Source: an uncultured Rhizobiaceae bacterium (GTDB taxonomy: Bacteria > Pseudomonadota > Alphaproteobacteria > ATCC43930 > CGMCC-115725). From it: a stretch of 37,620 bases of DNA. The notes beneath the pieces are model-generated. The model saw only the letters and a program-made list of their open reading frames with translations, had not been told where the DNA came from and made no database searches. Both the position numbers and the translations under genes were made by a program. Shown here piece by piece: positions 1 through 37,620 of this stretch (position 1 is the first letter of the stretch; every line of letters begins with the position of its first letter). The DNA is taken from NCBI GenBank assembly GCA_964391905.1, contig CAYMNX010000524.1, forward strand, positions 1 to 37,620. Reading direction: 5' to 3'.

Positions 1-1015
1 GCGGAACGGGATAGGGATGGCGGTCCTTGCCGCCATGAGCGACCGAGAAGCGCGCCGGATCGGTAAAACGATAGGGCGCGCCATGAACGATTTCGGCGAC
101 CTGGGCCAGGGCGCGGACCGTACGCGCGCCGACGCCGGGTACGAGCAGAAGCGCCGCGAAATCCTTTGGCCCGCAATCGGCGGCAGCCGCCAAATTGCCG
201 TGCAAGCGCCGTGTCACGATGTCTTGCGGTCTGACATCGTGGTGATGAGGCATGACGAGGTGCGGTAGCGCGGGTTGAAGGTTGAGCCTGGGGTCTTGGG
301 CTTTCGTATCCTCAAGGCCCGCAAGTTCTCGCGTAATGCGGTCGGGCCCAAGCTCGCTCAGGATATCGATCTGCCGCCGGCGCGAGGCTTCCGCGCGCCG
401 GTCGGTTAGATTGACGATCACGCCCTGGTCGATGCCGTCGATCCCGGCGTGAGGCTCGTCGACGAAGCTCTTCAGCCCTTCGGAGAGCCAGTGATAGCGT
501 CGAGCTTGGCGACGCTCGCCGTTCATACCCTGTTGGACGACCACCCAGTGCCCGTCATCGGTGACGATGAAGCCGTGGAGATAGAGATCGAAACCATCTT
601 GGAGAGCCGCGCTGTCTACTTTGGCGACGAGCCGACTCGCTTTCGCAAGGGCGTTGCCGTCAATGCCGGTGCGATCCCCGATCGCGACAAGCTCACCAGG
701 CGTCTGACGCGAATGCTTGCCGCGCCCGCCGCAGACATGGAGGCCGAGCTCGCCCGCTCGCGGCGTCAGCCCGCGTTTCAGGGCGCCGATCACGCTGGTC
801 GTAATGCCCGAAGAATGCCAATCCATCCCCATGACCGCGCCAAATGACTGAAACCAGAAGGGATGCGCCAACCGCCGCAGGAATTCGGCGCGGCCATATT
901 CGAGGATGATCGCTTCGGTTATCACGACGCCAAGGCGGGTCATCCGATCCGCCAACCATTTCGGCACCTGCCCGCCATGAAGTGGCAGGTCGGCGCTGCC
1001 GGTACGGCGTGCCAT
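1..1015 (-). CDS. DUF763 domain-containing protein, partial (N-terminal ~338 codons; C-terminus lies beyond the left window edge)
   Basis: Absent from the supplied ORF track because it has no stop inside the window. Hand translation of the minus strand from ATG (complement of 1013-1015) gives MARRTGSADLPLHGGQVPKWLADRMTRLGVVITEAIILEYGRAEFLRRLAHPFWFQSFGAVMGMDWHSSGITTSVIGALKRGL...VAKVDSAALQDGFDLYLHGFIVTDDGHWVVVQQGMNGERRQARRYHWLSEGL. It stays open down to position 2. These motifs match my recollection of the DUF763 (PF05559) family. Track ORFs 449..847 (+) and 693..1484 (-) are shadow frames of it. Confidence 0.8.
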   Translation of the reverse strand, partial: MARRTGSADLPLHGGQVPKWLADRMTRLGVVITEAIILEYGRAEFLRRLAHPFWFQSFGAVMGMDWHSSGITTSVIGALKRGLTPRAGELGLHVCGGRGKHSRQTPGELVAIGDRTGIDGNALAKASRLVAKVDSAALQDGFDLYLHGFIVTDDGHWVVVQQGMNGERRQARRYHWLSEGLKSFVDEPHAGIDGIDQGVIVNLTDRRAEASRRRQIDILSELGPDRITRELAGLEDTKAQDPRLNLQPALPHLVMPHHHDVRPQDIVTRRLHGNLAAAADCGPKDFAALLLVPGVGARTVRALAQVAEIVHGAPYRFTDPARFSVAHGGKDRHPYPVP

Positions 1016-1256
1016 CAGCAGCCACCCCTCCTCGCGGCGAGAGTCGCGGCGTTGCGATGAAAGCCTGTCCGTTCAATCGACATGGCGAATGCGCGGTTGT
1101 CGGTGTGATCAATCCTGTTCGATAGCATAGGGCGATTATACCAGCTGTGCTTGCGGGGGATTTTGCGCAGGAACTCGTATCAGAGCAAGACGCAAGCTCT
1201 CGTCGGTACGGGCATCGCCCTATCACCTCTGATCTCACCTGTGGAAGGAAGAACCA

Positions 1257-1673
1257 ATGACGAAGTCGCGCACATTCGCCGTTGCCGCGGTCCTGACACT
1301 CGGCCTCAGCGGTTGCATGGGCGCTGGATTGCTGGCTCGGACCGGTGCCAAAAGCCTGTTTGGCGAAAAGGAAAAGCCTCCCGCCGAAAGGATTGCGGCA
1401 GCGCAGGAGGAGGCGATCGCCGCGGTTCACGGCGGAAGTCCCGACGTGCCGATCGCGTGGCATGATGCGAAGTCGGGAGTCCAAGGGACACTCATCGCGG
1501 TATCGGGCGGCGATGTTCCGGCCGAGTGTCGCCTATTCCAGCAGACCGTCATCCTTGCCGGCGAGACGCTTCAAGGGCGGGTCGTCGCCTGTTCCCAGGC
1601 GAGCGGCGCTTGGAAGCTTTCAGACAATCGGCTCAAGCCCAACGGTGATAAAGAAAGCGCCGGTCATCCGTAG
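1257..1673 (+). CDS. Lipoprotein with two-Cys C-terminal domain (resembles 17-kDa / RT0821-Lpp0805-type surface antigen domain)
   Basis: 138-aa track ORF. A GGAAGGAAG Shine-Dalgarno lies just upstream of ATG 1257. The N-terminus MTKSRTFAVAAVLTLGLSGC is a signal peptide plus lipobox (L-S-G-C). The C-terminal part is GTLIAVSGGDVPAECRLFQQTV...GRVVACSQASGAWKL; the family assignment is from memory only. Confidence 0.75.
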   Translation: MTKSRTFAVAAVLTLGLSGCMGAGLLARTGAKSLFGEKEKPPAERIAAAQEEAIAAVHGGSPDVPIAWHDAKSGVQGTLIAVSGGDVPAECRLFQQTVILAGETLQGRVVACSQASGAWKLSDNRLKPNGDKESAGHP

Positions 1674-1796
1674 AAGCCGAAAACACCGAGGCAGCATAAG
1701 TGCGGCGGGGGATTTGGGCGTGGTCACCCGTATCAGAATGAGAGGACCGCAAGCGCCAATCCGTGCCGCTTGCGAAATTATTCGGAGGTCATCGCT

Positions 1797-2348
1797 ATGA
1801 TGAAAGGACCAGCAGGCCGTTACCTGGCGACAGGCACCATGGCAGCCGCCCTCATCGCCTTTCTTGCGCAGCATGCGGAAGCAAGAGGCTGGACGGCGAG
1901 AGGGCCGCGTGGCGGGACGTGGAGCCACACAGTGACACCTTATAATGACGGCGGCGGCAATTTCGGGCGAACCGTCACGACGGCACGGCCCAACGGCCAG
2001 AGCGCGACCAGCACCTTCAATCGCAGCGTCAGTAACGGGACGATTACCGACAGTCACACTTTTACCGGATTCAATGGCACGACAACGTCCAAGACTCTGA
2101 CGCGAACGCCGGGCCAAGGCGGGACCGCAACCTATACAGGGCCCGCCGGCCATACCTATTCAGCGACAACGACGCCTTACAACAATGGCAACGGCAATTT
2201 CGGGCGCACGACAACCGTCAACGGCCCGGCGGGAACCACGACACGGCAGTTCACGCAGACCAATAACGGAAACGGTACCTATACCGATACGCGGAGCGTG
2301 ACCGTGCCGAATGGTCAGACCTATACCGGCTCGCTCACGCGCTATTGA
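1797..2348 (+). CDS. Secreted T/G/N-rich protein built from two tandem 74-aa modules (uncharacterised)
   Basis: This is the in-frame part of track ORF 1770..2348, whose listed start is TTG. ATG 1797 lies 8 nt after GGAGG (1784-1788). The signal peptide is MMKGPAGRYLATGTMAAALIAFLAQHAEA followed by RGWT. The mature protein has no hydrophobic core segments and contains two colinear modules (see repeat feature). Confidence 0.65.
   Translation: MMKGPAGRYLATGTMAAALIAFLAQHAEARGWTARGPRGGTWSHTVTPYNDGGGNFGRTVTTARPNGQSATSTFNRSVSNGTITDSHTFTGFNGTTTSKTLTRTPGQGGTATYTGPAGHTYSATTTPYNNGNGNFGRTTTVNGPAGTTTRQFTQTNNGNGTYTDTRSVTVPNGQTYTGSLTRY
1884..2342 (+). repeat. Intragenic tandem duplication: two 74-codon modules (1884-2105 and 2121-2342) separated by a 5-codon linker
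   Basis: Module 1 is RGWTARGPRGGTWSHTVTPYNDGGGNFGRTVTTARPNGQSATSTFNRSVSNGTITDSHTFTGFNGTTTSKTLTR. Module 2 is GTATYTGPAGHTYSATTTPYNNGNGNFGRTTTVNGPAGTTTRQFTQTNNGNGTYTDTRSVTVPNGQTYTGSLTR. They align without gaps, and I counted 33 of 74 identical positions by hand. The core motif is TPYN-x-G-x-GNFGRT. Confidence 0.8.
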
Positions 2349-2422
2349 GCCAACAAACGCGTTCACTCACCTATCCGACCGTCCTCGCATCGCCCCGTGA
2401 GATCATGCTGAGGCCTCTGTTC

Positions 2423-2443
2423 GCGGCGTTGCAGCGACGCCGC
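2423..2443 (+). terminator. Weak hairpin downstream of the tandem-module gene (possible terminator)
   Basis: A 7-bp GC-rich stem pairs GCGGCGT (2423-2429) with ACGCCGC (2437-2443) around a 7-nt loop, 75 nt after the stop at 2348. There is no clear U-tract. Confidence 0.2.
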
Positions 2444-2484
2444 TGTGAAGGATCGAAAATCCCGCACATGCGGGTCGGAGATCG

Positions 2485-3366
2485 ATGATGCATGTCCACC
2501 ACCTCTTTCGCCTATGGCCATTTATTCTTGGGTCGATCGTGCTCGAAATCGCATGGTACCTGCTCGTCCGGCGACGGTCCTACCCGTGGCGCGAGATGCT
2601 CGCCAGCATCGGCGTCGAGGTCCTGCGCGTGCCGGCGAAACTGTTGAGGCCGCTTACGATCGCGCCGCTGGCCTTCTTCGTCTGGTCGCATCGCCTGACC
2701 ACGATTCCGCTCAGCACGCCTTGGGGCATCGCGCTGCTATTCCTCGGCGAAGAGTTCGCCTACTACTGGATGCATCGTTCGGCACACCGGGTTCGCTGGA
2801 TGTGGGCTTCGCATGTCGTGCACCACACGCCCGAGCACATCCACTTCGCCAGCGCTCTTCGCGTCGGCGTCACGGAGTTGTTGTCTGGGAACTGGCTGTT
2901 CCATCTGCCGCTATACTTGCTTGGTTTCAATCCGGCGGCCGTTGCTGGAATGTCGAGCCTCAATCTCTTTTATCAGTTCTGGTTGCACACCGATCTCATC
3001 GGCCGGCTCGGCCCGCTCGAGTGGATCTTCAACACGCCATCGCACCATCGCGTGCATCACGCCTCGAACCGCGACTATCTCGACCGGAACTATGGCGGCA
3101 TTCTGATCATCTGGGACCGGCTTTTCGGCACTTTTGCGCAGGAGCGGCCGCAAACCAAGATCATCTATGGTTTGGTGCACCCAATTGGTAGCCTTAATCC
3201 GATCCGGATCGTCTTTCACGAATGGGGGGCGATGGGCCGCGATGTCGTCCATGCACAATCCTGGCGAGAACGGGCGAGGGAGCTCTTTGGGCCGCCTGGT
3301 GGTGGCGGTCTTGTGCGCCCTGCGTCCGCAGCCACGCGAGAGGTCGTCGCGGTGGCCGCCGAGTAG
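2485..3366 (+). CDS. Sterol desaturase / fatty acid hydroxylase superfamily membrane enzyme
   Basis: 293-aa ORF with three histidine boxes typical of the family: HRSAH, HVVHH and HHRVHH. It also has N-terminal hydrophobic helices and the family-typical NYGGILIIWDRLFGT segment. Confidence 0.85.
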   Translation: MMHVHHLFRLWPFILGSIVLEIAWYLLVRRRSYPWREMLASIGVEVLRVPAKLLRPLTIAPLAFFVWSHRLTTIPLSTPWGIALLFLGEEFAYYWMHRSAHRVRWMWASHVVHHTPEHIHFASALRVGVTELLSGNWLFHLPLYLLGFNPAAVAGMSSLNLFYQFWLHTDLIGRLGPLEWIFNTPSHHRVHHASNRDYLDRNYGGILIIWDRLFGTFAQERPQTKIIYGLVHPIGSLNPIRIVFHEWGAMGRDVVHAQSWRERARELFGPPGGGGLVRPASAATREVVAVAAE

Positions 3367-3434
3367 AGACGGCACCATGGCCATTTCGCTGCCAGATCTC
3401 GAAGGCAGTCCGACGCGAAGCGCGTCGCGTTAGG

Positions 3435-3461
3435 GGGAAAATAGCCCTGTGTTTCGTATAA
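3435..3461 (+). promoter_or_regulatory. Candidate promoter upstream of the ECF sigma gene
   Basis: A perfect TATAAT hexamer at 3456-3461 is rare in this GC-rich DNA. It is preceded by GGAAAA at 3435-3440. The spacing fits neither a canonical sigma70 nor an ECF (GGAAC-N16/17-CGT) promoter well, so this is only a candidate. Confidence 0.2.
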
Positions 3462-3578
3462 TCGATGATGCCGAAGATGAGGACGGCGCGCATGGGATCC
3501 GAATATGCGGAGAGGCTGGGACCGGCGGCTGCCTGGCTTCTGCTGGCTCCCGATGAGACTCATCGCGGCAAGCCGCGC

Positions 3579-4160
3579 ATGAGCAATCCGCGAATTTATG
3601 AGACGGCATCGGATGCGGAGCTCGTCTCCCGGTCCGCGCATGGCGACAGAGGAGCCTTCGATGAGATCGTTACCCGTCATGGCCCTTTCGCCCTGCGGGT
3701 CGCGTCGCGACTCATTCCCGACCCGCTGATCGCCGAGGATGTGGTTCAGGAAGCGATGATGCGGGCGTGGTCGCAGGCACGCCATTTCGACGCAAGGCGG
3801 GCGCGATTTACGACATGGCTCTACCGCATCGTCGTGAATCTCTGCATCGATCAACGCCGACGCATACAGCTGCAAAGCGTGCCCGACAATTTCGATGCCG
3901 CCGATCCCGCGCCCGGTGCGGATGAGATGATGGCCATCAACGAGCGTCGCGATGCCCTTGCGGCAGCCCTCGAGGGCCTGCCGGTGCGTCAACGCGCGGC
4001 GATGACGCTGGTTTACGATGAGGGCCTATCCGGCGCCGAGGCGGCTCGGGTTCTGGGTCTGTCGGCCAAGGCCGTGGAGCGTCTCTTGGCTCGGGCGCGA
4101 GCCTACCTCCGAGACCGCCTGCAGCCCGAACTTGATGGGAAGGAGATTGAGAGATGCTGA
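3579..4160 (+). CDS. ECF-type RNA polymerase sigma factor (sigma-70 family, regions 2 and 4)
   Basis: Track ORF 3465..4160 trimmed to the in-frame ATG 3579 (MSNPRIYETASDAELV...). The upstream 38 codons are not sigma-like and would overlap the candidate promoter. Region 2 is FDEIVTRHGPFALRVASRLIPDPLIAEDVVQEAMMRAW...TWLYRIVVNLCIDQRR. Region 4 is LPVRQRAAMTLVYDEGLSGAEAARVLGLSAKAVERLLARAR. The start codon choice is uncertain. Confidence 0.85.
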   Translation: MSNPRIYETASDAELVSRSAHGDRGAFDEIVTRHGPFALRVASRLIPDPLIAEDVVQEAMMRAWSQARHFDARRARFTTWLYRIVVNLCIDQRRRIQLQSVPDNFDAADPAPGADEMMAINERRDALAAALEGLPVRQRAAMTLVYDEGLSGAEAARVLGLSAKAVERLLARARAYLRDRLQPELDGKEIERC

Positions 4161-4633
4161 CACTTAAGCGGTTCAGGGCGATGGTGGACAGCTATGGCGC
4201 AAATCTGCAGCGATGGCCGGAAGAGCGGCGAAGCGAGGCGCAAAAGCTCCTCAATACCTCGGCCGAAGCGCGTGACCTGCTCGTTAAGGCACGCGCGCTG
4301 GACGAGGTGATTGAGACGGCACGCGCCGTCGAAGACGCGAGGCGCTGGAGCGGTGGTGAACGGGATGCGGCGCTTGCCAGACTGCGAGCCGGCGTCGCGT
4401 CGCGGATTACCGCGTCGACGCCGCGCGCGCGACCGGGTCGGGGCCTGCGGCCGGCAAGGAGCGCCCGGTGGATGCTGGCTTTTCCACTTCGCGCGGCAGG
4501 AATGGCTGCTGCTGGCGGATGCGCCATCATCGCCGGACTTTTGATCGGGTCGGTCTATGTGTCCGAGCCGGTGACGGACGGTATGCTGGCATTGCTGCTG
4601 CAGCCGGCGCCGATCGACATCCTATCGGATTAG
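4154..4633 (+). CDS. Putative anti-sigma factor / sigma-associated membrane protein (single TM)
   Basis: ATG 4154 overlaps the sigma stop (ATGCTGA, 4154-4160), which suggests translational coupling. The cytoplasmic N-terminus is MLTLKRFRAMVDSYGANLQRWPEERR. One hydrophobic helix (AAGMAAAGGCAIIAGLLIGSV) lies near the C-terminus. No HxxxCxxC zinc motif is present. The role is inferred from position and topology. Confidence 0.6.
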   Translation: MLTLKRFRAMVDSYGANLQRWPEERRSEAQKLLNTSAEARDLLVKARALDEVIETARAVEDARRWSGGERDAALARLRAGVASRITASTPRARPGRGLRPARSARWMLAFPLRAAGMAAAGGCAIIAGLLIGSVYVSEPVTDGMLALLLQPAPIDILSD

Positions 4634-4644
4634 CGTGGCGAGCG

Positions 4645-5118
4645 ATGACGGAGCTGAATCCGACTTTTTCACTTTGGCGACGGATCATCCTGCCCGCCTC
4701 GATCATCTTGAATCTTTTTCTCATGGCGTTGATCGGTGGTCATCTGTGGCAAGTCCGCAGTGGCGGGGCAATTTCCGGAATGCCGCTGGTGCGCGCGCTC
4801 CGCAACACGGAAGCCATCCTGCCACGATCGGATGCGGCCGCATTCGGTGGCGTCATGCGCCGCGATCTGCCGCAGTATATCGCGGCCGCGCGGCGGCTCA
4901 GGCAGGCTCGCCTGGAGCTTCGGCGTCAAATCACGGCGGAACATTTTGATCAGGATCAAGCGCGGAAGGCATTGGCGGCATGGCAGACCGCCTGGAATCA
5001 GTTCATGGGGGATGTCAGTGGTCCACTTGTCGATGCGTTGGCCCAGATTTCTCCGGATGGGCGACGTAAGCTTGTCGCCGCACGTCAAGCGACGGAAAGA
5101 ACGCTGCCCTCGCCTTGA
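4645..5118 (+). CDS. Periplasmic Spy/CpxP-like protein (heavy-metal-sensor / Metal_resist-type), N-terminally anchored
   Basis: Track ORF 4468..5118 trimmed to the in-frame ATG 4645, which is 12 nt after the anti-sigma stop. It has an N-terminal TM (IILPASIILNLFLMALIGGHLW) followed by a helical domain with RRLRQARLELRRQITAEHFDQDQARKALAAWQTAWNQF...ISPDGRRKL. This is the pattern of the periplasmic heavy-metal-sensor family as I recall it. Confidence 0.6.
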   Translation: MTELNPTFSLWRRIILPASIILNLFLMALIGGHLWQVRSGGAISGMPLVRALRNTEAILPRSDAAAFGGVMRRDLPQYIAAARRLRQARLELRRQITAEHFDQDQARKALAAWQTAWNQFMGDVSGPLVDALAQISPDGRRKLVAARQATERTLPSP

Positions 5119-5203
5119 ACCCCCAACTGGCGCCGTTCCTCTCGGCCTCGTTTCTGTGATCAGACGGATCGCCGATCGGCGCAAATTTTATGCCGGCAGG
5201 AAT

Positions 5204-5232
5204 GTCGCAAAGCGACCGCCGCTTCGTATCAT
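5204..5232 (+). promoter_or_regulatory. Candidate promoter of the EF-hand gene
   Basis: A -10-like TATCAT lies at 5227-5232, 25 nt before ATG 5257. The -35 region (tgtcgc around 5204-5209) is poor. The decamer TTCGTATCAT differs at one position from TTCGTATAAT upstream of the sigma gene. Confidence 0.2.
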
Positions 5233-5256
5233 CCATACAACAACGACGGAGTACAC

Positions 5257-5574
5257 ATGATCCGGTCTACGAAGCGCGCTTCTTTGGCGCTGACGGCCTT
5301 GGCTGCGATGGCGACCCTTGTCGGCGTATCGGTTGCCCAAGCGCAAATGAGGGGAAACTTCGATGACGCCGACATGAATCGCGACGGGCACGTGACGCTT
5401 CAGGAATACGAGAACTACGTGACAAGCCGGTTGGCGGCCGCGAATGGCCGCCTCGCCCAAAGGTTCAAGAAGCTCAGCCCGCAAGATCAGGCGGCTCGTC
5501 TCCAACAGCGGTTCGAGAAAATGGATCACGGCAAGAAGGGATATCTCGACCGGAACGACTGGAGTGGCTCGTGA
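5257..5574 (+). CDS. Secreted EF-hand calcium-binding protein
   Basis: 105-aa ORF with signal peptide MIRSTKRASLALTALAAMATLVGVSVAQA. It has two EF-hand-like loops: DADMNRDGHVTLQE and EKMDHGKKGYLDRNDW. Confidence 0.75.
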   Translation: MIRSTKRASLALTALAAMATLVGVSVAQAQMRGNFDDADMNRDGHVTLQEYENYVTSRLAAANGRLAQRFKKLSPQDQAARLQQRFEKMDHGKKGYLDRNDWSGS

Positions 5575-5653
5575 CGCTGGATGTTTCTGGCGGCGGTCCG
5601 GCATGTATCACGGCCGCGCGACGTCAATCCTGGCAATGGAAGGAGAGTGCTCG

Positions 5654-5968
5654 ATGCTTCGGAAGCTTGTGCTGACATCCCTCTTGGTCGCAGGAGCAGC
5701 GGCGGCGGCCGTATCTCCTGCCGATGCCCGAGGGTGGACCTACACGGGACCTCACGGCGCCACCATCACGCATTGGGGATCGGGCCCTTGTTGCTATCGG
5801 GGCGGCGTTGCTGTCGGTGCGATCGCCGGCTTCGCCGTAGGCACGGCTGTTGGCGTCGCAGCCGCGGCACGACCCGTGCTGCCCCCACCCGTTGTCTATG
5901 CGCCGCCGCCTGTCGTCTATGCGCCGCCTGTCATCTACGCTCCCGGTGCCTACTACTATGTGCGCTAG
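5654..5968 (+). CDS. Small exported/membrane protein: RGWT-GP-G N-terminal motif, Gly-zipper segment, PPPVVYA repeats
   Basis: Track ORF 5444..5968 trimmed to ATG 5654, which is preceded by GGAAGGAGAG (5637-5646). The signal peptide is MLRKLVLTSLLVAGAAAAAVSPADA. The mature protein is RGWTYTGPHGATITHWGSGPCCYRGGVAVGAIAGFAVGTAVGVAAAARPVLPPPVVYAPPPVVYAPPVIYAPGAYYYVR. Confidence 0.6.
   Translation: MLRKLVLTSLLVAGAAAAAVSPADARGWTYTGPHGATITHWGSGPCCYRGGVAVGAIAGFAVGTAVGVAAAARPVLPPPVVYAPPPVVYAPPVIYAPGAYYYVR
5882..5944 (+). repeat. In-frame tandem repeat (21 + 21 + 18 nt) encoding PPPVVYA / PPPVVYA / PPVIYA
   Basis: Read directly: ccc cca ccc gtt gtc tat gcg | ccg ccg cct gtc gtc tat gcg | ccg cct gtc atc tac gct. 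Confidence 0.8.
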
Positions 5969-6396
5969 CAAAGGTGCCGGCAGGGATCCATCCCTTCCGT
6001 ATTAGCGGAATTTTTTGATCCGCCGGGCGTAACCGGCGCAGCCTCGGAGTGCCCATCGATTATTAAGCCGAGTTGCAGCAGCGATAACGTCTTCGTCTGG
6101 TTGGTCGCAGCGGCTTGCCGCAGATGGTGAAGCGCCACCAGCGCCGGATGGAATGAACGATCGAATTGACCTTCCGGCCGTGCTTTGTAGATCGCGGCGT
6201 GGATGAATACTTCGATCGGCGCGCTGAGCTCCGGCTTGGCGGCGCCGATGAACTTCCCATCGAGGTCGCCCTCGACGATCTTCTTGTTCATGGTGTAGCG
6301 GACCTCGGCTCGAGTCCCGACGCCGCCTTGACTTGCGGCGGCTTCGACCGGTAACAACCCTCGCTCGTTGCGGTCGTCTCTGACAACGCGGCGCAA
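5965..6396 (-). pseudogene. Decayed class II aldolase/adducin-family gene remnant (multiple frameshifts, C-terminal half missing)
   Basis: The frame of ORF 5965..6396 reads ERGLLP...IVEGDLDGKFIGAAKPELSAPIEVFIHAAIYKARPE, then loses the family motif. The expected continuation VNSIVHS and TICGKPLRP appears in the frame of ORF 6063..6260. HPALVAL reappears in the first frame. That requires at least three 1-nt indels. No room is left for the C-terminal half before the neighbouring gene at 5968. Confidence 0.4.
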
Positions 6397-6483
6397 TGAT
6401 GGGAGGGCAATGTCCGGTGACGGCCAAAATCGACGCGGCTCGCTGCGACGCCAGCCCGATGCCGTCGGGTATATAGATTCAGG

Positions 6484-7746
6484 ATGAGCGAGGCGGCCGG
6501 TCAGTCGCGCGAAGAACCCAACGAATCTGCGCGCCTCGATACGCCGCGCGGCAGCGCGGCGGTTTCCTGGGACGCGTTCTTTTCGACCTATCTGCCGGCG
6601 CTCGTCTTGGCGGTGGGGGCAGGCGTCGCACTGCCAGCCGTGCCAACGCTCGCGAAGTCATTCGGCGTCAGCTTCGGCGTCGCCAGCGGCGTCATCACCG
6701 CATTTCTCTTGGGCAACCTCGCCGGTACGATCCCTTCGGGTTGGTTGATCGACCGCTTCGGCCGCCGTGTCGTGTTGATTGCCGGACCGCTGCTGACTTC
6801 GGCGGTTGGCTTCATGGTCGCTTTCGCGCACTCCTTTCCGGAATTGTTGATCCTTCGCTTTTTCGGCGGCTGCGCGGCGCAGATGTGGGTGATGGGCCGC
6901 TTGGCGGCCATATCGCAGGGCGCTGCTCCCGCGCAGCGCGGACGGCAGGTCAGTTGGATGTTCGGCATGGACGGCACCGGGCGGCTCGTGGGGCCGATCG
7001 TCGGCGGGTTTATTGCGGGTGCATGGGGCCCGCGCGCGCCTTTCGTCGTGTATGCGGTTCTCGCCTTGCTGGCACTCATTCCGACCTCAACGCTCGTCCG
7101 CGACATGGCGCATCGGAATCCTGGCGGCCGCGGCAGGGCGAGCGTCGCGCCGCGTACGCTTTCGCTGCGCGAGATCGTGATGCCGCGTCTCGTTTATTTC
7201 GGACTCACCCTGTTCGCAGGGCTCACCCGCGGACCGGTTCAAGCCGACCTGCTGCATCTCTATGCCGCTTTCGCCTACCATCTTGGCCCGAGAGAGATCG
7301 GCTATCTCGCCACCGCCGCGGCAGTCCTGTCCTTGCCGATCGGGTTCATTTCGGGCTGGATGATGGACCGTTTCGGTCGCAAACGCACCATGGTGCCCGG
7401 CTTTGTCGGCGTGACCATCGCGATGGTCGCGCTGGCCGTATCGGCATTTGCGCATCTTTCTCTCGCCTGGTATGTCGCGCTGTTCCTTGTTGGCGTCGCT
7501 CTGCAAGCCTTGACCGGAGGTTCGATCCAAACCGTCGGTACCGATGTTGCGCCGCCCGAGGCCCGTGGCACTTTTCTCGGTCTTTTTCGATTCACGGGGC
7601 AAGGCGGCGTGGCGCTCAGCCCGATCATCTTCGCGTTCCTTGCCGACGTGAATTATGGATCTTCATTCCTTTTTGTCGCCGCCTCGGCCGCCGTTGTGGC
7701 GTTCTTGCTCATCCGGCATGTACCGGAGACCAGAACAACCGGGTGA
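6484..7746 (+). CDS. MFS transporter
   Basis: 420-aa ORF with about 12 hydrophobic segments. It has the MFS signature loop GWLIDRFGRRVVLIAG between TM2 and TM3 and a second MDRFGRKRT loop in the C-terminal half. Confidence 0.85.
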   Translation: MSEAAGQSREEPNESARLDTPRGSAAVSWDAFFSTYLPALVLAVGAGVALPAVPTLAKSFGVSFGVASGVITAFLLGNLAGTIPSGWLIDRFGRRVVLIAGPLLTSAVGFMVAFAHSFPELLILRFFGGCAAQMWVMGRLAAISQGAAPAQRGRQVSWMFGMDGTGRLVGPIVGGFIAGAWGPRAPFVVYAVLALLALIPTSTLVRDMAHRNPGGRGRASVAPRTLSLREIVMPRLVYFGLTLFAGLTRGPVQADLLHLYAAFAYHLGPREIGYLATAAAVLSLPIGFISGWMMDRFGRKRTMVPGFVGVTIAMVALAVSAFAHLSLAWYVALFLVGVALQALTGGSIQTVGTDVAPPEARGTFLGLFRFTGQGGVALSPIIFAFLADVNYGSSFLFVAASAAVVAFLLIRHVPETRTTG

Positions 7747-7766
7747 TGCCGCTTTTCGCGCCGTGT

Positions 7767-8039
7767 TCAGCTTGGGAAATTCGAGCGGGTCAAATAATCA
7801 ATAATCCCGAGGCCGAGGAGAAAGAAAAGCCAGAAAAACCCCGCGCCGGCGAAGACGCGCTTTATTGGCGGGGGTTGGCGCACGCGCATGAAAATGACGA
7901 AAACGATCGCTGCTTGTATCGCGGCAATGACGAAATTCGCGATCGGATGAAATTGGCCGAGAGGAAGATAGGCGCTGAGCACGCTGAGGCCCAGCAGCAG
8001 CAGGAGAGCGATCCACGCGATTATATAGAATAAAAGCAT
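7767..8039 (-). CDS. Cytochrome c oxidase subunit IV family protein (prokaryotic COX4-type)
   Basis: Track ORF 7767..8270 trimmed to ATG 8039 (90 aa, MLLFYIIAWIALLLLLGLSVLSAYLPLGQFHPIANFVIAAIQAAIVFVIFMRV...). It has three hydrophobic helices. The start lies 14 nt downstream of the subunit III stop, making it the last gene of the oxidase operon. Confidence 0.75.
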   Translation of the reverse strand: MLLFYIIAWIALLLLLGLSVLSAYLPLGQFHPIANFVIAAIQAAIVFVIFMRVRQPPPIKRVFAGAGFFWLFFLLGLGIIDYLTRSNFPS

Positions 8040-8053
8040 CGCGTCGCTCGCGC

Positions 8054-8695
8054 TCAGGACGCCGACCGGGCTACTGGATAGATGGCGGCGAAGAGGAAAA
8101 GCCAGACCACATCGACGAAGCTCCAATAGAGTCCGACGACCTCGAGCGGCGCATAGTAGCTCGGCGAGAATGCGCCGCGCCTTGTCTTCAGGGTCATGAT
8201 CAGCACGAACGCAATACCGATCGACAAATGAACCGCATGGACGCCGGTCGCGACGAAATAGAAGATCCAAAAGAGTTGGGTGGGCGGCTGATGGCCGGAT
8301 TTGAGGACGAAATTGAGGACGGGAACCGTCTGATCCTCGTAATCCTGGACATATTCATAGGCCTTGACGCCAAGGAAGGCGATGCCGAGCACCGCGGTGA
8401 GGAAGAGAAGCGCCGCGGCGCCGCCGCGATCCTGCTTCACCCGCCCGATCGCCGCGACCATGGTGAGGCTGCTCGTGAGCAGCAGCGCGGTGTTGATGCT
8501 GCCGAGCAAGATCTTCGAATCGCGCGCGGCCAGGGAAAATTGGTCGGGATAGGCCGTGCGGTAGACGAAGTAGGCGAAGAAAAGGGCGCCGAAGAACAGA
8601 ACCTCTGTCGCAAGAAACACCCACATGCCGAGCTCGGCCGTTTCTCCTTGCTGAGCGAGGGTGCGGTACTGAACCTCGGGACGAAGCTCACGCAT
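8054..8695 (-). CDS. ctaE: Cytochrome c oxidase subunit III
   Basis: Track ORF 8054..8830 trimmed to ATG 8695, which overlaps the subunit I stop (8688-8690) by 8 nt. The sequence [26 protein letters not shown]...[20 protein letters not shown]...[16 protein letters not shown] is typical of heme-copper oxidase subunit III. Confidence 0.9.
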
Positions 8696-10328
8696 TGGCG
8701 ACGCCGTCCTGCGAGACGTAACTGCCATCGACCGGGTTGTACTGATAAGGCGGCCGGGTGACGACCGGCGTCGCTTCAAAATTATGCTCGGGAGGCGGCG
8801 AGCTCGTGCGCCATTCGAGACCCGTCGCATGCCACGGATTGGGGCCGGCTTTCGGCCCTCGAAGAACCGACCACCCGAGATAGAAAAGCGGCATCACGTA
8901 AGCGACAGCGAGAATCGACGCGCCGGCCGATGACAGGACATGCCACACTTGGAATTCCGGAGGGTAGGTGTAATAGCGTCGTGGCATGCCGAGGTAGCCG
9001 AGGATGAACTGCGGGAAAAAAGTGAGATTGAAGCCGAGAAAGGTGAGAATCGCCGCGGCGCGCGCCCAGATCTCGGGATAAAGTCGCCCTGTGATCTTCG
9101 GCCACCAGTAGTGAAGCCCACCGAAAAAGGCGCTCACCGTACCGCCTACCATGATGTAGTGGAAATGGGCGATGACGAAATAGGTATCCGTTACATGGAT
9201 GTCGATCGCGAGGGTCGCGAGCATCAGGCCGGTCAGTCCGCCGATGGTGAACAAGCCCACGAAGCCCAAGGCATAGAGCATCGGCGCATCGAAGGAGATG
9301 CTGCCGCCGTGAAGCGTGGCTGTCCAGTTGAAGACCTTGATCGCCGAGGGCACGGCGACGATGAAGCTCATGAGCGAGAAGACGATAGCGGAGAAGATCG
9401 ATATTCCCGCGACGAACATGTGATGACCCCAAACGAAGAAGCCGATCACCGCGATCGCGATCAAGGCATAGGCCATCCCGCGATAGCCGAAGACCGGCCG
9501 CCGCGCGAAACAGCTGACGAGCTCGCTGACCGTGCCCATGGCGGGAAGGACCATGATGTAGACCGCCGGGTGCGAGTAGAACCAGAACATGTGCTGGAAT
9601 AGGAGCGGATCGCCGCCGAGCGACGGATCGAATATGCCAACGCCGAGCCAACGCTCGATCGCAATGAGGGCAAGGGTCATCGCCAGGACGGGCGTCGCCA
9701 GCAGCATGATCACGCTCGTGGCATAGATGGCCCAGACGAAGAGCGGCAAGCGAAACCAGGTGAGGCCCGGCGCGCGCAGGCGGTGGGTCGTGACGACGAA
9801 ATTGAGCGCCGTCATGATCGTCGAAAAGCCATTGACGAAAACGGCAACCGCGGCGGCGATCACATGGCTGTTCGAAAACAGCGTCGAGAACGGCGTGTAA
9901 AACGTCCAACCTGTGTCGACTCCGCCGCTCACGAGGAAATAGACGGCGAGGATGCCCGACAGGTTGAAAAGATACCAGCTCGCGAGATTGAGGCGCGGGA
10001 AGGCAAGATCACGCGCGCCGATCATCAGCGGAATGAGAAAATTCCCCAGGGTCGTCGGGATCGAAGGAATGAGGAAGAACCATACCATCACGATGCCGTG
10101 CATCGTGAACATGCGGTTGTACATGTCGGGTTGCAGCAGATGAGCTGCCGGATCGACGAGATGGATCCGGATCAGCGTTGCGGCAAAACCGCCGATGAAA
10201 AAGAAGATCGTGATCGACGCGAAGAAGAGCAGCGCGATTCGCTTGTGATCCGTGGTGAGAAACCACGAACGGAGCGTGAATTCATGCGTCAAGTAGCTGC
10301 GTGGGAACTCGGCGGCGATAGCGGTCAT
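8688..10328 (-). CDS. ctaD: Cytochrome c oxidase subunit I, A2-type (YSHPAVY motif)
   Basis: 546-aa ORF with the full heme-copper oxidase subunit I pattern: [41 protein letters not shown] and [12 protein letters not shown]. The helix VI motif is YSHPAV rather than GHPEV. Confidence 0.95.
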
Positions 10329-11266
10329 GGCGGCATCTCTTGCTTCGGTGCGAGCGACTGAATGTAGGCGATCAGCTTCATCAGATCGTCCTCGCCGATC
10401 TGCCCGGCAAAAGACGGCATGACCGGCGGATATCCGGCAGCGATCTGCGCGCGCGGCAACAAGATGCTGTCACGTACATAACGCTCATCCGCACGAACCG
10501 TCTCGCCATCCTGCAGATGAACGAGGCTGCCATAAAGACCGACGAGCGATGGCGCGTGGACGGAGCTGCCGGGCTCGTGGCAGCCGCTGCAGCCATATTG
10601 GCGAAAGAGTACTTCGCCCTGCTGCGAGAGCGATGGGCCGGCGCCCTGCTGCTGGAGCCATTCCCCATAATCGGCGGGCGTCATCACCGTCACCATGCCG
10701 GTCATATCGGCATGTCCCGTTCCGCAGAACTCGGCGCATTGGATGCGGAAGCTGCCGAGCCGCGTCGGCTTGAACCAGAAAACCTGATTCGTTCCCGGCA
10801 CGACATCGTGCTTCACGCGAAAGGCGGGGATGTAGAAGCTATGAATGACGTCCTCGGAACCGAGAACGACGCGCACGATCTTGCCGAGCGGAAGATGAAG
10901 CGCATCGATCTCGCGCTGTCCGCCGGGGTGCTGAATTTTCCACATCCACTGCTTGCCGACGACGTAGATCTCGAGGTCGGCGCGAGGCGGCTGGTAGAGA
11001 TAAAGGTAGGCATGCGCGCCCCAGGCAAAGAGCGCGAGAAAAGCGATCAGCGTGGCCGTCGTCCACCCGATCTCCCAATGCCAGCTCTTTGCGGGTATGG
11101 CGCGATCTGCTTTGCTGCCGCGGTGATAATAGATGGAAAAGGTGAACATCATCCCGAAGACGAAAATAAGAATCACCGACACCAGGATGAGCTCGGCAAT
11201 TGTGATTGCATCGACGGTCTGGCCCGTGGCGGAAGCATCCGTCGGCCAAAAAGGAATCCAGCTCAT
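10325..11266 (-). CDS. ctaC: Cytochrome c oxidase subunit II with fused C-terminal cytochrome c domain (caa3-type)
   Basis: 313-aa ORF with two N-terminal TM helices. The CuA motif is [13 protein letters not shown]...[12 protein letters not shown]. The C-terminal heme c site is CSGCH followed by PVMPSF. The stop/start junction with subunit I is an ATGA overlap (10325-10328). Confidence 0.92.
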
Positions 11267-12060
11267 CGCGACCCTGCCTTCTTCGCGCGCGAAAGCTGCA
11301 GGAGGAGGCCGATCAGCGCGATCACGGTAAGAGCCGCGAGGACGCGCATCGCCGTATTGACTTGCCCGCTATATCGTCCGGTCGCAGGGTCGTAGCAGTA
11401 GCAGAGCAGAAGCAAATTCGTGGCCGGGCTCGAAATCGCGCCCTTCCCGGCCTCGGTCAGAGCGAGCCGTAGATCGAGCGGGCGATAATCGATGCCGAGG
11501 ATGTATCGCGAGATGATCCCATCGGGCGCGATCACCGTCACACCCGCGGGGTGCGCGTATTGATCGGCGGCCGCGTCATAGCGATAGGGAAAGCCGACCG
11601 CGGCGGCAACCTGCCGTATGTCGGCTTCATCGCCGGTGAGGAAGTGCCAGCCGTCTCCCCCCCTGCCACGCGCGCGGTATTTTGCATGCGCCGCCCGTGA
11701 ATCGGCCGGCCCTTCGCGCGGATTGATGCTCAGCGCGATCACCGAGAAGTCGTGCCCCGCGACCAGCGGTACACGGTCGAGCGCCCCGGCAAGGCTCGAG
11801 AGCGCGAAGCCGCAGAGCGTTTTGCACCGAAGGTAGTCGAGCACCAGGATGACGGGCCGCGCGCCGAAGAAATCGCCGAGACCGACCGATTTCCCTTCGT
11901 CGTCGACGAAGCGCGCGCCAAGCGGCAAGCGGGTGCCCGGATGCTGATGAAATTCCAGCGTCTCGAGCTCGCCGGCAGTGAAGGCGGATTGGCTCATCGC
12001 CGCGCCACCCGGCATGATCACGAGCAACCCGATGCAGAAGAGCAAGACGCGGCAAGTCAT
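11263..12060 (-). CDS. SCO1/SenC-family copper chaperone with C-terminal CYCY motif and TM helix
   Basis: 265-aa ORF with a signal/anchor sequence. It has a thioredoxin-like core with the CKTLC (CxxxC) motif and a downstream YAHPAG histidine. The C-terminal extension is LLLLCYCYDPATGRYSGQVNTAMRVLAALTVIALIGLLLQL. There are ATGA overlaps at both ends (12057-12060 and 11263-11266). Confidence 0.85.
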   Translation of the reverse strand: MTCRVLLFCIGLLVIMPGGAAMSQSAFTAGELETLEFHQHPGTRLPLGARFVDDEGKSVGLGDFFGARPVILVLDYLRCKTLCGFALSSLAGALDRVPLVAGHDFSVIALSINPREGPADSRAAHAKYRARGRGGDGWHFLTGDEADIRQVAAAVGFPYRYDAAADQYAHPAGVTVIAPDGIISRYILGIDYRPLDLRLALTEAGKGAISSPATNLLLLCYCYDPATGRYSGQVNTAMRVLAALTVIALIGLLLQLSRAKKAGSR

Positions 12061-12425
12061 GGCGGCTTCGCGAAATCGGGAATGCCCTGCGCCGCGATGG
12101 TATCCATCGCGCGGTCGATCGGGATGTGAATGATGCCGTGCTCGCGATCGACCCAGCCATAGCTTTGAAGGCGATCCTCCTTCGCGGCGCGCAGCTTTGC
12201 GAGATCATTTGCCGGATTGAGCTGCAATTCCGGCTGCGGCGGCCGAATCGACAGCGCGCGATCGACATCTTTGGTCGCGGGCGAATAGAAGAGGGTGAGA
12301 AGAAACGGCGCTAAAGCGAGAAAAACGAACAGCCCCAGCCCCACGAAACCGACGGCCCGGGCGTTCATATCCGACGCTTCAAACCGCGTCTCGCTATTCT
12401 CGACGATCCGATCGCGCTCGCTCAC
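12057..12425 (-). CDS. Small single-TM membrane protein of unknown function embedded between actF and sco (possible ACIII/oxidase accessory subunit)
   Basis: This is the 3' part of composite track ORF 12057..13217. Only the last ~122 codons look protein-like: VSERDRIVENSETRFEASDMNARAVGFVGLGLFVFLALAPFLLTLFYSPATKDVDRALSIRPPQPELQLNPANDLAKLRAAKEDRLQSYGWVDREHGIIHIPIDRAMDTIAAQGIPDFAKPP. GTG 12425 forms a GTGA overlap with the actF stop. The alternative start ATG 12368 would give 103 aa. Confidence 0.5.
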   Translation of the reverse strand: MSERDRIVENSETRFEASDMNARAVGFVGLGLFVFLALAPFLLTLFYSPATKDVDRALSIRPPQPELQLNPANDLAKLRAAKEDRLQSYGWVDREHGIIHIPIDRAMDTIAAQGIPDFAKPP

Positions 12426-13519
12426 GGCTTGGCTCCATGCCAGCGAGGCGATTCGAGGAGGGCGGCGTGGTCGATGCGGCGCAGCCGCCACAGGAAAAGC
12501 GACAGCCAGATGCCGCCGAGGCCGATGACGGCGGCAGGCGCGATCCAACCGAGGCCAGCGCCGCGGAAACGCGGAAGCACGAGCCACCAGACGTGGAGAA
12601 GATCGGCCAGCACCAGGATGGCGCAGACCGTGGCGACGACCCAAGGGGTTTTCTTGGTCGGCGTCCACACCAGGACGAAGAGCGGCACCACGAGGTGGCC
12701 AATCGCGATCACATAAATAAGAGGGCGCCAGAAATCGCGAAGACGCTCGAGATACCACGGAATCTCGGCGTGGAGGTTTTCCTCCCAGATGATCAGATAC
12801 TGGCTGTAGGCCGTATAGGCCCAGAAAATGTCGACAGCCAAGAGCAATGTCGCGAGCGTCGCCAAGTGGTGCCTGAATTGCGGCGGATCGATGGCGCTCG
12901 TCGGCTGACGGGAAATGCTCACGAGCAAGATGAAAGAGAGCGCGACGACGAATTGGCCGGCGCCAACCATCATGCCGTAGATGGTCGAGAACCAATGGGG
13001 CTCGATCGACATGATCCAATCGATCGCCGCATAGGTGTTGGAGAAGCCAAGAAGAATAAGCCCGACGCCGCTGAGCCAAGCCGGGCGCTGCGGACGGGTT
13101 TGGATAAAAGGGAGAAAATTCCAGACGAGCAGATAGATCGCGGCGCGCACGCCGAAGAAATCGACATTGAGATACCAACGATTGGGCAGGGACGAAAGCA
13201 CGTCGGCATGCGTCCATGGGTAAAGCACCGTCATCCCGGCGATGAGCGGCAGGAAGGCGAGGATGAAGAGCGGCATCGTCGCGACTGCCGCCTCGAGCGG
13301 CGCGCGGGCAATGATCTCCCAGCGCCCGCCGGTCAGATCATGGACGAGGAGCAGAGCAAGCGCGCCCAGCGGCAGGCTCAGGCAGTACCAGAAGGCGGCG
13401 AGCCATGCCGGAAAGAAAAGGTGCGGTGCGATGAAATAACCGAGGAGCGCAACGCCACAGCCGCCGAGGCCGCAAGCGAGAGCGGCTATGAACGACCGTA
13501 TGAAGCCCTGCTCACTCAT
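12422..13519 (-). CDS. actF: Alternative Complex III subunit ActF (NrfD-like polytopic membrane subunit)
   Basis: Track ORF 12422..13789 trimmed to ATG 13519, which forms an ATGA overlap with the actE stop. The 365-aa protein is polytopic, with HDLTGGRWE, MSIEPHWFSTIYG and YLIIWEENL motifs that I associate with ActF. It sits directly after actE. Confidence 0.75.
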   Translation of the reverse strand: MSEQGFIRSFIAALACGLGGCGVALLGYFIAPHLFFPAWLAAFWYCLSLPLGALALLLVHDLTGGRWEIIARAPLEAAVATMPLFILAFLPLIAGMTVLYPWTHADVLSSLPNRWYLNVDFFGVRAAIYLLVWNFLPFIQTRPQRPAWLSGVGLILLGFSNTYAAIDWIMSIEPHWFSTIYGMMVGAGQFVVALSFILLVSISRQPTSAIDPPQFRHHLATLATLLLAVDIFWAYTAYSQYLIIWEENLHAEIPWYLERLRDFWRPLIYVIAIGHLVVPLFVLVWTPTKKTPWVVATVCAILVLADLLHVWWLVLPRFRGAGLGWIAPAAVIGLGGIWLSLFLWRLRRIDHAALLESPRWHGAKP

Positions 13520-14040
13520 CGCTCGAGACGATTTCTCACGTCGGGTGGCGCTTGATCGAGCGACGCATGCTGGCTTGTCTGCAGCGCACGGATATAAGCG
13601 GTAATGGCCCAACGGTCTTCCGGCGTAACGCGATCGGCGTAAGAGAACATGACGCCATAGCCGTTCGTGATGACGTCGTAGAAATGCTGCGACGGCGCCT
13701 CCATGAGCCGATCGCTGGTATAGGGCGGCGGCGCCGGAAAGCCGCGCTGGACGATCATTCCCTGCCCGTCGCCAACTCGGCTGTGGCACGGAGCGCAGTA
13801 GATATCGAAGCGCTGTTGTCCGCGCTTGAGCAGCGCAAGCGTTACTGGCGGCGGGGGCGGCGCCGGCGCATCGTTGCGGGCTACCACCCCTTCGGGGAGA
13901 AGGTCGTTGGATGCGGCTGTTTCTCCGACACGGCGCTCATAGGGAAGGCGTTTCGGCTGATTTGCCATCTTGTCGCAGCCGGCCAGGGCGGATAGGACCA
14001 GGGCCGCGGCGGCGAGGGGCAATGTGCTTTTACGCCTCAC
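13516..14040 (-). CDS. actE: Alternative Complex III subunit ActE (monoheme cytochrome c lipoprotein)
   Basis: 174-aa ORF starting at GTG 14040, which forms a GTGA overlap with the actD stop. It has signal peptide plus lipobox LSALAGC, a single CAPCH heme site and a downstream GYGVMFSY Met ligand region. Confidence 0.85.
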   Translation of the reverse strand: MRRKSTLPLAAAALVLSALAGCDKMANQPKRLPYERRVGETAASNDLLPEGVVARNDAPAPPPPPVTLALLKRGQQRFDIYCAPCHSRVGDGQGMIVQRGFPAPPPYTSDRLMEAPSQHFYDVITNGYGVMFSYADRVTPEDRWAITAYIRALQTSQHASLDQAPPDVRNRLER

Positions 14041-14588
14041 CGTGACATCACCTCTGCAATGCGCAGCGCGCGATGTTGTGCAAAGAGCTCCGATAATCGC
14101 CGCGAATCAAATTGTCGATCGCGGGCCTCGACGCAGAGAAAGATGTGGTCCTGTGACGCACGCTCGAAGCCAGGCGCATCGAAGACGGGGTGATAAAGCT
14201 TCGGCAAGCGGCAGGTGATAAGCAAGGCAATGAAGCCGACATAAACGACGACGAATGCGGCGATCTCCCACGCGGTCGGCACGAAGGCGGGCCAGCTATG
14301 ATAGGGACGGCCGCCGATATTGATCGGATAGAGAACGACGGCGATTTGGTATTGCATGAAGTAGCCGAGCGCCGCGCCGCCCAGCGCCGCGACAAATAAA
14401 AAGAGCGCGAGCCGGACCTGCGGACGGCGCGGCAAGAGCGCGCTCATCTCTTCGATGGGGAGCGGCGAGTAGACGTCGAAGTTGCGGAAGCCGTCGTGAT
14501 GAAGTTGTCGCACGGCACCAAGCGCGTCGTCGGGCGTGCGAAATGCGCCCACGAGGCCATAGATCGCTCTGCTCTTCTCCTCAGCCAT
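14037..14588 (-). CDS. actD: Alternative Complex III subunit ActD (DUF3341)
   Basis: Track ORF 14037..14885 trimmed to ATG 14588, an 8-nt overlap with the actC stop. The sequence MAEEKSRAIYGLVGAFRTPDDALGAVRQLHHDGFRNFDVYSPLPIEE, followed by two TM helices, is the DUF3341/ActD pattern. Confidence 0.8.
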   Translation of the reverse strand: MAEEKSRAIYGLVGAFRTPDDALGAVRQLHHDGFRNFDVYSPLPIEEMSALLPRRPQVRLALFLFVAALGGAALGYFMQYQIAVVLYPINIGGRPYHSWPAFVPTAWEIAAFVVVYVGFIALLITCRLPKLYHPVFDAPGFERASQDHIFLCVEARDRQFDSRRLSELFAQHRALRIAEVMSR

Positions 14589-15945
14589 GGGGATGCTCGC
14601 GGCGAACGACTTCGCGCAACTCGAAAATCGAGACCACAGGCAGCAGACGAATAAAGAGGAAGAAGCCGACGAGGACGAGCCCGACCGAGCCGAACAGGAT
14701 CGCCCAGTCCCAGATCGTGGCGCTGTAATTGTTCCATTCGGATGGGATGTAATCGCGCGCGAGGCTCGTGACGACGAAGGTGTAGCGCTCGAGCCACATG
14801 CCAATGATAACGGCGAGGGCGACGAGCCAGAGCAGAAGCTCGTTGCGGCGCAGTGCCGGAAACCAGAAGAGTTGCGGCAAAGCAATGTTGAAGACGACGT
14901 GGAGCCAATAGGCTGCGGCGTAGGGGCCGAACAGGCGGAAGAGGAACATGGTCACTTCCGGCGCATCGCCGCGATAAAACGGCTGGAATGCTTCGAGCGC
15001 GTAGCAGTAGCCGAGCATCAAGCTCGTCGCGACCATAAGCTTTGCCAGCACGTCGAGATGACGGCCGGTGACGATCCGCTCGAGTCCATAAAGGCGACGG
15101 ATCGGGATGAGCAGCAGCAAGATCGCTGCGAAGCCCGAGAAAAGGGCGCCGATGAAGAAGTAGGGCGGCCACTGCGTCGAATGCCATCCGGCGGCAAGCC
15201 CTGCGGCGAAATCGAGACCGACAATGCTGTGCACGGAAACGACCATCGGCGCCATGAAGCCTGCCATGACAAGGTAGACGAGCTTGTAGCTGCGCCAGTG
15301 GCGTGCCGATCCGCGCCAACCGAGGGCAAGAGTGCCGTAGAAAATCTGCTGCAAGCGGCTTTTGGCGCGGTCGCGCAAAGTCGCACAATCGGGAACGAGC
15401 CCCACATACCAGAACACGATCGAGTTGAGGATGTAAAAAAGAAGGGCAAAGAAATCCCATAGCAATGGACTGCGGAACTGCGGCCAGATCCCCATGACGG
15501 AGGGATAGGGAAAGAGCCAGTAGAACAGGCCCTGGCGCCCCAAATGGAAGATCGGCATCAGCCCGGCCGCGGCCGCGGCAAAGAGCGTCAGCGATTCGGC
15601 AAAGCGATTGACGCCGTTTCGCCAATCCGCCTCGATAATGTAGAACAAGGACGAAATGAAGGTTCCGCCGCTCGCAATGCCGATCCACCAGACGTAATTG
15701 GCGAGCGCAAGCCCCCAGGCGACCGGAATATTGACGCCCCAGACGCCGATGCCGAAGACGAAGAGCCAAGTCGCGGCGATGATCAGGATAGTCAGCAAGA
15801 GCAGCGAAACGGCCATCCCGCCATACCACCAAAGCGGTGTCGGGCGTTCGAGCACGAGATCGCTCAGCTGCTCGCTGACGCTCGTGTAATTCTGCTCCGG
15901 TCCGATGACCGGCTCGCGCAGATCGGTTTCGGTGATCGAAGCCAT
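14581..15945 (-). CDS. actC: Alternative Complex III subunit ActC (NrfD/PsrC-family quinol-interacting membrane subunit)
   Basis: 454-aa polytopic ORF with WGLALANYVWWIGIASGGTFIS and WPQFRSPLLWDFFAL motifs typical of the NrfD/PsrC family. It follows the molybdopterin-like/FeS subunit with a 1-nt stop/start overlap at 15945. Confidence 0.9.
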   Translation of the reverse strand: MASITETDLREPVIGPEQNYTSVSEQLSDLVLERPTPLWWYGGMAVSLLLLTILIIAATWLFVFGIGVWGVNIPVAWGLALANYVWWIGIASGGTFISSLFYIIEADWRNGVNRFAESLTLFAAAAAGLMPIFHLGRQGLFYWLFPYPSVMGIWPQFRSPLLWDFFALLFYILNSIVFWYVGLVPDCATLRDRAKSRLQQIFYGTLALGWRGSARHWRSYKLVYLVMAGFMAPMVVSVHSIVGLDFAAGLAAGWHSTQWPPYFFIGALFSGFAAILLLLIPIRRLYGLERIVTGRHLDVLAKLMVATSLMLGYCYALEAFQPFYRGDAPEVTMFLFRLFGPYAAAYWLHVVFNIALPQLFWFPALRRNELLLWLVALAVIIGMWLERYTFVVTSLARDYIPSEWNNYSATIWDWAILFGSVGLVLVGFFLFIRLLPVVSIFELREVVRREHPHG

Positions 15946-18920
15946 CAGCCGCCCTTCAAATCCGGATTCCGATTGCGGATGACCATCTCATAGGTCGTTC
16001 GCGGCCGGGTGTTGAGGTCGTCGAGAATCGGGTAATCGAGCGGGCTCGCCTTGCGTCGCGCGACGGCACTGTCGCGATCGTTGCGATCGCCGAAGACGAT
16101 CGCTTGCGTGGGGCAGGCTTGTTGGCAAGCGGTCATCACCTCGCCGTCGCGAATCGGGCGATCCTCGCGATTCGCCGCGATCATCGTCTGGCGCGTGCGC
16201 TGGACGCAGTAGGTGCATTTCTCCATTACCCCGCGATCCCGAACGGTGACATCGGGGTTCCAGGATTCGCGCGGCCGGTTTTCGGCATAGGCATAGCCGA
16301 ACCAATTGAAGCGCCGCACCTTGTAAGGACAATTGTTGGAGCAGAAGCGCGTTCCGACACAGCGGTTATAGACCATGACATTGACGCCTTCGGCGTCGTG
16401 CATGGTCGCTTGCACCGGGCAAACCACCTCGCAGGGTGCATTCTCGCAATGCATGCAGGGAACGGGCTGAAATGCGGTCCCGGGATCGTCGAGATCGCCT
16501 TGATAATACCGGTCGATCCGCAACCAGTGCATCGCGCGGCCACGCGCCGTCTCCGACTTACCGACGACCGGAATGTTGTTCTCGGCCTGACAGGCGACAA
16601 CGCAGGCCTGGCAACCGATGCAGGAATTGAGGCTGATGCTCATCGCCCAGGCGATGCCGTCGTCGGGAAAGCCCGGATAGAGCGTCGCCTCGTTCTTGGA
16701 GTAGGTCAGCGAGGCGGGATCCTCGAGCAGCGTGCTCAAATCGGCATCGCGAATGAGATCGCGCCCTTGAACGAGATTCTCGACTTGCTCGACGGCAAAG
16801 GTGTGTTGCTTGCCGTCCATGCGTGTAAGCCCCGCATCGATCGCTTGCCACGGTGCGTCGGCGCTGCGCAGGAGATAGGCATTGAATCCGACATCGCTTC
16901 CAACCGGTCCGGCGCGGTGGCGGCCATAGCCGAGCGGCAGGGTAATGCAATCGGCGGCCTGCCCCGGCAGAATCCAAACGGGCGCGCGAAGCTTGCGCGC
17001 CCCGAGCGAGAGCTCGACGAGCTCAGCCTGCGAGACTCCAAGTCTCTCGGCGGTCGCCGGCGCAATCAGCGCTGCGTTGTCCCAGGCGATGCGCGTGAGA
17101 GGGCGCGGCACTTCCTGGAGCCACGCATTTCCGGCGAAGCGGCCGTCCCACACACCGATGTCGGGCCGGAAGAGCAAGGTGAGACCGGTCTCCTTGCTCG
17201 CAGCGGTTGCCACGGCGTCGGCATAATCGCGTCGTAGCGATACCGGCACTTGCGGCGCGGCGCTGTTCGGCACCACGCCCGCGCGCAAGGAGGAGCGCCA
17301 GAAATTTTCGAAATTGCTTTCGCCCGCGCTGTGCTGCCAGTGCGCGCGCAAAAGAGACAGATCGTCGGGCCGCGTTTCGCCGAGCAAGACGGCCAGCACC
17401 TCATGTGCCGAGTGACCGCCATAAAGCGGACGAACCTGCGGCTGCTGGATGGTCGCGGTCCCGTCAAAGGCGCGGATATCGCCCCAGGCCTCGTATTCAT
17501 GGGTCGCCGGGATATGCCAATGGCAGCGCTCGGCCGTCTCGTCGGCATAGTCGCCGAGATAAATCGAAAGGCCGACGCGACCGAGCGCGGCGCCGAAGTC
17601 TTTGTCGGCCGCTGCCGTATACACGGCATTGGCGCTCAGGATCAGCAAGGTGTCGACCTTGCCCGCAGCCATATCGTCGGTGAGGGTCGACAGTGATCGG
17701 GCATGTCCGTCCGCGACCGGCGCTGCGACGGGCTCGATCGCGCGGAGCGTCTGACCGAAGTTTCCGAGAGCTTGGTTGATGGCGTGACAAAGCGCGTGAA
17801 TCTCCGGCGGCTGCTCGCGACCGGCATGAAGGAGCGAGCGGCCCCGATGCGACATCAGATCCGCGGCGAGTAGTTTGAGCGCGTCGGAATGAGGCGCCGC
17901 CTCATTACTCCAGTCGGCGGGGCCGGCGCCGACGGTGGCGGCGATGAAGCGCAACGCAGCGGCGCTTTCCGATGGTTTTGTGATGAAGCGATGATCGGCT
18001 TTCGCGCCGATGAGGGTCGGCGTTGCCTCGAGCGCGTAGACGCGGCTCATCGCCTCCCGCACTTCGCCGGCACGGCGCCGCACGGCAAAATCGCGCCCAT
18101 AGCGCCAATGGCCCGGCGCGCCGCTGATGAGATCGCTCTCGATGCCGACAATCACATCGGCTTTTGTGAGATCGAACACCATGTCGATGTCGCGTCCGAA
18201 GGCGAGCCTTGCGCCTTCAGAGAGGGTATCGCGGTGAAGCGGCTCCCACTGATGCCACTGCATGTCCGGAAGCATTGCTCGAAGAGCGGCGATCTGCGCC
18301 AGCAAGGTCGGCGAGGTCACGGCACCGGTAAGAAGGCGGAAGCCTTGGCCGCCCCGCTCGGCGAGCATCGAGCGTCGGGCGGTCAGCATCGTGATTGCGC
18401 TTTCCCAGCTGGCGATCTGCCCATTCCCGATAATGCTTTGCGCGCGGTAGGGATCGTAGAGCCCCAGGATCGAGGCCTGGCCGACTGCGCTCGTGCCGCC
18501 AAGGCTTGCCGGGTGATCGGGATTGCCCTCGACTTTGATCGGACGCGTCATCTCGTGCTTCAGCAGAACGCCGCTGCCGAAACCGTCGAGCCCGGTGGCG
18601 GTGGCAAAATAGCGGGGCCGACCCGGAATGACTCCGGGCGGTTGCTCCACATGCGGTGACAGCTCGCGCGGCTCCTCCTCGGCGCCGCAGCCGCTCATGC
18701 CGGCAAGCGCGATCGAGGCCGCCATCAATTGCAGGAAGCGCCGGCGATCGGGGCTCGCGCGGGCGGCTTGCTCGAAGGCCGGAAATTCGTGCGCAAGCCG
18801 TGCCAGGAATTCGGGAGTCTCGGCGAGCTCTTCGAGGCTGCGCCAAAAAGGCCTTCCACGCTTCTCCGCCAGTTTCCGGCGTAGCGTGGCGAGATCGAAA
18901 CTGCCTTCACCCTTTGTCAT
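15945..18920 (-). CDS. actB: Alternative Complex III subunit ActB (Tat-variant molybdopterin-oxidoreductase-like domain fused to 4Fe-4S ferredoxin domain)
   Basis: Track ORF 15945..19145 trimmed to ATG 18920, which forms an ATGA overlap with the actA stop. The N-terminus is MTKGEGSFDLATLRRKLAEKRGRPFWRSLEELAETPEF...SPDRRRFLQLMAASIALAGMSGC, a pre-Tat extension plus twin-arginine motif. A MopB-like body follows. The C-terminal FeS motifs are CIGCQACVVAC, CMHCENAPCEVVCP, CVGTRFCSNNCPYKV and CTYC...ACQQACP. Confidence 0.9.
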   Translation of the reverse strand: MTKGEGSFDLATLRRKLAEKRGRPFWRSLEELAETPEFLARLAHEFPAFEQAARASPDRRRFLQLMAASIALAGMSGCGAEEEPRELSPHVEQPPGVIPGRPRYFATATGLDGFGSGVLLKHEMTRPIKVEGNPDHPASLGGTSAVGQASILGLYDPYRAQSIIGNGQIASWESAITMLTARRSMLAERGGQGFRLLTGAVTSPTLLAQIAALRAMLPDMQWHQWEPLHRDTLSEGARLAFGRDIDMVFDLTKADVIVGIESDLISGAPGHWRYGRDFAVRRRAGEVREAMSRVYALEATPTLIGAKADHRFITKPSESAAALRFIAATVGAGPADWSNEAAPHSDALKLLAADLMSHRGRSLLHAGREQPPEIHALCHAINQALGNFGQTLRAIEPVAAPVADGHARSLSTLTDDMAAGKVDTLLILSANAVYTAAADKDFGAALGRVGLSIYLGDYADETAERCHWHIPATHEYEAWGDIRAFDGTATIQQPQVRPLYGGHSAHEVLAVLLGETRPDDLSLLRAHWQHSAGESNFENFWRSSLRAGVVPNSAAPQVPVSLRRDYADAVATAASKETGLTLLFRPDIGVWDGRFAGNAWLQEVPRPLTRIAWDNAALIAPATAERLGVSQAELVELSLGARKLRAPVWILPGQAADCITLPLGYGRHRAGPVGSDVGFNAYLLRSADAPWQAIDAGLTRMDGKQHTFAVEQVENLVQGRDLIRDADLSTLLEDPASLTYSKNEATLYPGFPDDGIAWAMSISLNSCIGCQACVVACQAENNIPVVGKSETARGRAMHWLRIDRYYQGDLDDPGTAFQPVPCMHCENAPCEVVCPVQATMHDAEGVNVMVYNRCVGTRFCSNNCPYKVRRFNWFGYAYAENRPRESWNPDVTVRDRGVMEKCTYCVQRTRQTMIAANREDRPIRDGEVMTACQQACPTQAIVFGDRNDRDSAVARRKASPLDYPILDDLNTRPRTTYEMVIRNRNPDLKGG

Positions 18921-19594
18921 CGATGACACACCGAGCAGTCCGACAGCCTTGCGGGATGGATGCGATAAAGCGTCATGAGCTGTTCGCCCGAGGGCGTGTC
19001 GGCCGTGCGATGCCAGTCGGTATCGAAGACGGCATCGCGCGGCCGCAGATGCGGCGCTGGATTGCGATGGCAATCGAGGCACCAGCTCATATAGAGACTG
19101 GTCACCTTCTTCGTCAGCGGCATATCGGCGACATCGCCATGGCATTCGCTGCAGCCGACACCCTTCGCGACGTGAATGCTGTGATCGAAATAGACGTAGT
19201 CAGGGAGGGCATAGACGCGGTTCCAGCGCAACGGCACCTTTTGCGCGAGACTCTGCCGCACCGGTTGCAGAACCGATGCGTTGGTCCAGATCTGCGAATG
19301 GCAAGTCATGCAGATCTGCGTTGCGGGCATGCCCGCATTCGACGAGATCTCCACGGAGGTATGGCAATAGCGGCAATCAATGCCCAGGCCGCCGACATGA
19401 TGTTGGTGACTGAAGGGAACGGGCTGTGGCGGGGTGAAGCCGATTGCGGTCGTATAGCTGGTATTTGGGACGATCCATATCAGAGAAATGAGACCGATGC
19501 CGATGCCGCCGGCGACAATGATGCCTGCCGCCATGAAAAGATTTGCCCTCGGTCCGAATGTGGCGGCCACGGCACGAGTCCCTCCCACCGGCAT
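18917..19594 (-). CDS. actA: Alternative Complex III subunit ActA (membrane-anchored pentaheme cytochrome c)
   Basis: 225-aa ORF with an N-terminal TM (LFMAAGIIVAGGIGIGLISLIWIV) and five CxxCH sites: CRYCH, CMTCH, CSECH, CLDCH and CSVCH. Confidence 0.9.
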   Translation of the reverse strand: MPVGGTRAVAATFGPRANLFMAAGIIVAGGIGIGLISLIWIVPNTSYTTAIGFTPPQPVPFSHQHHVGGLGIDCRYCHTSVEISSNAGMPATQICMTCHSQIWTNASVLQPVRQSLAQKVPLRWNRVYALPDYVYFDHSIHVAKGVGCSECHGDVADMPLTKKVTSLYMSWCLDCHRNPAPHLRPRDAVFDTDWHRTADTPSGEQLMTLYRIHPARLSDCSVCHR

Positions 19595-19826
19595 AGCAAC
19601 GCGAGAGCGATCAATTCGTTCCCAGCCCCGTCCCTTGCGCGGTGCCCGGAACCGATCGGCTCCGTGCGTGGTTTGGTTAGCGCGGCGGCTTTTTGGATCG
19701 AATGCTCATGAGGCCAGGTGCGAAAAAGAGGCGGTCATTTTGTCAGAAACCATCGTGCGACGTTCCCTGTTGCCGACTGTTTGGTAGTGATCGTGGAGTG
19801 AACTCGCAGGTCGAGCGATAAGTCCC

Positions 19827-20984
19827 GTGTGGCTGCTCGGCGCGTCCCTTGTCTTTTCGGGCCTTGTAGGCCTCTCGCTCTTTCGCATCCTTCAGCAATT
19901 TCGCTGCTATGAAACGCTTTATGCCAGTATCCCTTGGGGCGCCCCGAGCCTGCCAACACTCGCCGTCATCGTTCCGGCGCGGAACGAAGGGCACAATATT
20001 GCGTCTTGTCTCGAAGGGCTGATTCGTCAGGACTATCCCAAAGACAAGATCCGTTGCATCGTCGTCAACGATCACTCCAGCGACGATACGGCCGGCATCG
20101 TTCGCCGCATTGGCGCCACGACCGACCGCCACGTTGAATTGATCGCGGCGGCGGCCCTGCCTGAAAATTGGGCGGGAAAGCCTCATGCTTGCTGGTATGG
20201 CGCGCTGACGACGGACGCAGAATGGCTATGCTTCGCCGATGCCGATACGATTGCTGAGCCCGAACTGATGCGGAGCGCCGTCGTCACGGCCGAGCGACAA
20301 AACCTTGCCATGATCTCGCTCGAGCCTTTTCAAGAACTCTCGGGCTTTCTCGACCGGCTGGTGATCCCGGTCGGATTTCTTGCGATAGCCGCCACACGGG
20401 ACCTCGCGCGAGTCAACGCGCCGGGTTTCGGCGACGCAACGGCCAATGGCCAGTTTATCCTTATAAAGGCGTCATGCTATTTCGCCGTCGGCGGGCATGC
20501 GGCGATTTGCGGCGCGATTTGCGAGGATGCCGCACTGGCGCTGCGCGTCAAAAAGGCGGGATTCCGTATTGCTGTGCTCGGTGCCGAGACGCTGATCCGA
20601 ACACGGATGTATCGAAACGCTGGCGATCTTTGGGAGGGGCTGTCGAAGAACGTCACCGAAATCTATGGCGGTCTCGCGCGGACACTGGCGACAGCCCTTG
20701 GCGCAGTTTTCATCGGCTGGTCGGCGCTGCTTCTGCCGCCTGCCGCGTTGATGGCAAGTGTTGATTTGCGCTTTTCGACATTACTTGCGTTGTGTCTTGC
20801 GACTTTGGCCTCGGTCGCTGTGTTCGCCACGTCGATCGCTTTGGCGCGCCACTTGAAAATCCGCTGGTGGTTCGGTCTCTTCTTTCCCTTGAGCGCCGTC
20901 TTAGCGGCGATCATTGCTGCAAACGGCGTTTTTTGGCGTGTGCGGGGCCGTGTCATCTGGAAAGGGCGCGCTTATAGCCCGTGA
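19827..20984 (+). CDS. Family 2 glycosyltransferase, membrane-bound
   Basis: 385-aa ORF with a GTG start. It has an N-terminal TM, the GT-A motifs LAVIVPARNEG, VVNDHSSDDT and FADADT, an acceptor-side GQFILIK...GGH segment and C-terminal TM helices. The substrate is unknown. Confidence 0.8.
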   Translation: MWLLGASLVFSGLVGLSLFRILQQFRCYETLYASIPWGAPSLPTLAVIVPARNEGHNIASCLEGLIRQDYPKDKIRCIVVNDHSSDDTAGIVRRIGATTDRHVELIAAAALPENWAGKPHACWYGALTTDAEWLCFADADTIAEPELMRSAVVTAERQNLAMISLEPFQELSGFLDRLVIPVGFLAIAATRDLARVNAPGFGDATANGQFILIKASCYFAVGGHAAICGAICEDAALALRVKKAGFRIAVLGAETLIRTRMYRNAGDLWEGLSKNVTEIYGGLARTLATALGAVFIGWSALLLPPAALMASVDLRFSTLLALCLATLASVAVFATSIALARHLKIRWWFGLFFPLSAVLAAIIAANGVFWRVRGRVIWKGRAYSP

Positions 20985-21036
20985 GGACCGGGCCTGTCAT
21001 GCGGGCGCGTGACGAGCGAGAGGGGCGGGAAGAGAA

Positions 21037-22083
21037 TTGACGCATAGAACGGCGGCGACGCGAAGAAAGGTTCCCGGTTGGCCGATCGCTGCGGCGCTCG
21101 CGATTCTCTTCCTCTTTCTCTACCACGTACGCATCGTACTTTTGCCCTTCGTCGTCGCTGCGGCACTGAGCTTCCTTCTCTCGCCTTTGGTGGACAAGCT
21201 CCGGCTACGGCTTCAGCCCTTGCCGCGATGGGCAGCGGCCCTCGTGGTTTATGTTGCCCTCGTCGCTGCTTTAGCGTGCCTCGGCTATTGGTGGGGCCGG
21301 GCCATCGTCGCCGATTTTGGCGATCTCGTGGCGCATGTGCCTCAGTTGCAGCAGCGTGTCATCGATGCGATTGCGACGGATGGCCATATCGTATTTCTCG
21401 GCGAGGTGACCGACGCCGATGCGCTTGGTCAAACCCTGCTGGCAAAGCTACGGGATTTTCTTTTGGGGGGCGGCGGTCTCTCCCTCGTCTCGGCTGGCGC
21501 CGCGGCGGCGCTGGGCTTCATTTTGTGCTTGGTGCTGCTTGCTTATTTTCTCGTTTCCGGCCCGCAGTTGGCACGCGGGCTGCTGTGGCTCGTGCCCCCG
21601 GAATACCGCGACGAAGTGCGACATCTTGGCCTAGTGGTTGAGCCCGTTCTGAGACGCTACTTTATTGGTCTCATCGTTGTCGTTCTCTATGCCTCGGTCG
21701 TTGCGTGGATCGCTTTTGCCATCTTTCACGTCGCCGATGGGCCGCTTCTTGCGATCGTCATCGGCCTGCTCGAGCTCATTCCTATTTTGGGGCCCATTCT
21801 GTCGATCGCGCTGATTTGCCTTGCCGCCGTGCAGCAGACAAGCGTGTTCATGATGGCGTGCCTTGCGGCGGTTGCGCCGATCCTTCGCTTGTCGATCGAT
21901 CAGCTGATCGGGCCGCTCGTCTTGGGACGGGCGGCCTATCTCCATCCCGTCGCAATCATGTTCGCTTTCCTTTCGGGCGCGGTGTTTCTCGGCGTTTTGG
22001 GACTCGTTCTCGCGGTTCCGGTCGCCGCCACGATCAAGATCGTGTTGTCTCATTACTATGATGAGAGAATCGCGCGGTCCTGA
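21037..22083 (+). CDS. AI-2E family transporter (PerM/UPF0118)
   Basis: 348-aa polytopic ORF with a TTG start. The family-typical C-terminal part is GLLELIPILGPILS...LVLGRAAYLHPVAIMFAFLSGAVFLGVLGLVLAVPVAA. Confidence 0.85.
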   Translation: MTHRTAATRRKVPGWPIAAALAILFLFLYHVRIVLLPFVVAAALSFLLSPLVDKLRLRLQPLPRWAAALVVYVALVAALACLGYWWGRAIVADFGDLVAHVPQLQQRVIDAIATDGHIVFLGEVTDADALGQTLLAKLRDFLLGGGGLSLVSAGAAAALGFILCLVLLAYFLVSGPQLARGLLWLVPPEYRDEVRHLGLVVEPVLRRYFIGLIVVVLYASVVAWIAFAIFHVADGPLLAIVIGLLELIPILGPILSIALICLAAVQQTSVFMMACLAAVAPILRLSIDQLIGPLVLGRAAYLHPVAIMFAFLSGAVFLGVLGLVLAVPVAATIKIVLSHYYDERIARS

Positions 22084-22156
22084 TCGAATGGTGTCACAAG
22101 AGATGCGGCGGCGGTGGCTTCACGAATTCGTCACGGTTTTTGGACGAAAATTGGTC

Positions 22157-22759
22157 ATGCTTGCGATATCGTTTCGTCTTTCATCCGCGCTCGCGATTGG
22201 GGCCATCATCGTGCTTGTCGGCATGGCGCGAGCCGAGAATATGACTGTCATGAGCCGCGATTGCTCAGCCGCGCGATCATCGGTGCAGTTCCTTGCCAAG
22301 GTCGCCAATACGCGCGATGAGACTTACCACTGCCTGGGCGTCAGCGTCGACAACCGGGCGAATATCAGGGCGATCCGTTTCGAAACGCATGAGTTCGATA
22401 CCGATCGGACGAAGCGGCAGGGTGTCTCGCGCAGTGTACGGGTGCGCGAATTCACGCCCCAGGAGATCGCAAGCGCGGACGGCGCGGTGCTGGATGGGAC
22501 GCCAGGTCATCCTGCCGTGATTCTGCAGGGCTCTATCGTCGACGGCCAGGCGCGCGAGACGCTCGTCATCAAGTATCTCCACAACGGTCTGACGAACGAG
22601 TTCCGGAAATGTCCAATTGCATTGGACCGCGAACGAAATGCCGACTGGCGTCTCGTCAACGCGCAAAACGATACCGTCCCTCTCGTCGTGGTGAAAACCT
22701 GGATGCTGCCGCTCATCGGCACGGTGGGCATCGAAACCCTACAAGGACTTTGTACGTAA
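22157..22759 (+). CDS. Hypothetical exported protein (four Cys, no recognisable family)
   Basis: This is part of track ORF 22058..22759. I prefer ATG 22157 because MLAISFRLSSALAIGAIIVLVGMARA reads as a signal peptide. In-frame ATGs at 22088 and 22103 are also possible. The mature part contains Cys in SRDC, YHC, RKC and GLC contexts. I recognise no family. Confidence 0.5.
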   Translation: MLAISFRLSSALAIGAIIVLVGMARAENMTVMSRDCSAARSSVQFLAKVANTRDETYHCLGVSVDNRANIRAIRFETHEFDTDRTKRQGVSRSVRVREFTPQEIASADGAVLDGTPGHPAVILQGSIVDGQARETLVIKYLHNGLTNEFRKCPIALDRERNADWRLVNAQNDTVPLVVVKTWMLPLIGTVGIETLQGLCT

Positions 22760-22802
22760 GCCCAAGCGTGTGCGTGCGTTCTCCGGGGTGCGCAGCCGTC
22801 CG

Positions 22803-23333
22803 TTACGAGTCGAGGGCGTTCAAAACAAAGTCGGCTCGTTCCGCCACGCCAAGTTTCGGGAGAATCGATATTTTATAGCCGAGCGACGGATAGACCTCGC
22901 GGAGTCGGACGTATTCGGCGACGGCGGCATCGAATCCGTGACGCCGCTCCGGGTCCGTGACATAAATTTCCGGCCAAGGCGGCGTCAGAAACACCTGCCG
23001 GTGATAACGTTGTTCTTGACTCAATGAGGCCAGGACGGATTCACCCGTCAGGCTTTCAAGTCCGGCTGCGGCGTCGATCAAGCCTCTGTCGAAGAAGACC
23101 CATCCTGGGCCCGTAGGTGCCGACAGGCGGTCGGCGATAGACGTCGCTACGACGCGCCGCAAAAAAGCAGCCATATCCAGCCACGGAAGGGCTGAGCCGC
23201 CGCCGTCGATCTCCTGGCGCACGATCCGGCGGCCCGGCTCTTCCACGATGGCATATCCCCGTCGGGATAGCTCGGCAATCAGGGCGGATTTTCCGCCCCC
23301 CGAACAACCGGAGATGATCACGAACCGATTCAC
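22803..23333 (-). CDS. Small P-loop ATPase (AAA_28 / NadR-kinase-like family)
   Basis: 176-aa ORF with Walker A ISGCSGGGKS at the N-terminus and VFFDRG as a Walker B-like segment. Its size and layout match the small 'AAA family ATPase' proteins. Confidence 0.8.
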   Translation of the reverse strand: MNRFVIISGCSGGGKSALIAELSRRGYAIVEEPGRRIVRQEIDGGGSALPWLDMAAFLRRVVATSIADRLSAPTGPGWVFFDRGLIDAAAGLESLTGESVLASLSQEQRYHRQVFLTPPWPEIYVTDPERRHGFDAAVAEYVRLREVYPSLGYKISILPKLGVAERADFVLNALDS

Positions 23334-23450
23334 TTAAAAGGCTCCTCATGAAATCGCAATCAAAGCTAAAGTGGAGCGGGATCGCCAGGCCGCTTGAAAG
23401 CGCGCCGACCACATCGAAGCAATGCGCGGTCGAAAGCAGAGGAGGAAACC

Positions 23451-24428
23451 ATGAGCGAAATTCATGCACCAGGCCGATTCGTCGGCGCGCTGGCAATCGC
23501 GTTGTGCGGCCTATTTTCGGCATCGGTCGTGTCGGCCGCGGGCTCTATCACCGTCGGGAAGGCTGATGCGAACTCGACGGCATTCTTGCCGGTGCACGTC
23601 GGCGACCGGCTTGGGCTCTTCAAAAAGCATGGTGTCGACCTGAAGATCGCCGATTTCACCGGCGGCAGCAAGCTGTCGCAGGCCATGACGGCCGGCAGCG
23701 TCGATATCGGCCTTGGCGCCGGAACCGAGATGGCGCTCACGGCCAAGGGCGCTTCGACACTTGCCGTCTGCAATATCATGTCGCCCATCGTGATCATCGG
23801 CATCGCCGTTCCCTGGGAGTCGCCCATCCGCGCAATCGATCAGCTCAAGGGCAAGAGGATCGGGATATCGAGCCCCGGCTCGCTCACCGATTGGCTTGCG
23901 AAGCAACTCGCACAGCACCAGGGATGGGGACCGAAGGGCGTGGAACCCGTCGCTATCGGCAACGGCGCTGCCGCGACGATCGCGGCATTTCGCACCAATG
24001 CGATCGACGCCGATATCGCCGTCACCTCGAATATTTTCAATTGGGAAGAAAAGAAGGAAGGGCGGTTCCTTATTTCGGCCACGAGCTTCGTCGGCAATAT
24101 TTCCGCTGGCACGATCTACGCGACCCAGCATCTGATCGCGGACGATCCCGACACGCTAAAGAGATTCCTCGCCGCCTGGCTGGAGACGATCGACTATCTG
24201 GCCGCACATAAGGCGGAGACGGTCAAGATCGAAAGCGACGTCACGGGTTATTCCGAAGGCGTGATGACAAAGGAATACGACCTCACAGCCAGCAAGTTCA
24301 GCAAGGACTGCAAATTCGATGCGGAGTCGCTCGCCAACCTCAAGCGGGCTTTCGTCGATCAGAAACTCGTCGACACGGTACCCGACATGTCGAAGCTCTA
24401 TACCGAGGCGTTCCTACCAAGCCGCTAG
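23451..24428 (+). CDS. ABC transporter substrate-binding protein, NMT1/THI5-like (NitT/TauT type), orphan
   Basis: Track ORF 23394..24428 trimmed to ATG 23451, which is preceded by AGGAGGA (23440-23446). The signal peptide is MSEIHAPGRFVGALAIALCGLFSASVVSAAG. Type-2 periplasmic binding motifs are FLPVHVG..GLFKKHGVDLKIADFTGGSK and LKGKRIGISSPGSLTDWL. No cognate permease or ATPase gene is adjacent. Confidence 0.85.
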   Translation: MSEIHAPGRFVGALAIALCGLFSASVVSAAGSITVGKADANSTAFLPVHVGDRLGLFKKHGVDLKIADFTGGSKLSQAMTAGSVDIGLGAGTEMALTAKGASTLAVCNIMSPIVIIGIAVPWESPIRAIDQLKGKRIGISSPGSLTDWLAKQLAQHQGWGPKGVEPVAIGNGAAATIAAFRTNAIDADIAVTSNIFNWEEKKEGRFLISATSFVGNISAGTIYATQHLIADDPDTLKRFLAAWLETIDYLAAHKAETVKIESDVTGYSEGVMTKEYDLTASKFSKDCKFDAESLANLKRAFVDQKLVDTVPDMSKLYTEAFLPSR

Positions 24429-24448
24429 GCTCGGCGCACCACGCTTCG

Positions 24449-24465
24449 GCTCTTAGCCCAAGAGC
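24449..24465 (+). terminator. Weak hairpin after the binding-protein gene
   Basis: GCTCTT (24449-24454) pairs with AAGAGC (24460-24465) around a 5-nt loop, followed by tcttgt. The stem is short and AT-containing. Confidence 0.25.
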
Positions 24466-24518
24466 TCTTGTCCCTGTGAAATCACGACCCAATAGCCCCA
24501 AAGCTTCGCCGGCACCCG

Positions 24519-24941
24519 ATGACGCGCCTCCTTCATGATGGTGAAAGCCCGGGGCGCGAGAGCGACCACATCGAAAGCCGCATTGGCGACCGGCGCGCCT
24601 TTCGATCCGATGTCGCATGTCAATGCCCTGGCCGACGGTGCCCGGCATTGGCGCATGCGGGGTCGCGCTGGCTTTGTACATTCGCCGATATTCTGTTCGA
24701 TCAAGCCGGCCGCTATCGGCATCTCGCCCGGGCGACACGCGAGCTGCATCGCGATACCGATTCCGAGCATCGCGCCATCATGGGCGCCGTCTTCGAGCGC
24801 GACACCGCGACGGCGATCAACTTGCTCAACGAGCATATGATGCACGGCGCCGAGGGCTTGTGCGATGCCGTTCTGGCATCGCAGCGGCGTGCGCCCGCGG
24901 GTGCGGCGGAAGCCGAGGACTCAGAGCGACGACGCCCATAA
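24519..24941 (+). pseudogene. GntR-family FCD-domain remnant (no HTH domain, probable frameshift)
   Basis: The C-terminal ~75 codons read LCTFADILFDQAGRYRHLARATRELHRDTDSEHRAIMGAVFERDTATAINLLNEHMMHG. This is the classic FCD ligand-domain end (LFDQ-x-RYR ... EH-x-x-I ... RD ... H). The upstream helix-like piece FDPMSHVNALADGARHW lies in a different frame (track ORF 24535..24840). Only ~90 nt separate this ORF's listed start from the preceding gene's stop (~170 codons of space to 24941), so the ~70-aa winged-HTH domain cannot be present. Confidence 0.4.
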
Positions 24942-24994
24942 GATCGGCGCTGCGGCGCGCGCTTCGGCCCGGTTGGAGGTAGCGGGCGAAGGCG

Positions 24995-26089
24995 CTACGC
25001 CGCGGCGGCGCGACGTAGCGGCACGAAGTGGTTGCCCTTCGAGATCGGGCTCAGCGTGTCGGCGATGCGGCGGAAGCTGTCGCCGCCATCCTCGCTCAGA
25101 TAGACCGTGCCATCCGTGTCGCCGAGCAAGAGGCTGTAGCCGCCCGGCCAGCAAGCGACGCTCATCGCTTCGATATTGCACGGCGCGGTTTCGGGAATAC
25201 CGTTGCTGAGCAGCTCCCATTGCCCGCCGCCATCGCGGCTGCGCAGGATCGCGGTGCCGGCATTGTGGGATCGCCGCCAAGCGCCGGGATGATCGGCCGC
25301 GCCCGACATGAAGAGGGTCTTCTCGTCGGGCGACAGCGCAATGTGATCGGGATAGGCGAGGCGGAAGCTTTCATCGGTCATCCGTTGCCAATGCTCGCCG
25401 CCATCCTCGCTGCGATAGGAACCGCAACCCGTGGTCATGAAGAGACGCTGCGGCTGCGACGGCACCACGAGAATCTGATGCAGATCCTTGAAGGCGCGAT
25501 CCTCGGGCCGCGAATAATCCGTGAGCTCGCGCCAGCTCTCGCCGCCATTGCGGGTCTCCAGCAGCGCCCCTTGCTCGATCGCGGCGAAGAAATGCTGCGG
25601 ATCGCGGGGATCGAAGGCGAGCATCTTGGTATGCGCGATATGTGGCGGCGCCGGAAAAGTCCAATCCTTGTTCTTTTGCTCGCCGATCGCCGGCAGCTCG
25701 CGCCAGCTCTGGCCGCGATCGAGGCTCCTGAACAACGAGGCCGGCTCGGTGCCGGCATAGATAACGAGTTGGCCGTTATCGACGACCGTGCCGAGCGTAT
25801 AAATATCGCGCAGCCTCAGGCCGTGGTCGCGCGCTTCCCAATTCGTTCCATCGGCGCTCCAGAAGACGCCGTCGCCATGCGTACCGGCGAGAATGCCGGC
25901 TCCATCGGGCAGCACGACCATAGTGCTGATGTGATGGCCATCGAGAGTGGTCGCGGCCAGCCGCCACGGCGCAGCCTTCGCGGCACGTTCCAGGATCGCG
26001 ACGCCCGTCGTGGTCGCGACGAACAAGCGGCTTGGCCGTGTGGCGCCGTTAAAACGGCTCTGACCATTCGGCGAGAGACATGCATCCAT
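24995..26089 (-). CDS. Cytoplasmic BNR/Asp-box repeat beta-propeller protein (sialidase-like / Ycf48-like fold), function unknown
   Basis: Track ORF 24995..26266 trimmed to ATG 26089, which is preceded by GGGAGG. There are six Asp-box-like repeats (S-x-D-x-G-x-x-W type): SADGTNWEA, SLDRGQSWREL, TRNGGESWREL, SEDGGEHWQRM, SRDGGGQWELL and SEDGGDSFRRI. No signal peptide is present. Confidence 0.8.
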   Translation of the reverse strand: MDACLSPNGQSRFNGATRPSRLFVATTTGVAILERAAKAAPWRLAATTLDGHHISTMVVLPDGAGILAGTHGDGVFWSADGTNWEARDHGLRLRDIYTLGTVVDNGQLVIYAGTEPASLFRSLDRGQSWRELPAIGEQKNKDWTFPAPPHIAHTKMLAFDPRDPQHFFAAIEQGALLETRNGGESWRELTDYSRPEDRAFKDLHQILVVPSQPQRLFMTTGCGSYRSEDGGEHWQRMTDESFRLAYPDHIALSPDEKTLFMSGAADHPGAWRRSHNAGTAILRSRDGGGQWELLSNGIPETAPCNIEAMSVACWPGGYSLLLGDTDGTVYLSEDGGDSFRRIADTLSPISKGNHFVPLRRAAAA

Positions 26090-26211
26090 GACGCCCTCCC
26101 TTGGAAGACGAAACCCGGAATTCCCAGGACAACTCTCGTTATTTGAGTCGATACTCTCGCTTTTTGAGCCCTGTGGCAAGCCGGGCGCGGGGCGCATCTG
26201 ACACGCGGGGG

Positions 26212-26994
26212 TTATGGCGAGGTCGACGCCAGTTGCTGCGCAGCCCGGATCAGCTTTTTGAGGCAACGCTGAACCAGGTCTCGATCGGCTCGGCCTGCCG
26301 GAATGGCGATGGAAAGCGCCGCAATCGCTCGGCCGCCAACACTGATCGGAACGGCGACGATCGGCATCTGTGCCGTTGCCTTCGCCGGATTGGCAAGCAA
26401 CGATCTCGATTTATCGGCGCGCTCGCGAATCATCCGCGCCTCGGGCGAAGTCGGGTCGAGACATTCGGCCTTCATGTATCGCGCGAGATCGTCGTCGTCG
26501 AAGGTCGACAAGATGGCAAGGCCCGCCGCCGATTCGTGCAGCGGCGCATAAACGCCGATCGTCGGCGTTTCGATGATGCCTTGACGGCTCATGACCTTGT
26601 CGATGTTGAGAACCGAATTTTCATGCCGCAGCGCAAGGACGACCGTCTCATTCAAGGCATCACGCAGGCGCAGCATGATCGGGAGTGCGCGGCGGCGCAG
26701 CTCGTTGGAGCAAAGGATCGCATCCGCACATTGAAGCGCGAAAAAGCCGAGCTCGTAGGGTGCCCCCGGGGTGGGCTGATCGAGGATCTTCGCATCGACG
26801 AGCGTCGACAAGATCCGGAATGCCGTCGCCTTGTGTATGCCCGTCCTATCCGAAATATCCCGCAAGCTCAGATTGGCATTCGCTTCGGTGAAGCAGGAGA
26901 GAATGTCGATGGCGCGGTCGATAACGCGCACGCCCGCGCGCTGCTTTCGATCGGGCGGTAGGACGGCGTCCCGATATGAGGTCGCTTTCGCCAA
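26212..26994 (-). CDS. IclR family transcriptional regulator (second of a tandem pair)
   Basis: 260-aa ORF. The N-terminal wHTH is VIDRAIDILSCFTEANANLSLRDISDRTGIHKATAFRILSTLVDAKIL. The IclR effector domain shows LNETVVLAL...GVYAPLHESAAGLAIL. The start lies 8 nt downstream of the preceding IclR gene stop. Confidence 0.9.
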   Translation of the reverse strand: MAKATSYRDAVLPPDRKQRAGVRVIDRAIDILSCFTEANANLSLRDISDRTGIHKATAFRILSTLVDAKILDQPTPGAPYELGFFALQCADAILCSNELRRRALPIMLRLRDALNETVVLALRHENSVLNIDKVMSRQGIIETPTIGVYAPLHESAAGLAILSTFDDDDLARYMKAECLDPTSPEARMIRERADKSRSLLANPAKATAQMPIVAVPISVGGRAIAALSIAIPAGRADRDLVQRCLKKLIRAAQQLASTSP

Positions 26995-27002
26995 AGTCGC
27001 TC

Positions 27003-27797
27003 CTACGGGCTGGAACCCGATGTCATCGCATAGCCCAAGCGGCGAGAGATCCGCTGTGCGCCTTCGATCGCCAGATCGATCGAGACATCGCGCAGCGCAT
27101 CGCTCAAGCGAGAGAGCGGAAAGGTGATCGTCAAAGCCGCGACGATCTCGCCGGTATAGGATCGAATCGGGGCCGATGATGAAAAGCTTTCCTTCGTGAT
27201 CTCGGCGCGCGCGGTCAGATACCCGTTTCGGCGCGATTTTCGAACATCGGACCAGATGCGGACGGGATCGGTGACGGTATCGTATCCATAATTGACGAGC
27301 TTCACCCGCTTGAGATAGCGCGCGATCTCGTCATCGCTCAGCCCGGCGAGCATGGTGCGGCCCGACGAGCCGACATGAAGCGGCGTCTCGTCGCCGATCT
27401 CGCTCACACGGCGTATCGGCTGCGTGCTGACGAGGCATTCGACGACGATGCGTCGATCGCCGCTTTTCACCGCAACCATGATCGTCTCGTTGAGCTGCTC
27501 ACGCATCCAGCGCAGGACGGGGAGGGAGGCCGTGCGAATATCGATATGGCTGCGTTTGCAATCGGCAAGGCGCAGCCACTCCGGCCCGAGTGTCCAGCCA
27601 TCGCCGCTGCGCGCGAGGAGATGGCGGTTCTCGAGCGTGGTCACGATCTTCACCGCCGTGCGAAGCGGGATCTCCGAAAGCCGCGCGATCTCGCGAAGCT
27701 CGAGCGTCGATCGCGTGGGCGTGAAGAGGGCGCAAATGCGGGCCAGCCGCTCGACGGCTTCGACGGTGTACAGATCGCGGGCGACGCTTTGCTTCAT
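27003..27797 (-). CDS. IclR family transcriptional regulator (first of a tandem pair)
   Basis: 264-aa ORF. The wHTH is AVERLARICALFTPTRSTLELREIARLSEIPLRTAVKIVTTLENRHLL. The effector domain shows LNETIMVAV...IGDETPLHVGSSGRTMLAGL. It is divergent from the transporter operon. Confidence 0.9.
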   Translation of the reverse strand: MKQSVARDLYTVEAVERLARICALFTPTRSTLELREIARLSEIPLRTAVKIVTTLENRHLLARSGDGWTLGPEWLRLADCKRSHIDIRTASLPVLRWMREQLNETIMVAVKSGDRRIVVECLVSTQPIRRVSEIGDETPLHVGSSGRTMLAGLSDDEIARYLKRVKLVNYGYDTVTDPVRIWSDVRKSRRNGYLTARAEITKESFSSSAPIRSYTGEIVAALTITFPLSRLSDALRDVSIDLAIEGAQRISRRLGYAMTSGSSP

Positions 27798-27867
27798 CTT
27801 AAGTCACATCCCGATGTCACGCGCGCGCATGCCTCGATTGGGCAAGGGAGCCAGCGGACGCAACAAC

Positions 27868-27897
27868 TTGACGGCGCGCGCCGTAGGCTCGTATCAT
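27868..27897 (+). promoter_or_regulatory. Candidate sigma70-type promoter of the LivJ-type transporter/enzyme operon
   Basis: TTGACG (27868-27873), an 18-nt spacer, then TATCAT (27892-27897), about 50 nt upstream of ATG 27949. Confidence 0.45.
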
Positions 27898-27910
27898 GAT
27901 CAAAAATAAG

Positions 27911-27935
27911 ATCGTGTTTCATTTTACGACACGAT
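27911..27935. promoter_or_regulatory. Inverted repeat ATCGTGT-N11-ACACGAT: candidate IclR operator
   Basis: Perfect 7-bp arms at 27911-27917 and 27929-27935 flank an AT-rich 11-nt spacer (ttcattttacg). The repeat lies between the candidate -10 box and the GGGAGGAAGG ribosome-binding site of the first operon gene. Confidence 0.4.
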
Positions 27936-27948
27936 GGGAGGAAGGCAA

Positions 27949-29193
27949 ATGGCAGAGCGTCATGCATCTCGACACGCTCCGCGCGAGCGCCCGTCATCCG
28001 GGTTGACCCGGCGTCGTGTTCTTCAGAACGCGACCCTGGGCGGCGCGGCGCTCGCCGTCGGCCTTTCCGCGCCCGCCATCCTTGCTGAGACGCGCGCGCC
28101 CATTCGGCTCGGCGTCCTCAACAGCTTCACCGGCGCCCAGGCTTACAATGCGAACGACAACGTCAACGGCATGAGCCTCTACTTCGACCGCATCGGCTGG
28201 ACGATTGCGGGCCGAAAGATCGAGATGATCAAGGAGGACGATCAATTCAACGCGCAGATCGGCCTCGAGAAGACGAAGAAATTCGTCCAGAGCGACCATG
28301 TCGATATGATCGTCGGGCCGCAGGCGAGCAATGTGGCGATGGCGCTCTTGAATTTCGTCAAGCAAACCAAGAGCTTTCTCGTCGTCTCGGGCGCAGGAAG
28401 CGATCAGATCACGTGGGAGCGCATTCCCTATCTGTTTCGCACGACGATCACCACCTGGCAGCTCTGCACGCCGATGGGCCAATGGGTCCATGACAATGTT
28501 GCGAAAGAGGTGGTCGCGACGGGGTCGGACTACATTGCCGGCCGCGATACGATTCGCGAATTCGAGATCGCGTTCACGGCGAAGGGGGGAAAAGTTGCGC
28601 AAGAGATCTATCCGCCGCTCGGAACTACCGATTTCAGCGTCTATCTGACCCAGATCGCCGCCTCCGGCGCGGGCGCGAGCTTCAACTTCTATACCGCCGC
28701 CGACGCCGTTCGGTTCATTCGCCAATATGCCGAGCTCGGTTTGAGCGACCGCGTGCGATTGACGGGATTTTCGGCGCTAATCGACGGCAATACGCTGAAG
28801 GCCGTGGGTCGCGCCGCCATGGGCGTGATCACACCGCAGATCTACACCACCTCTCTGGACACGCCTGTGAATTTGGATTTCGTCTCCGCCTATCGCGATC
28901 ACTATAAGAGCGACCCGACCACCTTTTCCGACTACGGCTTTGTGACCGCGCGCGTGATCGACGAGGCGATCAAAGCGGTCGATGGCGATACCACCAATAA
29001 GGACAAGCTCGCGGAAGCGATGGTCAAGGTCTCCTTCGATGCGCCGCGGGGGCCTTTCCGCTTCGATCCCGTAACGCATCATCCGATCCAGAACGTCTAT
29101 ATCTGCGAAGTGCGCGAGGTCGACGGGCAGCTCGCCATCAAGGATTTCATCACCATCAAGGATGTGCGCGATCCCGGCGTCAAAAACTTTTAG
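27949..29193 (+). CDS. ABC transporter substrate-binding protein, LivJ/Peripla_BP_6 type, with Tat-like signal
   Basis: Track ORF 27934..29193 trimmed to ATG 27949, with RBS GGGAGGAAGG at 27936-27945. ATG 27934 lies inside the inverted repeat. The signal sequence is SGLTRRRVLQNATLGGAALAVGLSAPAILAET. The family pattern is IRLGVLNSFTG...IVGPQASNVAMAL...TGSDYIAGRD. Confidence 0.88.
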   Translation: MAERHASRHAPRERPSSGLTRRRVLQNATLGGAALAVGLSAPAILAETRAPIRLGVLNSFTGAQAYNANDNVNGMSLYFDRIGWTIAGRKIEMIKEDDQFNAQIGLEKTKKFVQSDHVDMIVGPQASNVAMALLNFVKQTKSFLVVSGAGSDQITWERIPYLFRTTITTWQLCTPMGQWVHDNVAKEVVATGSDYIAGRDTIREFEIAFTAKGGKVAQEIYPPLGTTDFSVYLTQIAASGAGASFNFYTAADAVRFIRQYAELGLSDRVRLTGFSALIDGNTLKAVGRAAMGVITPQIYTTSLDTPVNLDFVSAYRDHYKSDPTTFSDYGFVTARVIDEAIKAVDGDTTNKDKLAEAMVKVSFDAPRGPFRFDPVTHHPIQNVYICEVREVDGQLAIKDFITIKDVRDPGVKNF

Positions 29194-29244
29194 CGGCGTA
29201 TCGGGGCGTTCTGGTTCTCCATCGAAGCATCGAGGTCCACGAGG

Positions 29245-30405
29245 ATGAAGCTCAGTACAGACCGAATTCTGACGACCCATGTCGGCAGCCTGCCTCGTCC
29301 GCAGTTTTTGTTCGATCTCATGGCGGCGCGCGAGGCCGGAAAACCGAGCGATGCGGCCGCGTTCGAGGCGGCGTCCGCGAAAGCGGTCGAAGACATCGTC
29401 GCGAAGCAGCGCGAGAGCGGCATCGACATCGTCAATGATGGCGAGATGAGCAAGCTGTCCTATACCTTTTATATCAAGGGTCGCGTCGCCGGCGTCGGTA
29501 GCAGCCCCGCCGCGATCGAGAAGAGCCGTAAGGTCATGGTCGGCCGCGATCGGTTGGAGCATCCGGATTTCCAGATGCGCGAGCAGCCCTTCGATCTGTT
29601 CGCCTATCCCGCCTGCATCGGGCCGTTGAGCTATGCCGACCGAAAGCCGCTCGAGCAAGATCTGGCGCATCTCAAGGCCGCCGTCGCCAAGGTCAAGCCG
29701 ACCGAAGCCTTCATGACCTGCGCGTCGCCCGGCGTGCTGACGAAATTCGTGATCGACACCTATTACAACGACGAGGACGCCTATATCGAAGCGCTCGCGA
29801 AGGTCATGAAGACCGAGTACGAGGCGGTCGTCGCGGCCGGCTTCGTTCTTCAGATCGACTGTCCCGACCTGGCTTCCGCGCGCAACAATCAATACCGGGA
29901 TAAGACGGACGAGGAGTTCCTGCGCATTGCGCGGCGCAATGTCGAGCTGCTCAACGCGGCGACCGCCAACATACCGCCCGAATCGATGCGCATGCATATT
30001 TGCTGGGGCAATTACGAAGGCCCGCATACCCATGACATTCCATTCGCGAAAATCGCCGAGGTCGTGTTCTCGGCGCGGCCTTCAGCCGTGAGCTTCGAGG
30101 GCGCCAATCCGCGGCACGCGCATGAATGGGAGGATCTCAAGGAGATCCGCATTCCCGACAACAAGGTTCTGATCCCCGGCATGATCGATTCGACGACGAG
30201 CTTCGTCGAGCATCCGCGCCTCGTGGCGCAGCGCATCTGTCGCTATGCCGATCTTGTCGGGCGTGAGCGCGTCATCGCCGGCGCCGATTGCGGCTTTTCA
30301 ACGGTCGCCGCCGCAAAGACGAAAATCGTGCCGAGTATCGTATGGGCGAAATTCAAGGCGCTGGCCGAAGGAGCGGCGATGGCGAGCGAGCGGCTCTGGC
30401 GCTAG
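29245..30405 (+). CDS. Cobalamin-independent methionine synthase (MetE) C-terminal-domain-like protein; putative Zn-dependent alkyl/methyl transferase
   Basis: 386-aa ORF starting MKLSTDRILTTHVGSLPRP. Candidate Zn ligands sit in MetE-like contexts: RMHICWGN (H-x-C), VSFEGAN (Glu) and GADCGFS (Cys). It is a single barrel, about half the length of true MetE. Confidence 0.85.
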   Translation: MKLSTDRILTTHVGSLPRPQFLFDLMAAREAGKPSDAAAFEAASAKAVEDIVAKQRESGIDIVNDGEMSKLSYTFYIKGRVAGVGSSPAAIEKSRKVMVGRDRLEHPDFQMREQPFDLFAYPACIGPLSYADRKPLEQDLAHLKAAVAKVKPTEAFMTCASPGVLTKFVIDTYYNDEDAYIEALAKVMKTEYEAVVAAGFVLQIDCPDLASARNNQYRDKTDEEFLRIARRNVELLNAATANIPPESMRMHICWGNYEGPHTHDIPFAKIAEVVFSARPSAVSFEGANPRHAHEWEDLKEIRIPDNKVLIPGMIDSTTSFVEHPRLVAQRICRYADLVGRERVIAGADCGFSTVAAAKTKIVPSIVWAKFKALAEGAAMASERLWR

Positions 30406-30516
30406 CCAAATCGATCCGGCGCGGCGACCTCGATCTGGTCTCGGCCGTCGCGCCTCGGCGAAGGGCCGGATGGCAACCGGCCGTGACAACGGAGCGGACG
30501 GGGACCGCACGCGACG

Positions 30517-32361
30517 ATGGAATTTCTGCTCGTTCAGCTCCTGAACGGCCTCGGCTATGCGATGCTGCTGTTCCTGATGGCGGCGGGCCTCTCGCTGATC
30601 TTCGGTCTCATGAATGTGGTGAGCCTCGCGCATGGCTCATTCTTCATGCTTGGCGCGTTCTTCGGCCTCGCGATTTTCGGGACGACGCACAGCTACTGGC
30701 TCGCGCTTTTACTGGCGCCGCTGCCGACGGCGCTGATCGGCGCCATCATGGAGCGGTTGTTCTTGCGGCAACTCTATCGTCGCGGCCACCTCGACCAGGT
30801 GTTGCTGACCTTCGGCTTCACCTTCGTCTTCTTCGATCTCGTGCGCACGATTTGGGGAAGCGACATTCGTACCCTCCCGGCGCCCGAGCTGCTGCAAGGC
30901 GTCCTGCGTATCACCGATGGCGCGTTCTCGACCTATCGGCTGTTCCTCATCGCTCTCGGCGCGGCGCTGGCGATGTTGCTGTGGCTCTTCATCGAGCGCA
31001 GCCGTCTCGGCGCCATGGTCCGCGCCGGAGTCGATGACAGCGCGATGGCGGCCGGGCTTGGCGCCGATATCCCGGCGCTCTTCACCGGAGTCTTCAGCGT
31101 CGGCGTCGCGCTCGCGGCGCTCGGCGGCGTCGCGGCCGGGCCGGTGCTCGGGCTTTATCCAGGCATGGATTCCGACATCCTCATTCCGGCCTTCATCGTC
31201 ATCGTGATCGGCGGCATGGGCAGCTTGCGCGGCGCCTTCATCGGCAGCTTGTTGATCGGCGAGGCCGATACCTTCGGGAAAGCCTATTTCCCGTCGCTGG
31301 CGCTGTTTCTCATCTATCTCGTCATGGCCGTTGTTCTGCTCGTGCGACCCCAGGGCATTTTCGGCATTGTCCACGGCGAAACGCCGGGCCGTCCCGTGCT
31401 CGCCCCACCGCGCGCAGCGGGAGCCACGATGCGGATTCGCATCGCCGGCCTCATCGTCATAGCAACGATGCTGCTCTATCCTCTCTTCGTCGAAGATTAT
31501 CCGCGGACGCTGCTTGCCGAGATCTATATCTTTGCCGTCTTCGCCATGAGCCTCGACGTGCTGCTCGGCTATACGGGGCTCTTATCGCTCGGCCATGCGG
31601 CTTTTTTTGGACTCGGCGCCTATGCCGTCATCGTGCTTTCGGCGCTCTTCAATCTTGATGCGTGGCTCGGCGTTCTCGTCGGCGTTTTTCTCGCCGCGCT
31701 CGCCGCGGCGATCATCGGCTTCTTCTGCGTCCGTGCCAGCGGGGTGACGCTCTTGATGCTGACCTTGGCATTTTCGCAGCTCATCTACACGGTTGCGCTC
31801 AAATGGCGCGACGTGACCGGCGGCTCGGACGGCATCGGCGTTCCCGAAAAGCCGGGTTTCTTTGGCTTGGATCTCAACGATTCGCTCGTGATGTACTACC
31901 TCACGCTCGCCTTTTTCCTCTTGTGTTATTGGGGGCTGAGGCGGCTGACCCAATCGCCGCTCGGTCATGTGCTCGTCGGCATTCGCGAAAACGAGCCGCG
32001 GATGCGCGCGATCGGCTATTCAACCCCGCGCTACAAGCTCCTGGCCTTCACGATCAGCGGCACGGTGGCGGGCCTCGCCGGCGGAATCTATGCCGTCTAC
32101 AACGGATTTATCTCGCCGGACGCGGTGCAGTGGAGCGCTTCGGGCGACATCCTCATCATGGTGATGTTGGGCGGCACCGGCACATTGATCGGCCCGGCGC
32201 TGGGGGCCGGCATCTTTTTGCTGATGAAGAATCTGGTGAGCAGCTACAGTCAGCACTGGATGCTGATCATCGGCATCGTTTTCATCGCCTGCGTCCTCTA
32301 TTTTCCCGGCGGCGTCTGGGGCGCGATACGCACGCTGCAGCGCGAGGAGAGGTTACGGTGA
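30517..32361 (+). CDS. Fused branched-chain-amino-acid-type ABC permease (LivH-like N-half + LivM-like C-half)
   Basis: 614-aa polytopic ORF. The N-half MEFLLVQLLNGLGYAMLLFLMAAGLSLIFGLMNVVSLAHGSFFMLGAF is LivH-like. The C-half LSLGHAAFFGLGAYAV...GGSDGIGVP is LivM-like. Confidence 0.9.
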   Translation: MEFLLVQLLNGLGYAMLLFLMAAGLSLIFGLMNVVSLAHGSFFMLGAFFGLAIFGTTHSYWLALLLAPLPTALIGAIMERLFLRQLYRRGHLDQVLLTFGFTFVFFDLVRTIWGSDIRTLPAPELLQGVLRITDGAFSTYRLFLIALGAALAMLLWLFIERSRLGAMVRAGVDDSAMAAGLGADIPALFTGVFSVGVALAALGGVAAGPVLGLYPGMDSDILIPAFIVIVIGGMGSLRGAFIGSLLIGEADTFGKAYFPSLALFLIYLVMAVVLLVRPQGIFGIVHGETPGRPVLAPPRAAGATMRIRIAGLIVIATMLLYPLFVEDYPRTLLAEIYIFAVFAMSLDVLLGYTGLLSLGHAAFFGLGAYAVIVLSALFNLDAWLGVLVGVFLAALAAAIIGFFCVRASGVTLLMLTLAFSQLIYTVALKWRDVTGGSDGIGVPEKPGFFGLDLNDSLVMYYLTLAFFLLCYWGLRRLTQSPLGHVLVGIRENEPRMRAIGYSTPRYKLLAFTISGTVAGLAGGIYAVYNGFISPDAVQWSASGDILIMVMLGGTGTLIGPALGAGIFLLMKNLVSSYSQHWMLIIGIVFIACVLYFPGGVWGAIRTLQREERLR

Positions 32362-33101
32362 GCGTGCTGCGCACCGCGAATCTTCGCAAGGCCTTCGGCC
32401 GGCTGGTCGTCACGAACGGCCTCAATCTGACGGTCGAGCCGGGCGAGCGGCACGTCATCATCGGGCCGAACGGTGCCGGGAAGACCAGCCTCATCAATCA
32501 GATCGGGGGCCAGCTCCGGCCCAGCTCCGGTCGCATCCTGCTGAACGATCGCGACATTACCGGCCACGCGCCGGACCGGATCAACCGCATGGGGATCGCG
32601 CGCACGTTCCAGCGCAACAACCTCTTTCAGAATCTCAGCGTCGTCGAGAACCTTCGTCTCGCGGTTCAGGCGCGGCGCGGCAAAGCGCTCGACGTCCTTA
32701 CCCCCGTTCATCGCCTCGATGCACTGCGCGAGCGGGCCGAGGCGCTCAAGCGCCTCGTCCATATCGATCGGGATGGTCTCTATCCCGTGCGTCATCTCTC
32801 CTATGGCGAGCAGCGGCAGCTCGAGATCGGCATGGCGTTGGCGAGCGAGCCCCAACTGCTGCTGCTCGACGAGCCGACGTCCGGGATGTCGCCGGCCGAA
32901 ACGGAAAGAATGATCGAGCTGATCGGCGGGTTGCCGAGAAGCCTTTCCATTCTCATGATCGAGCACGACATGAACGTCGTCTTCTCGCTCGCCGATCGCG
33001 TCACTGTTCTTTATTACGGGGAAGCGCTCGCCAGCGGCAGCTGTGCCGAGATCCAGGCGAATGAGCGCGTGCGCGATGTCTATCTCGGCGTGGTGCATTA
33101 G
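32358..33101 (+). CDS. ABC transporter ATP-binding protein (LivG type)
   Basis: This is the in-frame part of track ORF 31662..33101. GTG 32358 forms a GTGA overlap with the permease stop. Walker A is GPNGAGKTS, the signature is LSYGEQRQLE and Walker B is LLLLDEP. Confidence 0.9.
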   Translation: MSVLRTANLRKAFGRLVVTNGLNLTVEPGERHVIIGPNGAGKTSLINQIGGQLRPSSGRILLNDRDITGHAPDRINRMGIARTFQRNNLFQNLSVVENLRLAVQARRGKALDVLTPVHRLDALRERAEALKRLVHIDRDGLYPVRHLSYGEQRQLEIGMALASEPQLLLLDEPTSGMSPAETERMIELIGGLPRSLSILMIEHDMNVVFSLADRVTVLYYGEALASGSCAEIQANERVRDVYLGVVH

Positions 33102-33104
33102 ACG

Positions 33105-33800
33105 ATGCTCGAGCTCCAGAACGTCAACGCTTATTACGGCGACAGCCATATCCTGCGCGACGTCTCGCTCGCCGTCAAAGACGGCCAGGCGGTGTGCTTG
33201 CTCGGTCGCAACGGCGCGGGAAAGACCACCACCATCAACACCATCATGGGATATGTGAAGCCGCGCTCGGGACGCGTCCTTTTCGGCGACCGCGACATTA
33301 CCGCGCTGCCGCCCCATGCCGTCGCGCGATTGGGCATCGGCTTCGTTCCGCAAGAGCGCGGCATTTTTCCGAGTCTGACGGTTCGGGAGAATCTGACGGT
33401 CTTCGCAAGGGGCGGGAATGGCGCGCGATGGACGCTCGCCAGCGTCTACAAGCTCTTTCCGGCACTCTACGAGCGCGAGCGCAATCTCGGATTTCAGCTC
33501 TCGGGCGGCGAGCAGCAGATGCTCTCGATTGCCCGGGCGCTGATGCTCAACCCATCTTTCATGCTGCTCGACGAGCCGTCGGAAGGCCTCGCGCCGCTGA
33601 TCGTGCGCGAGATTGTCGACATCATGAACCGGTTGAAGCGCGAGGGCCTTGCTATCCTGCTGGTGGAGCAGAATCTGCATACGGCTCTGGCCGTCGCCGA
33701 TCTTCATCACGTGATGAACAAGGGCGAGATACGCTTCACGGGATCGTCGGCGGAGCTTGAAACAAACGACTTCGTCTTGCAGAACTACTTGAGCGTTTAG
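33105..33800 (+). CDS. ABC transporter ATP-binding protein (LivF type)
   Basis: 231-aa ORF starting 3 nt after the previous stop. Walker A is GRNGAGKTT, the signature is LSGGEQQML and Walker B is FMLLDEP. Confidence 0.9.
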   Translation: MLELQNVNAYYGDSHILRDVSLAVKDGQAVCLLGRNGAGKTTTINTIMGYVKPRSGRVLFGDRDITALPPHAVARLGIGFVPQERGIFPSLTVRENLTVFARGGNGARWTLASVYKLFPALYERERNLGFQLSGGEQQMLSIARALMLNPSFMLLDEPSEGLAPLIVREIVDIMNRLKREGLAILLVEQNLHTALAVADLHHVMNKGEIRFTGSSAELETNDFVLQNYLSV

Positions 33801-33861
33801 CGGCGTAGGAGCGACGGCTCCAGTCGCGCCCAAGCCATTCGATGAGCATCAGGAGGTTGTC

Positions 33862-34662
33862 ATGGTTTCTCTCGCGGCCGACAAGCAAGCGACGCGCCGG
33901 ATCAAGACGCGGAGCCGTGATCGCGCCGGCGAAGCGGTGGTGCGCCGGCTCGATGCCGAGGTGGATGCTTTTGTCAACCGCGCCCGCTTCTTTCGCGAGC
34001 CCTTGACCCGCGGCCGCGCGCAGATGTTCGTGCTGCAGCACCGCCAGAACACGCGGCAGCGCAACTCGGTCTTGAAGCTGCGGGTCGCGACCAACTGTCC
34101 CGATTGGGAGACGCGGCTGCGGATCATCGGCGCTTGCAGCGAGGAGGTGATTGCGGATCACGCGCATGGCGGCGGCCGTCCGCATTGGGCCATTCTCGAA
34201 GAGCTGGGGCTGCGGATCGGCTTGGCGCGCGCGCAAATGCGCCAGGCGCCGCTTCTCGCCTCGACCCAGCTATGCTGGCTCGCCTGGGAAGCGTTGATGT
34301 CAAACCGGCATTGGCTCGAAGGGCTGATCGCCAATACCTGCGCCGAGCGCACCAATATTCCGGGCTATGGCACGGGGCTGATGAAGAAGCGCGGCTGGTT
34401 CGGCCTCGAGCGCGAGCGCTGGGGCAAGCTCTTCAAGCTCGGCGATGACGAGCTCGAATTCTTCGAGCTCCACGAGGAGGCCGATATCGAGCATTCCAAT
34501 CTCGGCTGGCAGACCGTCGCACGCTTCGCGGCGCAGCTTGGCGTCGCCGATCAGGTGGTCGAGGCGTGCCGCATCAACCTCATGGTCTGGGAAAACTATC
34601 TCGACGGCATCGCGGCCGGCGGCGATGCGCTCGATCGCCGTCGTGAGCCGATTTATGTATGA
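33862..34662 (+). CDS. Heme-oxygenase-like fold, iron-containing redox enzyme family protein (PqqC/TenA/HDO-like)
   Basis: 266-aa ORF with AGGAGG 5 nt upstream of ATG 33862. It is all-helical, with candidate carboxylate/His metal-ligand pairs in CSEEVIADHAHGG, NTCAERTN and FELHEEADIEHSNLG. The assignment is from motif recollection, at superfamily level only. Confidence 0.7.
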   Translation: MVSLAADKQATRRIKTRSRDRAGEAVVRRLDAEVDAFVNRARFFREPLTRGRAQMFVLQHRQNTRQRNSVLKLRVATNCPDWETRLRIIGACSEEVIADHAHGGGRPHWAILEELGLRIGLARAQMRQAPLLASTQLCWLAWEALMSNRHWLEGLIANTCAERTNIPGYGTGLMKKRGWFGLERERWGKLFKLGDDELEFFELHEEADIEHSNLGWQTVARFAAQLGVADQVVEACRINLMVWENYLDGIAAGGDALDRRREPIYV

Positions 34663-34666
34663 GCCG

Positions 34667-34691
34667 AGCCCGGTGGAATAGGAGCCGGGCT
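34667..34691. terminator. GC-rich hairpin between convergent genes (possible bidirectional terminator)
   Basis: AGCCCGG (34667-34673) pairs with CCGGGCT (34685-34691) around an 11-nt loop. It starts 5 nt after stop 34662 and overlaps the Rieske gene stop (34690-34692). There is no U-tract on either strand. Confidence 0.3.
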
Positions 34692-35958
34692 ACCACTTGC
34701 AAATGAGATCTTCGGCGAAGGTCTCGCGCCAGTTCCCGCCCGGCGGCACGAGACCGTCATAGGGCCGGACGTTGCGATGGGTTTGAGGATCGGCGCCGGG
34801 CGGGGTTTCACCGCGCTCCACAGCCGCGGTCGCATCGAGGAGCATGCGTCGCAAGGTGACGATCGCGCGGTCCGTCGAGCCGAGATACTCCTTCGAGCGG
34901 TCGGTGATCGGCCCCATGCCTTCCTGGATTGCGAAATCCTGAGTGTTGACGCCGTCGATCCCGGTATAGGTGCGGGTTCGCTGAAGCTCGCGGTCGATCA
35001 GGTAATCGTTTGACGGGTTCCGCTTCAGCTTGAATGTGCCGGGAATGAGATCCTGCCGACCGCGACCGGCGTGGTGCTCATGCGCTTCGAATTGTTCCTC
35101 CGAAATCGGAACAGCCGGGTCGGCGCTATATTGCCAATTATAGACATTGGTCTGCTCGTCATCGATCGGGACCCAGATATGACCATCGAGCTGCGGCACC
35201 GCGTTGCGGCCGGCGAAGCCCTGAATGCCGCCGCGCATCTGCTGGAACGGCATGACGTAGTGATAGAGCCTGACATAGCTTCCGTCCGCGCCGGCCTGAC
35301 GCGTCGACACGTAGTAATAACCGTAATCGGTGCGCTCGACATCGAGGCGCGGCGCGCGATCGCGCAGGCGCAGCTGCAACGTGTCGCCGAGCTTGTGATT
35401 GTGAAGATAGGAGGAATGGGCCGTGTCGAGGCCGCCCTCGACCGCTTGCAGATAATTGCAAGCCTCATAGGTCTTCGATGCATAGCGATGCGTCGCGGGC
35501 GCGCGCGTCCATTCATAATCGGGCGGCGCCGGCATGGTTTCCTTTGGCCCGAGATAAGCCCAGACGATGCCCGCTTTCTCGATCGTCGGATAGGCGGTGA
35601 TCTTGATTCTCGACTTCATCGGGCTGGCTTCGGGTTCGGACGGCAAGTCGACGCAGTTTCCGTCGACGTCGAATTTCCAGCCATGATAGACGCAGCGAAT
35701 TCCACATTCCTCATTGCGGCCAAAGAACAAAGGCGCGCGGCGGTGCGGGCAATAGGCATCGACCAAGCCAACACGCCCCGCCGTGTCGCGGAAGGCGATG
35801 AGATCTTCGCCGAGAAGTCGAACGCGGATCGGTGCGCAATCGCGTTCCGGCAGCTCTGTCGCCAAGCACGCCGGCTGCCAATAGCGGCGGAAAAGCTCGC
35901 CCGCGGGCGTGCCGCGGCTCACCCGAACCAGACGCTCGTTGTCAGCCCGCGACAGCAT
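34690..35958 (-). CDS. Rieske [2Fe-2S] non-heme-iron oxygenase alpha subunit, phthalate-family (class IA-like)
   Basis: Track ORF 34690..36063 trimmed to ATG 35958, which is preceded by GGGAGG. The Rieske motif is CPHRRAPLFFG...CVYHGWKF. The N-terminus MLSRADNERLVRVSRGTPAGELFRRYWQP and the NDYLIDRELQR segment resemble phthalate/vanillate-type oxygenases. Confidence 0.88.
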   Translation of the reverse strand: MLSRADNERLVRVSRGTPAGELFRRYWQPACLATELPERDCAPIRVRLLGEDLIAFRDTAGRVGLVDAYCPHRRAPLFFGRNEECGIRCVYHGWKFDVDGNCVDLPSEPEASPMKSRIKITAYPTIEKAGIVWAYLGPKETMPAPPDYEWTRAPATHRYASKTYEACNYLQAVEGGLDTAHSSYLHNHKLGDTLQLRLRDRAPRLDVERTDYGYYYVSTRQAGADGSYVRLYHYVMPFQQMRGGIQGFAGRNAVPQLDGHIWVPIDDEQTNVYNWQYSADPAVPISEEQFEAHEHHAGRGRQDLIPGTFKLKRNPSNDYLIDRELQRTRTYTGIDGVNTQDFAIQEGMGPITDRSKEYLGSTDRAIVTLRRMLLDATAAVERGETPPGADPQTHRNVRPYDGLVPPGGNWRETFAEDLICKW

Positions 35959-36104
35959 CGGCGCCTCCCGTGATAGGTTTTTGAGACGCATGATCCTAAA
36001 CCTTGCGCGCGAGAGCACGCAAGCCGTGCGGGAGCGGTTGACAGCGCGAAGGGCGAGGCGCAACGTCCTACAAAGCCATAAAAAAGCTACACCCGAGGAT
36101 CGCC

Positions 36105-37070
36105 ATGACGCGAAATGTCAGACTCGCCGTCCTGGTATGCGTCGCCGTTCTGGCGCTCGCAGCAACGCCGGCGTTTGCCGAAACGCTGCGCGTCGGCACT
36201 GCCGTCCCGAACAGCTTCACCTTCCTGCCGCTGCGGCTCGGCATCACCAACGGGTTCTATGCGAAGGAAGGGCTCGACATCGCGGTGACGGATTTCCAGG
36301 GCGGTGCCAAGGTCCATCAAGGCATGATGGCCGATGTGATCGATATGGCGGTCGCGGGCGCCACGGACTTTCAATTCCTTGCCAAAGGGTCGCCTGAGCT
36401 CGCGGTGGCGGCGAAGAGCAGCCGGCCGCCGATCGGCGTCATCGTGCGTTGGGACTATCCGGGCAAGACCGCCGATGACCTCAAAGGCGCGAAGCTCGGC
36501 ATCACCACCGTCGGTTCGCTGACCGAATGGCTGATGCATCGGCTGATGCGGCAGAAAGGCTGGAGCCAAAGCGACGTGACGCTGGTGCCGATCGGCGGAA
36601 GCTTCGAAAGCCAGCTCGCCTTGATGACGACGGGCGAGATCGACGGATGCCTCGGCTCGCCCGGCATCGGGCTCGAGCTCGCTCTCACGAAGCGCGGCCG
36701 ACTCTTGCTGCCGTCTTTCGATGTCGGGAGCGATTTCCTCGCCGAGGTGATCTTCGCGTCGAAGAAGATTCTGGGGAAGGATCCCGATGGCGTGCGGCGC
36801 TTTCTCAAGGCATGGTTCGAAAACATCGCCTGGATGCGCGCGCATAAGGATGAAGCCGTCGAGATGATAAGGGCCTACACGAAATTCTCGCGCGGCGTCG
36901 AAAGCCAGGAATACGATCAACAAATGCCCTACCTCTCGAGCGACGGGAAATTCCACGCGGCGGCCCTTACGGGCTTGCAGCAGGCCTTCGTCGAAATGGG
37001 TACGTTCGAGAAGCCGCCGGAGATGGCGCAGTTCTACACCGAGACATATTTGCCGCGAACGCAGCCATAG
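36105..37070 (+). CDS. ABC transporter substrate-binding protein, NMT1/THI5-like (NitT/TauT type), orphan; paralog of 23451..24428
   Basis: 321-aa ORF with signal peptide MTRNVRLAVLVCVAVLALAATPAFA. It is colinear with the 23451 protein: FLP..G, DF.GG.K, AKG, DLKG...GI...GSLT.WL, GW, DPD..RFL.AW.E.I...HK.E.V, EYD, KF.A..L..L..AFV and YTE..LP. Confidence 0.85.
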   Translation: MTRNVRLAVLVCVAVLALAATPAFAETLRVGTAVPNSFTFLPLRLGITNGFYAKEGLDIAVTDFQGGAKVHQGMMADVIDMAVAGATDFQFLAKGSPELAVAAKSSRPPIGVIVRWDYPGKTADDLKGAKLGITTVGSLTEWLMHRLMRQKGWSQSDVTLVPIGGSFESQLALMTTGEIDGCLGSPGIGLELALTKRGRLLLPSFDVGSDFLAEVIFASKKILGKDPDGVRRFLKAWFENIAWMRAHKDEAVEMIRAYTKFSRGVESQEYDQQMPYLSSDGKFHAAALTGLQQAFVEMGTFEKPPEMAQFYTETYLPRTQP

Positions 37071-37081
37071 CAGAGGCGCCA

Positions 37082-37162
37082 TCATAAGCCGGATCCCGGC
37101 GACATCTTCTTTTCGATAAAGCTCGCGAAGGCCCGCGCCTTGACGCTGAAGCGTCTTCGCAT
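37082..37162 (-). pseudogene. Possible LysR-family C-terminal remnant
   Basis: Hand translation of the minus strand gives ...FSVKARAFASFIEKKMSPGSGL followed by a stop (complement of 37082-37084). This resembles the usual LysR C-terminal tail (LS-x-K-x-RAF-x-x-F). The frame is closed ~26 codons upstream. Removing one nucleotide would join it to HAMTNAKTL in the neighbouring frame. At most ~40 codons fit before the DUF417 stop at 37202. The match is very short, so confidence is low. Confidence 0.25.
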
Positions 37163-37201
37163 TCGTCATCGCATGGTCGAACCGGCACGCAAGAATCTCC
37201 G

Positions 37202-37620
37202 TCAGAAGGCGTCGCGATCGTCCAGCACGCGCACGACGTCTTCCTTGAGCAGGTAGATCGAGACGGCGAGCAGGACGACGTCCTTCATCAGAAAGGGTAC
37301 ATTGCCGGCCATCGCCGGGAAGCCGCCGGCGGATTCGTCCCAACCATTCGGCATAAATGGAATGATGGTAACCGTACCGAGGAAAGTGGCGACCGATCCC
37401 AGAGCGCCGAGAATGCCGAAGCGCTTGTCCCAGAAGCCGAGGAACAGGAGCGCTGCGAATAGCCATTCGGCGACACCCAGAAACCAGCTCGCGCCGCGGA
37501 TACCGAAAGTGGGGTAGAGCCAGAAGATCAGCGGGCCGTTGCTGATATAGGGGATCAGCACCTGTGCCTCGTAGGCGAACCACTTCTGATACCCGAACAG
37601 CAGAAAGATGATCACCATCG
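37202..37620 (-). CDS. DUF417 (YkgB/RclC-like) inner membrane protein, partial (N-terminus probably beyond the right edge)
   Basis: The ORF is open to the window edge. GYQKWFAYEAQVLIPYISNGPLIFWLY...GVAEWLFAALLFLGFW...GALGSVATFLGTVTIIPF...GFPAMAGNVPFLMKDVVLLAVSIYLL matches my recollection of DUF417. Family members are longer than 138 aa. Confidence 0.75.
   Translation of the reverse strand, partial: MVIIFLLFGYQKWFAYEAQVLIPYISNGPLIFWLYPTFGIRGASWFLGVAEWLFAALLFLGFWDKRFGILGALGSVATFLGTVTIIPFMPNGWDESAGGFPAMAGNVPFLMKDVVLLAVSIYLLKEDVVRVLDDRDAF

Follow-up and report, generated by a model that had tools for sequence, protein, structure and literature searches.

A conserved IclR-linked import cassette with a built-in MetE-like zinc enzyme, flanked by unrelated oxygenase-type and propeller genes

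The only real multi-gene unit in the roughly 12-kb span considered here (positions 24995-37070 of the window, i.e. the full 37,620-nt stretch) is a seven-gene cassette at 26212-33800, in which two IclR regulator genes diverge from genes for a binding protein, a MetE-like enzyme, a fused permease and two ATPases. The span as a whole consists of independent units side by side and is not a single island. On balance, the cassette is probably best read as an inducible aromatic-acid importer coupled to zinc-thiolate alkyl (methyl) transfer.

Genes were called from open reading frames and domains were assigned with Pfam and NCBIfam profiles. Both the gene content and layout and the domain calls of the first-pass annotation were borne out, with all open reading frames lying where it had placed them, and so was its statement that the window holds no reductase, CoA ligase or ring-cleavage gene. 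The rest of the window encodes alternative complex III, cytochrome oxidase, an MFS transporter, an ECF sigma factor, a glycosyltransferase and similar proteins. The features of the span are:

24995-26089, minus strand: BNR/Asp-box beta-propeller protein (Pfam Sortilin-Vps10 and BNR), outside the cassette
26212-26994, minus strand: IclR-family regulator 2, complete HTH_IclR and IclR_C (Pfam IclR_C 3.8e-19, HTH_IclR 7.6e-15), cassette member
27003-27797, minus strand: IclR-family regulator 1 (Pfam IclR_C 3e-29, HTH_IclR sub-threshold), cassette member
27868-27931, plus strand: promoter and candidate operator (-35 box, -10 box, AT-rich dyad block)
27868-27873, plus strand: -35 box TTGACG
27892-27897, plus strand: -10 box TATCAT
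27903-27931, plus strand: AT-rich dyad block AAAATAAGATCGTGTTTCATTTTACGACA, just downstream of the -10 box
27949-29193, plus strand: Tat-signal periplasmic binding protein of the HAAT family (Peripla_BP_6, Pfam 2e-79)
29245-30405, plus strand: single-domain MetE-like zinc enzyme between the binding-protein and permease genes (PF01717 Meth_synt_2, 2.5e-9)
30517-32361, plus strand: fused permease, 614 aa, LivH/UrtB-like and LivM/UrtC-like halves (two BPD_transp_2 stretches)
32358-33101, plus strand: LivG/UrtD-like ABC ATPase, GTG start (Pfam/NCBIfam profiles)
33105-33800, plus strand: LivF/UrtE-like ABC ATPase, last gene of the cassette (Pfam/NCBIfam profiles)
33862-34662, plus strand: heme-oxygenase-like (HO-like) di-metal protein of the CADD/PqqC fold (PF14518 Haem_oxygenas_2), outside the cassette
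34690-35958, minus strand: phthalate-family Rieske oxygenase alpha subunit (Rieske and LigXa_C; Pfam and PDB matches), outside the cassette
36105-37070, plus strand: NMT1-type binding protein, divergent from the Rieske gene (Pfam NMT1 1.2e-25)

The IclR-controlled import unit with its built-in MetE-like enzyme is real and conserved across the cassette copies. It occurs in six further metagenome contigs (L081, L082, L169, L172 and two known from gene tables alone), with component identities of 51-88%. In L169 the IclR pair is shifted downstream to the other end of the cassette, yet it is kept. The flanks are unlike in every copy, and the gene 3' of the ATPases varies in each of them, even where the MetE-like protein is 79-88% identical. 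The propeller gene is absent beside L081, L082, L169 and L172, and the NMT1 gene is absent from the other cassette copies. The sample comprises about seven contigs from related uncultured soil bacteria, and part of the synteny could reflect this kinship, that is, inheritance and not selection. A sister locus, L170, differs in gene order. Its permease and ATPases are orthologous (75-79% identity, 76% for the permease), and its binding protein is 60% identical. In place of the MetE-like protein, L170 encodes a MesD-like core methionine synthase (3rpd 2e-59; 26% identical to the protein of the window), with no MesX/DUF1852 gene among its called genes. The two loci differ by an enzyme swap inside one superfamily.

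Regulator 1 has orthologs of 64-74% identity in all cassette loci, and its HTH_IclR score of 21 bits lies just under the cut-off of 22. Orthologs of regulator 2 (51-58% identity) adjoin the transporter in L081, L082, L169 and L172. Both proteins show merely generic similarity to characterised IclR members. The stretch 27868-27897 is the sole sigma-70-like plus-strand match within the intergenic region, and in every copy examined a -35 box and an AT-rich dyad precede the binding-protein gene. CTTGAC and GTTTCATTTTACGACA are unchanged in five loci, and the 14-mer TTCATTTTACGACA occurs in four cassette loci only and is missing from the other 170 of the 174 fetched loci. The dyad may be the site at which the IclR proteins bind. 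No riboswitch was found at the cassette, so that methionine-type regulation is lacking there.

The binding protein carries the twin-arginine motif LTRRRVLQ, as annotated before. The most likely start of its gene is 27949, in line with the 414 aa of the public record, and not 27934. The PDB matches of the protein are 4zpj (5e-65), 4ey3/4eyg/4eyk (6e-57) and 4evq (2e-45), against 1e-20/1e-21 for urea binders, which places it, as judged by these alignments, nearest to binders of benzoate derivatives. After 4zpj, its best solved relatives are the HAAT binders of Rhodopseudomonas palustris and Bradyrhizobium (4ey3, 4eyg, 4eyk, 4evq, 4f06 and 4evs; E 6e-57 to 2e-39, full-length alignments). We take 4ey3, 4eyg, 4eyk, 4evq and 4f06 to be the 4-hydroxybenzoate, vanillate and protocatechuate binders of Michalska et al. 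2012. The twin-arginine feature recurs in 4ey3, whose deposited name includes 'twin-arginine translocation pathway signal'. The LivH and LivM permeases are separate in these R. palustris and Bradyrhizobium systems, whereas they are fused in the window, and we know of no such system with an embedded enzyme. The cassette loci carry permease orthologs of 72-85% identity. The previously noted GTGA overlap at 32358-32361 is real, the GTG start of the first ATPase lying over the permease stop, and the reading-frame ends give the 3-nt gap at 33101/33105. The best NCBIfam matches of the transporter are urea/amide Urt models, all far under their cut-offs, including UrtB and UrtC for the fused permease. 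Its closest cultured homolog, from Cupriavidus necator N-1, lies inside a ring-hydroxylating dioxygenase / cupin / FAA-hydrolase operon.

The MetE-like protein is predicted to adopt the fold of the MetE C-terminal barrel (AlphaFold pLDDT 81; Foldseek top matches 3rpd and 1xdj, TM approximately 0.7). The zinc ligands H251/C253/E285/C349 are invariant in the family comparison, and so are S15/E67/D205, which correspond to the Ser/Glu/Asp homocysteine triad as defined in PMC7857596. Its closest described counterparts are the core, folate-independent methionine synthases MesA-MesD (Price, Deutschbauer & Arkin 2021, PMC7857596), with which it shares a single (beta/alpha)8 barrel of about 340-390 aa, the His-x-Cys, Glu, Cys zinc ligands, the triad and the missing folate-binding N-terminal domain. 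In structural comparison it lies near 3rpd (MesD) and the MetE of T. maritima. However, its sequence identity is just about 21% with MesD (3rpd) and about 20-25% with 1ypx, and it stays below every curated methionine-synthase cut-off (85 bits versus 406). Unlike in Mes systems, there is no MesX/DUF1852 or corrinoid-protein gene near its gene, and an IclR-controlled ABC importer operon has not been described as the setting of any Mes family. Orthologs of 72-75% identity are stand-alone genes, and the wider family (47-68% identity) has no conserved neighbour in the related loci. Its relatives lie among catabolic genes, for instance those for SDR, aldo-keto reductase, cyclase, CoA-transferase and TPP enzymes.

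On three Sphingomonadales plasmids, relatives with 46-49% identity and all catalytic residues form a MetE-like / NTF2 / IclR triad that adjoins ligM/desA-type O-demethylase, metF, purU, folD and protocatechuate 4,5-cleavage genes. In SYK-6, the IclR repressor DesX senses syringate and vanillate (bioRxiv 10.1101/2020.07.27.224295). In the desA-desX / ligM-metF-ligH region, both methoxy-aromatic C1 metabolism and an IclR regulator are linked to a MetE-like protein from the subfamily of the window's enzyme. There are also clear differences: the partner of the MetE-like protein is an NTF2-family protein and not a transporter, the single IclR gene product is only 25-28% identical to those of the window, the DesX operator TCTTCGTATATACGAAGA bears no relation to the AT-rich dyad, and ligM and metF are absent from the window.

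In our preferred reading, the operon would stay repressed by IclR proteins bound at the AT-rich dyad below the -10 box as long as the substrate is absent. The transporter would then bring in an aromatic acid of the benzoate type, possibly methoxylated or otherwise methylated. At the zinc site of the co-expressed cytoplasmic MetE-like enzyme, the thiol of a homocysteine-like amino acid would be activated for transfer of an alkyl group, most likely methyl, in a reaction involving the imported compound or its immediate product. In this way uptake would be tied to the capture of methyl groups or to demethylation, with no need for folate or B12. We infer an aromatic acid because of the binding-protein relatives, the C. 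necator dioxygenase operon and the Sphingomonadales demethylation clusters. The first-pass guess of a methylated or aromatic acid fits this context, from which the substrate itself is deduced; the type of alkyl transfer and the way in which it runs are likewise putative. Without corrinoid or tetrahydrofolate, aryl methyl ethers donate methyl groups poorly, and a direct O-to-S transfer would therefore be chemically unprecedented, which speaks against this reading. So do the stand-alone MetE-like orthologs, the wider MetE-like family without a conserved neighbour, the small number of related contigs that carry the cassette, the lack of a riboswitch, the generic similarity of the IclR proteins to characterised members and the fact that urea/amide Urt models, although far under their cut-offs, are the best curated transporter matches.

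It is possible, though rather unlikely, that the cassette serves methionine or methyl salvage from a non-aromatic sulfonium or quaternary-ammonium donor, with homocysteine being methylated directly. The model for this is mmuP-mmuM of E. coli, an S-methylmethionine permease and a zinc homocysteine S-methyltransferase. By the logic proposed here for the cassette, an importer gene is co-transcribed there with a zinc thiol methyltransferase gene, so that the imported compound can be the direct methyl donor, but MmuM is of another family (PF02574; a remote Foldseek match to the MetE-like protein, TM approximately 0.37-0.39) and MmuP is a single-component permease and not an ABC importer. Onium compounds are chemically competent methyl donors, amino acids and amides are also carried by HAAT-family transporters, the zinc and homocysteine-binding residues are intact, and L170 has a MesD-like methionine synthase instead of the MetE-like protein. 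However, the binding protein is far closer to aromatic-acid than to amino-acid or urea binders, the homologous C. necator transporter belongs to an aromatic dioxygenase operon, and the regulator is of the IclR type and not one for methionine or SAM. Salvage and the preferred reading would be compatible if the donor were an aromatic onium compound, for example trigonelline. We regard it as improbable that the zinc site serves to break down the imported acid by activating a thiol other than homocysteine (for example coenzyme A or glutathione) or a different nucleophile, for instance to convert a beta-keto aromatic acid in the manner of VceA. The distance of the family from the methionine-synthase models and the catabolic neighbours of its relatives would fit this, as would epoxyalkane:CoM transferase, which has a MetE-type fold able to use other thiols. 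The Sphingomonadales MetE-like and NTF2 genes (1128 and 390 bp) precede the DesX-like IclR gene; vceA of SYK-6 maps there, and vceA and vceB fit a 1.5-kb fragment, with vceA being a MetE-like candidate only. Against this, acetyl-CoA-dependent cleavage of beta-keto acids is more usually carried out by a BKACE enzyme.

Two further explanations concern the association of the genes as such. The first-pass annotation proposed that the MetE-like, HO-like and Rieske enzymes act on one imported compound in an IclR-gated import-plus-oxidation pathway. The genes lie side by side, the HO-like gene has a good ribosome-binding site with no terminator-like site between 33800 and 33862, an aromatic-carboxylate Rieske oxygenase would fit an aromatic-acid importer, and L169 carries a LigXa_C-type Rieske gene about 7 kb from its cassette. 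However, when the search was anchored on each enzyme in turn, the three occurred together in none of 82 MetE-like, 3 HO-like and 80 Rieske loci, and even pairs were absent save in two cases. Among 80 genome loci with MetE-like relatives, an HO-like gene was never found and a Rieske gene once (L069, MetE-like protein 48% identical), and in L156 a remote MetE-family match (24% identity) lies about 8 kb from a Rieske relative. Neither an HO-like gene nor a gene for a binding protein or a permease lies in the 80 loci with Rieske relatives. The L169 Rieske protein is just 43% identical, with unrelated genes intervening, the gene behind the cassette changes from copy to copy, and the Rieske gene of the window lies on the opposite strand and lacks a reductase. 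A compact pathway with two iron oxidants and an alkyl transfer is thus unsupported and very unlikely; neighbourhood conservation, whose absence was one half of what the annotation had named as speaking against it, was not seen in other genomes. The three enzymes are mere neighbours and not a functional unit. Least probable of all is that the MetE-like gene itself is a passenger, inserted in one lineage and functionally unconnected to the transporter. The stand-alone orthologs, the restriction of the cassette to closely related contigs and the 111-nt gap ahead of the permease gene, longer than the other junctions, would agree with this. On the other hand, the gene is kept in every copy, including the rearranged L169, the gaps on either side of it contain no promoter- or terminator-like sites, and in L170, where the genes are ordered differently, the orthologous transporter is independently paired with another member of the MetE family.

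Outside the cassette, the HO-like gene stands as an orphan. Its product is a di-metal enzyme with the CADD/PqqC fold and belongs to a small clade from soil (163 representatives in 1.84 billion); read-through from the cassette could reach the gene in this genome only. Relatives of the protein (77-88% identity, three loci) lie in unrelated contexts without a conserved gene partner. The protein scores 30.3 bits with PF14518 (cut-off 28.9), its ligand pattern E95, H102/H108, E162, H204-x3-D208-x2-H211 is conserved, and its AlphaFold model (pLDDT 88) matches CADD, PqqC and BesC in Foldseek. It shares the seven-helix fold of CADD / 4-aminobenzoate synthase, PqqC, BesC and UndA (TM 0.66/0.80 to CtCADD), and the E...H, E, H-x3-D-x2-H pattern lines up with 9pj4, but it is only 13-18% identical to oxidases of these types and reaches 24 against a cut-off of 200 with the CADD-family model TIGR04305.

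The Rieske gene is likewise an orphan, encoding an alpha subunit of the phthalate/isophthalate-dioxygenase type that would rely on a reductase encoded elsewhere; the 80 loci with relatives show no conserved neighbour. Its best PDB matches are 9ina (isophthalate dioxygenase, 2e-98) and 7fjl/7fhr (phthalate dioxygenase, approximately 1e-90). It aligns over its full length with the isophthalate dioxygenase (9ina) and the phthalate 4,5-dioxygenase (7fjl/7v25) of Comamonas testosteroni KF1 (2e-98 / 2e-87; PMC12445078) and shares their Rieske CxH/CxxH and His-x4-His iron motifs, but no cognate reductase, dihydrodiol dehydrogenase or decarboxylase gene is nearby. It has equivalents of S182, R207 and R244 of PDO and of H257 of IPDO; since the PDO-type arginine and the IPDO-type histidine thus occur together, the substrate cannot be read from these residues. 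The Rieske and NMT1 genes possibly form a separate two-gene unit; among the neighbours of Rieske relatives, genes of the NMT1 type are the most frequent, yet they occur in only 10 of 80 loci and are not orthologous to that of the window. At the other end of the span, the propeller protein matches the NCBIfam F510_1955 family with 83 bits (cut-off 175).

The gene list of the first-pass annotation proved accurate, as an ORF check found every gene at its coordinates and the family calls are borne out by Pfam and NCBIfam. The profile searches identified the following features:

24995-26089, minus strand, BNR/Asp-box propeller
26212-26994, minus strand, IclR regulator
27003-27797, minus strand, IclR regulator
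27949-29193, plus strand, binding protein (Peripla_BP_6) with a twin-arginine leader
29245-30405, plus strand, single-domain Meth_synt_2 protein of 386 aa (MetE-like)
start/stop overlap with the first ATPase gene at 32358-32361, plus strand, fused permease with two halves, 614 aa
downstream of the permease gene, plus strand, two ABC ATPases
33862-34662, plus strand, Haem_oxygenas_2 protein (heme-oxygenase-like, HO-like)
34690-35958, minus strand, Rieske and LigXa_C protein
36105-37070, plus strand, NMT1 binding protein

The GTGA overlap at 32358-32361 was confirmed in the sequence and, as had also been stated, a profile scan of the ORFs revealed no reductase, CoA ligase or ring-cleavage enzyme in the window. 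The remaining part of the window is ordinary chromosome, coding for alternative complex III, cytochrome oxidase, an MFS transporter, an ECF sigma factor, a glycosyltransferase, an AI-2E transporter and a second NMT1 protein. The nearest named relatives of the window proteins belong to Stellaceae, Xanthobacteraceae and other soil Alphaproteobacteria, and plasmid sequences gave only short ABC-ATPase matches to the 12-kb span at the nucleotide level.

The MetE-like, HO-like and Rieske proteins had been proposed to form one pathway, and neighbourhood conservation was tested separately from each of these three enzymes. Within 10 kb of MetE-like relatives with 47-68% identity (80 genome loci), homologs of the HO-like protein, the binding protein and the permease are absent throughout, and a Rieske homolog is present in a single locus. 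When all ORFs within 7 kb were clustered, no family exceeded 11 of the 80 loci, so the wider MetE-like family is without a conserved partner; the recurrent neighbours are generic catabolic genes (TPP enzyme, SDR, TctC, aldo-keto reductase, cyclase, CoA-transferase). HO-like relatives (77-88% identical) were found on three long contigs, each in another setting (lactate permease and UbiD; isochorismatase and an NMT1 protein; UbiD, cupin and TauD), and share no fixed gene partner there. Rieske relatives with 47-76% identity, sampled at 80 metagenome loci, have no HO-like gene, binding protein or permease beside them, and their sole MetE-family match shows 24% identity and lies about 8 kb away (L156). 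No neighbour family exceeds 10 of these 80 loci in the ORF clustering. Since all three anchored neighbourhoods lack it, the trio is conserved at no evolutionary distance sampled, and the proposed three-enzyme pathway could not be upheld. This also calls for caution in annotation, since catabolic-looking neighbours such as HO-like, Rieske and NMT1 binding proteins are often orphans in these gene-dense soil genomes, where a pathway cannot be defined from adjacency alone.

The seven genes between 26212 and 33800, by comparison, recur as a cassette. Its layout (IclR, IclR, then divergently binding protein, MetE-like protein, fused permease, ATPase, ATPase) is the same in three other loci, L081, L082 and L172, whose MetE-like proteins are 80-88% identical to that of the window, and in two further contigs that are known from gene tables only and of which one is partial. 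The gene or genes 3' of the second ATPase gene vary, being an amidohydrolase gene in L081, a BKACE fragment together with an M16 peptidase gene in L082 and LysR and DHDPS genes in L172, and the HO-like gene occupies this place in the window alone. The upstream flanks vary as well, and no copy but that of the window has the BNR gene. In L081 the first ATPase gene looks broken (13132-13870), with a gene call of 143 aa and a tblastn match split into two pieces in different frames, so that it is a pseudogene unless the assembly is at fault. In a further locus, L169, which was found via the binding protein (71% identical to that of the window; MetE-like protein 80%), the five-gene operon is whole and the IclR pair has moved to the other end, where it is convergent with the operon. 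Because the same seven genes are kept after rearrangement and in at least five different genomic surroundings, they bear the signature of a functional module. The conserved cassette bears out one part of the initial reading, namely an import unit gated by IclR and equipped with an enzyme for alkyl transfer, and it is a new variant of a familiar design, the substrate-inducible ABC import operon with a built-in enzyme.

A sister locus, L170 (1914-7866), encodes an orthologous permease and ATPases (75-79% identical) and a binding protein with 60% identity in a different gene order. Its MetE-family enzyme, whose gene comes after those of the permease and ATPases, has 351 aa, is 26% identical to that of the window and is near the structure 3rpd (2e-59) of the core methionine synthase MesD; no MesX/DUF1852 gene is found among the called genes of this locus. 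Since L170 swaps in another member of the same superfamily, the comparison favours the view that the transporter requires a MetE-type activity. The pairing also hints at the possible use of an imported methyl donor by an enzyme of the MesD type. The methyl source of the aerobic core methionine synthases, MesD included, was raised as an open question in PMC7857596, and the combination of transporter and MesD-like enzyme in L170 provides a concrete and testable handle on it.

The MetE-like protein itself comes from a branch of the methionine-synthase superfamily that is large and uncharacterised. Across 25 aligned homologs with 65-88% identity, the zinc-ligand positions H251, C253, E285 and C349 are invariant, as are S15 (GSLP), E67 (DGE) and D205 (QIDCP). 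In profile alignments, the zinc ligands fall on HICRGN/QCGF of 1ypx and HICYG/NCGM of 3rpd, and the other three residues are the equivalents of Ser433, Glu484 and Asp599 (E. coli numbering), with D205 on Asp188 of 3rpd. In MetE and MesD, this Ser/Glu/Asp triad binds homocysteine by its carboxyl and amino groups (PMC7857596). Both the zinc ligands and the triad are kept in MetE-like relatives at 46-49% identity. The AlphaFold model (pLDDT 80.8, pTM 0.86) adopts the (beta/alpha)8 barrel of the MetE catalytic domain, and in Foldseek the MesD/MetE barrels (3rpd, 6.5e-15; 1xdj, 1.5e-14; TM 0.69-0.72) are far ahead of uroporphyrinogen decarboxylase, BHMT and MmuM. Zinc ligands, homocysteine residues and fold all place the protein in the MetE C-terminal/core methionine synthase superfamily (PF01717), and it is most safely described as a predicted zinc-thiolate alkyltransferase, which very probably binds homocysteine or a similar amino-acid thiol.

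There are also clear differences from the known methionine synthases. Canonical MetE comprises about 750 aa with an N-terminal folate/polyglutamate barrel (Meth_synt_1), whereas the MetE-like protein has 386 aa and no Meth_synt_1 match, and its PF01717 match covers profile positions 145-311 only. Against the curated methionine synthase equivalogs (NF003317, NF006589, NF004875 and others) it scores 85 bits at best, compared with a cut-off of 406. From the MesD/MesX system (ACIAD3523/3rpd) it differs with a phmmer E-value to 3rpd of only 6e-5, and DUF1852 (MesX) is absent among the scanned ORFs, a set made up of the cassette, the genes next to it and 27 larger ORFs from other parts of the window. 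No corrinoid partner gene lies near the MetE-like gene. The family is labelled 'cobalamin-independent methionine synthase II family'; it is very large and unannotated, and its members, thousands in number, come from soil Alphaproteobacteria, Rokubacteria, Acidobacteria and haloarchaea. It is expanded in the first three of these groups and in Binataceae, and it also occurs on haloarchaeal plasmids. A literature search yielded no account of this subfamily, nor of an ABC operon that includes one of its members, and the lead to epoxyalkane:CoM transferases, followed by tblastn against plasmids, gave only 'methionine synthase II family' annotations among the 30 records listed. MetE-like paralogs occur as tandem or close pairs in several genomes (L010, L015, L031, L036, L039, L053 and L067).

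With regard to regulation, the gap that separates the IclR genes from the binding-protein gene holds a single sigma-70-like match on the plus strand, TTGACG-18-TATCAT (27868-27897). In five aligned loci, CTTGAC and GTTTCATTTTACGACA are invariant upstream of the binding-protein gene. GTTTCATTTTACGACA is preceded by AAAATGAGAT, and both jointly form an imperfect dyad, AAAATGA...TCATTTT, that starts about six bases past the -10 box. All four cassette loci with DNA contain the 14-mer TTCATTTTACGACA, which the 170 other fetched loci lack, and it is still found upstream of the binding-protein gene in L169, despite the relocated regulators. IclR repressors such as HmgR and IphR are reported to bind an AT-rich dyad just 3' of the -10 box, unlike DesX, whose site overlaps the -10 box (bioRxiv 10.1101/2020.07.27.224295). 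By analogy, we infer that the AT-rich dyad just 3' of the -10 box is a candidate IclR operator. The 7-bp inverted repeat ATCGTGT-N11-ACACGAT of the window was rejected, since it is unconserved in the other loci and no rarer than chance. Rfam gave no match to a riboswitch or leader RNA upstream of the operon in the window or in the four cassette loci. Terminator-like sites are absent from the internal gaps of the operon and from the stretch between the last ATPase gene and the HO-like gene; since no such site precedes the latter, transcription may read through into it in this genome.

Both regulators possess HTH_IclR and IclR_C, with the HTH of the protein encoded at 27003-27797 marginally below the cut-off (21 versus 22 bits). 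Neither of them reaches an equivalog cut-off (PcaR/PobR, BhcR, IclR, KdgR, AllR), and solved relatives gave generic matches only in regard to the effector. In the one encoded at 27003-27797 and its orthologs in L082, L169 and L172, HTH_IclR is weak or undetectable and the effector domain is strong, which suggests that the two regulators divide their labour or form a hetero-oligomer.

Three independent hints suggest that the imported compound might be an aromatic acid. In the PDB, the closest solved relatives of the binding protein after 4zpj are 4ey3/4eyg/4eyk, 4evq, 4f06 and 4evs (E-values from 6e-57 to 2e-39; 6e-57 for 4ey3 and 2e-45 for 4evq), which we take to be the binders of benzoate derivatives (4-hydroxybenzoate, vanillate, protocatechuate) of Michalska et al. 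2012. The urea binders 7s6e/7s6f follow with 1e-20/1e-21, AmiC with 2e-10 and the Leu/Ile/Val binders with 1e-9, so that within the HAAT family the binding protein is nearer to binders of benzoate derivatives than to those of amino acids or urea. A urea or amide transporter was rejected, since this ranking favours aromatic-acid binders and all Urt models stay far below their cut-offs (UrtA 116 vs 493, UrtB 196 vs 250, UrtC 199 vs 296, UrtD 224 vs 304, UrtE 241 vs 286). The second hint comes from the nearest transporter homolog in a cultured organism, which is encoded on pBB1 of Cupriavidus necator N-1 (binding protein 46%, ATPases 62% identical). There, an apparent operon (L180, 1701-11301; the record carries no annotation) contains genes for an FAA-family hydrolase, an OCD/mu-crystallin protein, a cupin and the beta/alpha pair of a ring-hydroxylating dioxygenase, followed by the binding protein, a split permease and two ATPases; a LysR regulator gene is also present. 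This plasmid locus offers a tractable cultured system for the transporter family. The third hint is a triad of NTF2 and IclR genes with a MetE-like gene of the same subfamily on three Sphingomonadales plasmids (L175, 6995-9287; L177, 6992-9262; L178, 6995-9285), which adjoins genes for a ligM/desA-type tetrahydrofolate-dependent O-demethylase, metF, purU, folD and protocatechuate 4,5-cleavage, or ferB. DesX, the IclR regulator of that region in Sphingobium SYK-6, is released by syringate and vanillate (bioRxiv 10.1101/2020.07.27.224295). A methylated aromatic acid, which was among the initial guesses, is a reasonable candidate for the substrate.

As the working of the cassette we propose, as a somewhat probable reading, an importer that would take up a benzoate-type acid inducibly, with import linked to the transfer of an alkyl (probably methyl) group, for which the embedded MetE-like enzyme would use a zinc thiolate. 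Our confidence in this model concerns mostly the modular architecture and far less the chemistry. To pass a methyl group directly from an aryl methyl ether to a thiolate is difficult chemistry, and the donor may equally well be an aromatic onium compound or the link an indirect one. It is improbable that the enzyme serves a direct, cofactor-free methyl capture from imported methylated aromatics into methionine, independent of folate and B12. In such a scheme, a methoxybenzoate (vanillate, syringate) or an N-methyl pyridinium acid (trigonelline) would be the donor, and homocysteine, activated by zinc, would accept its methyl group without an intermediate carrier, so that methionine and the demethylated acid are formed. 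If this were true, the swap to a MesD-like enzyme in L170 would imply that aerobic core methionine synthases generally accept small-molecule methyl donors.

Several other explanations have to be weighed against the coupled import and alkyl transfer. A non-aromatic onium methyl donor would be analogous to mmuP-mmuM, and we consider it unlikely next to a binding protein that ranks with aromatic-acid binders. A non-homocysteine thiol or a non-methyl reaction is quite improbable; this explanation includes the possibility that the Sphingomonadales MetE-like/NTF2 pair might be vceA/vceB of SYK-6, for which its size (1128 + 390 bp versus a 1.5-kb vceA/vceB fragment) and its map position beside desX fit. 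The original pathway of the three enzymes, adjacent in this window and separated in the sampled relatives, is very improbable. There are limits to the transporter link, since MetE-like orthologs at 75% and 72% identity stand alone and L171, a locus with a binding protein of 58-60% identity, has no MetE-like neighbour. That the MetE-like gene is a passenger without functional tie to the transporter is nonetheless hardly credible beside a module kept through rearrangement. If the proposed coupling of import and alkyl transfer is true, it would represent a new type of demethylation or methyl-salvage step, in which a zinc-thiolate enzyme acts on an imported compound and needs no folate, corrinoid or oxygenase, and a function would be assigned to the very large MetE-like family.

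The Rieske protein aligns end-to-end with the isophthalate dioxygenase (IPDO) 9ina, described in PMC12445078, and with the phthalate dioxygenases (PDO) 7fjl/7fhr (E-values from 1e-87 to 1e-98). Its Rieske motifs CPH...CVYH and its iron motif DTAHSSYLH align with 9ina, 7fhr and 7fjl, and LigXa_C matches with 1.4e-41; the features of the phthalate family, CxH...CxxH, His-x4-His and a LigXa_C-type catalytic domain, are thus all present. In the HMMER alignments, residues suited to anchor a carboxylate are found as Ser in AHSSY, Arg in LQLR, Arg in SYVR and His in DGHIWVPIDD. Compared with the anchoring residues listed in PMC12445078 (S182, R207 and R244 in PDO; R234 and H257 in IPDO), equivalents of PDO S182, R207 and R244 and of IPDO H257 are both present. 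Because it combines these motifs with anchoring residues of both PDO and IPDO, the protein most likely acts as a dioxygenase on an aromatic compound with two or more carboxylates, with the reductase presumably encoded elsewhere; neither a cognate reductase nor downstream pathway genes are found in the window, and its relatives have no conserved neighbour either. The NMT1 protein encoded divergently beside it may serve it as a dedicated uptake partner. Among the neighbours of the Rieske relatives, NMT1-type genes are the most frequent, yet in 10 of 80 loci only. Orphan NMT1-type genes recur beside Rieske genes of several subfamilies in these soil Alphaproteobacteria, in the window at 34690-37070 and 23394-24428 and in the fetched loci L086, L167 and L169.

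The HO-like protein matches PF14518 with 30.3 bits (cut-off 28.9). Its ligands E95, H108 (H102), E162, H204, D208 and H211 are at least 90% conserved in a 24-member set with 18-59% identity, and the 3-His/3-carboxylate motif aligns to 9pj4, as expected of a heme-oxygenase-like di-metal oxidase (HDO). The predicted fold is CADD/PqqC-like, with Foldseek matches to CADD, PqqC, BesC, PolF and UndA; it differs from the CADD-type 4-aminobenzoate synthases in scoring 24.4 bits against the TIGR04305 cut-off of 200. The clade is small, with 163 representatives (E ≤ 1e-3), mostly fragments, among 1.84 billion proteins. In two of the three relatives a UbiD-family decarboxylase gene lies close to the HO-like gene.

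The HO-like and Rieske genes are convergent with 27 nt between their stop codons (34663-34692), and the gap contains a 7-bp GC-rich hairpin, AGCCCGG...CCGGGCT, without a T-tract, which is possibly a bidirectional terminator. A marginal Rfam match to the Twister-sister ribozyme was obtained at 17559-17648 on the plus strand (35.8 bits, gathering score 34, E 6e-4). It lies antisense within the ORF of the 1066-aa Fe-S subunit (15945-19145, minus strand) of the alternative-complex-III cluster and is probably due to chance.
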